Below are positions 1 through 56,813 of a stretch of DNA of 56,813 nucleotides, piece after piece; position 1 is the first letter of the stretch; each line of letters opens with the position of its first letter. Where the stretch lies: positions 62,001 through 118,813 of the forward strand of contig JBGAIN010000008.1 in assembly GCA_044225505.1 (NCBI GenBank). Direction: 5' to 3'. Origin of the DNA: Limisphaerales bacterium. GTDB taxonomy: Bacteria; Verrucomicrobiota; Verrucomicrobiia; Limisphaerales; SIBE01. The notes below the pieces were generated by a model that had not been told where the DNA came from, did no database searches, and worked only from the letters and a program-made list of their open reading frames with translations. Made by a program: the position numbers and the translations under genes.

Positions 1-683
1 AGATAACCGAGCCAGCTCAGACCAGCGAGGAACGCCAAGGCGAAGGTCGTCGGTTCAGGCACCGCGGTGACGCGTGCCGAGAAGTTCGCCGTGACTTGTC
101 CGAGAACCGGATCATTGATCAAGTAGGTGTTCCAGGTCCCGTTGTTCTTCTGCCAGAAATCAGCGAAGCTCGTTCCGACCGTCGGCGGATCGTAGATGCG
201 CAAGCCCGCGATTTCACCGTTGTCGATACCGGTAAAGGTCACCGTCCAGGTGAAATTGTTCGGAGCCAGGAAAGGAGCGAAGCCAGAAGCATCCGCGACC
301 TGGAATCCTTTGTCCAACGTGAGCACTGGGCTGGTGTAGAGGACAGTTCCAGGCGTCGGAACGTCGAACGTCGAGCCTTCCACCGTTCGGCTGATCGTGG
401 GGCCGTCATTGGCTCGCAGAGTCAGCACCGCGGTTTCGTTTCCGCTCGCGTTTTGGCTTAGGAAATATTCAAATTGGAACCCAGTGACGAAGCGATCGCC
501 CGCCGCGAGGTTGATTTCGTCGCCGAACTCGACGCCATTGGGGTCGCCCGGGGGGATGTAAGTCCGATTTAGGTCGTTCAACGAGTTGTCGTAGACAGTG
601 CTAGCCAAACCCGAGGTGCAGAACGGCAGCAATGCGGACACGACCGCCAGAGATTTGATTAGTTTAGACGTAGTTCTCATCAT
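1..683 (-). CDS. PEP-CTERM sorting domain surface protein (3' end runs off the window)
   Basis: Manual translation; not in the ORF track. ATG at 683 after AAGGA gives MMRTTSKLIKSLAVSALLPFCTSGLASTVYDNS... (signal peptide) and ends ...ARVTAVPEPTTFALAFLAGLSWLGY, a VPEP motif plus TM helix. Confidence 0.9.
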   Translation of the reverse strand, partial: MMRTTSKLIKSLAVVSALLPFCTSGLASTVYDNSLNDLNRTYIPPGDPNGVEFGDEINLAAGDRFVTGFQFEYFLSQNASGNETAVLTLRANDGPTISRTVEGSTFDVPTPGTVLYTSPVLTLDKGFQVADASGFAPFLAPNNFTWTVTFTGIDNGEIAGLRIYDPPTVGTSFADFWQKNNGTWNTYLINDPVLGQVTANFSARVTAVPEPTTFALAFLAGLSWLGY

Positions 684-761
684 AGTCCTTGGGGTTTCAA
701 AACCGGTTTTTTTGCTGTTCGGTACCACGATTCAAGTCTTTCTCAGTTCAAGCGTGAAGCG

Positions 762-790
762 TTTGTATTAATTTCGGGCACTCGAGTCAA
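762..790 (-). promoter_or_regulatory. Candidate sigma70 promoter for the PEP-CTERM gene
   Basis: Minus strand TTGACT-N17-TACAAA about 80 nt upstream of the ATG at 683. Confidence 0.4.
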
Positions 791-1281
791 GCGATTTCTT
801 TTAAGTATTTGGCAACACGCAGCCGACGCGCTTCGTCAGAAGTTGTTGTAGCTGGTTCCCGATGGAAACTCCAGGACTTTTTAATAATTGATTGCTCGGA
901 GCCTGCGGCTTGTTCGTGGGGCCAAGGCTGGAAACACCGCCATTCTGCTCCGGTGAGCCCAGTACCGTCGGCTTCGTAACCCAATTAATTCAGGGGTGCG
1001 GAACCCGGTCTGCCGACCCCTTCTCGATTCCAAGCAAAGGTATTGCTCGACAACGCTCCTCGTGACTGGGTAAGAATTTATGTAAGAATTTGAGCACCAT
1101 TGATCCCAATCTGCCTTTTCCATGTTCCAAATCGGCCACCGGGCTGGATATGCCGGGGACTGTGTCCAGACGCCTCGCTGGCAAAAGCCGTTGGTTGCTG
1201 GCTGGAGAGATTGGAAGCGGTCGTGCCAACCCGCTTTACTGGATATGGGATTGGTTCGCCGGCCGCTGTGGAACCGCCCTG

Positions 1282-2487
1282 ATGGCTATTGCGATTTTCC
1301 TGGCTGGCCCGACCGGCCTCTATGCATTGGATGCCGAGGATCTGCTCGTATACCATAAAGGGCCTTTTACCGCTCGGCCTCAAATGTCGTTTTCGGAAGT
1401 TTACAACGACAACGTTTTTTACCAGGGCAGCGAGCAAGTTCGCGATTTCATTTCGATTCTGAGTCCAGGGATGGAATTTCAGTTGGGCAAACCGGAGCAC
1501 AATATGTTGCTCCTGACCTATGGACTAGATGAGCTGATCTATACCGAGAACCCAGACCTAAATGCCAGCCAGCACACCGTAAAACTCAAAAGCCAATTCG
1601 AAACCCAGCGATTGCGACTGGATGGCGAAGATCGTTTTCAGTTGCTTTCCAGTCCCTTGGGTGGGGTGGTTGAGCGAGTCGTGGGGCCGGACGGCGTGTT
1701 CACCCCAGTGCGACGGAATGTAGAACGCCTCACTTTTGACGACGGCTATACGCTTGCCTATGCCGCAGGAGAGAAAGCAACCATCTATCTTAGGGGATCT
1801 CACTATTCTACAGACTACCGCCAGACCATTGCCCTTTACGACATTGAGACGTTGACGGGCACAGGAGGGTTCGGTTATCGGGCCTTCCCTAAAACCGTGG
1901 TGTTTGGCGAAGTCTACTACAGTAGAACTACCACCGATCCGAACGATCCCCGCCTTGTCCTTAATCCCCGTTTAGACGCGATCGGCGGATATTTCGGGTT
2001 GCGTGGGAATTTTACCTCGAAACTCAGCGGTACGGCGAAGGTTGGATGGGAGCAAAGGGAATTTGCGGACGGGACCGGCGCCGACGGAAGTCCGGTTGTT
2101 GATCTTTCCCTGAGTCAGATGTTTTCGGAAAAGCAACTGCTCGCCCTGACTTACTCAAGGATGAGCACTGTTTCGGTGCAGTATAATCGTCAAACCTACA
2201 CGGCAGATTCCGTGGGCGTTCGGTTCACTCAGCTTCTCGGTGGCAGCCGGAAATGGCAAGTTGGCGTTGGGGCGACCTATTCTATGTATCAGTATGAGCG
2301 AACTCCACTGTCGACTGTGGCGACGGAGTATGATCTATTCCGAGGCTCGGTTAGCCTGGGTTACCAGGTCCAGCGTTGGCTATCAGCCGTTGTGGGATAC
2401 GATTTTGAGCGCGTCACCGGTAACTCTTCAGGAGTGATTGACTATACAGTCAACCGCGCTACTCTACGCTTGGCTATAGGGTATTAA
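1282..2487 (+). CDS. Outer-membrane beta-barrel protein of the polysaccharide export locus (start uncertain; frame open from 1090)
   Basis: Signal-like MAIAIFLAGPTGLYA; YNDNVF motif; alternating amphipathic strands; terminal aromatic residue (RLAIGY); directly upstream of the OPX and Wzc genes. Confidence 0.8.
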   Translation: MAIAIFLAGPTGLYALDAEDLLVYHKGPFTARPQMSFSEVYNDNVFYQGSEQVRDFISILSPGMEFQLGKPEHNMLLLTYGLDELIYTENPDLNASQHTVKLKSQFETQRLRLDGEDRFQLLSSPLGGVVERVVGPDGVFTPVRRNVERLTFDDGYTLAYAAGEKATIYLRGSHYSTDYRQTIALYDIETLTGTGGFGYRAFPKTVVFGEVYYSRTTTDPNDPRLVLNPRLDAIGGYFGLRGNFTSKLSGTAKVGWEQREFADGTGADGSPVVDLSLSQMFSEKQLLALTYSRMSTVSVQYNRQTYTADSVGVRFTQLLGGSRKWQVGVGATYSMYQYERTPLSTVATEYDLFRGSVSLGYQVQRWLSAVVGYDFERVTGNSSGVIDYTVNRATLRLAIGY

Positions 2488-2490
2488 GTT

Positions 2491-3066
2491 ATGAAGAAAG
2501 TCGATCTGTCGCTGGTAGCGACTGTTCTCCTTGCAATTCTCTTGTCGACGTTCGCTGTCCATGCAGCGGACGGAGATGACCGTCGAATCGCGCCTTCGGA
2601 TATTATTATCGTTGATGTTTTCGGTGAAAAAGACCTCAGCGGCGAACACCGGGTGCAACAGAGCGGAACAATCAAATACCCACTTTTAGGCAGCGTGGAC
2701 GTTGCCGGGAAAACCCCAAGCCAGGTCGCAGCGGTGTTGGCTGAGCGCCTAGGGGCCGATTACTTGATCGACCCGCAAGTCAATGTCATGGTCAAAGAAT
2801 ACCGCCTCCGCACCGTTTCGGTGATTGGTAAGGTCAATCGTGAAGGTGCGATCGATTTGCCGGCGGAGCAGAAGATCGATGTCCTGGAAGGAATTGCTAG
2901 GGCGGGAGGTTTTTCTGCAACGGCTAACAAGAACAGAATCGACCTGTCTCGGGCTGGAAAAACCACTACCTACAAGTTTGATGACCTCAAGAAAGTCAAG
3001 GAAGCTGAGAAGCGGATTTGGCTCGAACCTGGAGACGTGATTTACGTCCACGAATCCTTCTTTTGA
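2491..3066 (+). CDS. Polysaccharide export protein (short Wza/OPX: Poly_export + SLBB domains)
   Basis: IAPSDIIIVDVFGEKDLSGEHRVQQSGTIKYPLLGSVDVAGKT (PES motif); SLBB IARAGGF...LEPGDVIYVHESFF. Confidence 0.9.
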   Translation: MKKVDLSLVATVLLAILLSTFAVHAADGDDRRIAPSDIIIVDVFGEKDLSGEHRVQQSGTIKYPLLGSVDVAGKTPSQVAAVLAERLGADYLIDPQVNVMVKEYRLRTVSVIGKVNREGAIDLPAEQKIDVLEGIARAGGFSATANKNRIDLSRAGKTTTYKFDDLKKVKEAEKRIWLEPGDVIYVHESFF

Positions 3067-3077
3067 TCCGAGACTCT

Positions 3078-5270
3078 ATGGATACCCAGCCTTTACCTAC
3101 TGCTTTACCCACTGAGCAGAATAGCTCGCCAGAACAATCCATCAATCTCCGACATTACTGGCATGTCATATTGGAGCGCCGCTGGTTGGTAATTACGGCG
3201 TTCATCTCGATTTTTGTTCTCAGCCTCATCTACCTATTCAAGGCGACACCGATTTACCAGGCAACGGCCCGGCTTCAAATCGATCGAGAAGTTGATAATG
3301 TCTTGCGGTTAGAGGGTGTGACGTTTGGTACGAGCCAGGAGGAAAGCACCTATCTTCAAACTCAGTACAAGAATTTGTTGAACCGGCCACTAATCGAGTC
3401 CGTAATTCAGCGGCTGAAGCTTGATAAGGATGAGCGATATGCCAAGAAACTCGAAATTACTCGGGCGGTTGCTGATGATATCAGCATCGTTCCGATTCGG
3501 CTGAGCCGTCTGGTCGAGGTAAAAGCGGAACATCCCAATCCCCGAATGGCGGCTAACATCGCAAATACGCTCGTCACTAACTTTACGGAATGGCACATCG
3601 ATAAGAAACAGGCTTCTTCCATTGCTCTCGTGAATCAGCTCCGTACAGAAGCCGACACGGAAAAGGGTCGCCTCTCACAAGCGGAACAAGCGCTGCATAA
3701 ATACGCGCAGTCACACAATCAAGTCTCATTCGAGGAAAGCGAGAACATCGTATTGCAGGCGCTCCGCCAGTTGCAGGGAGAACATGCTCGCGCTCAGGCC
3801 GAGGTCGCTGCTGCGCAGAAGATCGTCGACAAAGCCAATGAGATCATGCGCGATAAAGCTCCGATCATCACCATCCCACAAGTCGCGAATAATCCCGCAA
3901 TTCAGGCATTGCAGAAGGAACTTGCCGTGGTCGAAGCGGAGTTTGCCGATCTGAAGATGCGTTATAAAAGCAAGCATCCTTACTATATTCGCGCAGAAGA
4001 GAAAATCGGCTCTGTTCGAGAGTCGATCAATGCACAAGCGGAGAATATCGTGGCGGCACTTCGGCACAACGCGGAGACAGCCAAAGCTACTGAACAAGAA
4101 TTTGCCGTTCTGGTAGACAACCAAAAGCAAGAGCAACTAAACGTGGCCAAGCTTCGAATCGAATACAGTGTCTTAAAACGCGAGGCCGAAGCAGCTGACA
4201 TTCTTTACAAGGCGGTTCTGGCGAAGATGAAGGAGACGGACATCACGAGCCACAACAAGATCAATAACATGACTGTGGTCGCCCCCGCGGCCGTGCCTTT
4301 GAAACCGATCAAACCTCGCATTATTTTGACAATTCTACTCGGGTTAGTAGGCGGATTGGGAATCGCGGTGGGATTGGCATTCTTTGTGAACTACCTCGAC
4401 GACTCGATCAAGAGTCAGGATGACGTTGAGACCTACCTGCGCATGCCCTTTCTGGGTTACGTCCCGAATATCAAGACAAACAGCGTTGTCGAACGTGATC
4501 TGCAAGCCCACCTCCATCCACAATCGAATGCCGCAGAAGGTTTCCGAACGCTGCGCGCGAGCATAGCGTTGACTCCAAAGTCAGACCGGTTTCACGTGCT
4601 TGCGGTCACGAGCACCATTCCCTCTGAAGGGAAGTCTTTGGTGGCTTCCAACTTAGCCATCGTGATGGCTCAAACGGGACTGAAAACCCTGCTGGTTGAC
4701 GCTGATCTTCGTCGACCGTCCGTGCATAAAGCTTATCAGTTGCACAGCCCGACGGGTCTTTCCTCATTCTTGACGAACGAAGTCGATTCTCTCACGCCGA
4801 TTGTTCACAAAACGGAAGTTCCTAACCTTGACGTCATTTGTTGCGGTGCAGTTCCGGCAAATCCATCGGAGTTGATCGGATCCAAACGGATGATGGACTT
4901 CCTTAAAGCCTCACGCGAGGGTTACGATCGAGTGATTCTTGACTCTCCGCCTATCTCCGCTGTCAGCGATCCATTGATTATCGCGGCAATGGCGGACGGA
5001 GTCGTGTTTGTCACCAAATTCAATAAGATCCGCCGCGAACACGCCCGGAAATCGATCCAACGGCTGCAGGATGCGGGTATCCATATTGTCGGTTTGGTGT
5101 TGAACGATATCGATTTCGAAGGAAAAGACTCTTACTACTACTCTTACTACTACTACCAGAATCGATACTACTCGAGTCATTACCGCAGCAATCCAGATAA
5201 AAAGAAAGAGCCGACCAAGGACAAAGAATCTGGAAGTGCGGTGGCTGGAAAAGAGCGCAACGGCCACTAG
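3078..5270 (+). CDS. wzc: Polysaccharide co-polymerase / BY tyrosine kinase (Wzc/GumC family)
   Basis: Two TM segments flanking a coiled-coil periplasmic region; Walker A STIPSEGKS, A' LLVDADLRRP, B VILDSPP; C-terminal Tyr cluster DSYYYSYYYYQNRYY. Confidence 0.93.
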   Translation: MDTQPLPTALPTEQNSSPEQSINLRHYWHVILERRWLVITAFISIFVLSLIYLFKATPIYQATARLQIDREVDNVLRLEGVTFGTSQEESTYLQTQYKNLLNRPLIESVIQRLKLDKDERYAKKLEITRAVADDISIVPIRLSRLVEVKAEHPNPRMAANIANTLVTNFTEWHIDKKQASSIALVNQLRTEADTEKGRLSQAEQALHKYAQSHNQVSFEESENIVLQALRQLQGEHARAQAEVAAAQKIVDKANEIMRDKAPIITIPQVANNPAIQALQKELAVVEAEFADLKMRYKSKHPYYIRAEEKIGSVRESINAQAENIVAALRHNAETAKATEQEFAVLVDNQKQEQLNVAKLRIEYSVLKREAEAADILYKAVLAKMKETDITSHNKINNMTVVAPAAVPLKPIKPRIILTILLGLVGGLGIAVGLAFFVNYLDDSIKSQDDVETYLRMPFLGYVPNIKTNSVVERDLQAHLHPQSNAAEGFRTLRASIALTPKSDRFHVLAVTSTIPSEGKSLVASNLAIVMAQTGLKTLLVDADLRRPSVHKAYQLHSPTGLSSFLTNEVDSLTPIVHKTEVPNLDVICCGAVPANPSELIGSKRMMDFLKASREGYDRVILDSPPISAVSDPLIIAAMADGVVFVTKFNKIRREHARKSIQRLQDAGIHIVGLVLNDIDFEGKDSYYYSYYYYQNRYYSSHYRSNPDKKKEPTKDKESGSAVAGKERNGH

Positions 5271-5298
5271 CGTGAAGGGCAGGACGCGGCGTTGCGAT

Positions 5299-5323
5299 TC
5301 AAGAGCCTACTTAAGGCTCTTGA
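5299..5323. terminator. Hairpin between convergent wzc and mtnP (possible bidirectional terminator)
   Basis: TCAAGAGCCT-ACTTA-AGGCTCTTGA, perfect 10-bp stem; no clear U-tract. Confidence 0.4.
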
Positions 5324-5410
5324 GGGCATTCTGCTACGCGGAATCGACCGGACCAAGAGCGGCGAGTCGTCACCCGTGACCTGACTCCATCCAATCGTAA
5401 TTCTGGCCTT

Positions 5411-6268
5411 TTATAAGTAATTCGCCAAGAGGGGTTTCAAAGTTCTCTTGGTTCTTGCAGGCCAATATCGCTTGTCTGTCAGAATGGCGTTCCTTAGCGC
5501 TTGGTGACACGAACATCCAGGCGCTTGAGGAATTTGAGTCACCGCGTAAGCAACAATTCTCTTAGCCTGCGCCGCGTTCCGCATAAGATTGGCTACCACC
5601 ATTTCGACCGTAACGTGCTTCTCATCGGTCTTCCAAGCGTCGTAATCGGTGACCATCGCCATCGTAGCGTAAGCAATTTCGGCTTCGCGCGCGCATTTCG
5701 CTTCGCCCAAATTGGTCATTCCAATGACGTCATAGCCCAGCCGACGATTTGTGATTGACTCGGCGCGCGTGCTGAATGCTGGCCCTTCCATATTCACGTA
5801 AGTGCCTCCATTGTGGACTCGGGCTTGCTGTTTTCGGCAGCTTGCTAATAAGACTTGGCGCAATTCTTCACAGATCGGATCCGCGAATGCCACATGAGCG
5901 ACGATACCTCGTCCGAAGAAGGTGTGTTCACTCGATTGTTTGGTGCGATCGAGGAACTGGTTTGGCAAGACAATGTCGCAGGGCTTATACTTGGCTTGCA
6001 GTGATCCAACCGCGCTCACGCTAATTGCCCAAGCGACGCCAAGCGACTTGAGAGCGTAGATATTCGCGCGATGGTTCAATTCGCTCGGCATGATGCGATG
6101 ACCTCGACCGTGGCGTGGCAAGAATACTACGGCTCTGCCAGAGAGTTCACCCGTCAGAAACGAGTCTGACGGTGGACCAAAAGGAGTCGTCACTTTGACC
6201 CACTTCTGCTTTGAAAAACCTTCCAATTGATAAAGGCCGCTACCGCCAATAATGGCAATTCGATTCAC
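5411..6268 (-). CDS. mtnP: S-methyl-5'-thioadenosine phosphorylase
   Basis: GTG start VNRIAIIGGSGLY; TPFGPPSD, FLPRHGRGH, EGPAFSTRAES, GMTNLGEA, MVTDYD motifs. Confidence 0.93.
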   Translation of the reverse strand: MNRIAIIGGSGLYQLEGFSKQKWVKVTTPFGPPSDSFLTGELSGRAVVFLPRHGRGHRIMPSELNHRANIYALKSLGVAWAISVSAVGSLQAKYKPCDIVLPNQFLDRTKQSSEHTFFGRGIVAHVAFADPICEELRQVLLASCRKQQARVHNGGTYVNMEGPAFSTRAESITNRRLGYDVIGMTNLGEAKCAREAEIAYATMAMVTDYDAWKTDEKHVTVEMVVANLMRNAAQAKRIVAYAVTQIPQAPGCSCHQALRNAILTDKRYWPARTKRTLKPLLANYL

Positions 6269-6449
6269 AGGTCTTAGGGGAGTATGTTGTCCAGTTGACG
6301 CGTTGGCGTCCGCGGAGATCAGGCACGCATTCGAGTTTAGTGAAGTTGGGTCCCGGAACTCAAGCATGTTCGAAGGTTCTGTGGTTGTCTGTGTGTCGCA
6401 CGACGCCGATTGACGTCGGCGTGGTCGGATCCTAGAGTTTCGGATCACC

Positions 6450-8792
6450 ATGAAAAATCTCGCTGCCGTAACGACCGCTACGCTCGTCTTGGCTTTGGTT
6501 GGGTTGATTCCATTTTCCATGCTCGCCGCGGAACCGCGGCCGATGCGCGTCGCGCCCTCCCTGGGGGACGCTCTCGAACTGCCGTCGCCTTCGTCCGTGA
6601 GCTTACACGGCTTTTTAGGCGCGCGAGTTGCAGCCAACACGACCAATCGGCTGGCGAAAGTCGACGTTGAACCTCTGCTGGCTGGATTCCGCAAGAAACC
6701 GGGCGTGCACCCGTGGATCGGTGAGCACATAGGGAAATGGATGCACGCAGCGACCTTGGCATGGGCCAACTCTGGCGACCCAGAGTTAAAGTCGAAGCTG
6801 GATTATGCGGCGGCCGAGTTAGTCAAAGCACAAGAACCGGATGGATATCTTGGAACCTATGTTCCGAAAAAGAGATTCGGGCTGTTCGAAGGATCCGATT
6901 GGGACGTGTGGTCCCACAAATACAATCTAATGGGCCTCCTGACGTACTATCAGTATACGGGCAATGAGCCAGCCCTGGCGGCTTCTAGGAAAATAGGAGA
7001 TTTGCTCGTTGCCACGTTCGGACCAGGCAAGAAAAGCATACTTTCTGCCGGAACGCACGTTGGAATGGCAGCCACGAGTGTTCTCGAGCCCATGGTGCTT
7101 CTGTACCGCTTCACCGCAGACGCGCGCTATCTTCAGTTCGCCGAGAGCATTGTTCGTTCGTGGGACGAAACCAACGGGCCGAAGGTGCTCGCGACACTTT
7201 TGGCGCAGAAAAATGTCCAGAAAACAGCAAACGGTAAAGCTTACGAGATGTTATCAAACTTGGTGGGGCTTTGTGAATTAGCTCGTGCTACTGGCAATCA
7301 AAGCTACCTCGAGGGTCCGCTTAGCGCATGGCAAGATGTCGTCGAGCATCGACTCTACCTGACAGGAAGTGCCAGCCAGGGCGAACATTTTAGAGAAGAC
7401 TTTTTTCTGCCTAATCAGGAGGGAGCGCACGTTGCAGAAACGTGTGTGACCACGACCTGGATTCAGCTCAACTCTCAATTGTTGCGGCTCACGGGCGAAG
7501 CTCGCTTTGCCGATGAGCTCGAAAAGACCTTCTACAATCATTTGGCCGCGGCTCAGCGGCCGGACGGTGCTCAATGGTGCTACTTTACCTCGCTCGAAGG
7601 CAAGAAGCCCTATGGCCCGGGCATCAACTGTTGCGTCTCGAGTGGTCCTCGCGGCATGGCGCTGGTTCCTCAACATACTTGGCTCGTGTCACATGTTGAC
7701 GAGACTGATGTTGTTGCCTTGAATTTGTGGGACAGCTCCCGATTCATGACCCCTATTAATGGATTTCAAGCGGTGCTGGAATTGCGGTCGGACTTTCCTA
7801 GAAACGGGGGAGCAATCCTGAAGTTGGGGCTCAAACAGCCCGCCCGTTTCGCACTTCGCTTTCGCGAGCCAGCCTGGGGAGCGCCTCTCCATGCTGAAGT
7901 AAATGGTAAAGTTCTGGAGTTGAAAAAAGACGGCAAAGGTTGGCTTGGTTTCCCGTCCCGCGAGTGGAAAGATGGTGACGAGGTGAGAATTGCGTTCAAC
8001 TTAGCGGGCCGTGCAATTCTGGGAGACCACGGCAACAAAGACAAGGCAGCGTTGATGTGGGGACCATTCGTTCTAGCTTATGACGATTCGAGGAATGAAG
8101 GGTTGCCTAAAGGACGCAGCGTTGGTCTGACTGCGCAGGACCGAACACCAGCCATTGCTCTCAAATACGGGAATGAACTCGCCTTCGTGGCTCGCTTGCG
8201 ATCGGCCGGTAAGGCTGATCCATTCGACTCGACGATCGTTCCGTTCGCCGACGCTGGACGTTCCGGCGCCCCTTACCGGGTTTGGCTAGGCGGCGCTGGT
8301 GTCACGTTGACCTCTAACCCCTCCGTGCTTTCGGATGGGGAAGAAAGTCGTTCGCGCCAGGGCAACCTGAACGGCTCAATCAATGACGGCGATCCAACCA
8401 CTTTCGTCGTGACTTACAATGGCAAGAATAGTGGAGAGGACTGGTTTGCGATTACGCTTGAGCAACCCGTCAACGTTGCACGCGTGGTGTTCACGCAAGG
8501 CCAACTATTCCATGATGGAGGCTGGTTTGATAGCAGCAGTGGTAAGCCGCAGGTACAAGTCCTGCGCGCCCGAGACGGGAAATGGGAGTCGGTTGCCGAG
8601 TTCACCGATTACCCTGTAACGTCCGCAACGGATCCCTCAACCTTAAGAATAACAAGCCAACCCACGTTCACTGCTCGCTTGCGAGAGCCAATTCTTGCCG
8701 TGGCGGTGCGAGTGATCGGAAAGCCGGCCTCCGGAGACAATCCTGGTCAGGCGTTCAGCTCGTGTGCCGAGTTGACGGCGTTTGCCGATTAA
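6450..8792 (+). CDS. Secreted GH127-family glycoside hydrolase (beta-L-arabinofuranosidase-like) with C-terminal F5/8-type domain
   Basis: Signal peptide; GEHIGKW, QEPDGYLGTY, AETC, NCCVSSGPRG motifs; discoidin-like C-terminal extension. Confidence 0.85.
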   Translation: MKNLAAVTTATLVLALVGLIPFSMLAAEPRPMRVAPSLGDALELPSPSSVSLHGFLGARVAANTTNRLAKVDVEPLLAGFRKKPGVHPWIGEHIGKWMHAATLAWANSGDPELKSKLDYAAAELVKAQEPDGYLGTYVPKKRFGLFEGSDWDVWSHKYNLMGLLTYYQYTGNEPALAASRKIGDLLVATFGPGKKSILSAGTHVGMAATSVLEPMVLLYRFTADARYLQFAESIVRSWDETNGPKVLATLLAQKNVQKTANGKAYEMLSNLVGLCELARATGNQSYLEGPLSAWQDVVEHRLYLTGSASQGEHFREDFFLPNQEGAHVAETCVTTTWIQLNSQLLRLTGEARFADELEKTFYNHLAAAQRPDGAQWCYFTSLEGKKPYGPGINCCVSSGPRGMALVPQHTWLVSHVDETDVVALNLWDSSRFMTPINGFQAVLELRSDFPRNGGAILKLGLKQPARFALRFREPAWGAPLHAEVNGKVLELKKDGKGWLGFPSREWKDGDEVRIAFNLAGRAILGDHGNKDKAALMWGPFVLAYDDSRNEGLPKGRSVGLTAQDRTPAIALKYGNELAFVARLRSAGKADPFDSTIVPFADAGRSGAPYRVWLGGAGVTLTSNPSVLSDGEESRSRQGNLNGSINDGDPTTFVVTYNGKNSGEDWFAITLEQPVNVARVVFTQGQLFHDGGWFDSSSGKPQVQVLRARDGKWESVAEFTDYPVTSATDPSTLRITSQPTFTARLREPILAVAVRVIGKPASGDNPGQAFSSCAELTAFAD

Positions 8793-8795
8793 CAA

Positions 8796-10559
8796 TCAGC
8801 GAGCGAGCCGGGCTCGTTTGCCGCGCAGTTCGTCCATCAGCTGCTGACGTGATAATGTATTGATAACGTCGCTTTTCGTCAGCCAACCTTTCTTGGCGAT
8901 ACCTGCGCCGAGACGCAGAAACCCGGCGTGCTCGTTTCGATGTGCATCGGGGTTTATGACGCATTTAACCCCTTTGCTCTTGGCGTAAGACCAATGCCGC
9001 CAGTCCATATCAAGCCTTCGCGGACTGCAGTTGAGCTCGATCCAAGTGCCTGTAGCGGCGCAGGCATCGATCACCGCAGGCATATTCACTTTATAGGCTT
9101 CACGTTCGAGCAAGAGCCGCCCTGTAGGGTGCCCTAAAATATGCACATAAGGGTTTTCCGCTGCGCAAATAAGACGCTTCGTATTCTCGGCCTCGGATAA
9201 GGTAAAGCCTTGATGGATGCTAGCAACCACCACATCCAGGTCAGCCAACAACGCGTCGTCAAAGTCCAGTTTGGACGCGACAAGAATGTCGACCTCAGAA
9301 CCAGTCAGCAGGCGGAAATCCAGCCCTTGGTCTTCCAGATTCGTGTTGAGCGTCCGAATCTTCTTCAATTGTTGCCGTACTTGGGAAGGGTCCAAGCCGT
9401 TCGCCTGCCATGATGCCTTGGAATGGTCCGTAATTGCCCAATATTCCAAACCGAGGTCGGACATTGATGCTATTATGTCCTCCAAACTCTCACGCCCGTC
9501 GCTCCAATTGGAATGGTTGTGTAGCGCTCCTTTAAGGTCCGTCCACTCTACCAAAGGTGGGAGCTCTCCCTTCTCTGCCGCCTGGAACTCCCCCATATCC
9601 TCGCGCAGTTCCGGCGGAACATAGGCAAGCTCAAGCTGCGAGAAAATCTCTTCTTCGGTCGCACACGGGATGCGAAGCGCCGGGTCGCGCGTTTCTGCAT
9701 TCGACCGGAAGAGCCCATATTCGTTCAGGCGAAGCCCGCGATCTATGGCTCGCTGACGCATGCCGATGTTATGCTCTTTACTGCCGGTAAAATAGAGGAG
9801 TGCGGACGCGAATTCCGTATCGCTTACTACGCGAAGATCCGACTGCAGCCCGCCTGCGAAGACAACGCTGGCCTTTGTCTCACCTTTTGCGATCACAGAA
9901 AGAGTCTCGGGCAATGTTGTGAAGAATTCCATGATGCGGTCCGGATGCTTAGAAGAGACGACGAAGTCGAGGTCTCGAATCACCTCTTTGCATCGCCGCA
10001 AACTGCCAGCGGAACTGCATCGAATGACGTCTGGATGGGAGCGCAATGCCTCAAGGACGGGCTCGGCGACGACCCACGCGGTGAGCAACAGGTGCCGATC
10101 CGAGTATGCACGGCGCCGGGCGATACCCTCACAAATGTTAGTCTGGGTCTTTTCCCCGAAACCAGCTAACGCGGCGACCTTACCATCCCGACATGCTTGT
10201 TCCAATGCTTCGACCGTAGTAACCCCAAGAAGCTCATGGAGGGCCCTGACCTTTTTCGGGCCGAGCCCAGGAATCCGGAGCATCGCCAAAACCCCCTCCG
10301 GGACGGACGCTTTAAGCTCTTCGTAATAAGGAAGCCTCCCGGTAGTCGCTAGTTCGGTGATCTTTTTTTGAAGGGCGTCGCCGATACCCTTGAGCTCTCC
10401 GAGACGATCCTCTTTGATGATATTCTCCAGTGACTCTCCCAGTCCCTCGAGCGTTCGTGAGGCATTCGCGTAAGCTCTCGTTTTGAATACTGGTTCTCCC
10501 TTAAGTTCCAGCAAAACGCCGATCTCCGCTAAAATCTCCGCTATTCGATCTTTGTCCAT
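8796..10559 (-). CDS. polX: DNA polymerase X with C-terminal PHP domain
   Basis: GIGDAL and GLGPKKV HhH motifs; AGSLRR...DLD; DLRVV; YFTGSKEHN; PHP motifs HNHSNWSDG, TDHS, HPTGR, PDAH. Confidence 0.95.
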   Translation of the reverse strand: MDKDRIAEILAEIGVLLELKGEPVFKTRAYANASRTLEGLGESLENIIKEDRLGELKGIGDALQKKITELATTGRLPYYEELKASVPEGVLAMLRIPGLGPKKVRALHELLGVTTVEALEQACRDGKVAALAGFGEKTQTNICEGIARRRAYSDRHLLLTAWVVAEPVLEALRSHPDVIRCSSAGSLRRCKEVIRDLDFVVSSKHPDRIMEFFTTLPETLSVIAKGETKASVVFAGGLQSDLRVVSDTEFASALLYFTGSKEHNIGMRQRAIDRGLRLNEYGLFRSNAETRDPALRIPCATEEEIFSQLELAYVPPELREDMGEFQAAEKGELPPLVEWTDLKGALHNHSNWSDGRESLEDIIASMSDLGLEYWAITDHSKASWQANGLDPSQVRQQLKKIRTLNTNLEDQGLDFRLLTGSEVDILVASKLDFDDALLADLDVVVASIHQGFTLSEAENTKRLICAAENPYVHILGHPTGRLLLEREAYKVNMPAVIDACAATGTWIELNCSPRRLDMDWRHWSYAKSKGVKCVINPDAHRNEHAGFLRLGAGIAKKGWLTKSDVINTLSRQQLMDELRGKRARLAR

Positions 10560-10737
10560 GGTCTACGCGCTTTGCCCCACCGCGCGAGACGATTGCACGT
10601 TCTCGCCGGGGTGCCTGGCTGAAAGGCAAAGCAATAAAGTAGGCTGCTCGTCACAGGTTTCCAGCCAGCACTGACTCCCAAAGCGAAAATCGCGGCATTC
10701 GCGAAAGTCCCTCGAACACGGGGGATTGTCCACGGGC

Positions 10738-12111
10738 TTACACGATCTCCAGTTCCTCGTTCTCTAAGAAGCCCTGCAATTGTCGAATTCGGGTCGGATG
10801 CCTCATTTTTCGTAGAGCTTTGGCCTCAATCTGGCGAATCCGTTCCCGGGTCACCTTGAACTGTTTGCCAACCTCCTCCAACGTCCTGGAGTATCCATCA
10901 CCAAGGCCAAAGCGCAGTTCCAGCACCTTGCGTTCACGCTCAGTCAAGCTCGTTAAGACATCTCCGAGTTTGTCTTTGAGCAAACTGTAGCTTGTCATGT
11001 CCGATGGATTCTCTGCGGACTTGTCTTCGATGAAGTCACCAAAGTTCGTATCCTCGCTGTCGCCGACAGGAGACTGGAGCGAAATCGGCTGCTGCGCCAT
11101 TTTCAAAACTGCTCGAACACGCTCGACGGGCATCTGCATTTCATCCGCGATTTCCTCCGGCGTCGCTTCCCGTCCGAAGTCCTGGACTAGCTGCTTTTGA
11201 ACCCGCATGAGCTTGTTGATCGTTTCGATCATGTGCACCGGTATACGAATGGTGCGGGCTTGATCGGCGATGGAACGAGTGATGGCCTGGCGGATCCACC
11301 ACGTGGCATAGGTGGAAAACTTATAGCCGCGACGGTATTCGAATTTCTCCACCGCTTTCATCAGTCCCATGTTGCCTTCCTGGATAAGGTCGAGGAAAGA
11401 AAGACCGCGGTTGGTGTACTTCTTGGCGATAGAAATTACCAAGCGCAGATTCGCTTCAACCATCTCGGTCTTTGCCTGAAGGGCTTTGCGCGTGAAATAC
11501 TGAAGCTGTTTATATGCGTCAAGGTACTGCTGGTAAGGCATGCGGACAAACTCCTCTAAGGCGCGGATCTTGCGTTCTTCAGACTGTATGACGACCTGTT
11601 GTTGAGGGGTTTTACGCTGATTTTCAAAATCCAGGATGCTGCGCAAGCTGACCTGGATCTTGTCGTGGATGTTGTCCGCAACCAGGGCCATTTCTTCAAT
11701 AACCTTCTGCTTGTAGTAAAACTTCGGGAAGGTTCGCTGCAACTTCTGATCAACCTTTTGGAAGTCGGCCGCCAACTTGTCACGCTTTCCTTTTTGTGGC
11801 GCGTTTTGCCAGTCGGCGTATTGATCGTCCACGGATTGATCTAAGGTGCGGACTTCCTTGACTAGTTTGCGAAGGGCCTTGAGGTGATTGTCACGGCCTT
11901 CAATCTTTTTGTCGAGTATGACGCGGTCAAACCGCTCTTTTGGAGGTTCTGAAATGAGTTTCTCAGCCAGCGCGATATGCTCTTTTCCCGAGAATCCAAA
12001 GCTGTAGATGATCCGTTTGACTTCGTTTTCTGCATCCTCGATGCGCTTGGAGATCTCCACTTCTTGCTCACGTGTCAACAATGGGACCTGGCCCATTTGT
12101 TTTAGATACAT
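10738..12111 (-). CDS. rpoD: RNA polymerase primary sigma factor RpoD, regions 1.2-4 (homology continues in this frame to about 12219)
   Basis: [78 protein letters not shown]. Confidence 0.95.
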
Positions 12112-12214
12112 CCTGACTGGATCGTCCAGAATATCGAGCCGAGATTTGTCTTCTTCTTCCTCTGGCTCAGGTTGCTTGACCCGATCAACCTCTGCTTGAT
12201 CGACAATCTCTACT

Positions 12215-12487
12215 TCAAGGGTTGCGCAGCTTGATATAGATCTCGTCCAGTTCCTCAGGAGTTACGACATTGTCAGGAAGTGCGTCGTTGATATCTCCGT
12301 AGGTGAGGTAACCCTGCTCTTGGGCAAGGCGGACAAGCTCCTTGATCTTTTCGGTCAAATCCAAGCCCGACTGGCTTTTGATCGTTTCAGGGTTGGAATG
12401 AAGGCCGTTTTTCGCCGCAGCATCATCCGCCGAGGGTGCGGGAGAGCCGGGTTTCGAATTCAGTTCAGAGGTAACAGACTTAGACAC
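12215..12487 (-). CDS. rpoD: RpoD region 1.1 segment, separated from the rest of rpoD by an apparent +1 frameshift
   Basis: [43 protein letters not shown] is sigma70 region 1.1; ends at AAC CCT TGA, while the +1 frame continues [13 protein letters not shown]...DDPVRMYL. Confidence 0.85.
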
Positions 12488-13008
12488 AAGAACACCAAAA
12501 TGATTTGCGGCGGGCTTGACGGCGGGTTGACTCAGTGCGCTGCTCCGAGGCCACCCGGCCCCCAAGAGGGGCCTTCTTTGTGCCAGCCTTAGCCACTGAC
12601 TTTTTGACCTTCGGTTTAGCCATAGGTGAGCGATGATCACTGCATTTTCAAAACAGGCAACAAAATAGCCGTCGAATATTGGGGAGCTTCAAAAACGAGT
12701 CAAGCTGCGAAAGGGCTTCAATTGAGTCCCTGACGCCTCGCCGAACATCTCTGATCCTCTCCAAAACCGAGTCACACTGAGGCTGCGACCATGGCTGAGT
12801 TAGCCCTGCTAAGCAGGGCCCCGGCGTCCGTCCTCGGCGGTAACCACCGCCACGAGCGGCGAGGAAAACCGCGAGCCTAGTGCTTCGCGAAGATTCTGTC
12901 ATTTGTTTCTGCTCGGACTTCCACTCTGACTTGGCCGTCACGGTGGCTAAGCAGTCCAAGCCAAAATCCGTTTCAGTTTCGAGACCGAAGAGGTGAGGCA
13001 TGATGAGC

Positions 13009-13026
13009 TTGTGAAAAAATTCACAA
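13009..13026. promoter_or_regulatory. Rex (NADH/NAD+ redox repressor)-type operator upstream of the nuo operon
   Basis: TTGTGAA-AAAA-TTCACAA, a perfect match to the TTGTGAA-N4-TTCACAA Rex consensus, about 70 bp before nuoB. Confidence 0.75.
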
Positions 13027-13093
13027 ATTCACTTGCCTGGGCGCTCATGCCATGTTTAGTTCTCGATGCTCAAGGCGTAACCATTTCGTAGCT

Positions 13094-13603
13094 ATGCAAG
13101 CCAATACCGAGATCGGCTACAACACTAAAATTGAGGGGGATGTTGTCGTCACCCGCCTCGATGCGGCGCTCAATTGGTGTAGGAAGAACTCGCTTTGGCC
13201 AATGCCAATGGGATTAGCTTGTTGTGCCATTGAACTGATGGCAACCGGCGCTAGTCGGTTCGACATTTCCAGGTTTGGTGCCGAAGTCATGCGATTTTCA
13301 CCTCGCCAGTCCGATTTAATGATCGTGGCTGGCACGGTTACTTACAAGATGGCGTTGGCTGTGCGCCGGATTTACGAACAGATGGCCGAGCCGAAATGGG
13401 TGATCGCCATGGGTGCCTGCGCTTCGACTGGAGGGATGTATCGAAGCTACTCCGTGCTTCAAGGAGTTGATCATATCATTCCAGTGGACGTCTATGTTGC
13501 GGGCTGCCCGCCCCGGCCTGAGGCTCTCCTCGATGCCTTGCTAAAGATGCAGAGCAAGGTTGCTCGCGAGCCGGTGGTTTCCACTCAGAAACAGGCCGCA
13601 TGA
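13094..13603 (+). CDS. nuoB: NADH-quinone oxidoreductase subunit B
   Basis: [39 protein letters not shown]. Confidence 0.96.
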
Positions 13604-13639
13604 GCCGCATCGTTTCTAAAACTCTTTGCTTTGATCTAG

Positions 13640-14314
13640 ATGTCTTCGCTCGACTTAGCAAATCAGCTGATCGGTCGATTCGGAGTCGCCCTGGCGGCGC
13701 CCGTCCAGTTTAGAGACGAGGTTACTCTCAAGCTGCTGGACCCATCGCGGATCGCTGAGGTTTGCGCGTTCGCCAAGCAAGAACTGGGTTTCAGTTTCTT
13801 GGTGGACTTGAGCGGTGTCGATCATTACGGCGACGATCCTCGTTTCACGGTCGTGTATGAACTTTACAACTTCGCTCAACGTTGCGCCCTTCGTCTGACC
13901 ACGGACGTCAGTGAAGAAACTCCTGAGGTTCCATCTGTAACTGGAATATGGCGGACTGCTGATTGGCATGAACGAGAAGTTTATGACATGCTAGGCATTC
14001 GGTTCCGAGGTCATCCTGACCTCCGTCGAATCCTGATGTGGGACGGATATCCGTACTTTCCGTTACGCAAGGATTTCCCCGTTGCTGGCAAGACAACGCA
14101 ACTCCCAGATATTGCTTTCACGGAACCGGCCCCATTGGAAGGGGGGCCTTTCGTGACGGTCGCTGGTGGCAAAGATACGATGGCACGGGAGCCGAGAGTG
14201 CGGATCCCTGACTCCGACGCTGTTGCCTTGAATGCACGTCTGGAGCGCCGACAAGATGGCAAACCAGCTCATGGAAATGTGCACGGTCCTGGGCCTGTGG
14301 AGCTTAAGAAATAA
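13640..14314 (+). CDS. nuoC: NADH-quinone oxidoreductase subunit C
   Basis: ADWHEREVYDMLGIRFRGHPDLRRILM...PLRKDFP. Confidence 0.95.
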   Translation: MSSLDLANQLIGRFGVALAAPVQFRDEVTLKLLDPSRIAEVCAFAKQELGFSFLVDLSGVDHYGDDPRFTVVYELYNFAQRCALRLTTDVSEETPEVPSVTGIWRTADWHEREVYDMLGIRFRGHPDLRRILMWDGYPYFPLRKDFPVAGKTTQLPDIAFTEPAPLEGGPFVTVAGGKDTMAREPRVRIPDSDAVALNARLERRQDGKPAHGNVHGPGPVELKK

Positions 14315-14319
14315 CGCTT

Positions 14320-15606
14320 ATGCCCACCGTGCAAGAAATCCAAGTTGTTGAACCTGCGGCGCGGTCTTTGGAGCGAGTTCCACCGGGCCAATTCCCTGAA
14401 CTGGGAGATCTTCCCGGTGAGAAGATGGTCTTGAACGTTGGGCCCTCCCATCCGTCGACCCACGGCGTGCTCCGAATCGTGCTGGAACTGGATGGAGAGA
14501 CGATCACCAAGGCCACACCGGATGTTGGTTATTTGCATCGAGGAGATGAGAAGATCGCCGAGAACATGACTTACAGTCAGTTCATCCCTTACACGGACCG
14601 GCTGGATTACATTGCTCCCTTGGCAAACAATGTGGCTTATGCACTGGCGGTTGAGAAGTTGATGGGAATTGACGGGCAATTGCCATTGCGCTGCCAATAT
14701 ATTCGCGTGATTTGTTGCGAACTGGCGCGAATCTCGTCCCACCTACTCGGGATTGGTTGCTTCGCGATGGACTGCGGCGCTATGACCGTGTTTCTCCATA
14801 CGTTTACGGAACGGGAGAAGATCTATAACCTTTGCGAGGCACTAACCGGCGCGCGATTTACCACGACCTACACGCGTATCGGCGGCTTGGCTCGAGACTT
14901 ACCGCCTGGCTGGGTGGACCAGTGTCGGAAATTTATCAACGAAGTAGTCGAAAACTTTGATGAGACCGATCGTCTCCTCACGCGGAATCGCATTTGGGTG
15001 GACCGCAATCAGGGCGTCGGAGTTATTCGCAAGGAAGACGCAATCGACTACGGCTTGACCGGGCCCAATCTGCGAGGCAGCGGGGTGGATTATGACATCC
15101 GGAAAGCTCGGCCGTACTTGGTTTATGACCGGCTACAGTTTGATGTTCCGTTAGGGTCTGTCGGCGATTGTTATGATCGCTATCTCGTCCGGCTCGAAGA
15201 GATGCGTCAGAGTGTACGCATCCTCCATCAATGCTTGGACCAGCTTCCAGGCGGAGCAGAGAATCTTGGAAAAGAGCCAATTAATGTCGCCGATCACAAA
15301 ATTGTCCTTCCACCCAAGGGCAAGGTTCTGACCAAGATGGAGGAGCTGATCCATCAGTTTATTCTGGTAACTCAGGGGATTAACGCGCCACCAGGGGAGG
15401 TTTATTTTGGAGCTGAGAATCCGAAAGGAGAACTAGGATTCTACATCCACAGCAAAGGGGGCGGAACACCGCACCGCCTTAAGATCCGCGCGCCTTCTTT
15501 TGTAAACTTGAGTATCCTTCCTCATTTGCTGCCTGGGCACATGATGAGCGACACCGTCGTAATTCTAGGCTCCCTGGATTTTGTTATGGGAGAATGTGAT
15601 CGCTAG
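14320..15606 (+). CDS. nuoD: NADH-quinone oxidoreductase subunit D
   Basis: NVGPSHPSTHGVLR, GYLHRGDEK, DRLDY, ENPKGELG, SLDFVMGECDR. Confidence 0.97.
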   Translation: MPTVQEIQVVEPAARSLERVPPGQFPELGDLPGEKMVLNVGPSHPSTHGVLRIVLELDGETITKATPDVGYLHRGDEKIAENMTYSQFIPYTDRLDYIAPLANNVAYALAVEKLMGIDGQLPLRCQYIRVICCELARISSHLLGIGCFAMDCGAMTVFLHTFTEREKIYNLCEALTGARFTTTYTRIGGLARDLPPGWVDQCRKFINEVVENFDETDRLLTRNRIWVDRNQGVGVIRKEDAIDYGLTGPNLRGSGVDYDIRKARPYLVYDRLQFDVPLGSVGDCYDRYLVRLEEMRQSVRILHQCLDQLPGGAENLGKEPINVADHKIVLPPKGKVLTKMEELIHQFILVTQGINAPPGEVYFGAENPKGELGFYIHSKGGGTPHRLKIRAPSFVNLSILPHLLPGHMMSDTVVILGSLDFVMGECDR

Positions 15607-15616
15607 TGCCTTTTCC

Positions 15617-16102
15617 ATGAGCTTTAGTATTCCTCAAGATCTCGAACGCAGTGTTGAAGAGTTAATTTCGCATTATCCTCAGAAACGCAGCGCCTCTTTG
15701 ATGGTGCTGCACGCACTTCAGGATCAGTTTGGGTTTTTATCCAAAGAGGCAATTGAATGGACGGCCACCAAGCTCGAACTCCAGCCGATTCATGTCTTAG
15801 AGTTGGTGACATTTTACCCGATGTTCCGGCAATCGCCGGTCGGGCGACATCACTTTAAAATCTGCAGAACTTTGAGCTGCGCGTTGGGAGGTTCCCATCA
15901 TTTGCACCAGCATCTTTGCGAGAAACTGGGGTTGGACCGGTCCGCCCATGGACCTCAGACGACGAAAGACGGTAAGTTCACGGTGGAATTTGTGGAATGT
16001 TTGGCGGGATGTGGGACAGCACCGGTAATGATGGTTAACGATGATTTTTACGAGAATGTTTCGAACGCGAAAGCGGACGAAATCCTCGGCAAATGCGGAT
16101 GA
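15617..16102 (+). CDS. nuoE: NADH-quinone oxidoreductase subunit E
   Basis: VTFYPMF, CRTLSC, ECLAGCGTAP 2Fe-2S ligands. Confidence 0.95.
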   Translation: MSFSIPQDLERSVEELISHYPQKRSASLMVLHALQDQFGFLSKEAIEWTATKLELQPIHVLELVTFYPMFRQSPVGRHHFKICRTLSCALGGSHHLHQHLCEKLGLDRSAHGPQTTKDGKFTVEFVECLAGCGTAPVMMVNDDFYENVSNAKADEILGKCG

Positions 16103-16113
16103 ATGCCAAGAAA

Positions 16114-16187
16114 TGGCTGCCGACCATGGATTTGAACCATGACAAACAGATCCAGAGTCTGCTGTGCTACCGTTACACCAGTCGGCA
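16114..16187 (-). tRNA. tRNA-Gln(CUG), antisense within the nuo operon
   Basis: Minus strand TGCCGAC TG GTGT AACGGTA GCAC A GCAGA CT-CTG-GA TCTGT TTGT CATGG TTCAAAT CCATG GTCGGCA G CCA: complete 74-nt cloverleaf, U1-A72 pair typical of bacterial tRNA-Gln, encoded CCA. Confidence 0.96.
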
Positions 16188-16198
16188 GTGCAGCCCGC

Positions 16199-16226
16199 AA
16201 TCTACAATTTCCTGGTCGAGAGTCAA
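16199..16226 (-). promoter_or_regulatory. Stable-RNA-type sigma70 promoter of tRNA-Gln
   Basis: TTGACT-N16-TAGATT followed by a GC-rich discriminator GCGGGC, 11 nt before the mature tRNA 5' end. Confidence 0.7.
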
Positions 16227-16243
16227 TCATGTAGGACCGTGAT

Positions 16244-17686
16244 ATGCCGCAAGAATATCGCTTGATTCTCCAAAACGCTGATCGTTCGGGCTACACTCCC
16301 GACATAGAATGCTATTTGCGCCATGGAGGCTACCAGGCCCTTAAGAAAGCGCTGACCCTTCCCGCTAAACCCCTTCCTGACGGGCGCTCTCTAAGTGGTC
16401 CCGAGCAAATACGGGAAGAGGTGAAACTTTCAGGCTTGCGCGGTCGCGGCGGGGCGGGATTTGCCTGTGGTCTAAAGTGGTCGTTTGTGGATCGCAAAAG
16501 TGGGAAGCCGATTTATCTAATCTGTAATGCGGATGAGTCAGAACCAGGTACTTTCAAAGACAGGCAGATCATCTATAAAGATCCGCATCAGTTGCTCGAA
16601 GGGATGATCATCTCCTGCTTCGCCAATGACGTGAAGCTCGCCTATATCTATATTCGCGGAGAGTTCACTGAGGGCGCCAAGATTCTCAATCAAGCGCTTG
16701 CCGAAGCCCGGGTTAGAGGTTTCCTGGGAAAGAACATTGCAGGTGCCGGGTATGATTTGGAGATTCATGTCCATCGAGGTGCCGGTGCGTACATTTGTGG
16801 TGAAGAAACCGGCCTCATTGAGTCCCTGGAAGGCAAGCGCCCTTACCCTCGGATCAAGCCGCCCTATTTTCCGGCGATTCTCGGACTCTACATGTGTCCG
16901 ACGATTGTCAACAATGTGGAGACGCTTTGTGCAGTGAAACATATCGTTGGCGCGGGTGCTGCGGAGTATGCCAAGCTCGGGACGCCAAACAACACCGGTA
17001 CCAGAATCGTGAGTTTGAGCGGCCAGGTCCGGCGCCCAGGCTACTATGAAGTTGAGGTCGGGAAGGTGACCATTCGCGAGCTGATTTACGACCCCGCGTT
17101 TGGCGGTGGATTACGCGAAGGTCGTCAGCTCAAAGCTCTGATTCCCGGAGGATCGTCGGCCAAGGTATTCAAGGCTGGCGAGCGATTTAAACTGAAGAAG
17201 AAAGGTCCAGATGGGAAGGATCTCGAGCAAGAAGTTGACATGCTGGATTTGCCTTACGATTTTGATTCTTTGATTGCCGCGGGAAGCATGTCCGGGTCTG
17301 GTGCCATCATTGTGATGGATGATTCCGTCGATGTCGTGGAAGCGCTGGCGAATCTGTCGGAGTTTTACGCGCACGAAAGTTGTGGACAGTGTACTCCGTG
17401 CCGCGAGGGCTCGCTCTGGATGTCCAAAGCTCTCCAACGCCTAACGCATGGCGAAGGACGTAAACAAGATGCCGAATACCTGGTTCGGATCGCGGACAAT
17501 ATTCCAGGTGGTCGTACTATCTGTGCATTTGGCGAGGCTTGCTCATGGCCAGTGCAGAGCTTTGTCGGAAAATTCAAAGACGAGTTCGTGGCTCGGGGCG
17601 CACGAGACGAAGAGCATCAAAACGTGGCTGCACGGGCGGCCACGGACAGCAGAATGGCCCACCCTCCTGTTCCAAGCGCGCGTTAA
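16244..17686 (+). CDS. nuoF: NADH-quinone oxidoreductase subunit F
   Basis: GLRGRGGAGF, NADESEPGTFKDR, GAGAYICGEETGLIESLEG, ESCGQCTPCREG. Confidence 0.97.
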   Translation: MPQEYRLILQNADRSGYTPDIECYLRHGGYQALKKALTLPAKPLPDGRSLSGPEQIREEVKLSGLRGRGGAGFACGLKWSFVDRKSGKPIYLICNADESEPGTFKDRQIIYKDPHQLLEGMIISCFANDVKLAYIYIRGEFTEGAKILNQALAEARVRGFLGKNIAGAGYDLEIHVHRGAGAYICGEETGLIESLEGKRPYPRIKPPYFPAILGLYMCPTIVNNVETLCAVKHIVGAGAAEYAKLGTPNNTGTRIVSLSGQVRRPGYYEVEVGKVTIRELIYDPAFGGGLREGRQLKALIPGGSSAKVFKAGERFKLKKKGPDGKDLEQEVDMLDLPYDFDSLIAAGSMSGSGAIIVMDDSVDVVEALANLSEFYAHESCGQCTPCREGSLWMSKALQRLTHGEGRKQDAEYLVRIADNIPGGRTICAFGEACSWPVQSFVGKFKDEFVARGARDEEHQNVAARAATDSRMAHPPVPSAR

Positions 17687-17690
17687 TGTC

Positions 17691-19391
17691 ATGGCTGCTC
17701 CTACACCAGAGACAAAATCAGCTCCCCCCGCCGTGGATCTTGTTCGAGTAAAGGTCGACGGTGTGGCCGTTGAGATTCCCAAGCTCACCCCGGACTGGAG
17801 CGGAAAGCTTGTGCCGACGACCATGATCCAGGCATGCACGGCGGCCAAGATCGATGTGCCTCATTATTGTTACCACCCGAAACTGCCGGTGGCGGGCAAT
17901 TGCCGGATGTGTCTCGTCGAGTTCGGTACTCCGGCACTAGGTCCAGATCGAAAGCCCGTTCTGAACGCCGATGGTACGCCTAAAGTTGCGAAGTCGCCCC
18001 GTCCGGCCATCGCTTGCGCGACGCCCATATCGCCAGGCATGGAAATCTATACGACGACACCAGCGGTGAAGCAGATGCGCGAAGGCGTGTTGGAGTTCCT
18101 CCTTATTAACCATCCTTTAGATTGTCCAATTTGCGATCAGGCAGGTGAGTGCAAGCTCCAGGAGTATTCGGTTCAATATGGGCAGGCGGAGAGTCGTTTT
18201 GTGGAGGCAAAAGTGCACAAGCCGAAACGCGTGGATCTCGGGCCTCGAATCGTGCTCGACGACGAGCGCTGCATTCTGTGCACCCGTTGCATTCGTTTCA
18301 CGCGCGACATTGCTGGCGACGATGCGCTTGGGATCATTAACCGGGGGAGCTACAACACCCTGACCACGTATCCGGGGCGGAAGTTTGACAACAACTATAC
18401 GTTGAACACCGTTGATATCTGCCCGGTAGGAGCCCTGACTTCCAAAGATTTTCGATTCCAAATGCGGGTCTGGTTCTTGAAAGAGACCAAGAGTGTTTGC
18501 ACGAGCTGTGCGACGGGATGCAATGTGGTCATTGGTTCGCGCGAAAGTGCAATTTACCGTTACGAGCCCCGTGAAAATGAGGCGGTAAACAGCTGTTGGA
18601 TGTGCGATTACGGGCGTCTCAACTACAAGTGGATCAATCGTCCGGATCGTTTGACGACGGTAATCAGTTCCAGCACCAAGAATACCGGGCAGGGGAGTAA
18701 TTGGTGGACCGTCACCAAGGAAATCGGTGACCTTCTCAAGGTCGCCACGCCGGGCTCGGTCGCAGTCGTTGCTTCCGCGCGCCAAACAAACGAAGAGCTT
18801 TATCTCCTCCAAGTTTTGGCCAAAAGACTCGGTGCGCTTACGGATTCCGTTCCGCGACACGGGGAGGGAGATAAAATACTGTTAAGCACCGATCGCAACC
18901 CAAACGCGACGGGCGCCCGGTTGATCGGGGTGGCGGCGAATCCTATGGGTTCGGTGTTGCCCAAGATCGCAGAAGGGATAAGGGCTGGAACGATCAAAAC
19001 GTTAATCGTGTTTGGCGAGGACGTGACACGACACGGAATTGGAGTTGAGTTGCTAGGCCGGTTACAGACTTTGATTGTAAGCGATATCCTGCCTAATGCG
19101 ACGACCGCAGCTGCGCGTTACCTGCTTCCGGGTTGCGCTCATGCGGAAAAGCGTGGGTCCTTCACTAACGGGAAGGGCCGAGTACAAAAGTTTCTGAAGG
19201 CGATCGAACCTCCTGGAGAGGCGCGGCCGGAGTGGGAGTTTTTGCACGAATTGCTATTTAAGGTTTCGGATCAGAACGGCGTGGCTTCGATCGAAGGGTT
19301 GTTTAATCGCATGGCACAAGAAGTCCGAGCGTTCAAAGGACTAACTTGGGCTGGGCTAGGGGAAACAGGCACGAGCGTGCCTCTGGCGTGA
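17691..19391 (+). CDS. nuoG: NADH-quinone oxidoreductase subunit G (short, 566 aa)
   Basis: PHYCYHPKL...GNCRMC, HPLDCPICDQAGECKLQ, RCILCTRCIRF, CPVGAL, CTSCATGC. Confidence 0.93.
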   Translation: MAAPTPETKSAPPAVDLVRVKVDGVAVEIPKLTPDWSGKLVPTTMIQACTAAKIDVPHYCYHPKLPVAGNCRMCLVEFGTPALGPDRKPVLNADGTPKVAKSPRPAIACATPISPGMEIYTTTPAVKQMREGVLEFLLINHPLDCPICDQAGECKLQEYSVQYGQAESRFVEAKVHKPKRVDLGPRIVLDDERCILCTRCIRFTRDIAGDDALGIINRGSYNTLTTYPGRKFDNNYTLNTVDICPVGALTSKDFRFQMRVWFLKETKSVCTSCATGCNVVIGSRESAIYRYEPRENEAVNSCWMCDYGRLNYKWINRPDRLTTVISSSTKNTGQGSNWWTVTKEIGDLLKVATPGSVAVVASARQTNEELYLLQVLAKRLGALTDSVPRHGEGDKILLSTDRNPNATGARLIGVAANPMGSVLPKIAEGIRAGTIKTLIVFGEDVTRHGIGVELLGRLQTLIVSDILPNATTAAARYLLPGCAHAEKRGSFTNGKGRVQKFLKAIEPPGEARPEWEFLHELLFKVSDQNGVASIEGLFNRMAQEVRAFKGLTWAGLGETGTSVPLA

Positions 19392-19457
19392 GTTGTATGT
19401 GCATTTACAGTCAAACCTCCGAGGCGCTCGCCAGATTTGGCAAGGAACTTCCACGAC

Positions 19458-20513
19458 ATGACCTGGCTTAATCACTTTAGTAGTGCTCAGCAGTTTCTGC
19501 TTTTCAGCGCGGTCAAGATTCTTGGCGTCTTCGCGGTCATGATGACGATCGTCGCATATTCCGTTTACGTGGAACGTCGCGTGGCGGCGTTAATTCAAGA
19601 TCGCTTAGGTCCAAATCGAGTTGGGCCGTTTGGATTGCTTCAGCCCTTAGCCGACGCGGTCAAAGCCTTTCTCAAAGAGGACTTCACTCCGGCTTACGTT
19701 CGAAAAGGATACTATTGGCTGGCTCCCGCCGTGGTCATGATTCCGAGTTTGCTGACAATCGCGGTCATCCCCTTTGGATCGACCCTAGGCGGCCAAAAGA
19801 TGGTTATTGCCGATTTGAATGTGGGAATCTTATACACCTTTGGCATTGTGTCCTTGGGGGTTTACGGAATTGTCCTGGCCGGTTACGCAGCGAATTCGAA
19901 GTACCCATTCTTGGGCGGTATTCGATCGAGTGCGCAGCTGATTTCGTATGAAATCGCCATGGGAATGTCTGTAATTCCGGTTTTCTTGCTCGTGGGAAGC
20001 CTCAATCTCAGCCAAGTGATTTCGTATCAGGCTCACGGCTTGTTCAGTTGGTTGATCTTTAAACAACCGCTCGCGTTTGTCATTTTTGTCGGCGCCGCCT
20101 TTGCTGAGACTAACCGACTCCCGTTTGACCTGCCGGAATCCGAACAAGAGTTGGCTGGGGGGTACAACGTGGAGTACAGCTCAATGAAATTCGCCCTCTT
20201 TTTCATGGGAGAGTATGCCAATATGACAGCGGCTTCGGCCATGATGGTGACCCTCTTTCTCGGAGGTTGGACGTTGCCGATCTTCGGTCTAGATCAGCCG
20301 GCCACAAGCGTCGCGATGGGACTGGCGCAAATCGGTGTGTTTCTTGGGAAGATGTTGGCGATTCTCTTTGTCATCATTTGGATACGGTGGATGCTGCCTC
20401 GGTTTCGCTACGACCAACTGATGAACCTGGGTTGGCGGCGGTTTATCCCGCTAGCATTGGCAAATATTGTCCTTACAGCCACTTGGCTCTGGCTACGGCC
20501 TATTTCCGCATGA
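19458..20513 (+). CDS. nuoH: NADH-quinone oxidoreductase subunit H
   Basis: ERRVAALIQDRLGPNRVGPFGLLQPLADAVK, ETNRLPFDLPESEQEL, PRFRYDQLM. Confidence 0.96.
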   Translation: MTWLNHFSSAQQFLLFSAVKILGVFAVMMTIVAYSVYVERRVAALIQDRLGPNRVGPFGLLQPLADAVKAFLKEDFTPAYVRKGYYWLAPAVVMIPSLLTIAVIPFGSTLGGQKMVIADLNVGILYTFGIVSLGVYGIVLAGYAANSKYPFLGGIRSSAQLISYEIAMGMSVIPVFLLVGSLNLSQVISYQAHGLFSWLIFKQPLAFVIFVGAAFAETNRLPFDLPESEQELAGGYNVEYSSMKFALFFMGEYANMTAASAMMVTLFLGGWTLPIFGLDQPATSVAMGLAQIGVFLGKMLAILFVIIWIRWMLPRFRYDQLMNLGWRRFIPLALANIVLTATWLWLRPISA

Positions 20514-21043
20514 TTGTTGAACGCAAAGCCCTGAGCTTCTGGGAGCGCCTTTATCTGCCGGCACTAATCGGCGGGTTTAGAGTCACGTTGCGCCACTTCT
20601 TCAAAAAGAAGGTGACGATGCAATATCCAGAAGAGCGTTGGGTCGTTCCCGAAGGTTACCGAGGCGCGCCTTACCTCGTGCGCGACCAGAAGAACCGAAC
20701 AAAATGTGTCTCGTGTCAGCTCTGCGAGTTTGTTTGTCCACCGAAAGCGATTCGCATCACCCCGCCCGGCCCAGAAGGGGCTCCGGAAGCGGGCAACGTG
20801 GAGAAGGCGCCGAAAGAATTTGAGATCAACATGCTGCGGTGCATTTTCTGCGGCTATTGCCAGGAGGTCTGCCCGGAAGAAGCGATTTTCCTGATGAAAG
20901 ACTATTCCCTCACCGGGACCAACCGGGCAGAGATGATTTACAACAAAGAGAAACTGCTGGCGTTAGGGGGTGTGCATCAGGATACAATTCGCAAGTGGCA
21001 ACGGAAAGCCGACGAAGCGAAAGCGCAGGGCGTTTCCCCATAA
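20510..21043 (+). CDS. nuoI: NADH-quinone oxidoreductase subunit I
   Basis: TMQYPEE; two 4Fe-4S motifs CVSCQLCEFVCP and CIFCGYCQEVCP; ATGA overlap with nuoH. Confidence 0.96.
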   Translation: MIVERKALSFWERLYLPALIGGFRVTLRHFFKKKVTMQYPEERWVVPEGYRGAPYLVRDQKNRTKCVSCQLCEFVCPPKAIRITPPGPEGAPEAGNVEKAPKEFEINMLRCIFCGYCQEVCPEEAIFLMKDYSLTGTNRAEMIYNKEKLLALGGVHQDTIRKWQRKADEAKAQGVSP

Positions 21044-21113
21044 GTCAGGATCGTTCGTGCAGCGGCCGTTCGGAGCGAATCTCTAGAGCAGCCGTCGCAA
21101 CGTTTGAAGGTCA

Positions 21114-21614
21114 ATGCAGGACTTATTTTTCTACTTGTTTGCAGCTGCAACCTTGATTTGCGGCGTGCTCGTGGTGGCCAATCCGTTCAGTCGGAATCCG
21201 GTCACCAGCGCGATGTTTTTGGTCCTGACGATCGTTTCCATGGCGGGGTTGTTTGTGTTGTTGCACGCCTTCTTTCTGGCGGCTGTGCAGGTTCTGGTCT
21301 ACGCCGGCGCGGTGATGGTGTTGTTCCTTTTCGTCATTATGCTGCTGGATCTCAAAGAAGAAGAACAGCGAAAGATCAAGCGAGTGGGAGCTTTCTTGGG
21401 CGTCGTCACTGTCGCTGTGATTTACGCGATCTTTCTGCAAGCTTTTGGCAGAGCACCGGTCCATGCCGCGCCCGTCGCGGAGCTTGAGGGATCGACGGCG
21501 AATTTAGGCCGCGCACTCTTTACGGAGTACCTGCTTCCGTTTGAAATCATTTCCATTTTGCTGTTGGTCGCAATGGTGGGCGTCATTCTTTTGAGCAAAA
21601 AGGAATCCAAGTGA
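21114..21614 (+). CDS. nuoJ: NADH-quinone oxidoreductase subunit J
   Basis: QVLVYAGAVMVLFLFVIMLL, YLLPFEIISILLLVAMVG. Confidence 0.95.
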   Translation: MQDLFFYLFAAATLICGVLVVANPFSRNPVTSAMFLVLTIVSMAGLFVLLHAFFLAAVQVLVYAGAVMVLFLFVIMLLDLKEEEQRKIKRVGAFLGVVTVAVIYAIFLQAFGRAPVHAAPVAELEGSTANLGRALFTEYLLPFEIISILLLVAMVGVILLSKKESK

Positions 21615-21916
21615 ACGTTGGGCTGGGTCAATACCTCGTTGTTAGTGCGCTTCTTTTCAGTTTGGGGCTGCTTGGCGTGGTGATGCGGCGTAATTTGTTG
21701 GTCATTTACATGTCTCTGGAGCTCATGCTCAACGCGGCTAATCTGGCGCTAGTCGCCATGTCTCGTTTTAACAATAACCTCAACGGCCAGGTTATGGTCT
21801 TCTTCGTCATTACGGTCGCGGCGGCGGAAGTCTCGGTAGGACTTGCCCTGATTGTGGCGCTCTATCGCAAGCGTCAGGCAGCGCATGTCGAAGACCTCAC
21901 GACCATGAAGCTCTGA
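21611..21916 (+). CDS. nuoK: NADH-quinone oxidoreductase subunit K
   Basis: RRNLLVIYMSLELMLNAANL, VAAAEVSVGLAL. Confidence 0.95.
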   Translation: MNVGLGQYLVVSALLFSLGLLGVVMRRNLLVIYMSLELMLNAANLALVAMSRFNNNLNGQVMVFFVITVAAAEVSVGLALIVALYRKRQAAHVEDLTTMKL

Positions 21917-21921
21917 CACCT

Positions 21922-23796
21922 ATGCCCGCTGCTGTTGCTAACTTGGCTTGGCTTGTTCTATTTCTGCCGCTGCTAGCGGCAGTGGGAATCACGCTCTTTA
22001 CCCTGCGCGACCCGCGGCGCAGTGCCGGACTTTCGATCGCTGCTGTTTTGGCGGCCTTCGTTTGCAGTCTCGCGCTCTTTCGGTTTCAGCCGCTGGACGG
22101 GCCAGCTACTGAGGTTGCCGTGGACTGGTTGTCCGTTGGAGCATTGCATGTTCCGTTCGGGATCCGGCTGGATGCCCTCAGCTTGATGATGCTGTTGATT
22201 GTCACGGGTGTCGGAAGCGTTATTCACATCTACTCTTACGGTTATATGCAGGGTGACCGGAGTTTTGCCCGCTTTTTCGCCAGCCTTAGTCTTTTCACGT
22301 TCTCGATGCTCGGAATCGTGCTCTCGAACAACCTGCTGGAAATGTTCATTTTCTGGGAACTGGTCGGCATGTCGAGTTACCTGCTGATCGGATTCTGGCA
22401 CGAGCGGCCCGCGGCGGCCGATGCTGCCAAGAAAGCTTTTCTGACCAATCGATTGGGAGACTTCGGGTTTCTCCTGGGCATTATCTTGGTTTGGGCAACC
22501 TTGGGTTCATTGAGTTTTGCCGAACTGACTGGCAAGCTCCAGGCGACGCCCGGCGCCCTTGGTTCCCTGGCGACAGTGGCAGGCCTTTTGATCTTTTGCG
22601 GTGCCGTGGGAAAATCAGCCCAATTTCCGCTCCATGTTTGGCTCCCGGACGCCATGGAAGGTCCGACACCCGTGAGCGCGTTGATTCACGCTGCCACCAT
22701 GGTGGCGGCGGGAGTCTACATGCTCTGCCGAACCTTCTTCCTGTTCAATACCCCGGCGTTGGAAGTTATCGCGTGGATTGGCGGGATTACCGCGTTGCTC
22801 GCGGCGGTAATCGCCGTGCAGCAAAACGACATCAAACGCATTCTCGCTTATTCCACGCTTTCGCAATTAGGCTATATGGTGATGGCTGTAGGTCTGGCAG
22901 GTCCGGGAGTTGCCATGTATCACCTCACGACTCACGCATTTTTCAAGGCGCTGTTATTCTTGGCAGCGGGCTCGGTGATTCATGGGCTTCACCACGAACA
23001 GAATATTTGGAAGATGGGCGGGCTTCACTCGAAGATGCCTGTGACCTTTTGGACTTTCTTGACTGGCACTCTGGCTCTGGCGGGGGTTCCGCCATTCAGC
23101 GGGTTCTACAGCAAAGACGATGTTTTGGCGGCTGCTTACCATCACACCATGCCACTGTTTGTCCTCGGCGCGGTAGTGGCTGTGTTGACCACGTTCTACA
23201 TGTTGCGACTGCTGGCGGTGGCGTTTCTAGGTGCGCCTCGATCGGCTGCAGCGGAACATGCCCATGAGTCTCCCGGGGTAATGACCGGGCCGCTGCTGCT
23301 CTTGGCTGTGCCATCAGTCTTCGCCGGTCTTTGGAATATCGCTCCGATATACGCGCGCCAGTTTGGAGGAGGCGCGGGCGCTGAGAACGTCGGATTATTC
23401 CAACGGTTGGTCGCTCCGTTTCATCATGCGCCGTTTGTTGCGCTCGTCGGCATCGGAGCCGTGATCATGGGTGCTGTCTTGGCGTGGAGCCTCTACGGGA
23501 ATGCCAAACAAGATCCTCTGCCGCAACGCCTGGGAGCATTGGCCAGCGCGATGCGGGATCGCTTTTACTTCGACGAACTTTACGAGCGCTTGATCGCCGC
23601 AACGCAGGAATCTCTCGCCACGCTCGCCGCGGCGGTGGATCGATGGATCATCGCTGGGTTGCTTGTGCGCGGTGTTCATGGCAGCACGGAATTCATCGGG
23701 CGCACCCTGCGCCTGGTTCAGACCGGTAATTTGCAGACGTATGCCTTTTTATTTGCGGCAGGCGTGGCGCTTCTGCTGCTCTTTATGCTGCGGTAA
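21922..23796 (+). CDS. nuoL: NADH-quinone oxidoreductase subunit L
   Basis: GKSAQFPLHVWLPDAMEGPTPVSALIHAATMV, DIKRILAYSTLSQLGYM. Confidence 0.96.
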   Translation: MPAAVANLAWLVLFLPLLAAVGITLFTLRDPRRSAGLSIAAVLAAFVCSLALFRFQPLDGPATEVAVDWLSVGALHVPFGIRLDALSLMMLLIVTGVGSVIHIYSYGYMQGDRSFARFFASLSLFTFSMLGIVLSNNLLEMFIFWELVGMSSYLLIGFWHERPAAADAAKKAFLTNRLGDFGFLLGIILVWATLGSLSFAELTGKLQATPGALGSLATVAGLLIFCGAVGKSAQFPLHVWLPDAMEGPTPVSALIHAATMVAAGVYMLCRTFFLFNTPALEVIAWIGGITALLAAVIAVQQNDIKRILAYSTLSQLGYMVMAVGLAGPGVAMYHLTTHAFFKALLFLAAGSVIHGLHHEQNIWKMGGLHSKMPVTFWTFLTGTLALAGVPPFSGFYSKDDVLAAAYHHTMPLFVLGAVVAVLTTFYMLRLLAVAFLGAPRSAAAEHAHESPGVMTGPLLLLAVPSVFAGLWNIAPIYARQFGGGAGAENVGLFQRLVAPFHHAPFVALVGIGAVIMGAVLAWSLYGNAKQDPLPQRLGALASAMRDRFYFDELYERLIAATQESLATLAAAVDRWIIAGLLVRGVHGSTEFIGRTLRLVQTGNLQTYAFLFAAGVALLLLFMLR

Positions 23797-23799
23797 CCA

Positions 23800-25335
23800 A
23801 TGTCTACGCTTACCTTCATTCTGTTGATTCCGTTGCTGGCCGCCGTCATGACGGCCTTGATACCGCGTAATTACCAATTTGGCATCCGCGTGGTGGCGAT
23901 CCTGGCCACTTTTGTATCAATGCTGCTGGCGATCAAGGCGTTCGTGTTTTTTCCTTCAGGCGGGACGGGATATTATTATGTGCAACGGTTCAGTTGGGTG
24001 GAGTCGTTAGGGATAAGCTATCATGTCGGAGCAGACGGTCTTAACATCGGCTTGATTCTCATGGGGGCGGTCGTGGCCTTTGCCGCTACGTGTGCTTCCT
24101 GGGACATCCAGGAGCGGCAGAAGGAGTTCTATATCCTGCTTTTGGTCATGGCCGGCGGCATTCTGGGTGCGTTCGCTTCGTTGGATCTCTTTTTCTTCTT
24201 CTTTTTCCACGAACTAGCCCTCATTCCCACTTTCATTATGATCGGCGTTTGGGGGCGCGGACGCGATAAGAACTACGCGGCTTTCCAAATGACGCTGTAT
24301 CTCACTTTGGGCGCGCTCTTCGCGCTGGTAGGCTTGGTAGCCCTTTACTTGCAAGCGGGAGGTCGGACGTTCGACATGGTGGACCTGACGCAGCAACTGG
24401 CCACGACTCCGCTTTCGGCTCAAGCGCAACATAGGATCTTTCCATTTCTGTTGTTCGGTTTCGGCATCCTTGTTTCCCTGTGGCCGTTTCACACTTGGGC
24501 GCCTCTGGGATACGGATCTGCGCCAACGGCCACGGCCATGTTGCATGCCGGCGTTCTGAAGAAGTTTGGACTTTACGGTCTAATTCGAGTGGCGTTGCCG
24601 TTATTGCCGGAGGCGGCGCGTTCCTGGATGCCACTGCTCACGTGGCTTTGTTTAGGAAACATCCTTTACGTGGGTTTAGTAGCATTAAGGCAAAAGAACT
24701 TAAATCTGCTCATCGGCAACTCGAGTGTGGCGCATATGGGCTTTGCGTTCCTCGGTATCGCCAGCCTGAGCCTTGTCGGCATCACAGGAACGGTCGTGGT
24801 GATGGTGGCTCACGGTTTCCTGGCGGCGCTGACGTTTGCTATCAGCGGGTATTTGTATCAGCACACCGGCACGCTCGAAATGAACGAGATGGGCGGGTTG
24901 CTGCGCCGATTGCCATTCATTGGGACAGCGCTTGTTATGGCCGCGCTCGCGGGCTGCGGCTTGCCCGGGTTCGCTAACTTCGTCGGCGAAGTGATGGTTT
25001 TTTTCGCGGCCTGGGAAACGGCGCGTTGGGTCACGGTGTTAGCCATTTGGGGCGGGTTGTTGATTGGCGCCGTCTATATGCTGCGGGCCGTTCGTGCCAT
25101 TTTGCATGGAGAACTAGCCGACCGTTGGGCGTCGCTTGACGACGCGAGCTCTGTTTGGCGCCGTTTGCCGTTCGCGCTTTTGCTAACCGGTTTGCTCCTG
25201 TTTGGGTTCGTGCCGAGGCTCTTGACGGACAAGATCAAGCCGGTAGCGCAACAGATCGTTGTGGCCACTGGGGGTGAGAAAAGCGCATTGCCAGACATCA
25301 AGACCGTTCAGGTGAACCGTCCCGGAGTTCAATGA
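23800..25335 (+). CDS. nuoM: NADH-quinone oxidoreductase subunit M
   Basis: Multi-TM; DLFFFFFFHELALIP, PFHTWAP, SSVAHMG, GLPGFANFVGE; lies between nuoL and nuoN. Confidence 0.94.
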   Translation: MSTLTFILLIPLLAAVMTALIPRNYQFGIRVVAILATFVSMLLAIKAFVFFPSGGTGYYYVQRFSWVESLGISYHVGADGLNIGLILMGAVVAFAATCASWDIQERQKEFYILLLVMAGGILGAFASLDLFFFFFFHELALIPTFIMIGVWGRGRDKNYAAFQMTLYLTLGALFALVGLVALYLQAGGRTFDMVDLTQQLATTPLSAQAQHRIFPFLLFGFGILVSLWPFHTWAPLGYGSAPTATAMLHAGVLKKFGLYGLIRVALPLLPEAARSWMPLLTWLCLGNILYVGLVALRQKNLNLLIGNSSVAHMGFAFLGIASLSLVGITGTVVVMVAHGFLAALTFAISGYLYQHTGTLEMNEMGGLLRRLPFIGTALVMAALAGCGLPGFANFVGEVMVFFAAWETARWVTVLAIWGGLLIGAVYMLRAVRAILHGELADRWASLDDASSVWRRLPFALLLTGLLLFGFVPRLLTDKIKPVAQQIVVATGGEKSALPDIKTVQVNRPGVQ

Positions 25336-25362
25336 CCCCTTTGATTCCACGGCTTAGATGAC

Positions 25363-26859
25363 ATGAACATTTCCGTCACCATCTTGGAAATTGCCGTAGT
25401 TCTTCTTGCACTTGGGGTGCTATTGGCTGACCTGTGGCTTCCACCCAGTTCCCGGAAGCTGCTTGGATACGGAGCGGCTTTCGGTCTTGGACTGATTTTG
25501 ATCAGCAGCTTTCTTCTGCAAGGGGACCCAGTCCGATTTGCTTTCGGGCATTTGTACGTGTTGGACAACCTTTCCCTGTTCTTCAAGCGATTCTTCCTTT
25601 TGGCCGCCATCTTGGTCGTGATCATGACGGTCGAGTTTGCGGATCGGATACACTCAGGGCTTTCGGAGTACTTTGCGCTGACGCTTTTTGCTCTTACCGG
25701 CATGATGTTCGCCGCGTCCGCGAACGACTTCATGATGGTGTTCGCGTCACTTGAGTTGATCACCGTCACATTCTATGTGTTGACCAGTTTCCAACGTTCC
25801 AAGCTTGTCTCGCTCGAGGCGGGAGTGAAGTATCTGATTTTGGGGGCCCTTTCGACCGCTTTTACGGTCTATGGCATTGCTTTAATCTTTGGGACTGCCA
25901 ACTCCACGAGTTTCGAAAAGATATTCGCAAGCAACGGTTCATTTGCCGGAGACCCATTATTCCTTCTGGGATTGCTCCTCGTGCTAGTGGGGCTTGGCTT
26001 CAAGATTGCCGCGTTTCCATTCCAAATCTGGGCTCCGGACGTTTATCAGGGAGCTCCCGTCCCAACGACGTCGTTTCTCGCGGTTGGATCGAAAGCGGCC
26101 GGATTTGTGTTGCTCTTGAGGATCCTTTTCGGGGCAGTGCCGCAAGTGACGTACGGCTGGACGAAGCTTCTCATGCTGATCTCGGCCGTGACGTTGCTCT
26201 ATGGCAATCTTTGTGCAATTCCTCAGCGCAACCTCAAGCGGCTGTTGGGCTACTCGAGCATTGCGCACGCTGGATATCTGTTGCTTGGCGTCACGGCGAT
26301 GAGCCTCGCTGGGTCATCGGCCGTGCTTTACTATCTGACGGGTTATCTGTTCACCGTGTTGGCGGCATTCACCGTCATTTGCATTGTGATGCGAGAAGTG
26401 GATGGAGAAGATATTTCCGCTATCGCGGGGCTGCACCAACGTTCCCCTTTACTTGCGGCGAGTCTAGCGCTGGCCATGATTTCGCTGGCGGGCATCCCTC
26501 CGCTCGCTGGCTTTTTCGGGAAATTCCTGCTGATTCGTGCGCTGCTGGAGCGGGGTGCGCTTGAGCCCGTTTACTACTGGCTCATCGCGATCGCAATTGT
26601 CGGCGTGGTCATTTCCTTCTACTACTATTTGGGAGTCGTCCGCGCCATCTATTGGGCGGAAGGCAGTCCGTCGCTCACTGGACTGACGCTTTCCCGACCG
26701 ACGCGTGTGAGTCTTTACGTCTGCCTGGCCGGAATGCTTTACCTTGGATTGTATCCAAATCCGATCGTTGCGGCTTCGAATCGCGCGGTTAGCTCTCTCA
26801 ACTTTGCACCTGGGCCGTCGGCGGCGGCGCAACATGCCAGCGTCGAGCCCGGAAAGTAG
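25363..26859 (+). CDS. nuoN: NADH-quinone oxidoreductase subunit N
   Basis: EAGVKYLILGA, FKIAAFPFQIWAPDVYQGAP, KRLLGYSSIAHAGY, SLAGIPPLAGFFGK. Confidence 0.95.
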   Translation: MNISVTILEIAVVLLALGVLLADLWLPPSSRKLLGYGAAFGLGLILISSFLLQGDPVRFAFGHLYVLDNLSLFFKRFFLLAAILVVIMTVEFADRIHSGLSEYFALTLFALTGMMFAASANDFMMVFASLELITVTFYVLTSFQRSKLVSLEAGVKYLILGALSTAFTVYGIALIFGTANSTSFEKIFASNGSFAGDPLFLLGLLLVLVGLGFKIAAFPFQIWAPDVYQGAPVPTTSFLAVGSKAAGFVLLLRILFGAVPQVTYGWTKLLMLISAVTLLYGNLCAIPQRNLKRLLGYSSIAHAGYLLLGVTAMSLAGSSAVLYYLTGYLFTVLAAFTVICIVMREVDGEDISAIAGLHQRSPLLAASLALAMISLAGIPPLAGFFGKFLLIRALLERGALEPVYYWLIAIAIVGVVISFYYYLGVVRAIYWAEGSPSLTGLTLSRPTRVSLYVCLAGMLYLGLYPNPIVAASNRAVSSLNFAPGPSAAAQHASVEPGK

Positions 26860-26866
26860 CGTTCGG

Positions 26867-27484
26867 TTAGAGCCGCTCGGGGATCGGAATCGTTAGCACC
26901 TGGCCAACGCGAATTCGGTCAGCGGTCAAGCCAGGGTTAGCCCTCTCGATTTGTTCCACGGTCAGCCTCGGAAGGTTTTGTTTTTCCAGGACCTCGTTCC
27001 AACGGTAAAGCACCTTCAGCAGCGTATCGCCCTGTTGCACGCGATACTTTTCGTAACGCCCGGCGATCCGGTGCTGATTAGTTTCTGGAGAGACGAGCTC
27101 AGGCTCGCGTTGCGACAAAATTCCCTGCAGTAATCGACACGCGTTCTGGGTATTCGCGTCGGTGTTTGCTTCCAGGAGCTTCTGCAACTCTTCGACCTTG
27201 CGCTGTGTGGATTCGATTTGTGCGCGACTGATGCTGTTGCTTCGAAAATGTTGGAGTTCGCTAACCTCCCGACGCAGAACGTCCAAGTGCTGCAACATCA
27301 GCTGCTGTTGTTGCACGATCAGATCCTGGGTTTCGGCCAGGTTTTTCAGTTTCGCCGTCAACAGAACATATTGTTCTTGGACGGCCAACTCGCGCGGCAG
27401 TTCCGAGGTGGCGTTGGAACGCGCTGGCTGCGCCAGCGCAGAGGCTGACAGGACGAACATCGGGACGAAGAGAATCGCTTTCAT
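26867..27484 (-). CDS. Secreted coiled-coil protein with C-terminal LysM domain
   Basis: Signal peptide; Q/L/E-rich heptads; YRVQQGDTL...IERANPGL..RIRVGQVLTIP. Confidence 0.8.
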   Translation of the reverse strand: MKAILFVPMFVLSASALAQPARSNATSELPRELAVQEQYVLLTAKLKNLAETQDLIVQQQQLMLQHLDVLRREVSELQHFRSNSISRAQIESTQRKVEELQKLLEANTDANTQNACRLLQGILSQREPELVSPETNQHRIAGRYEKYRVQQGDTLLKVLYRWNEVLEKQNLPRLTVEQIERANPGLTADRIRVGQVLTIPIPERL

Positions 27485-27500
27485 GCAACGCTTTGCTCAA

Positions 27501-28907
27501 CTACTCTACCGTTCGCATTTGCACGGCATCTACGATGTGGCCGTCTGCCGATGTATCACCGATGACGACCACCGTATCTCCCTTTTGCACGTGGCGTTCC
27601 TCTCGGAGACGCGCCAGACCAGTAGTCACGGTCCGATCGGGATCGATCGAGTCAAAAGGGATGACCATCGGTGTCACTGCCCAATGCAAAGTTAACGAAC
27701 GGGCGACCGTTTCGTTGGGACAGGCCGCAAAGATCGGCGATGTCCTGGGCCGCATCCAAGACGTGTATCGAGCCATATTCCCATGGCGAGTGAGCACGAG
27801 AATCGCCTGGGCTCGCAGATCATTGGCCATGGCCACCGCACTCTTCACAAGCTTTTGTCGCGCAGTCACCATGTCGGCTTCGACCTGGTAGTTGGCGCCT
27901 CCGCTCCGTTCGATGCGCCGCGCAATGCGATCGAACACTTCGATACAGCGCACGGGGTATTTGCCCACGGTGGTTTCGCCGCTCAACATGATCGCGTCGG
28001 CCTGTTCAAACACCGCATTCGCGACATCTGTGATCTCGGCGCGGGTCGGCATCGGATTTTGGATCATGCTTTCCAACATGTGGGTCGCGACAATCACAGG
28101 CCGTCCGGATTGCAGACAAGCTTTAACGACCTTGCGCTGGATAATTGGCAAATCCTCGTAAGGACATTCGATTCCAAGGTCGCCGCGCGCAACCATGATT
28201 CCATCGGATTGCTGGATAATCGCTGCCAGGTTCTTGACCGCTTGTTGACCTTCGATCTTGGCAATGATCTTCGGCGGTGTCGGTGAGCGCTTCAGGATGT
28301 CGCGCAATTGCTGAACGTCAGCGGCTTCGCGAACAAATGAGAGCGCGATGTATTCCACCCCGACTTCCAACGCCACTGCAACGTCGGCCAAGTCCTTTTC
28401 CGTCAGCGCAGGCAAACTCACGTGGACGCCCGGAAGATTGATGTGGCGCCGGCTGCCCAGGGTGCCAGGAGTGAGGACCTCACATTCGATGGCTCGGGGA
28501 GATTTGGCGACAACTTTCATTTCTATCTCGCCGTTGTCGATTAACACGATGTCTCCGATGCTCATGTCGTTGGCGAAGTTCTCGTAGTTCACCTCGACCG
28601 ACGGCGCCTTTCCCGTCGCTGTTCCTCCCACTGTAAAAGTGAAACGACCTCCGGGCGTCAAAGGAATGGGCGCTGGCACATCGCCGGTTCGCACCGCTGG
28701 CCCTTGCGTGTCGACCAAGATCCCCACAGGTTTGCCCAGGGCGCTGGCCTGCGCGCGAATCGTGCTCACCACGCGCCGAACCCAGTCCGCTTTCGCGTGG
28801 GACATGTTCAATCGCGCGATGTTCATGCCCGCCCGCAAGAGACGCTCGATCATCTCAGGCGAATCGGTCGCGGGGCCGAGCGTGGCAATGATTTTGGTTT
28901 TTCGCAT
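27501..28907 (-). CDS. pyk: Pyruvate kinase
   Basis: RKTKIIATLGPAT, ARLNMSH, IAKIE, MVARGDLGIE, DAIMLSGET. Confidence 0.97.
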   Translation of the reverse strand: MRKTKIIATLGPATDSPEMIERLLRAGMNIARLNMSHAKADWVRRVVSTIRAQASALGKPVGILVDTQGPAVRTGDVPAPIPLTPGGRFTFTVGGTATGKAPSVEVNYENFANDMSIGDIVLIDNGEIEMKVVAKSPRAIECEVLTPGTLGSRRHINLPGVHVSLPALTEKDLADVAVALEVGVEYIALSFVREAADVQQLRDILKRSPTPPKIIAKIEGQQAVKNLAAIIQQSDGIMVARGDLGIECPYEDLPIIQRKVVKACLQSGRPVIVATHMLESMIQNPMPTRAEITDVANAVFEQADAIMLSGETTVGKYPVRCIEVFDRIARRIERSGGANYQVEADMVTARQKLVKSAVAMANDLRAQAILVLTRHGNMARYTSWMRPRTSPIFAACPNETVARSLTLHWAVTPMVIPFDSIDPDRTVTTGLARLREERHVQKGDTVVVIGDTSADGHIVDAVQMRTVE

Positions 28908-29629
28908 TAGAGATTGAACTCCGGGCCCAAGTAGATTTCTCGCGCCTTTGGATCACTGACGAGAAACTCTGAGTTCCCTTCGCACAGGACTTCGCCTTTG
29001 TGAATCACGTAGGCACGGTCGACCAATTTAAGCGTCTCGCGCACGTTATGATCCGTAATCAAAATGCCCAGGCCACGCTCTCGCAGGCGTCGAACGATTT
29101 TCTGCACTTCATAGACCGCGATCGGATCAATCCCGCTGAAGGGCTCGTCCAACAAGAGCAACTTGGGGCTGGTGACCAGAGCCCGGGTAATTTCCAGGCG
29201 CCGCTTTTCGCCGCCGCTTAGAGTGTAAGCGCGATTGTTGGCCAAAGGAGCCAAGTCCAGTTCCTCCAACAAGTAATGGAGGCGAACCTGCCGTTCGCGC
29301 CCCGACATCACGCATGTTTCCAAGATCGCGAGAATGTTCTGTTCCACCGTCAGTTTGCGAAAGACGGACGGCTCTTGGGTCAAGTAACCGATGCCGCGGC
29401 GGGCTCGCATGTGCATGGGAAGGCGCGTGATATCACCTTCTTCAAAGGTCACTTTGCCAGAGTCTGGCTTCACCAATCCGACCACCATGTTGAACGTTGT
29501 CGTTTTCCCGGCGCCGTTGGGCCCGAGTAATCCGACAATCTCGCCCGGGCTGACCGTGATCGACACTCCGTTGACCACGCGACGGTCGCCGTACTGCTTG
29601 ACCAGTTGTTCCGTAACCAGCAAAGACAT
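28907..29629 (-). CDS. lptB: LPS export ABC transporter ATPase
   Basis: [59 protein letters not shown]. Confidence 0.95.
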
Positions 29630-29645
29630 AGTGCTCGAGGGCGCG

Positions 29646-31712
29646 TTATGGAGAGGGCATTTCCACGCTGGAAACGCGATTCGTCGCCGCAGGCGGCTTT
29701 TTCCATGTCGAATGGAATTTCCCCTGGCCGATGAACCGGCCTCCCGCTCGCTCCCAAACGAGGCGGTCCGCTTCCCGTATCTGGCCTTCTGGCATGGCTG
29801 CGGTGGGATTGCCAGTTAACTCGACCAAGCCGGTGGAGTCGGTGTAGATCGCTTGCTTCCCGCGAGCCATCCGCTCGTCCTGCACAAAAACGACGTCCTG
29901 GTCTGCGACGATCCGGCTCACTCGGTTCGAGATGGGCGCAAAGTTCGCTGTTACCGATTCCGCACGCACTTTAGTCAGGATCGGACGGGGACGGTCCAGT
30001 CGTTTCTCTTCCTGTTCCGCCTCGACGCCACGTTCTGCCGTGGCCATCTCAATGCGTCCTGCGGGCGTGAAGCTGGCCTGGAGGATCGCACACCGCACTT
30101 TGCGGCTCACCGCTTTCGGATCATCTGGAATGGCGAACTGCTCCAACCTTACATCATTCTCGGCGAGCATACTTTGCAGGCGTTGTTGATACCCGAGCGT
30201 CAACTCGCCGCAGCTGAGCTTTCCGCGCGCCACGTCCGCTTCCAGAAAGGTCGCACGCACATCTCCGGAGAATTTTAACTGATTGGTGGTGTATTCGAAT
30301 GATTGGGACCAGATTTCGATGAATTGATTGGTCCGGGCCACCGTTGCCGAAGTTTTCGACGACGGCCGGTTAATGGTGAATAGTCCCAGCTCGGTCACCG
30401 CCTGGAAAGGCAGTTTGACGTAAGCCTCCGGCGCCGCCTTAAACGATCTGGTGGCACGTTCGAATTTAAGGCTCCGGCCGTTGACCAATCGCCGCACCGA
30501 CTCCAGCACGGGTGACCCTGTCAACTCGAGTATGCCCGTCGCTTCTTCATAGACAGCGCGGTCCGCCAGAGCCCTGCCGTCCTGGTCTGGGTCTACAATG
30601 AGCACGTTCTTCTCGGCAATGACCTCCTGGACGGGGCCGTTTGTCGCTGGTAACTGGATCTGCATACGATCCGCAAAAACCTCCACAAACGCACTGCGGG
30701 CATTCGTGGCCGTCCGCGACTCGTCCGGAGCGGCGCTGCTCGCTAGGAACCCAGCAGTTCCCAAGGTGGACTTCGGCAATTTCAAATAAGCCTTGGTTTC
30801 AGCGTCCACCGTCCGTTTGCGGCGGTCGAATACGAGGCGTTCTCCACTCCCTTGCCGATCTCCTTCCTGCCACAAGGCGTGCCCGGTAAACTCAATCGTT
30901 TCTCGCTCCTGTCCGACCGTGTAAACGGCCTTTTCCGAGATCGCTCGCGTTGTCCCTTGCTGCAGCACGACTTCCTGTTCCGCTTCGATTCGTTCGACTC
31001 CTGCATTCCCAGTCCCAAAATTCACCCGCAGGATACCGCAACTCAGATCCCCCTCAGCGTCGTGAACCTGCACCGTGCCGCGAAAAATGGCCGCGTCCGC
31101 TTGATAATCAAATTCGTCAGAGGTGATTCGAATGAAGTCGTTGGTCGACGGAGTGGTGGATGCCGCGGGCGGCGCTCCAGTGCCGGTCAACACCTTGGCC
31201 GAGATGGACCGCTTTCGCACCAGTGAATGCACGGCGTTGGAAATTGCCAACTTCGAGTTCGAGCGCGAATCTCCGAGCTGCCAATGAAACCCTCGACCTT
31301 GAATCGAGAACCGCTCGTCGGCCGTTCGTATCGACAAGTCTCCAGGCGACGTCGCCGTGTTCGATTTGCTATCGAAAAGACATTGAGGTGCCTCCACGAC
31401 CAAGTCTTTCTCCTGGCCGCGATACGTTTCCGCTTGCATGCCAGTAATCTCAACCAGACCCTTGCCTGCCGGTTTGACATCCTTGCCACGTAACACGGAC
31501 TTCCGCCCTTGCGCGTCTGTCACGGGAGCGACGAAGTTCTTGCCCCGCCCGCCTAGGGAGACTTGCCCAAATGTCGGCACCACCCAGAGGGCAACGCACA
31601 CGAACCCGATCACCGGCCACGACGGCTGACGCTTCCTGCCGACGCCCGGCGGATTTCGAACAAGTTGCCAGGGATTGCCCGTTGTTGTCGCTTCCATGTT
31701 CTTTCGCTTCAC
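29646..31712 (-). CDS. Multidomain LptA/OstA-family LPS transport protein (LptC-like N-terminus plus several LptA-like repeats)
   Basis: Lies between kdsA and lptB; hydrophobic N-terminal segment; repeated beta-jellyroll-like signatures (IEAEQEVV...KAVY...[14 protein letters not shown]...DRAVY...[15 protein letters not shown]...KQAIY...VELTGNP). Confidence 0.75.
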
Positions 31713-31806
31713 GAATAGAAGAGTAAACTTGCTGGTTTAGCCACTGAATTTTCCGTGCTAGGCGGACTTGTCCGCTGGGCGCCGTCCGCCAGCAACGGTT
31801 TCCCAA

Positions 31807-32625
31807 TCACGTGAGCGCTTCGCGAATCCGGACCAGGCTGGCCAACACCTTCGGCAGTTGCTTCAACGGAATCATATTCGGCCCGTCGCTCGCAGCGCGC
31901 TCCGGCTCCGGGTGCGTCTCGATGAACAAACCATCCGCACCCACCGCAACCGCAGCCCGGGCCAGCACTGGGGCAAACTCCCCTTGGCCCCCAGACTTAT
32001 CGCCGGCTGCCCCTGGCAATTGCACGGAATGCGTCGCGTCAAACACGATCGGAAAACCAGACTCTTTCATAATCGGAATGGATCGCATATCTGCGACTAA
32101 GTTGTTGTAACCGAACGATGTGCCGCGTTCGGTAATCAGGAGCTTTTTGCCACCGCCACCCAGGGCCTTCTGGACTACATGGCGCATCTCGCGCGGAGAC
32201 AGAAACTGCCCTTTCTTTAAATTGACGATTTTTCCCGAGGCGGCGGCGGCCAGGATCAAATCCGTCTGACGGCACAGCAACGCGGGGATCTGCAGCACGT
32301 CGACGACTTGGGCAACCGGCGCAACCTGAGCTTCGGAGTGGACATCGGTTAACACGGGCACACCTATCTCCGCCCGGACTTTGGCCAGGATCGATAGTCC
32401 CTCGTCCATGCCTGGACCTCGCTGAGATCCCAGCGCGGAGCGGTTCGCCTTATCGTAGCTCGCTTTGAAGATATAAGGGACCCCTAGCTTGGCACAGGCT
32501 TTTTTCAGGAAGTCCGCAACCTGCAGGCAAAGCGCCTCGTCTTCGATCACGCAAGGACCTGCAATCAAAAACAATGCCTTTTTGCTGGCTAAGGCGCGCC
32601 ATAGGAAATCCGTTTGGATGGGCAC
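31807..32625 (-). CDS. kdsA: KDO-8-phosphate synthase
   Basis: [58 protein letters not shown]. Confidence 0.97.
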
Positions 32626-32639
32626 CGCTGGTTTTTACC

Positions 32640-33047
32640 ATGACGACGGGGTTGTGTAAAACATCGAAGAACAGCCCGGTCGGATTTGACAGGAGCCAGA
32701 CCGCGCCGACCTGCGAATGTGGTGTCTCCGAAATAGCTCTACCATCGCGGCCAGGAGTTTTTGGCGCGGGCTTCCTCGCGCTGTGCGTCTCCCGGGCCGA
32801 CGAGTTGTCGAGTAAGGATTTAGGCGCAGCGAAGAAGCTCTATACGTCCAAGTGCGCCCGCTGTCACACGTTCTACGAACCCGCTGGCCACGACGATCGG
32901 GAATGGACCGTTGGGATGGGCAAAATGCGCAAGAAAGCCCGGTTGATTTCCGATCAGTTCGACGTGCTCCTTCGTTATACGGAACAACTTCGGCACGAGG
33001 GGAGAGCTGGTGGCCAAGGAGGAAACCGACAGCGCGCGGGAGGGTGA
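32640..33047 (+). CDS. Small monoheme c-type cytochrome (start uncertain)
   Basis: Hydrophobic segment followed by KLYTSKCARCH heme motif and a distal W..MGKM segment. Confidence 0.6.
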   Translation: MTTGLCKTSKNSPVGFDRSQTAPTCECGVSEIALPSRPGVFGAGFLALCVSRADELSSKDLGAAKKLYTSKCARCHTFYEPAGHDDREWTVGMGKMRKKARLISDQFDVLLRYTEQLRHEGRAGGQGGNRQRAGG

Positions 33048-33095
33048 GTTAAATCCCCCCCGCGACTTTAGCGACGTGGGTGGGGCGTCCGGGAA

Positions 33096-33572
33096 TCAAC
33101 TCCCTGTCTTCTTCTTGCAGGCGCCGAGCTTCTTCAACTCCTCGCAGGTGCCCGTAATCTGCAGGCGTTGAGTCTTGATGGAGAATCCGAGTTCATGGCT
33201 GATCTCGCTCTCCAGCCGGGCAATCTTCTCGCTCTCGAATTCAACGATCTTGTCGCAGTCCTGGCAGATGATGTGATTGTGATTCGGGTGATCGGCATAA
33301 TTCGGGTCGTAAAACTTATAGTCCTTGCCGAAATCCATTTCCCGAACGAGACCACTTTCCGTCAGGAGCGGTAAAGTCCGATAAACAGTGGCCCGGGAAA
33401 CCGACTTGTCCCGGATGCGCGACCAATCGAGGAGTTGTTCCGCAGTAAAGTGCTCGTCGGTGCCGAAGACGGTATCGATGATCGCTTGCCGCTGCGACGT
33501 CATGCGCAAATTCTTGGTGGCAAGAAAATCGATAAACTTCTGCTTGGCTACCAGTTTCTCCGGGGCCGACAT
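33096..33572 (-). CDS. fur: Fur-family metal-responsive transcriptional regulator
   Basis: LRMTSQRQAI, HFTAEQL, SRATVYRTLPLL, HNHIICQDC, C-terminal C...C. Confidence 0.9.
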   Translation of the reverse strand: MSAPEKLVAKQKFIDFLATKNLRMTSQRQAIIDTVFGTDEHFTAEQLLDWSRIRDKSVSRATVYRTLPLLTESGLVREMDFGKDYKFYDPNYADHPNHNHIICQDCDKIVEFESEKIARLESEISHELGFSIKTQRLQITGTCEELKKLGACKKKTGS

Positions 33573-33757
33573 AAGCCCAGTATATTTCAGGCGGGGGTCA
33601 AGTCAACGCAGGGGTTCCCGGAGTTATGCGATCCGGGGCTCGACGGATGGGTGAGAAAGGGACTGATTTCGAGTTTGACACTCACCGTCCGGGACGTTAA
33701 AGCCGGTACAGCAGCATTCGCCGTGTTAATGGATGTTGTACACCAAAAGGAGGTTGT

Positions 33758-34948
33758 ATGTCCCGCAGTTTATTCTTTATTGCGGCTTTTATTTATGGGC
33801 TTCTGACTGAGAGTACGGTTGGAGGCGTTATTGTTGCGGACGAGTTTTCCTATCCAGACGGCCCCCTGGTCGTTGTGTCCGACGGTATATGGAAAACTCA
33901 TAGCGGCACGGCTGGGCAAGCCGAGGTTTTCTCCGGTCAGCTGCGGCTTTCGCAGAAATTGTCGGAGGACGTCAGTGTTGGCTTAGGCGCCGGATTCAGT
34001 CCCACCAATGCGCCGCCGTTGTTCGCCGGTATGACTGTCAGTTTCAGCGCGTTTCCGACGGGCGTGTCCGGGACGTACTTTGCTCATTTCAAGGACGCGA
34101 GTTTGACCACGGGGATTCGTTGCCGGTTTTTTGCGACGACGAACGGTGCGGCTCCAGGTCAGTTCCGACTGGGCATCTCCGCGGGAAGCAACGCGCCGAC
34201 GGCGCTATGGCCGCACGATCTTGAACTGCAGGTGCCGTATCGGCTGGTCTGCCAGTGGGTGCTGAGCAACGCGAGCGCCACCTTATGGATTAACCCACTG
34301 GGAGAAACGGATCCGAGTATTACGGCCCCGGACCACGCAGCGCCCAAGAGCGTGACCGCGTTCGCTTTTCGGCAGTCGCTCAGCAGCGGGACGGGCATTG
34401 GAGAATTGGCTGTCGATCACCTCGTGATCTCGACGAAGTTCGAAGAAGCTCTGTTGGGCGGGGCCCCAAGCGTGGAGCGGGCACCCGTAGCACAGACTCT
34501 TCGTTCAGGCGACCCCCTGAGGATGGAAGTCGTGGCGACCGGGAGCGAACCACTCGCATTTCAGTGGCTTTGCAACGGCGAAAGCGTGCCTGGGGCCATC
34601 ACTTCCACGCTAATGTTCCCCCGCGTCACTGAGGCCAACGCCGGAGAGTATTCGGTCATCATCAGCAATGCCTTTGGTTCGGTCACGACAACGCCCGTAA
34701 CGGTCGACATCGTGCCGCCGCCCTGGTCCGTGGCGATTGCGGCTGGGCCAAATGCCACGGTCCGCCTCACGTGGCGCGCCGTGGTTGGGCAAAGCTACTC
34801 GGTTTGGACAAAATCCGTCGACACGCACGAGCTGGCGTTGGTCGCGGAGGGTTTGTTCTTTACCGACGAGTTGGGCTTTTACGACGAGGCGAGCATCGTG
34901 ATGCCTGCCCGGTTTTATCAAGTTTGTTCTGACTGGGAGGTCCCATGA
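33758..34948 (+). CDS. Secreted protein with immunoglobulin (I-set-like) domain
   Basis: AGGAGG RBS; signal peptide; [15 protein letters not shown]...[17 protein letters not shown]g motif; C-terminal ...ARFYQV domain typical of verrucomicrobial exported proteins. Confidence 0.75.
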
Positions 34949-35649
34949 GCGGCCATCCTGTGCGGAGCACCCGAGCGACGCAAAGAGGCTCTGGTGTAAA
35001 TGGTCGCCAGGGATTCACGCTCCTCGAGTTACTGGTCGTCGTCGCAGTGATCGCAATCCTGGCGTCGTTGCTCTTGCCCGCGCTGAATCGCGTGAAGGCG
35101 GCCGCGCGGGGCACAGTCTGTCGAAACAATCTGAAGCAATGGGGATTGGCGACGCAGATCTATGTCTCGGACAACGACGATTATCTTCCTGGTGAAGGAT
35201 CGCCGAACGGACTTTCGACTGAGTGTGCGTGGTACATTGACTTACCCAGGACGATAGGGCTGAAACCATACTGCGAGATGCCTTGGCGGACAAACGCGAC
35301 CGCGCGGATTGAAAGCTCCTTGTGGATTTGTCCGGCCAACACGAACCGGAGCAACGGGCACAATTTGTTCCACTACTGCATGAACGAGCACGTAGATGCT
35401 ACGGGTGAACAGGATCGGCCGATCCGATTGTCGACCATCGATCGGCCCGCTCAGGTGGTCTGGCTATTTGATAACGGGAAGAGAGCGGCCGTTGCTCAGC
35501 AGAACAACGTCCATACGAACCTGCATCAACGCGGCGCCCAGTTTCTCTTTCTGGACGGCCATGTCGTGCGGTTTCGTAATACGGCTTATTGGGATTTCGA
35601 GGCGAACAAAGGCCGGACGAACAATCCGGAGATCGTTTGGATTCCGTGA
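34945..35649 (+). CDS. Prepilin-type N-terminal cleavage/methylation protein with H-X9-DG motif
   Basis: [56 protein letters not shown] overlap with the upstream gene. Confidence 0.92.
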
Positions 35650-35669
35650 ATAGACGTTTTCAAAGGGCG

Positions 35670-35698
35670 TTTTCTTACTCGTGATCTTGCTCTTACTC
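35670..35698 (+). repeat. Left arm of a 29-bp inverted repeat flanking the four-helix-bundle gene
   Basis: TTTTCTTACTCGTGATCTTGCTCTTACTC; matches the reverse complement of 36121-36149 at 24/29 positions; hexamer periodicity. Confidence 0.85.
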
Positions 35699-35706
35699 AA
35701 GTAGCC

Positions 35707-36120
35707 ATGAATCAACCCAAGCTCTATTTTGACCACGAAAAGCTAATCGCATATCAACGCAGTATTGAGTTTGTTGCCTGGGCTAGTCAGTGGATGGAAG
35801 AGATGCCCGCCAAGCTCGCTGTTTTCGATCAACTTGACCGTGCGTCAACGTCGGTCCCTCTCAACATCGCGGAGGGGAACGCCAAGTTCACCGCTCCGGA
35901 TCGGTGTCGCTACTGGGATACTGCCCGGGGTTCGGCCCTGGAATGCGCTGCATGTTTGGATGTGGTTGTCGCCAAGAGAAAGTCAACCCTCGACCGAACC
36001 GCGGAGGGAAAGCGGCTTTTGCTTGAGACGGTCTCACTCCTGATCGGCTTGTGCAAAAGTGTTTCGCCGGACCGGTTGGGGGACAGGATTTCCGGAAATT
36101 GGGGGTGTAATAGCGATTAA
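35707..36120 (+). CDS. Four helix bundle protein (23S rRNA IVP / bAvd-like family)
   Basis: FDHEKLIAYQRS, DQLDRASTSVPLNIAEGN, ARGSALECAACLD. Confidence 0.92.
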   Translation: MNQPKLYFDHEKLIAYQRSIEFVAWASQWMEEMPAKLAVFDQLDRASTSVPLNIAEGNAKFTAPDRCRYWDTARGSALECAACLDVVVAKRKSTLDRTAEGKRLLLETVSLLIGLCKSVSPDRLGDRISGNWGCNSD

Positions 36121-36149
36121 GAGCAAGAGCAGGATCGTGATTAAGAAAA
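36121..36149 (-). repeat. Right arm of the 29-bp inverted repeat flanking the four-helix-bundle gene
   Basis: GAGCAAGAGCAGGATCGTGATTAAGAAAA starts at the first base after the stop codon. Confidence 0.85.
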
Positions 36150-36249
36150 GGAGGTCCAGTTCGGAGACTGAAAGACGTTCGTGGCGCGGTATTCGCCTTC
36201 TCGTCAACCGTTGTGAGACGGGTAGTAGTCTTCGACGGCAATCGGCACC

Positions 36250-36963
36250 TTAATCCGCACCCAGGGCAGCGTGTAACTTTAGCCGGACGGCTTCGCGTTC
36301 GTGGTCGGTCGCGTCGCGGGCCACCCGAAGGGGTTGAGCGAACACGATCTCGCACCTTGAACCAGGGATAGGAATTTGAAAGCGATCCCAGCTATTGAGT
36401 TGGAATTTCCAGCGGACTTTGACCGTTACGGGGACGATAGGATGCCCTGTCAGTTGGGCCAAGGCGATGATTCCTTCGTGAACGACGTGGCGCGGTCCGC
36501 GAGGACCGTCCGGGGTAATGGCCAAGTCCCAACCTTGCTCGGCCCAACTGGTGAGCTCCAATAACGCTTGCGGGCCGCGTCGACTGGAGGAACCACGGAC
36601 GGGTTGCACATGGAATGTTTCCAGAATCCGGGCGAGCAGCGCGCCATCCTTGCTGGCACTGACCAGCGCGGCCAGGCGGCGTTCGGGTTGCCGTCGATGC
36701 GGGTAGAGGCGAAAGATCGCCATGGAAAGGGCGAGACGGTTGTGCCAAACACCATAGATTACCGGTTGCATGGGCCGGGAATCGAAGAGCCCGGAATCAT
36801 CTTGCCAATGCCATCGCAAGGAAGTCGTGAGGAATCGCTCAAAGCAAAACACAATTCGCGCGGCCACGCGCTGGGAGGTTCGCGCTTGATGAGGCACGAC
36901 CACTCCGCTGCGGCGAGAAGGTCGCGGCGTCACCGGGTGGTTTTCCTGAGTGTTGCCGCTCAC
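36250..36963 (-). CDS. DUF374 / lysophospholipid acyltransferase-like protein
   Basis: WHNRL, LVSASKDG, VRGSSSRRG, ITPDGPRGP, SWDRFQIPIP. Confidence 0.88.
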   Translation of the reverse strand: MSGNTQENHPVTPRPSRRSGVVVPHQARTSQRVAARIVFCFERFLTTSLRWHWQDDSGLFDSRPMQPVIYGVWHNRLALSMAIFRLYPHRRQPERRLAALVSASKDGALLARILETFHVQPVRGSSSRRGPQALLELTSWAEQGWDLAITPDGPRGPRHVVHEGIIALAQLTGHPIVPVTVKVRWKFQLNSWDRFQIPIPGSRCEIVFAQPLRVARDATDHEREAVRLKLHAALGAD

Positions 36964-37565
36964 GCGCGTTTCTTCAAACTCGCACGGACCAGGTCTTCAA
37001 GCGTGACGGTCGGGCCAAGCACGGCTGCGGCGGCCCGGACGGAGTCATGGGCTTCCACTTGCGGATAGTCGAGCGCGATCAGTGCCAGGACTGCGTCGTT
37101 GATCTTTTGGTCTTCGGCCGAAAGACCATGCTTGGCGCTGCTGGCTTGCCAAGCGCCCGCGGCGCCAAACTTATCGCGCAACTCCACGACAATCCGTTCG
37201 GCGGTCTTTTTGCCGATGCCAGAGATCTGAGAGAGCGCACGTACATCGCCGTTCGCCACCGCGCCACGGAATGCGGTCGGGTTCATCCCGCTCAGAACGT
37301 TCAGTGCGGTCTTCGGGCCGATTCCGCTAACCGCGTGGATGAGTAACCGGAACAGTTCCCGCTCTTCCGCGCTCATGAATCCATACAGGACGTGAGCATC
37401 TTCACGCACGACCAAGTGGGTGAGGATTCTCACCTCGGCTCCAGGCTTGGGCAGCTTGTCAAAAGAGGAGAGGGGGATGAGTACTTCATAACCCATCCCC
37501 TGGACGTCCATCGTCACTTGGGTTGGCAATGCGTCTACCAACTTGCCCTGCAGATACGCAATCAT
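36960..37565 (-). CDS. ruvA: Holliday junction branch migration protein RuvA
   Basis: MIAYLQGKL, VREDAHVLYGF, VSGIGPKTAL, GIGKKTAERIVVELRDK. Confidence 0.96.
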   Translation of the reverse strand: MIAYLQGKLVDALPTQVTMDVQGMGYEVLIPLSSFDKLPKPGAEVRILTHLVVREDAHVLYGFMSAEERELFRLLIHAVSGIGPKTALNVLSGMNPTAFRGAVANGDVRALSQISGIGKKTAERIVVELRDKFGAAGAWQASSAKHGLSAEDQKINDAVLALIALDYPQVEAHDSVRAAAAVLGPTVTLEDLVRASLKKRA

Positions 37566-37647
37566 GTTCGTTGAGCTTCTTAAATCCGAGGTCTGAACGC
37601 AAGTCGAGCGCACGGACTTGTGCTTTCACCTCGGCCCAGGATAGCTT

Positions 37648-39429
37648 ATGGGTGCCATGACCGTAAGATCGCCCCTCAGATTCACAAGGCTTTCATTGAC
37701 TGTTTACTTCGTCCGGCGCGCGACTCCGTTGGTTGCGTTTAGCTGGCTCCTCGTGAAGGTTGCCGCCGCCGATTCGGCCGCCGGCGGACCGGCCTCGGAT
37801 CCTTCCAGCTCGGTGATGCCACCGACGGTGCAGGAGGCGTTCGGACGGTTTCGTAAGTCCGCTCTGGCGGCTGACGTCAAATTCCTCGCGAGCGATCTCT
37901 TGGAAGGGCGCGGTCCGGGCACACGGGGAGATAGCCTCGCCATGGAGTATATCGCAGCGCAATTCGCGGCGGCGGGTTTGGAGCCGGGAGCGGAAGACGG
38001 CACGTTCTATCAGAAGATTCCGTTGATTGGAATGGCTCTAGAAGCAATGAAAAGCACCGTCAGCTTCGTTGGTCCTGCGGCATCGTTCGTGACTTCACTA
38101 AAATACCTGGAAGAGTTTGTGGCCACGAACCCCTCTCAAACGGAAAGCAGTGTGCTTGATTCCGAAGTGGTCTTCGTTGGGCATGGAGTGGTGGCACCTG
38201 AATATCGCTGGGACGACTACAAAGACCTGGCGACCAAAGGCAAGACCCTGCTGATGCTGGTCGATGATCCGCCCGCCAATCCAGACGAGCCCGATCTCTT
38301 TAAAGGAAAGACCCGGACCTACTACGGGCGCTGGACCTATAAATACGAGATCGGGACAGCCAAAGGGGCGCAAGCGGTGTTGCTCATTCATACGGATTTG
38401 GCTGCAGGGTATCCGTGGTCTGTGGTCCGGAATTCCTGGGGTCGTGAGAGTTCCGCGTTGCGACGAGCGTCCAATACGCCTGCGCTGGGTTGTGCGGGTT
38501 GGATCTCGCAGAATGCTGCTGCTGCGCTCTGTCGATCGGCCGGCCATACCCTTGAGCAACTCACGGAGCGAGCCGCGCAGCGGGATTTTCGCCCTGTGCC
38601 GCTTGGGGTTCGCTTGCGCGGCATCTTACAGTCCAGCCTCCGCACGTTCGACACGGCCAATGTCATTGGCAAGCTCCCGGGATCTGACCCAGCGTTGCAG
38701 CACCAAGCCATCCTCTACACGGCACATCATGATCACCTGGGGATAGGCGAGCCGGATGAAACCGGAGATCGTATTTATCATGGGGCGGTCGACAATGGCA
38801 CCGGCTGCGCGATGCTTATGGAAATGGCGCGCGTTTGGGGACAAATGGCCGCGCCTCCCAAACGCACCGTGCTTTTCAACGCGGTCGCGGCCGAAGAACA
38901 AGGACTGCTGGGATCCGAGTATTTCGGAATTCACCCAACGATCGCGGCGGGGCAGATTGCTTTGGCCATTAACTTCGACGCCATTCCGCAGTTGGGTCGT
39001 GTCCGCGATGTGACCCTGCTTGGGGTCGAGCGCACGACCTTCTTGCCGACGGCGCAACGCGTCACCGCTGCCTTGCAGTTGGCGATTGTTCCCGATCCAG
39101 AGCCGGAGCAAGGGCACTACTACCGTTCGGATCATTTCAGCCTCGCGAGGGTGGGGATCCCGGCGTTCTCCGTCGATGCTGGGCAAGATGTTATTGGCAA
39201 ACCTTCTGGTTGGGGAAAGGCTCAGAGCGACGAGTATCGTGCCCATCGATATCATCGGCCAGGGGATCGATTTGATCCGAGTTGGAATTGGGACACTGGC
39301 GTGCAAATGGCGCAGCTCGGGTTTTGGCTGGGCTGGGAAGCAGCGCAGGCAGCGGAAATGCCCATTTGGAATCCTGGCGACGAGTTGCGCGCGACGCGAG
39401 AGAGGAGCTTGCTCAAGGTCGTGAAATAA
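37648..39429 (+). CDS. Secreted M28-family aminopeptidase with PA domain (start uncertain)
   Basis: LASDLLEGRGPG, TAHHDHLG, GAVDNGTG, AEEQGLLGS, RSDHFS, YHRPGD. Confidence 0.9.
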   Translation: MGAMTVRSPLRFTRLSLTVYFVRRATPLVAFSWLLVKVAAADSAAGGPASDPSSSVMPPTVQEAFGRFRKSALAADVKFLASDLLEGRGPGTRGDSLAMEYIAAQFAAAGLEPGAEDGTFYQKIPLIGMALEAMKSTVSFVGPAASFVTSLKYLEEFVATNPSQTESSVLDSEVVFVGHGVVAPEYRWDDYKDLATKGKTLLMLVDDPPANPDEPDLFKGKTRTYYGRWTYKYEIGTAKGAQAVLLIHTDLAAGYPWSVVRNSWGRESSALRRASNTPALGCAGWISQNAAAALCRSAGHTLEQLTERAAQRDFRPVPLGVRLRGILQSSLRTFDTANVIGKLPGSDPALQHQAILYTAHHDHLGIGEPDETGDRIYHGAVDNGTGCAMLMEMARVWGQMAAPPKRTVLFNAVAAEEQGLLGSEYFGIHPTIAAGQIALAINFDAIPQLGRVRDVTLLGVERTTFLPTAQRVTAALQLAIVPDPEPEQGHYYRSDHFSLARVGIPAFSVDAGQDVIGKPSGWGKAQSDEYRAHRYHRPGDRFDPSWNWDTGVQMAQLGFWLGWEAAQAAEMPIWNPGDELRATRERSLLKVVK

Positions 39430-39484
39430 CAGCCCGCGTGCGCCGCCGCTTGACCCTTCAGACCGAGGGCGTCACTCTGACCCA

Positions 39485-41296
39485 ATGCATCTAGTCATCA
39501 CTCGCTTTCTTCTCGCGATTTCTTTGGCCGGTGCGCTGCCAGCTCTGGCGGCCGCGGCGGCCGAGCCTGCCTCAGCCGAGGCATTCGTGGCCCAGGCGGA
39601 AAAGGAACTCGCGGACTACTCGATTCTTTCGAATCGCGCTCAGTGGATCAATAGCACCTTCATCACCGAGGACACGGACGCGATTGCGGCGGAGATCGGC
39701 GCGCGTGGCACGGAATTGAGCGTGCGCTTGGCCAAAGGCGCCGCCAAGTTCGATGGAGTGCAAGGATTGAGCTTCGACATTCGGCGCAAGCTCGATTTCC
39801 TCAAGCAAGGAATTGTGCTGCCTGCCCCGGACGTGCCAGGCGCGGCGGACGAGTTGAACGTCATTGCGACCCGGCTCCAATCGCAGTATGGGAAGGGCAA
39901 AGGGACTCTGAACGGGCAGCCAATCAATGGCTCGGACATTGAGGAAGCCATGGGGACCACGCGCGATCCAGAAAAGCTGAAGGAGATGTGGGCGAGCTGG
40001 AATAATAACGTGGGCGTTCCCATGCGCGACGATTACGCCCGCCTCGTGCAGATTGCTAATCAAGGCGCCGAACAGCTTGGGTTCGCGGACTTGGGAGCTA
40101 TGTGGCGTTCTGGCTACGATATGCCAGCAGACGACTTTGCGCGGGAGATGGATCGGTTGTGGCTTCAGGTCAAGCCGCTTTACGATCAATTGCACTGTTA
40201 CGTGCGCGCCAAGTTGAACGAACGATATGGATCAAAAGTCCAGCCCGCGACAGGGCCGATCCGGGCCGATCTCCTCGGCAATATGTGGGCTCAGGAATGG
40301 GGCAATATCTACGAGTTGGTAGCTCCCGCGGGCGTCGGAGATCTTGGTTTTGATCTGACCGCCTTGCTCGTCGGCAAGGGATACGATCCCGTCAAGATGG
40401 TGAAAACAGGGGAAGCGTTCTACACGTCGCTCGGATTGCCCGCCCTTCCTCCGCCCTTCTGGGATCGATCGCAGTTCGTGAAGCCGCGCGATCGGGAGGT
40501 GGTCTGCCACGCCTCGGCCTGGGACATCGACAATAAAGACGATCTTCGGATCAAAATGTGCATCAAGGTCAACGCCGAGGACTTCGTCGTGATCCACCAT
40601 GAACTCGGGCATAATTACTATCAGCGCGCTTACAATCGGCAGCCGTTCCTTTACCTCAACGGCGCGCACGACGGATTCCACGAAGCCATTGGGGATTTTA
40701 TCGCGCTGTCTATCACGCCTGAATACCTCGTGCAAATCGGGTTGCTTGAAGCGTCGAAGGTCCCGAGTGCGGATAAAGACATTGGGTTGCTCTTGCGCCA
40801 AGCGATGGACAAGGTCGCTTTCCTTCCGTTCGGTCTACTGGTCGACAAGTGGCGCTGGCAGGTTTTCAGTGGTGCGACCAAACCCGCAGAGTACCAAACC
40901 GCCTGGACCGAACTGCGTCGGCGTTATCAGGGAATTGTTCCGCCAGTGGATCGTCCCGCGACCGCATTTGATCCGGGCGCCAAATACCACATCCCAGGGA
41001 ACACTCCGTATGCTCGTTATTTCCTGGCGCGCATCCTTCAATTCCAGCTCTACAAAGCCGCTGCCGAACAGGTCGGATGGAAAGGCCCGCTTCACCGTTG
41101 TTCCTTTTATGGCAACAAAGCGGTCGGTGAGCGTCTGAACCGAATGCTGGCGATGGGGGCATCAAGACCATGGCCGGAAGCACTGGAAGCGTTCACGGGT
41201 AGTCGCCACATGGACGGCTCGGCGATGCTCGATTATTTCCGGCCCTTGATGACCTGGCTCGAAGCGCAAAACAAGAATCGCACTTGCGGTTGGTGA
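39485..41296 (+). CDS. M2-family peptidyl-dipeptidase (angiotensin-converting enzyme-like)
   Basis: Signal peptide; LLGNMWAQEW, CHASAWD, HHELGH zinc motif, GFHEAIGD, FDPGAKYHIP. Confidence 0.95.
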   Translation: MHLVITRFLLAISLAGALPALAAAAAEPASAEAFVAQAEKELADYSILSNRAQWINSTFITEDTDAIAAEIGARGTELSVRLAKGAAKFDGVQGLSFDIRRKLDFLKQGIVLPAPDVPGAADELNVIATRLQSQYGKGKGTLNGQPINGSDIEEAMGTTRDPEKLKEMWASWNNNVGVPMRDDYARLVQIANQGAEQLGFADLGAMWRSGYDMPADDFAREMDRLWLQVKPLYDQLHCYVRAKLNERYGSKVQPATGPIRADLLGNMWAQEWGNIYELVAPAGVGDLGFDLTALLVGKGYDPVKMVKTGEAFYTSLGLPALPPPFWDRSQFVKPRDREVVCHASAWDIDNKDDLRIKMCIKVNAEDFVVIHHELGHNYYQRAYNRQPFLYLNGAHDGFHEAIGDFIALSITPEYLVQIGLLEASKVPSADKDIGLLLRQAMDKVAFLPFGLLVDKWRWQVFSGATKPAEYQTAWTELRRRYQGIVPPVDRPATAFDPGAKYHIPGNTPYARYFLARILQFQLYKAAAEQVGWKGPLHRCSFYGNKAVGERLNRMLAMGASRPWPEALEAFTGSRHMDGSAMLDYFRPLMTWLEAQNKNRTCGW

Positions 41297-41362
41297 TCGA
41301 GCGCTTAGCTCGACGCTGACCATGGGACCGCACGTCGCTCGGGCGCATGCAAGCCGAGGCCG

Positions 41363-41383
41363 ATGAGAGCAAATTGCTCTCAT
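41363..41383 (+). terminator. Palindrome downstream of the M2 peptidase (terminator or operator)
   Basis: ATGAGAGCAA-A-TTGCTCTCAT, perfect 10-bp inverted repeat followed by only a short T run. Confidence 0.35.
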
Positions 41384-41533
41384 TTCCTGCGCCATGTTCT
41401 CGGAGCGGCTAGACGAGGGCTAAGGCTTTGAGACAGAGTTGCCTCCAAAGGGGCCAGTCTGCCTAAAGCTCGTGCGAGTTCACGCGAATACGCTTGCCCT
41501 TTGCGCTCGCCTGCGCTTACTTACCCGGCACGG

Positions 41534-41620
41534 GCCGGCGTGGCGGAATTGGCAGACGCGCTAGACTCAAAATCTAGTGATCGTGAGATCGTGTGGGTTC
41601 GACCCCCTCCGCCGGCACCA
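41534..41620 (+). tRNA. tRNA-Leu(CAA)
   Basis: GCCGGCG acceptor stem, TGGCGGAATTGGCAGACGCG D arm, CTAGA CT-CAA-AA TCTAG anticodon arm, long variable arm, GTTCGAC T loop, encoded CCA. Confidence 0.96.
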
Positions 41621-41702
41621 CTTTCCATAGAATCTTCGAGGAGCAACTCTCTCAGATCTGATTTTGAGCCTCGGCGAGAGACTGGTCCATCCTGGTGGAC
41701 GA

Positions 41703-42101
41703 TTACCTTCTGTTCGCGAGACGCTTCTGCCTCATTCGCCAGGTGATGCGGTATACGAGAGAAGCGCCTATTCCCAGGCCCGCCAAATGCATCGTGGATG
41801 GCTCTGGGCATAGATAACCCAGCGGTGACGTCCCGAGTTGCATATTGGGAGGTAAGACGGTGCCACCCCCAAGCCCGTTCACCGTATACGGACCATAATC
41901 TTGGGAAAAGCCGCTGGGTCCGATGAGTCGCACCAGAATCGACGCGTTCCCTCCGACAGCTACTCCTGGGACGGTTGGCGTGATGCCGACGACGTAACCG
42001 GCGGTGAGAGTGCCAGCCGTACCGTGGAACGTGGTGGTCGGCGGATCGAGCGGCATCAGGCTGCCGACGGCTGTGCCAACGGGACCGCCCAACCGTTGCA
42101 C
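41703..42101 (-). pseudogene. 5'-truncated PEP-CTERM protein remnant
   Basis: GGPVGT...AGYVVGITPTVPGV...LGGGTVLPPN...CPEPSTMHLAGLG plus basic tail; no signal peptide, in-frame stop shortly upstream, degenerate sorting signal. Confidence 0.6.
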
Positions 42102-42230
42102 GTTAGGTTTTGCGATTGACTCGTGACGGGGAGAGAGAGCATCTATTCAGATGTTCGAATGGCTTGGCGGCAGGGTGAGCTTAGCCTGAGCGGTGATGGC
42201 TGACCACTTTGGCGCTGGCAGCATCTCGAA

Positions 42231-43361
42231 ATGCGTATGCAGACCACGGCAACCGTTCCCAGCTCGGACGTGGGCAATTCTTCCAAGATCCCACAAACTC
42301 GATTGTTATCCATCGATGCCCTGCGCGGGTTTGACATGTTCTGGATCATCGGAGGTGGTGACGCGCTCTGGGAGTTGGTCAAGGTCTGGGACAACGGTTT
42401 CACGCGGACGCTTCATACCCAGCTTGAGCATGTCCACTGGCAGGGATGCCACTTCGAAGATCTGATCTATCCGCTTTTTCTGTTTATTATCGGCGTTGTA
42501 TTGCCGTTTTCGATCAATCGCCGGCGGCACGAGGGGCAAGACACCGCGACGTTCTATTGGCATTTTCTGGCTCGATCGCTGCTCTTGATTGTTCTCGGAT
42601 CCATCCCCGGAGGACTACTCTCGTTTACGCATTGGCCCATGATGGGAGGGGTGTTAGCGCATATCGGTCTCTGCTATTTTTTCGCGGCGGCTATCGTGCT
42701 GCACACAGGCTGGCGAGTAAGAGCTGGTCTGATTGTTGGTTACCTGGTCGCTTACTGGCTGGCTTCGCTCTTCATCCCTGTGCCGGGCTATGGGGCGGGG
42801 GTCTTCACCGAGGAAGGGAGTCTCTCGTCGTTTATCGATCGGCATTTCCTCACGGGCGGACTCTGGAATGAGGGACCCGCCTCGACGCCATCGGGGATTG
42901 TCATCATTCTCACCGGTTCGCTGGCGGGGCTGTGGTTGCGATCAGCTCGGCCGGAACGGACGAAAGCGCTCGGCTTGGCGGGAGCCGGGGTAAGTGCCGT
43001 GGTTCTAGGATATCTTTGGAGTTATTCGTTTCCGATGATCAAGCGCGTGGTCTGGAGTAGTTCTTACGTGACCTTTGCGATGGGCTGGAGCCTATGCGCC
43101 TTGGCCCTTTTCTACTGGATCATCGACGTGCAAGGATATCGCCGGTGGAGCTACTTCTTTGTCGTGATCGGAATGAACGCGATCACGATCTATTTCCTGC
43201 AGTCCATCGTGGACTTTGAGTACACCGCGAAGCTCTTCGTGCCAGGAATCGAAGCCTATTCCGGCAATTTGAAGCCCTTGGTCCTGCCGCTCGGTGTCCT
43301 CGGGCTGAAATGGGCGCTGCTCTGGTTTCTTTATACCCGCCGGATATTCTTCCGACTCTAG
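42231..43361 (+). CDS. Membrane acyltransferase-like protein (DUF5009 / heparan-alpha-glucosaminide N-acetyltransferase family)
   Basis: RLLSIDALRGFDMFWIIGG, HVHWQG..FEDLIYPLFLFIIG, PMIKRVVWSSSY, IGMNAITIY. Confidence 0.85.
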   Translation: MRMQTTATVPSSDVGNSSKIPQTRLLSIDALRGFDMFWIIGGGDALWELVKVWDNGFTRTLHTQLEHVHWQGCHFEDLIYPLFLFIIGVVLPFSINRRRHEGQDTATFYWHFLARSLLLIVLGSIPGGLLSFTHWPMMGGVLAHIGLCYFFAAAIVLHTGWRVRAGLIVGYLVAYWLASLFIPVPGYGAGVFTEEGSLSSFIDRHFLTGGLWNEGPASTPSGIVIILTGSLAGLWLRSARPERTKALGLAGAGVSAVVLGYLWSYSFPMIKRVVWSSSYVTFAMGWSLCALALFYWIIDVQGYRRWSYFFVVIGMNAITIYFLQSIVDFEYTAKLFVPGIEAYSGNLKPLVLPLGVLGLKWALLWFLYTRRIFFRL

Positions 43362-43386
43362 CGCTCAGCACCTTAGGTCGTAAGAC

Positions 43387-44907
43387 TTAATAGCTTCTCG
43401 CAAAGATCACTCGCCCAGGGGCTGGAGCGCCCGTGGCAATGCACGCGCCCACATTCTCACCGCGCAACGCGTTATCTGCAGGAATGCAACGTACCGTGAC
43501 CTGGAGCTCCTTCTGCAATGCTTCCTCATGCTCGGAATTGCCCGCCCACGGGACGAGCGCGAACCCGGCTTGATCCTTGCCAAAGTAATCCCGAAACGCT
43601 GCCATCGAATCGAGTTCCACGGTGTTATCGATCCGGAATTTCTCGGCCCGTTGCAAGAGCGTGTCCTGAATGGACTGCAAAGTCTCGACGATGCCGCTCG
43701 CCACCGCTGCCTCGGGCAGGAATTGTTTTTCCGTGGGTGGCTTATCGCGACGCGCCACGGCTACGGTCCCTTTCTCCAAATCGCGAGGCCCGATTTCCAT
43801 GCGGACTGGGACGCCTTTCTTGATCAGCTCCCAGTTCTTGACGCCGGCGTTGATGTCGCGCTTATCGATTTCCACCGTGACGGGATCCCCATGGAATCGT
43901 TGTTCGGCGATCTTTGCGGCCAGCCGCTCGCACGCGGCGTAGACCGCACTTTCGTGTTCTGGCTTCGGCACGACCGGCCGGATCACGACTTGCGTCGGTG
44001 CGACGCGTGGCGGCAGAATGAGACCGTCATCGTCGCCGTGAGCCATGACCAGCGTGCCGATCAAGCGCGTGCTCACTCCCCAACTCGTGGTCCAGACATG
44101 CTCGCGTTTACCGTCGCGTCCGACGAATTCAATCGCAGCGGCCTTTGAGAAGTTTTGTCCTAAGAAGTGGGAGGTGCCCGCCTGGATGGCTTTCCGATCT
44201 TGCACCATGGCTTCCACCGTGAACGTATTGACCGCGCCGGGGAATCGTTCCGCCTCGGTCTTCTCGCCCGGGATCGCAGGAACGGCCAGGTGTTCGCGCA
44301 GGAACTTGGCGTAGAGTTCGTGAATCAATTTCGTCTCCCGCAACGCATCGGCCGCGGTTTCATGGGCGGTGTGGCCTTCCTGCCAGAGGAATTCTGCGGT
44401 CCGAAGGAAGAGCCTCGGGCGCATTTCCCAGCGCATCACGTTGGCCCACTGATTGATCAAGAGGGGCAAGTCCCGGTAACTTTGCACCCAACGTGCAAAC
44501 GCGGCGCCGATGATCGTTTCGGACGTCGGACGGATGACGAACGGCTCGGGCAATTCGCCGGCCGGCACCATCTTGCCATCCTTAAACTCCAGCCGATGAT
44601 GCGTCACGACGGCACATTCCTTGGCAAAACCCTCCACGTGGGTGGCTTCCTTTTCCAGATAGCTCACCGGGATAAGGAGCGGAAAATAAGCATTCTTGTG
44701 CCCCGTCGCTTTGAACTTAACGTCAAGTTGGCGTTGGATATTCTCCCAGATTCCGTAGCCCCACGGTTTGATCACCATGCAACCCCGCACCTCGGAGTTT
44801 TCGGCCAAGTCCGCGGCCCGGACGACTTGCTGGTACCACTCGGGGAAATCCTCGCTCCGGGTGGGGCGAATCGCGTTTTTCTGTTCTCCGGCTTTTGCTG
44901 GCTGCAT
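43387..44907 (-). CDS. proS: Proline--tRNA ligase (eukaryote/archaea-like type, no INS editing domain)
   Basis: DFPEWYQQVV, RPTSETII, NQWANVMRWE, FLRTAEFLWQEGHT, QAGTSHFLGQNF, C-terminal FARSY. Confidence 0.96.
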   Translation of the reverse strand: MQPAKAGEQKNAIRPTRSEDFPEWYQQVVRAADLAENSEVRGCMVIKPWGYGIWENIQRQLDVKFKATGHKNAYFPLLIPVSYLEKEATHVEGFAKECAVVTHHRLEFKDGKMVPAGELPEPFVIRPTSETIIGAAFARWVQSYRDLPLLINQWANVMRWEMRPRLFLRTAEFLWQEGHTAHETAADALRETKLIHELYAKFLREHLAVPAIPGEKTEAERFPGAVNTFTVEAMVQDRKAIQAGTSHFLGQNFSKAAAIEFVGRDGKREHVWTTSWGVSTRLIGTLVMAHGDDDGLILPPRVAPTQVVIRPVVPKPEHESAVYAACERLAAKIAEQRFHGDPVTVEIDKRDINAGVKNWELIKKGVPVRMEIGPRDLEKGTVAVARRDKPPTEKQFLPEAAVASGIVETLQSIQDTLLQRAEKFRIDNTVELDSMAAFRDYFGKDQAGFALVPWAGNSEHEEALQKELQVTVRCIPADNALRGENVGACIATGAPAPGRVIFARSY

Positions 44908-45274
44908 ATAGACGGGGTGATCGAACACGATCCGGGCTTCCGAATCAAAGAGAATCCGTCCTCGTGGGAGTAGTATTAATTCTAATCTCAGGCCTGCTCG
45001 GGGTTCGCTTTTCGTCTTATCCCACGGTTTCTACGCTTTGGCCCGGCTTGCAACGCGCTCAGGCCGTTCTGCCTGCGGAGGCTCGTCCCTGAACCCACCT
45101 GGACCGGGTCTTCCGTCTCCCATCGTCGGAAAGATGACTCAGCTTGATTCTGGTGATTGTTCGGTCGGCGTTTGGGCCGTTTTACCCTCACGGTTGACGT
45201 TGGCGCGGCGAGCACGATAGGCTTTCGGCCATGGCTTTGCTGTCCGGTCCAATTTCATCTTCGTTGTTTCAGGG

Positions 45275-47236
45275 ATGAGTTCTGTCTCTTGGTACTGGCA
45301 TCGGCTGAGGGCTATGAGCCCGTCAGAAATGGCGGCACACGGCCGGCGTAAGGTCCACCAAATATCCGACCGTTACTTGGCTCCAAAGCGGTTCCGCGAC
45401 CTGCCTGAGATTCCGTCCGGTCGCACCTTTCCGCAGCTTCCACCCGCGTTGAATGCGCCACCGGAGTTGCGCGATGTCCTTCGCCATGATGCCGCTGACA
45501 TTCTGAAAGGGCGGTGGATCGCTTTTGGCTATCTGCCGTTGCAGTTGGAAGATCCGCCCCGCTGGCACAAAGATTACCTGGTCGGCGTCGATTTGAGCAC
45601 GAACCGGCCGGCGCTAAAGTTGCATCACAGGCTGGAAGGGAAAGCGGATATTAAACTCATGTGGGAGCCGAGCCGCTGGTACTCCTTGGCCCGGCTGGCT
45701 CAAGCCGCTTATGTTTTGGGCGATGTTCCAGCGGCCGAAGCCTGTTTGCGATGGCTGCAGGATTGGGTCGATAAGAATCCGCCGTACTTTGGCTGGAACT
45801 GGACGAGCGGGCTCGAATCCGGATTACGCCTAATCCAATTCACGTGGATTGACACTTTGCTCGACGCGTGTTGCCAGCGCACCGGGCCGGGCGCCTGGCC
45901 GCGGGAGACCACGAGCAAGCTCGCTTCCTCGTTGGCTGAAGTGCGCCGCCGTCTCCTGCCGCCGCATCTCTGGTTCACTTGGAGAGACCGCTCTTTTGGC
46001 TCGTCCGCCAACAACCATGTCATTGGTGAATTATCCGGCTTGATCCTGGGTCTCGTCCGCTGGCCAGACTTGACTCGCTGGGCGGCACCGTTGGCGACGG
46101 TGCAGCGGCTTTGGGAAGAGCAGGTGCTCGCCCAATTCGCGCCCGATGGCGGCAACCAGGAACAAGCCCTGAATTATCACCTGTTCAGCTTTGAATTCTG
46201 CTGGCAAGCGCGGATGGCGCTCCGTGCCGCTGGAGCTTCCCTTGCGCCGGCGGTGGAAGATCGATTGCGGCTCGCTTCGGGTTATTTCAACCGGATCCAA
46301 GCCAGAGCCAACGCTTGGGATTACGGGGATTCAGATAATGCCTTTGTCACCCCCCTGTTCGAGCGCTGGACTGAGGCCACCTCCGAATGGTATCGGTGGC
46401 TGAACGATTCCGCTGAGAGCCCGGCCATTCGTTATTGGCTCGGGGACGCCCCCAAGCCCCTGCACGCTTCAAACATCGTCAACGGTGCGCAAGGCTGGCA
46501 GATATACCCGAATACGGGCTATGCCATCTATCGCACGGGCGATTGGTTTCTGCGCTGGGATTTGTCGCCGTTAGGCTTTCTCGCCACGGCTGGGCATGGC
46601 CATTGCGACGCGCTTCACTTGTCCGTTTGGTTCCGGGGCGAACCCGTTTTTATCGATCCAGGCACGGGCGCTTATCATGCCAACCGCCCCCTCCGGGATT
46701 ATCTTGCCTCCTGGGAAGCGCACAATGGGCCGCATCCCGTGCCGGCGGCCTTTCCCGAGCGACGCGGGGCGTTCCTTTGGTCTGGACACCATGAGTTGCC
46801 CCGGTGGCAGAAGCTATCGGACCTCAGCATGCGTGCGGAGTTGCGATTGCCGACCGGGACCATGCATCGAACGATCACCCGCCTTGAATCCGAGAATGGA
46901 TGGCAGATTGACGATGGCTTTCAAGCGGGAGATTCCGCGCCGAGCGTCCCCATCCAGGTCCTCTGGCAACTGGCGCCAGGAGCCATCCTGCAAAACGCCG
47001 CGCCGGGCTCCTATCAAATTCAGATTCGGCAAACCGCTTTGGGCGTGGTTTTGGATCCGCAATGGAAGGTTACCGTTCCAGGGCAGGGGAGTTCGCCAAC
47101 AACTCCCACCGATCGCGCCGACTTTCGTGGCAGTTGCGCTCCTGCTTTTCGACGCCTTGAGAAAGGGCCGTTCCTGCTCCTCGCGGGGTCGGTGCAAGGA
47201 TCGAGCACACTGCAAACGCGGCTTACGGGCAAATAG
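45275..47236 (+). CDS. Heparinase II/III-family protein
   Basis: DIKLMWEPSR, WVDKNPPYFGWNW, SSANNHVIGE, DGGNQEQALNYH, GHGHCDALH, IDPGTGAY, AHN. Confidence 0.85.
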   Translation: MSSVSWYWHRLRAMSPSEMAAHGRRKVHQISDRYLAPKRFRDLPEIPSGRTFPQLPPALNAPPELRDVLRHDAADILKGRWIAFGYLPLQLEDPPRWHKDYLVGVDLSTNRPALKLHHRLEGKADIKLMWEPSRWYSLARLAQAAYVLGDVPAAEACLRWLQDWVDKNPPYFGWNWTSGLESGLRLIQFTWIDTLLDACCQRTGPGAWPRETTSKLASSLAEVRRRLLPPHLWFTWRDRSFGSSANNHVIGELSGLILGLVRWPDLTRWAAPLATVQRLWEEQVLAQFAPDGGNQEQALNYHLFSFEFCWQARMALRAAGASLAPAVEDRLRLASGYFNRIQARANAWDYGDSDNAFVTPLFERWTEATSEWYRWLNDSAESPAIRYWLGDAPKPLHASNIVNGAQGWQIYPNTGYAIYRTGDWFLRWDLSPLGFLATAGHGHCDALHLSVWFRGEPVFIDPGTGAYHANRPLRDYLASWEAHNGPHPVPAAFPERRGAFLWSGHHELPRWQKLSDLSMRAELRLPTGTMHRTITRLESENGWQIDDGFQAGDSAPSVPIQVLWQLAPGAILQNAAPGSYQIQIRQTALGVVLDPQWKVTVPGQGSSPTTPTDRADFRGSCAPAFRRLEKGPFLLLAGSVQGSSTLQTRLTGK

Positions 47237-47639
47237 GCCAGAATTTGGTCATTCTGCCACGGCCCGATAGAACGTCGACGTTGCCAGGGAGTTGATTGCT
47301 TCTTGGAAGGAGGCATTGCCCGCGGCATCCATCGTGACTTTGGAGGTTCTTCATGGATCATTTCTGAGAGCCTCGGTTACTGGTCGACTGAGCCATCAAT
47401 GATCCCAGGACTGACAGTTGTCAAATCCGTTCGGGTTTTCTTGCAGGCGAGGCCGTGAGTAGATTAGGCACGAGTCCCTTCCCGGAGAACTTCCGCGGCA
47501 GCCCGTTCGCAAAGGCAAGGAAGTAGACCTCGAAGAAAGGCAACGCAGAGTCCATGGCGACTGCAGCCCACGGCGCGCATCGTTCGTTGGCGACGTCGGA
47601 ATTGCGCTTTGAGGATTGGGAAAATAGGGTTGGCGTATT

Positions 47640-48800
47640 GTGCTCCAAACTCTGGCCATCGAGAACTACCGCTCTCTCCGGAGCATCGTGCTTCCCTTGG
47701 GGCAGCTGAACATTGTCAAAGGGCTGAACGCTTCCGGCAAATCGAATCTATACAAGGCTCTTCGCTTACTGGCCGACACAGCCATGGGTGGCATCGTCAG
47801 CTCGCTGGCGCGAGAGGGCGGACTCAGCTCGACGATGTGGGCTGGGCCAGAGAAGCTCTCTCGTGAAATGCGCTCGCGACGAGTCCCAGTGCAAGGGACC
47901 CTCCGGAAAGAGCCGGTGCGCTTAAAGCTGGGATTCGCGACCGACGAATTTGGCTATGGCATCACCATGGGCCTGCCCGCCCCCGCAAAGTCCGCTTTTC
48001 ACCTCGATCCGGAAATCAAGCGCGAATGTATCTGGTGCGGCCCGGCCTATCGGCCTGAACGAGTGTTGGTGGATCGCGCCGGACCCCTTGTCCGTGCTCG
48101 AACCGAAAACGGATGGCAAACTCTCGCTGAGGGTCTCCGGCTTTTTGAGACCATTTTCGTTCAAATTGCCGACCCGAACACTGCACCGGAAGTATTGATG
48201 GTTCGGGAGTGGATTCGAAGCTGGCGGTTCTATGACCAACTCCGGACCGACATGGACTCGCCTTGCCGGACCCCGCAACTCGGGACCCGGACTCCCGTCC
48301 TCAGCCATGACGGTCGGGATTTGGCGGCTGCCCTTCAGACGATCTTTGAAATGGGCGATGCCGAGGCGGTCGCGACGGCGGTCAGCTCCGCCTTTCCAGG
48401 CGCTCATGTCGAGATCGCAAGCGAGCCGGATGGACGTTTTGGAGTTGAGTTTTACCAGAATGGACTGCTGCGGCCCCTGACTGGATCCGAGCTCTCGGAC
48501 GGCACACTTCGTTATCTCTTGTGGGTAGCGGCACTGCTAACCCCTCGGCCACCGTCCATGATGGTGCTGAACGAACCAGAAACCAGCCTCCACCCGGATC
48601 TGCTTCCGGCGTTATCCGAACTCATCATCAAGGCTGCGGCTAGAACACAGCTCTGGGTTGTTACCCATTCGCCAACACTCATTGCCAATCTGCAACGCGC
48701 AGCCGGCGCTCGCGTGATCGAGTTAACTAAAGAATTCGGTCAAACGGAGATCGAGGGCCAGACGCTATTAGATCGACCCTCCTGGCGCTGGATTGAATAA
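47640..48800 (+). CDS. ABC/AAA_21-type predicted ATPase
   Basis: IENYRSL, Walker A GLNASGKSN, signature LSDGTLRY, Walker B VLNEPETSLHP, VTHS. Confidence 0.88.
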   Translation: MLQTLAIENYRSLRSIVLPLGQLNIVKGLNASGKSNLYKALRLLADTAMGGIVSSLAREGGLSSTMWAGPEKLSREMRSRRVPVQGTLRKEPVRLKLGFATDEFGYGITMGLPAPAKSAFHLDPEIKRECIWCGPAYRPERVLVDRAGPLVRARTENGWQTLAEGLRLFETIFVQIADPNTAPEVLMVREWIRSWRFYDQLRTDMDSPCRTPQLGTRTPVLSHDGRDLAAALQTIFEMGDAEAVATAVSSAFPGAHVEIASEPDGRFGVEFYQNGLLRPLTGSELSDGTLRYLLWVAALLTPRPPSMMVLNEPETSLHPDLLPALSELIIKAAARTQLWVVTHSPTLIANLQRAAGARVIELTKEFGQTEIEGQTLLDRPSWRWIE

Positions 48801-48860
48801 CCATCCCAAGGCCATTGGATTTTGACCTTGGGCGTATCGCGTCTATGGAACCCGACAGTC

Positions 48861-49784
48861 CTACGGAGTGCGCACGGATGTCTTGTCGGCCGTTGGGAAG
48901 TCCGCCGGAACAGGAATCGTTACTTTGCCAGTTGCGGCCCATTCGGTGCCTCGTTGCAGCGTGACAATAAAGCCGACGCAATTCATTTGCGCGAGCGGTT
49001 CAACATCCTTCGGTCCGACGTGCCCGAGCGTCGTATGAAAAATACGGCCCTTTCCAAACTGAATCGCCATGAGCACTGGCTCGTTTTCCCCCGAGGCGTT
49101 GCGAAATCGCGACTTATCCGCCAGAGCCGTGGCCAGAACTTGGAGTTGCTTCGCTGGTCCGCGAAGCTGGCTATAAAGCTCGTCGTGCGCGTGCATCCAA
49201 TTTTCCGGTAATCCCTGCATGACCGGATGGTCAGGCGCGCGGACTGTAACCTTATAATCATGCGATGGAGGATGCCCCGCCGTGCCTGGGGAATCGTCGA
49301 GGACCATCTTTCCGTCGCGCCAGCGCACCTTGGGACCCACCGCCTCTGTGCGCCCGCCCCAACCGCCCACGCCGATCATTTCATTAAACTCGACCCACTT
49401 GGGAAACGCATTGTCCGTAGCATGAAACGAAACCAGCCCGCCGCCATTACGGACAAACTCGGCGAAGGATTGCCTGGTCGTTTCGGGCCAAGCGTCGCCT
49501 TCGTAATCCATCACCACGACGTCGTAGTTGGAAAACTCCGGCTTGAAGCCGGCCATATCTCCGCCCTTCGGAGGGGTGACCACCGAGGTCACAGTGAAAA
49601 TGCCTGACTGTTCAAGCTCGCGTTTGAGGATAACGCTGCTTAAAGCCCAGTTGTGGTACTGGTTACACTGGCCGGTCAGCAGCATGACCCGGATCTTCTT
49701 GGCGGGTTGAGCCATGGCAGTTTGTAAAAGTGAAAGCGTGAGGACGGCGGTGCACAGTCTGATAAGTGTTCGTAAAGTCTTCAT
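48861..49784 (-). CDS. Secreted ThuA-like domain protein
   Basis: Signal peptide; FVRNGGGLVSFHATDNAF, DHPVMQGLP, DELY, FGKGRIFHTTLGH, RGTEWAATGKV. Confidence 0.85.
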   Translation of the reverse strand: MKTLRTLIRLCTAVLTLSLLQTAMAQPAKKIRVMLLTGQCNQYHNWALSSVILKRELEQSGIFTVTSVVTPPKGGDMAGFKPEFSNYDVVVMDYEGDAWPETTRQSFAEFVRNGGGLVSFHATDNAFPKWVEFNEMIGVGGWGGRTEAVGPKVRWRDGKMVLDDSPGTAGHPPSHDYKVTVRAPDHPVMQGLPENWMHAHDELYSQLRGPAKQLQVLATALADKSRFRNASGENEPVLMAIQFGKGRIFHTTLGHVGPKDVEPLAQMNCVGFIVTLQRGTEWAATGKVTIPVPADFPTADKTSVRTP

Positions 49785-49803
49785 CGTATCTCGAGAAGTT
49801 TTC

Positions 49804-49829
49804 CGATGTGAACGTTAGTGATCACATCG
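49804..49829. promoter_or_regulatory. Palindromic candidate operator upstream of the ThuA-like gene
   Basis: CGATGTGA-N10-TCACATCG, perfect 8-bp inverted repeat about 20 bp from the start codon. Confidence 0.45.
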
Positions 49830-50010
49830 CAAAAAGGATCCGCTGGCCAGCACAAATCTGCGGGGCAAAAAGACTTCGGTACGGGGCCTGGGGTAGTTTT
49901 GGCGAGACAAAAGGCCAATGAAATGGGGCCGCATCGTCGAACTGGGCGTCAGGTTCCAGAGGATTGGTAAGTGAAGCGGGTAGGATCCGCGTCGTCCAAG
50001 GAGCTCTTCG

Positions 50011-50063
50011 GCAAATGTTGCACACTTTGTCCGCAAATTGCGGTCCTGGTGTGCGACATTTGC
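50011..50063. repeat. Symmetric inverted repeat; one arm recurs as a direct repeat at 50443-50456
   Basis: GCAAATGTTGCACAC-N5-CCGCAA-A-TTGCGG-N5-GTGTGCGACATTTGC (outer arms 14/15). Confidence 0.75.
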
Positions 50064-50240
50064 GTCCGTCGTTCGATTGGACGGCGTTGAGGTCGAGGAG
50101 GCCGATTTGGGAATTGGCTGACCGACAGGTTGAGGTTTAGGAACGGCTCAGGTTAGCGTGGAAACGAGAATGCGGATCGAGATGGTTTGGGCTTGGGACG
50201 GGCCTGGCACGGACCAACCCTGGTGCAACCCCAGGTCAAT

Positions 50241-50309
50241 GCCGGTCGAAGGCCGCTCCGTGACCGGCCTTGCACCGGCCTTGGAGCGGCCTTGCACCGG
50301 CCTTGCCTC
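50241..50309. repeat. 11-bp tandem repeat array with an internal inverted repeat
   Basis: GGCCTTGCACC GGCCTTGGAGC GGCCTTGCACC GGCCTTGCCTC (50266-50309); 50241-50259 pairs with 50283-50301 at 17/19. Confidence 0.8.
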
Positions 50310-50456
50310 GAATGATCCCGCCTCGGACACGTTCGCTCCGGTCCAGGCTGCCAATCGAATGATCTTCTCGAGGTCTTTCTTTCGACGCAGTCATATCGCG
50401 ACTCCCTGAGCACGACTCGAGGCTGCGCCGGAAGGGTTTACGAAATGTTGCACACT

Positions 50457-50477
50457 ATGGGAACGAACCGTTCCCAT
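50457..50477. terminator. Hairpin downstream of the DUF4038-like gene
   Basis: ATGGGAACG-AAC-CGTTCCCAT, perfect 9-bp stem. Confidence 0.35.
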
Positions 50478-50585
50478 CGGTGACGGTCACAACCCCTCGC
50501 GAACCCGAGTCTGGCTGATCTTGACGCAAGCTTCCGGGCCATGGGAAGGGCTTTGCCCTCAACTCAGCTCCGTTGCGCTCTGCGG

Positions 50586-52109
50586 TTACTCCCCATCAGC
50601 TACCAGGACCCAATCATTGAAACCATCCGCGTGGGGCTTGGCTGGGTAAGCGAGCGGACGAGCGGAAGCCTTTGCCTCGGACGCGGCGATCAGCGTGTAA
50701 TTCCCGCTGGTCGGATCGTACCAACGGAGGCGGACTTTGCTACCGTCCGTGATTATCGTGGTATCCAGAGTGATCGGTCGACGGGTCGGAAAATAGACCA
50801 GCGCACTGTGGGATGAATAGCCCGAGGCGGCCTGATCATCCCCGCTGCCGAGACCTGCTTTGAGGAAGGCTCCAGCGTCGGGCTGCCAAGTCGAATCCCC
50901 CACGTAATCATCCAGGAGCGTCCAGGCATATTTGGCGTCCAATTGCGGCGCTTCGTGCAGGATATTGAGCCAGCCAGGACCGCCGTCAAAGAGCCCGGTC
51001 ACACCAAATGGCCACCACTTTTCGTGGCCGAAATTAATGCCCGCGCCACCGCGGATGAACGTGACATAATTCCGTTCGCGTAACTCCTGGTTCTGCTGGT
51101 CTTTATAATGCGGCGCGTTGACATAGGGTGGTTCGATATCGATCACGGGATAGTGGGCTGTGCTGCTTCGTTGGTAGACCTTGTCGAATTGCTCCGCGGA
51201 GCTGCTTCCGTAATGGTAAATCGTGTCCGCGCTTTGTTTGAACCATTGATACCCATCGGGGCCTTCGAAAGAGATAAACTGGTCGAAGGAGGTTGAACCG
51301 TTGACTGGCTCCGCGATGATCAGACGATGGCTTGACCCTTCCGCATCGCGAAGTCCGTGGAAGATGGCATCCAAACCCGCCGCCGGACCTTCAGGGTAGC
51401 GCCATTTGAAATCACCCATGACATGCCACACGATGTTCGAGTAGTTGGCGTAGCGAGTGCCAACGGCCTTCCCAAAATGGTAGGCGTTCGTGGTGCCAGC
51501 AGCGACCAGTTCCGGCACCGTCCCGGTATTTCCCCAGCTCAAGAAAAGCGAAAAGACCAAGGTTAGTTCGAGACGAGTCGCCTCGCGCATCACCCAGTCC
51601 ATCGAAGACCACGCTGGCCCCAAAGCTGAGGCGTAGGGTTGGTCACTGAAGAACCTCTGACCGGATTTGTTCTTATATTGATCGCCAAAGCTGTCGTTCA
51701 TGCGAACGCCAAATGGAGAGACCGTGACGGCGTTGAATCGCAGAGCTTTCAAACCCTCCAGAGCTTGCGTGATTTCCGCATTGGAACAGTTTTGCGACAT
51801 CGCCCAGGACGACATCGTCTTTAAAAGGTAGACCTTGCCGGTCGGATCGATGAAACGCCGGCCCGCGATGCCCACAGGGTAGGCGAACCTTGGCGCGCCA
51901 CGGTTCGGCTCAACACTTTGCCGCGACGATTGGACGGCGCTCTTAGGCTCTGCCGCCAAAGTCGTTGCGGCTGGAGTGAAAAGGGGAGCTACCAGCGCCG
52001 CAATCAAGGCCAGGGACAGAATGGGTCTCAATGAGAATGTCAGAGCCGCGCAGGCGTCGTTGCATCCTTTAGAAGTGGTTCGTGCCTGGACAGAAGGTTC
52101 TTGTTCCAT
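50586..52109 (-). CDS. Secreted DUF4038 / apiosidase (GH140-like) protein with C-terminal collagen-binding-like domain
   Basis: Signal peptide; RYANYSNIVWHVMGD, PVIDIEPPY, GGAGINFG, RLRWYDPTSG...DWVLV. Confidence 0.65.
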   Translation of the reverse strand: MEQEPSVQARTTSKGCNDACAALTFSLRPILSLALIAALVAPLFTPAATTLAAEPKSAVQSSRQSVEPNRGAPRFAYPVGIAGRRFIDPTGKVYLLKTMSSWAMSQNCSNAEITQALEGLKALRFNAVTVSPFGVRMNDSFGDQYKNKSGQRFFSDQPYASALGPAWSSMDWVMREATRLELTLVFSLFLSWGNTGTVPELVAAGTTNAYHFGKAVGTRYANYSNIVWHVMGDFKWRYPEGPAAGLDAIFHGLRDAEGSSHRLIIAEPVNGSTSFDQFISFEGPDGYQWFKQSADTIYHYGSSSAEQFDKVYQRSSTAHYPVIDIEPPYVNAPHYKDQQNQELRERNYVTFIRGGAGINFGHEKWWPFGVTGLFDGGPGWLNILHEAPQLDAKYAWTLLDDYVGDSTWQPDAGAFLKAGLGSGDDQAASGYSSHSALVYFPTRRPITLDTTIITDGSKVRLRWYDPTSGNYTLIAASEAKASARPLAYPAKPHADGFNDWVLVADGE

Positions 52110-52114
52110 AGTTC

Positions 52115-53245
52115 TTAGCTGGTCGAGCGCCGGGGCAGATAGGCGCCACAGGATTCGCGCAGGACAAGGCGAGGTGTGAGTGCCACGCTGCGGGCGGGCA
52201 GAGTGGGTTCTGCGATCCGATCAAGCATCAGCCGCAATCCAATGGCGGCAATTCCAGGGCAAGGTTGATGAATGGTCGTTAAAGGGGGCGAGACTAAGGT
52301 CGCATACTTGGCATCGTCGAAACCGACCACGCGGACGTCGTGCGGCACTCGGGTCCCGCAACTCGCCAAGGACCGGAGAAGCACCGCCGCGGTGTGGTCA
52401 TTCGCGCAGATAAACGCGTCCGCCTGGCGTCCGGCGGTCAATTGACGGGCAAACTTCGTCTCCGCTGGGTCGCCAACCCGCAGCCAGCGAGGATCCAACG
52501 GGAGTCGGTGTCGAACGAGGGCCTCGCGCACGCCGGCGATTCGGGCTTCGACGGTCGGGGCCGAGTGGGGACGCGCCACAAAGTAAATATGCGCGCAACC
52601 GAGCTTAATTAAATGTTCAGCCAACAGGTATCCGGCGGCGACGTTATCCATCCCCACGAGGTCGAAGTCGCTTCGGTTTGGAAACGATTGCAGGTCGCGA
52701 TCCAAGAGAACGACGGGAATGCCCGCTTGCCGGAGGGTCTCGGCCAGGTGGCGATTCGCCGCTTCCTTTTCCGGCACGAGCTCATAGGGGGCGAAGAAAA
52801 CGCCGCTGACGCGGCGTTCAATAAATTGCCGGCAGATTTCTTTCGCATGGCCGAGGCTGACGTCGGTGTCGAGGCCTGGGTGAGTCGACCCGCCCCACAG
52901 GAGACTGTAATTCTCAGTGCGAGCCAGGCTGGCGAGCTCCCCGCAGATCAGTTCGAAGATTTCGGTGTTGCCCAGACCTGGGATGAGCAGTCCCAGTTGC
53001 CGGGTGGACGGGCCGGCATTGGAGGGGGAGCCTGTGCGCACATACGTTCCGGAACCCGGTCGACGCTCCACTAAACCTTCGTTCTGCAAGTCCAGAAAAG
53101 CTCGGGCAATCGTCGGGCGCGAGACGCGGAATTGGACCGCTAACTGCGGTTCACTGGGAAGTCGTCCGCCAGCGGGGTAACGTCGGGCGGCGATTTCCGT
53201 GCGCAGATGCTGAGAGATTTGCTGGTGCTTAGGGTGTGAAGCCAT
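52115..53245 (-). CDS. GntR-HTH / LacI-type sugar-binding regulator (AraR-like architecture)
   Basis: GGRLPSEPQLAVQFRVSRPTI...GSGTYV, then VPHDVRVVGFDD...PPLTTIHQP. Confidence 0.92.
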   Translation of the reverse strand: MASHPKHQQISQHLRTEIAARRYPAGGRLPSEPQLAVQFRVSRPTIARAFLDLQNEGLVERRPGSGTYVRTGSPSNAGPSTRQLGLLIPGLGNTEIFELICGELASLARTENYSLLWGGSTHPGLDTDVSLGHAKEICRQFIERRVSGVFFAPYELVPEKEAANRHLAETLRQAGIPVVLLDRDLQSFPNRSDFDLVGMDNVAAGYLLAEHLIKLGCAHIYFVARPHSAPTVEARIAGVREALVRHRLPLDPRWLRVGDPAETKFARQLTAGRQADAFICANDHTAAVLLRSLASCGTRVPHDVRVVGFDDAKYATLVSPPLTTIHQPCPGIAAIGLRLMLDRIAEPTLPARSVALTPRLVLRESCGAYLPRRSTS

Positions 53246-53259
53246 GATAACAGCCTGTC

Positions 53260-53277
53260 AACCTGTCATAGCAGGTT
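53260..53277. promoter_or_regulatory. Candidate operator of the GntR regulator, overlapping its -10
   Basis: AACCTG-TCATAG-CAGGTT palindrome about 15 bp upstream of the regulator start; a minus-strand TTGACC-N18-TATGAC promoter candidate overlaps it. Confidence 0.5.
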
Positions 53278-53531
53278 TATGGATTCCCGGTCAAATGTCC
53301 GCTTCATAATCCGTCGAGTTCAGGGCATCCTGGGCACGATCCAGCATGAACCCAGGACGATGCCTCTGATTTTGTGGCACGCTATAGGTCCACGATGAGC
53401 TGGGAGCAGAGCTGGCGAGGCGGACGGACAGCTCGAAGCCATGGGGATCTGGCCGGCTTTGATCCTGACGTTTACCTGGGAGAGTTAGTTCGAGCTGTCA
53501 GGGTGGCCCGTTTCGCTCGCCGGAGACACAG

Positions 53532-54920
53532 ATGAAAACACGCATCCTCTTCTGGTCGGTCACTTCCGCACTGGCGGGGTTTCTCTTCGGTTTTGACACG
53601 GTCGTCATTTCCGGAGCGGAGCAGACGATTCAGTCGCTCTGGACCCTGAGCCCAGGCATGCATGGATTCGCCATGGCCTCAGCGCTCTATGGAACGGTCA
53701 TCGGCTCGTTATTAGGGAGCTGGCCGACCGATCGGTTTGGGCGTAAGGCGACGCTGAAGGCCATTGGACTTCTCTACGTCGTCTCAGCGGTCGGTTGCGG
53801 ATTTGCCTGGGATGTTTCCTCTTTTATTGCCGCGCGGTTCATTGGCGGTTTGGGCATTGGTATTTCGACGGTCGCGGCTCCGCTTTACATTTCGGAAATC
53901 GCTCCGCCTGCGTATCGAGGGCGGCTGGCTGGGATGTTCCAGTTCAACATCGTGTTTGGAATCATTATTGCCTTTCTCTCGAACTACTTACTGAAAGGCG
54001 TGGGGGAAAATGCCTGGCGCTGGATGCTCGGCGTGGCAGCGGTGCCCTCGGTGATCTATAGCGTGATGTGTTTCGGGATTCCGGAAAGCCCGCGCTGGTT
54101 GATCGGAAGAAAGCGCGATCGCGCTGCTGGCCTTGCGGTCTTGCAGCTAATCTCGCCAGAACTATCCCCAGCGCAGATTGAAGCGGAAGCCGATGAAATT
54201 CAGGCTGCTTCTCACGAGCAGGCCGACGTGGGTCCATTTTGGACGTCGCGCTTGCGGGTCCCCATCACGCTGGCTTTTCTGATCGCGTTCTTTAACCAGC
54301 TCTCCGGCATCAATGCGGTGCTTTACTTCGCGCCGCGGATCTTCGAAATGACGGGCCTCGGATCGAAAGCGGCATTGTTGCAGTCGGTTGGAATCGGGAT
54401 TACCAACTTGATCTTCACCTTTGTGGGTCTGTGGTTGATCGATCGGATTGGGCGCCGCACTCTCCTCTATATTGGTTCTTTCGGATATATCGCGTCCTTG
54501 GGTACGACCGCGTGGGCTTTCTTTACCCAGCATTTCTCGATTGTCCCGATCTGCATCTTTGCCTTCATCGCTGCCCACGCCATTGGGCAAGGAGCGGTTA
54601 TTTGGGTGTTTATCTCGGAAATATTTCCCAATCGGCACCGTGCGCACGGGCAGGCGCTGGGAAGTTTTACCCACTGGATCTTCGCGGCACTCCTCACCAC
54701 GTTCTTTCCGAAAATGGTCTCGGCGTTCGCTCCGGGCTATGTGTTTCTCTTTTTCTGCGGGATGATGGTGCTGCAGTTAATTTGGGTTCGCGCGATGGTT
54801 CCGGAGACGAAAGGCGTCTCACTGGAGGAGTTGGAACATCGTTTGACGGGTGGATCGGGAGGGTCGCCCCGCGCGCGTGGCGGCACAGAATTCCGCATCG
54901 ATAAAAACGAGAGGGCCTGA
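53532..54920 (+). CDS. Sugar porter family MFS transporter
   Basis: AGFLFGFDTVVISGA, DRFGRK, YISEIAP..RG, PESPRWL, NQLSGINAVLYF, PETKG. Confidence 0.95.
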   Translation: MKTRILFWSVTSALAGFLFGFDTVVISGAEQTIQSLWTLSPGMHGFAMASALYGTVIGSLLGSWPTDRFGRKATLKAIGLLYVVSAVGCGFAWDVSSFIAARFIGGLGIGISTVAAPLYISEIAPPAYRGRLAGMFQFNIVFGIIIAFLSNYLLKGVGENAWRWMLGVAAVPSVIYSVMCFGIPESPRWLIGRKRDRAAGLAVLQLISPELSPAQIEAEADEIQAASHEQADVGPFWTSRLRVPITLAFLIAFFNQLSGINAVLYFAPRIFEMTGLGSKAALLQSVGIGITNLIFTFVGLWLIDRIGRRTLLYIGSFGYIASLGTTAWAFFTQHFSIVPICIFAFIAAHAIGQGAVIWVFISEIFPNRHRAHGQALGSFTHWIFAALLTTFFPKMVSAFAPGYVFLFFCGMMVLQLIWVRAMVPETKGVSLEELEHRLTGGSGGSPRARGGTEFRIDKNERA

Positions 54921-56536
54921 TGATGAGCTCGCGACACACTGGATCGTTGGACGTGAAGGGTATGAAACCATTCCTGATTCGAGCTGGGCACCGCCGCTGG
55001 TTCGCCCTCGCGGGGGCTCTGGCGTGCCTCAGCGCCGCCTGGCCCGCGTCGCTTGCTCAAAGTCCGCCGGCCCGGATTTACGGGGAGCCGTACCGGCCGC
55101 AGTTTCACTTCACGCCGCCCCGGAATTGGATGAACGACCCCAATGGCATGGTGTTCTACGAAGGGGAGTATCATCTCTTCTACCAATTCAATCCATTTGG
55201 CGATCGCTGGGGGCACATGAGCTGGGGACACGCGGTCAGCCCGGACATGGTTCATTGGGAGCATCTCCCGTTGGCCCTGCCTGAAGAGAACGGTGTGATG
55301 ATCTTCTCCGGGAGCGCCGTGGTGGATCGGAAGAACTCCAGCGGGTTTGGCAAGGAGGGTCGAGCGCCACTCGTGGCGATCTATACGGGAACTGGCCCTG
55401 GCTCGGGCGGGTTGCAATACCAATGCCTCGCGTTCAGTAATGATAAAGGACGAACCTGGACCAAATATTCAGGCAACCCCGTGCTGAACATCAGTTCAAA
55501 AGAGTTTCGCGATCCAAAGGTTCAATGGCACGAACCAAGCCAGCGTTGGATTATGACCGTCTCCTTGTCGACGGAGCATATCGTTTGTTTCTACGGCTCG
55601 CCAAACCTGAAGGATTGGACCTTGCTCAGCAAATTCGGCCCAGCCGGTGCGAGCAGCGGCCTGTGGGAATGCCCCGACCTTTTCGAGTTGCCCGTGGAGG
55701 GATCTGCAGAGAAGCGCTGGGTGCTCGTGGTCAATATCAACCCAGGAAGCGTGGCGGGAGGATCGGGCGGGCAATACTTCATCGGTCAGTTTGATGGAAC
55801 TCGATTTGTGCCTGAGCGAGACGCCACCGCACCTGCCTTATGGCTGGACTACGGGGCCGATTATTACGCCGCTGTATCATGGAGCGACATCCCCGCGTCC
55901 GACGGCCGCCGGCTTTGGCTGGGGTGGATGAGCAATTGGGATTACGCCCAAGACGTGCCTACCCACCCGTGGCGCAGTGCGATGTCGATTCCGCGCGAGG
56001 TCAAACTGCGGAAGCTCTCGGGAGGAATTCGATTGGTGCAAACGCCCGTGCGTGAAATGGAAAAACTGCGAGCCCGACATTTTCGATTTGGGGGAGGTTC
56101 CGTCGCGGAGGCTAATGAATGGATTAAAACCCAGGGAATCGAAAGCGCTTCCACGGAGTGGGTGGTTGAACTCGGCGCCGATGCCGGGGTGCAGGGGCTG
56201 AGGTTGTTCAAGAATGGCGACGAGGCGATCGTGGTGGGGTTAGACCGTCCGCGGAGGAGAGTGTTTGTGGACCGCACTCGCGCGGGGCAGGTGGGTTTTC
56301 ATTCCAAGTTTCCCGCTGTGCATGAAGCGCCGTGGTCGGCTGATAATCAACCTCTCAAGTTTCATCTCTTCATCGATGCGTGCTCTGTGGAAGTATTCCT
56401 CAATGACGGCGAGACTGTCTTTACCGAGTTGGTCTTTCCGTCGCCCGGGAGCCGAGGCGTGGAGTTGTTTAGTTCCGAGCCAAACACCCGAATTCGTCCG
56501 GTTGAGGCTTGGACGTTAAAATCGGCTTGGCGTTAG
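54920..56536 (+). CDS. GH32 beta-fructosidase / levanase
   Basis: WMNDPNG, FSGSAV, FRDPKV, WECPD catalytic motifs; C-terminal beta-sandwich (DACSVEVF); signal-like N-terminus. Confidence 0.95.
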   Translation: MMSSRHTGSLDVKGMKPFLIRAGHRRWFALAGALACLSAAWPASLAQSPPARIYGEPYRPQFHFTPPRNWMNDPNGMVFYEGEYHLFYQFNPFGDRWGHMSWGHAVSPDMVHWEHLPLALPEENGVMIFSGSAVVDRKNSSGFGKEGRAPLVAIYTGTGPGSGGLQYQCLAFSNDKGRTWTKYSGNPVLNISSKEFRDPKVQWHEPSQRWIMTVSLSTEHIVCFYGSPNLKDWTLLSKFGPAGASSGLWECPDLFELPVEGSAEKRWVLVVNINPGSVAGGSGGQYFIGQFDGTRFVPERDATAPALWLDYGADYYAAVSWSDIPASDGRRLWLGWMSNWDYAQDVPTHPWRSAMSIPREVKLRKLSGGIRLVQTPVREMEKLRARHFRFGGGSVAEANEWIKTQGIESASTEWVVELGADAGVQGLRLFKNGDEAIVVGLDRPRRRVFVDRTRAGQVGFHSKFPAVHEAPWSADNQPLKFHLFIDACSVEVFLNDGETVFTELVFPSPGSRGVELFSSEPNTRIRPVEAWTLKSAWR

Positions 56537-56596
56537 CACGGGCTCGCTCTGTTCTAGGGCGGACGTGGGGACCGAGCATTCTAATGTCTTGTGATC

Positions 56597-56813
56597 ATGG
56601 AAAAAGTCGTCCTGCGGCAATGGCTTGATGCGGATCTCGAGCCGTATGCCGAGATGAATGCCGATCCGGAGGTTATGCGGCATTTTCCAGCTCGTCTCAC
56701 CCTGGCTGAATCGAAGGAATCATTGGAGCGATTGCGGCGGACGATCGCCGAACGGGGATGGGGCTTGTGGGCGGTCGAAGTCGAAGGACGATTCGCTGGC
56801 TTCTCGGGATTAA
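56597..56813 (+). CDS. GNAT (RimJ/RimL-type) N-acetyltransferase, partial
   Basis: Manual translation MEKVVLRQWLDADLEPYAEMNADPEVMRHFP...GWGLWAVEVEGRFAGFSGL; runs off the window end. Confidence 0.85.
   Translation, partial: MEKVVLRQWLDADLEPYAEMNADPEVMRHFPARLTLAESKESLERLRRTIAERGWGLWAVEVEGRFAGFSGL

Follow-up and report, generated by a model that had tools for sequence, protein, structure and literature searches.

Noncontiguous operons, of which the original example is reportedly menE-menC from a 2019 study, are among the described systems to which the locus analyzed here comes closest. The atlas of such operons in Staphylococcus aureus (Iturbe et al. 2024, PMC11034616) presents the class as one that is unpredictable without transcriptomes, and the word "tRNA" never occurs in that paper. 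Our locus lies in a 56,813-nt stretch of a Limisphaerales bacterium (assembly GCA_044225505.1, contig JBGAIN010000008.1, positions 62,001 to 118,813; hereafter the window). As far as the accessible description of the S. aureus cases goes, it resembles them in that an opposite-strand gene is flanked by co-directional genes of one pathway, with the potential for overlapping, mutually repressing transcripts; it differs in that the embedded gene is a tRNA rather than a protein gene, in that co-transcription across the embedded gene is here a possibility, and in that relatives show the two halves to be able to function apart. Two further systems bear comparison. Rhodobacter-type nuo operons carry urf genes, such as urf1 between nuoE and nuoF (PMC13066640, in the portion available), which indicates that the nuoE-nuoF junction tolerates foreign genes in another phylum too; however, urf1 as described there is a co-directional protein gene, whereas here the interposed unit is an antisense RNA gene with a promoter of its own. 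In mouse Polr3e a conserved MIR, transcribed by Pol III and nested antisense, acts by transcriptional interference, according to the accessible part of the report (PMC5358760). This is likewise a small and highly transcribed RNA unit lying antisense inside a protein-coding transcription unit, but the system so described is eukaryotic and intronic and involves two polymerases, and the analogy is one of mechanism only. Literature searches recovered no report of a tRNA in or between nuo genes, or in noncontiguous operons, and a search on complex I of Limisphaerales and Pedosphaerales likewise returned no mention of the layout.

The tRNA-Gln(CUG) gene within the nuo cluster

The genes for NuoB, C, D, E, F, G, H, J, K, L, M and N, as recognized by NCBIfam profiles, all lie on the plus strand of the window (Table 1). 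An initial annotation made from the letters alone had placed a minus-strand tRNA-Gln(CUG) in the nuoE-nuoF gap, and both ARAGORN, which reports the anticodon CTG, and Rfam (RF00005, gathering score 29, E 5.6e-11, model positions 1-71 of 71) recover this gene. The tight spacing that it described also holds: the gap between the nuoE stop codon (TGA, 16100-16102) and the nuoF ATG measures 141 nt, with 11 nt from the stop to the tRNA 3' end and 56 nt from the tRNA to the nuoF start. The gene encodes its CCA (16116-16114), and the acceptor reads UGCCGAC...GUCGGCA-G-CCA. Both U1-A72 and G73, which in E. coli are identity elements for GlnRS and may have that role here, are present in this tRNA. ARAGORN predicts 46 tRNA genes, almost all of them single, in the whole assembly (9.04 Mb in 342 contigs, 95% complete), including one Gln-CTG and, on another contig, one Gln-TTG; the 123 glutamine codons in the 12 nuo genes counted comprise 64 CAG and 59 CAA. 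The canonical fold, the status as sole CUG isoacceptor gene and the CAG usage thus point to a working housekeeping tRNA gene, and it is retained in 93 distinct loci of relatives.

Table 1. Features of the nuo cluster and of the embedded tRNA unit, with positions in the window
Feature	Position	Strand	Basis
nuoB, nuoC, nuoD (complex I Q-module)	13052..15606	+	NCBIfam matches; nuoA absent upstream
nuoE	15581..16102	+	TIGR01958, 150.7 bits
tRNA 3' trailer, identical with the nuoE-tRNA spacer, 11 nt	16103..16113	-	sequence
tRNA-Gln(CUG), encoded CCA, U1-A72, G73	16114..16187	-	ARAGORN; Rfam 59.6 bits
Discriminator plus a short 5' leader, reading GCGGGCTGCAC in the tRNA orientation	16188..16198	-	sequence
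-10 hexamer TAGATT	16199..16204	-	consensus scan; conservation
-35 hexamer TTGACT, 17 nt from the nuoF ATG	16221..16226	-	consensus scan; conservation
nuoF	16244..17686	+	NF010120, 459.5 bits against a cut-off of 389
nuoG, nuoH, nuoI (putative), nuoJ, K, L, M, N	17691..26859	+	NCBIfam for all but nuoI

The longest nuoE ORF begins at a TTG (15581), and the ATG at 15617, past the nuoD stop, is the likelier start; for nuoG a comparison of in-frame start candidates favors the ATG at 17691. Shine-Dalgarno sequences are missing before most nuo genes here, so that the absence of one before nuoF is uninformative. No nuoA was found upstream of nuoB (window 12641-13051). The three nuoA homologues of the genome are all on other contigs, one of them solitary (C195) and two (C141 and C8) at the head of separate complex I-like clusters in which no nuoE, nuoF or nuoG matches were found. 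With nuoA elsewhere, the nuo cluster of the window is already incomplete in its own genome. Further complex I-related clusters lie on contigs C261, C225, C217, C186 and C244. The minus-strand rpoD of the window (10738-12640) is split into two ORFs in different frames: one of 457 aa (10738-12111) covers most of the RpoD profile of NCBIfam, whereas in the other, of 141 aa (12215-12640), the RpoD profiles are matched in their N-terminal region alone. The split could stem from a frameshift, from a fault in the assembly or from a wrongly set start.

Conservation of the layout in Limisphaerales and beyond

The records of relatives that were obtained by NuoF similarity carry the labels Verrucomicrobiia, Limisphaerales or Pedosphaera sp., some of which are plainly wrong. 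A first set, from a DNA search, covered 40 relatives from 29 families of the order. A complete antisense tRNA lies between nuoE and nuoF in 23 of these and a partial one at a contig end in 3; 9 more are consistent by match coordinates only, and in 3 the contig ends upstream of nuoF, permitting no call. One of the remaining two (G021) is a clear loss, in which nuoE is followed by about 75 AT-rich nt and then nuoF, with both the tRNA and TTGACT absent; the other (G030) gave no nuoE/F match. In a second set of 80 loci, three chromosome-level records among them, ARAGORN recovers the tRNA in 72, and L055 adds one in which it lies 400 nt upstream; two records begin inside the tRNA and one at its promoter, all at contig starts, and four are uncallable. 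In a class-level sample all 21 genomes of the order fit the layout, 20 by match coordinates alone and one from fetched sequence. The synteny across Verrucomicrobiota that the initial annotation had proposed to look for is thus found in nearly all Limisphaerales genomes examined, and its concern that the arrangement might be unique to one assembly does not apply, as the layout is order-wide. Judged from these comparisons, nuoE-tRNA(-)-nuoF is an old fixture of the order Limisphaerales.

When 401 genomes of the phylum were screened for a pattern representing the tight tRNA-nuoF layout, 10 matched, and only the match in the window's genome is the locus; with just two other members of the order in the sample, the screen is of little weight. 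Two tRNA-Gln-like matches (G253, G249) were rejected because nuo genes are absent nearby, and in the other seven the tRNA-Gln(CUG) sequence was not found in the matched stretch. The contigs of several relatives (L013, L023, L028 = L070, L072, L058) stop inside or at the tRNA; such breaks are likely to arise because co-occurring relatives share the tRNA core, at which the assembly graph branches.

The relatives' loci with a tRNA that were collected number 96, of which 93 are distinct, and in these the tRNA-nuoF pair is almost never parted, while spacing on the nuoE side is loose. Between the tRNA and nuoF, 63 of the 93 have a spacer of 40-65 nt, 19 one of 66-120 nt and 11 one of 121-400 nt. The nuoE-tRNA gap ranges from 0-15 nt (25/93) through 16-150 nt (38/93) and 151-400 nt (10/93) to 401-1000 nt (14/93), and nuoE is missing within about 1.4 kb in 6/93. 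The larger of these gaps contain plus-strand ORFs, of 63 aa in 16 loci and about 197 aa in 11, and with a PIN domain in 2. The 63-aa and ~197-aa ORFs form a conserved cassette, seen for instance in L014 (stored 887-1480, minus strand), L012, L026, L029, L047, L077 and L085, in which they partly overlap in two frames between nuoE and the tRNA 3' end. The ~197-aa ORF has a weak match, below the Pfam cut-off, to the DUF2204 nucleotidyltransferases, and no homologues of the cassette ORFs were found in the window's genome. Among other occupants are an ORF with a weak integrase match, again under the Pfam cut-off, that abuts the tRNA 3' end (L057), and a DNA methylase gene upstream of the tRNA (L106). 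When 17 inserted or neighboring ORFs were searched against Pfam, 9 had no family at E 0.01 or better. One Limisphaerales genome (G025) has nuoD-nuoE on a separate contig, and there the gene ahead of tRNA-nuoF is of the GH5 family. It is well established that tRNA genes serve as integration sites of genomic islands. The relatives' loci recall such sites in that insertions pile up 3' of the tRNA-Gln and one includes an integrase-like ORF, whereas the window itself has no island and a nuoE-tRNA gap of only 11 nt.

Smaller elements also occur on both sides of the gene. In many lineages 8-9-nt tandem repeats (GATTTACGA-like on the tRNA strand) fill a gap of about 46 nt past the tRNA 3' end, between nuoE and the tRNA (L019, L026, L029, L048, L062, L064, L068, L076, L079 and others); in L029 like units are also present before nuoF. 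In L016, where the tRNA-nuoF spacer is 197 nt, the part between nuoF and the tRNA promoter contains an ORF of 38 codons with the appearance of a putative single transmembrane helix.

Beyond Limisphaerales, families f43, f55 and f68 are represented by four genomes, in which nuoD-nuoE-nuoF is contiguous and lacks a tRNA; in two of them the run continues into nuoG. Family f44, from another order, has a tRNA-Gln(CUG) antisense 64-71 nt upstream of nuoF in 3/3 genomes, with TTGACG as the -35. In both f44 genomes in which it was traced (G043, G064) nuoE is on a contig of its own, apart from that of nuoF. Two of the three (G064, G074) have an M48 peptidase gene following the tRNA on the tRNA strand, so that nuoF there is out of reach of transcription from an upstream plus-strand gene. 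In a tree of 24 NuoF sequences, which is a single-gene and not a species tree, Limisphaerales forms one clade (100/100), and f44 groups with f55 and f68 (94/89), families without a tRNA at the site. The tRNA-nuoF pairs of f44 and Limisphaerales may therefore be of shared origin or convergent, as this tree fits either. All three f44 loci (L121, L032, L122) also have a CRP-like palindrome, TGTGA-N6-TCACA, about 30 nt beyond the tRNA 3' end, kept in 3/3 genomes whatever gene adjoins; nearby in L032 there are ORFs that by eye resemble cNMP-binding proteins and are putatively such.

Promoter, terminators and transcripts

The promoter that had been proposed for the tRNA, TTGACT-N16-TAGATT at 16226..16199 on the minus strand, is recovered by a consensus scan. 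The scan returned 3 promoter-like sites in 6 kb, and shuffled sequence would be expected to give 3.7; as the count is no higher than in the shuffles, the match by itself means nothing. A comparison of the 93 distinct loci showed that: 1) All 93 have TTGAC, at a distance of 37-47 nt before the tRNA 5' end. 2) The -35 is TTGACT in 91 and the preceding base is C in 90. 3) The two hexamers are 16 nt apart in 91 and 17 nt apart in 2. 4) The -10 has the form TAnnnT, with T1 in 90, and A2 and T6 each in 93. 5) The end of the -10 lies 9-19 nt from the mature tRNA 5' end, most commonly 16 nt. On the strength of this conservation the tRNA promoter is real, and the claim that the gene has its own promoter is borne out. 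From the spacing, transcription would start about 7 nt past the -10, giving a leader of about 4-5 nt. In the same genome, sites of the form TTGACx-N16/17-TAnnnT also precede many other tRNA genes, among them those for Asp, His, Asn, Gly-TCC, Glu-CTC and Pro-GGG, and hence this is the ordinary tRNA promoter of the organism.

The rRNA and tRNA promoters of E. coli have a 16-bp spacer and a GC-rich discriminator and are under ppGpp/DksA control. The initial annotation had recognized this combination here and suggested that the stringent response might be linked to nuoF-N expression. The spacer half of its description stands (91/93), but the strongly GC-rich discriminator GCGGGC is confined to the window's genus, and the 7 nt past the -10 have a mean GC of 0.67 across the 93 loci. 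The promoters are thus like those of E. coli in the 16-nt spacer, the near-consensus -35 and the weak -10, and within the window's genus in the GC-rich stretch past the -10; they are unlike them in that no ppGpp synthetase domain was detected in the window's genome and the DksA-like match is sub-threshold (48.7 bits against a cut-off of 115.5), so that the E. coli control mechanism is not transferable. The RelA_SpoT synthetase domain (PF04607) was not found in the window's genome (assembly 95% complete) and just 5 of the 61 order genomes searched have it, whereas a control search was positive in 11 of 14 well-known genomes. According to Atkinson et al. 2011 (PMC3153485), Rel occurs in every major group of bacteria other than Chlamydiae, Verrucomicrobia and Planctomycetes, and long RSH proteins are absent from these same three. 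The absence here, the rarity in the order and the published absence together make a ppGpp mechanism, and with it the suggested stringent link to nuoF-N, unlikely; growth-rate control by other means is possible.

No terminator-like site was found on either strand of the 141-nt gap. A looser scan of the 93 loci, which asked for a hairpin at least as stable as -8 kcal/mol with a T-rich stretch behind it and was run without a shuffle control, gave minus-strand matches past the tRNA in 21 loci and tRNA-nuoF matches in 3; of the 57 loci in which the nuoE-tRNA gap is about 30 nt or more, 11 had a plus-strand match in that gap. None is conserved across the 93 on either strand. The lack of visible terminators noted at the outset is accordingly confirmed for this gap, and by default one would expect transcripts to read through in both directions in the window's genome. 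In 24 loci a search for a plus-strand sigma-70 promoter, over the interval that begins 60 nt ahead of the tRNA 3' end and extends to the nuoF ATG, returned scattered weak matches with no consistent position, and hence an independent nuoF promoter is presumed rather than seen.

Four metatranscriptome runs, available as assembled unstranded contigs and holding 5-9% of the sampled words, yielded exact pieces of the nuo cluster at low depth. One contig (X17 record 14, 162 nt, depth 6.4, unstranded) matches 16019-16180 with no differences, taking in 84 nt from nuoE, all 11 nt of the gap and 67 nt from the tRNA. As mature tRNA cannot yield it, some molecule spans the nuoE-tRNA junction, and the contig fits overlapping transcription; the rpoD-nuoB intergenic region is covered too, so that DNA in the RNA libraries is possible. 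None of the contigs crosses the tRNA 5' end and the nuoF start, an absence that carries no weight. A candidate special processing structure at the anti-tRNA is unsupported, because the fold of the plus-strand RNA there (-20.2 kcal/mol, z = -1.1 against shuffles) is not unusually stable.

Readings of the arrangement

We consider it on balance probable that a housekeeping tRNA gene has become fixed between separable halves of the nuo cluster, and that the overlap in transcription is a tolerated by-product. The single tRNA-Gln(CUG) gene would be transcribed leftwards from its own sigma-70-type promoter (cTTGACT, 16 nt, TAnnnT); it would have been fixed long ago in a short nuoE-nuoF gap and have stayed there through the radiation of Limisphaerales. 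The nuo cluster is divisible at the tRNA, with nuoF-N keeping its tRNA neighbor even when nuoB-E sits elsewhere or inserts lie 3' of the tRNA, and expression of nuoF-N would be independent of the nuoB-E promoter. Some read-through from nuoB-E across the tRNA and some run-on from the tRNA into nuoE are likely and would be tolerated; we infer the tRNA start site, the read-through and the neutrality alike. The placement of nuoB-E on other contigs in G025 and f44, together with the repeated inserts 3' of the tRNA, indicates that nuoF-N can be expressed without nuoB-E, which argues against an obligatory single operon. The initial annotation had named an independent start of nuoF as an outcome that would speak against its own view; independent expression is indicated indirectly, by relatives only (G025, f44), and the nuoF promoter itself was not seen. 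The regulatory coupling of the tRNA to nuoF-N that it proposed is left unsupported, with nuoF-N of relatives lying apart from nuoB-E and the ppGpp link failing.

A rather unlikely alternative is that the locus is a noncontiguous operon, in which one nuoB-N transcript runs antisense through the tRNA and meets, head-on, transcription from the tRNA promoter. Repression would then be mutual, through colliding polymerases, an occluded promoter or the cutting of double-stranded RNA. Such an operon would set the ratio of nuoB-E to nuoF-N or tie it to the activity of the tRNA promoter. The architecture, an opposite-strand gene between co-directional genes of one function, fits the definition given in the available part of PMC11034616, and the very short gaps on the two sides (0-15 nt in 25/93 and 40-65 nt in 63/93), the lack of a terminator in the 141-nt gap or conserved in the 93 loci, and the failure to see a plus-strand promoter before nuoF all favor a continuous transcript. 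So does the exact RNA-library contig that bridges the nuoE end and the tRNA body, but it is unstranded, with a depth of 6.4, and could derive from library DNA, as the coverage of the rpoD-nuoB intergenic region suggests. Against this reading, nuoF-N is kept with the tRNA even where nuoB-E is on another contig (G025; f44) or where 0.6 to >1.4 kb has been inserted after nuoE, so that co-transcription with nuoB-E is not required. Moreover, unequal dosage of the subunits of one complex offers no obvious gain, and the ppGpp link fails. Colliding polymerases, cutting by RNase III and a processing site may each exist at the nuoE-nuoF junction.

The tight 40-65-nt spacer and the rarely parted pair could reflect selection for tRNA-nuoF adjacency instead of neutrality, and conservation over one order and a family of another exceeds that of many neutral gene orders, which counts against the neutral component of our favored reading. 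It is possible, though we regard it as doubtful, that the spacer is a divergent control region, in which the tRNA promoter overlaps an unrecognised nuoF promoter and polymerase binding or supercoiling couples the two; selection on this coupling would then hold the tRNA and nuoF together. The pair outlasts every rearrangement seen, including those of G064 and G074, and in the tight loci the nuoF ATG lies just 8-20 nt past the -35. Bacterial promoters are often bidirectional by virtue of -10 symmetry, according to the accessible portions of bioRxiv 10.1101/2020.01.31.928960 and PMC12825309, and in the window a plus-strand TACAAT (16203-16208) shares its TA with the tRNA -10. However, this TACAAT is not conserved, the needed A 4 nt before the tRNA -10 being present in just 13 of 93 loci, and no consistent plus-strand -35/-10 is found in 24 loci. 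Closeness is also not obligatory, since the spacer reaches 121-400 nt in 11/93, often with repeat-like inserts, and the shortness of the spacer may by itself account for the rarity of breaks there.

Equally improbable in our estimation is a stronger version, in which selection keeps the tRNA beside nuoF because its strong promoter acts as a growth-linked valve or insulator that blocks or trims transcription from nuoB-E and sets an overlapping divergent start for nuoF-N. If this were true, the amount of the complex I half encoded by nuoF-N would track the activity of the tRNA promoter without ppGpp; and if the f44 layout arose separately, the device would have evolved convergently.

Even if neutral, the layout is a clean marker of Limisphaerales. 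There is also a practical warning in it, as metagenome contigs often break in the tRNA and pipelines may annotate nuoB-N as one operon. The locus further offers a simple natural test bed for convergent transcription of an mRNA and a stable RNA. Should the tRNA unit affect nuo, it would be the first case found of a tRNA as the opposite-strand member of an operon-like cluster, and this in a phylum without the classical stringent response.
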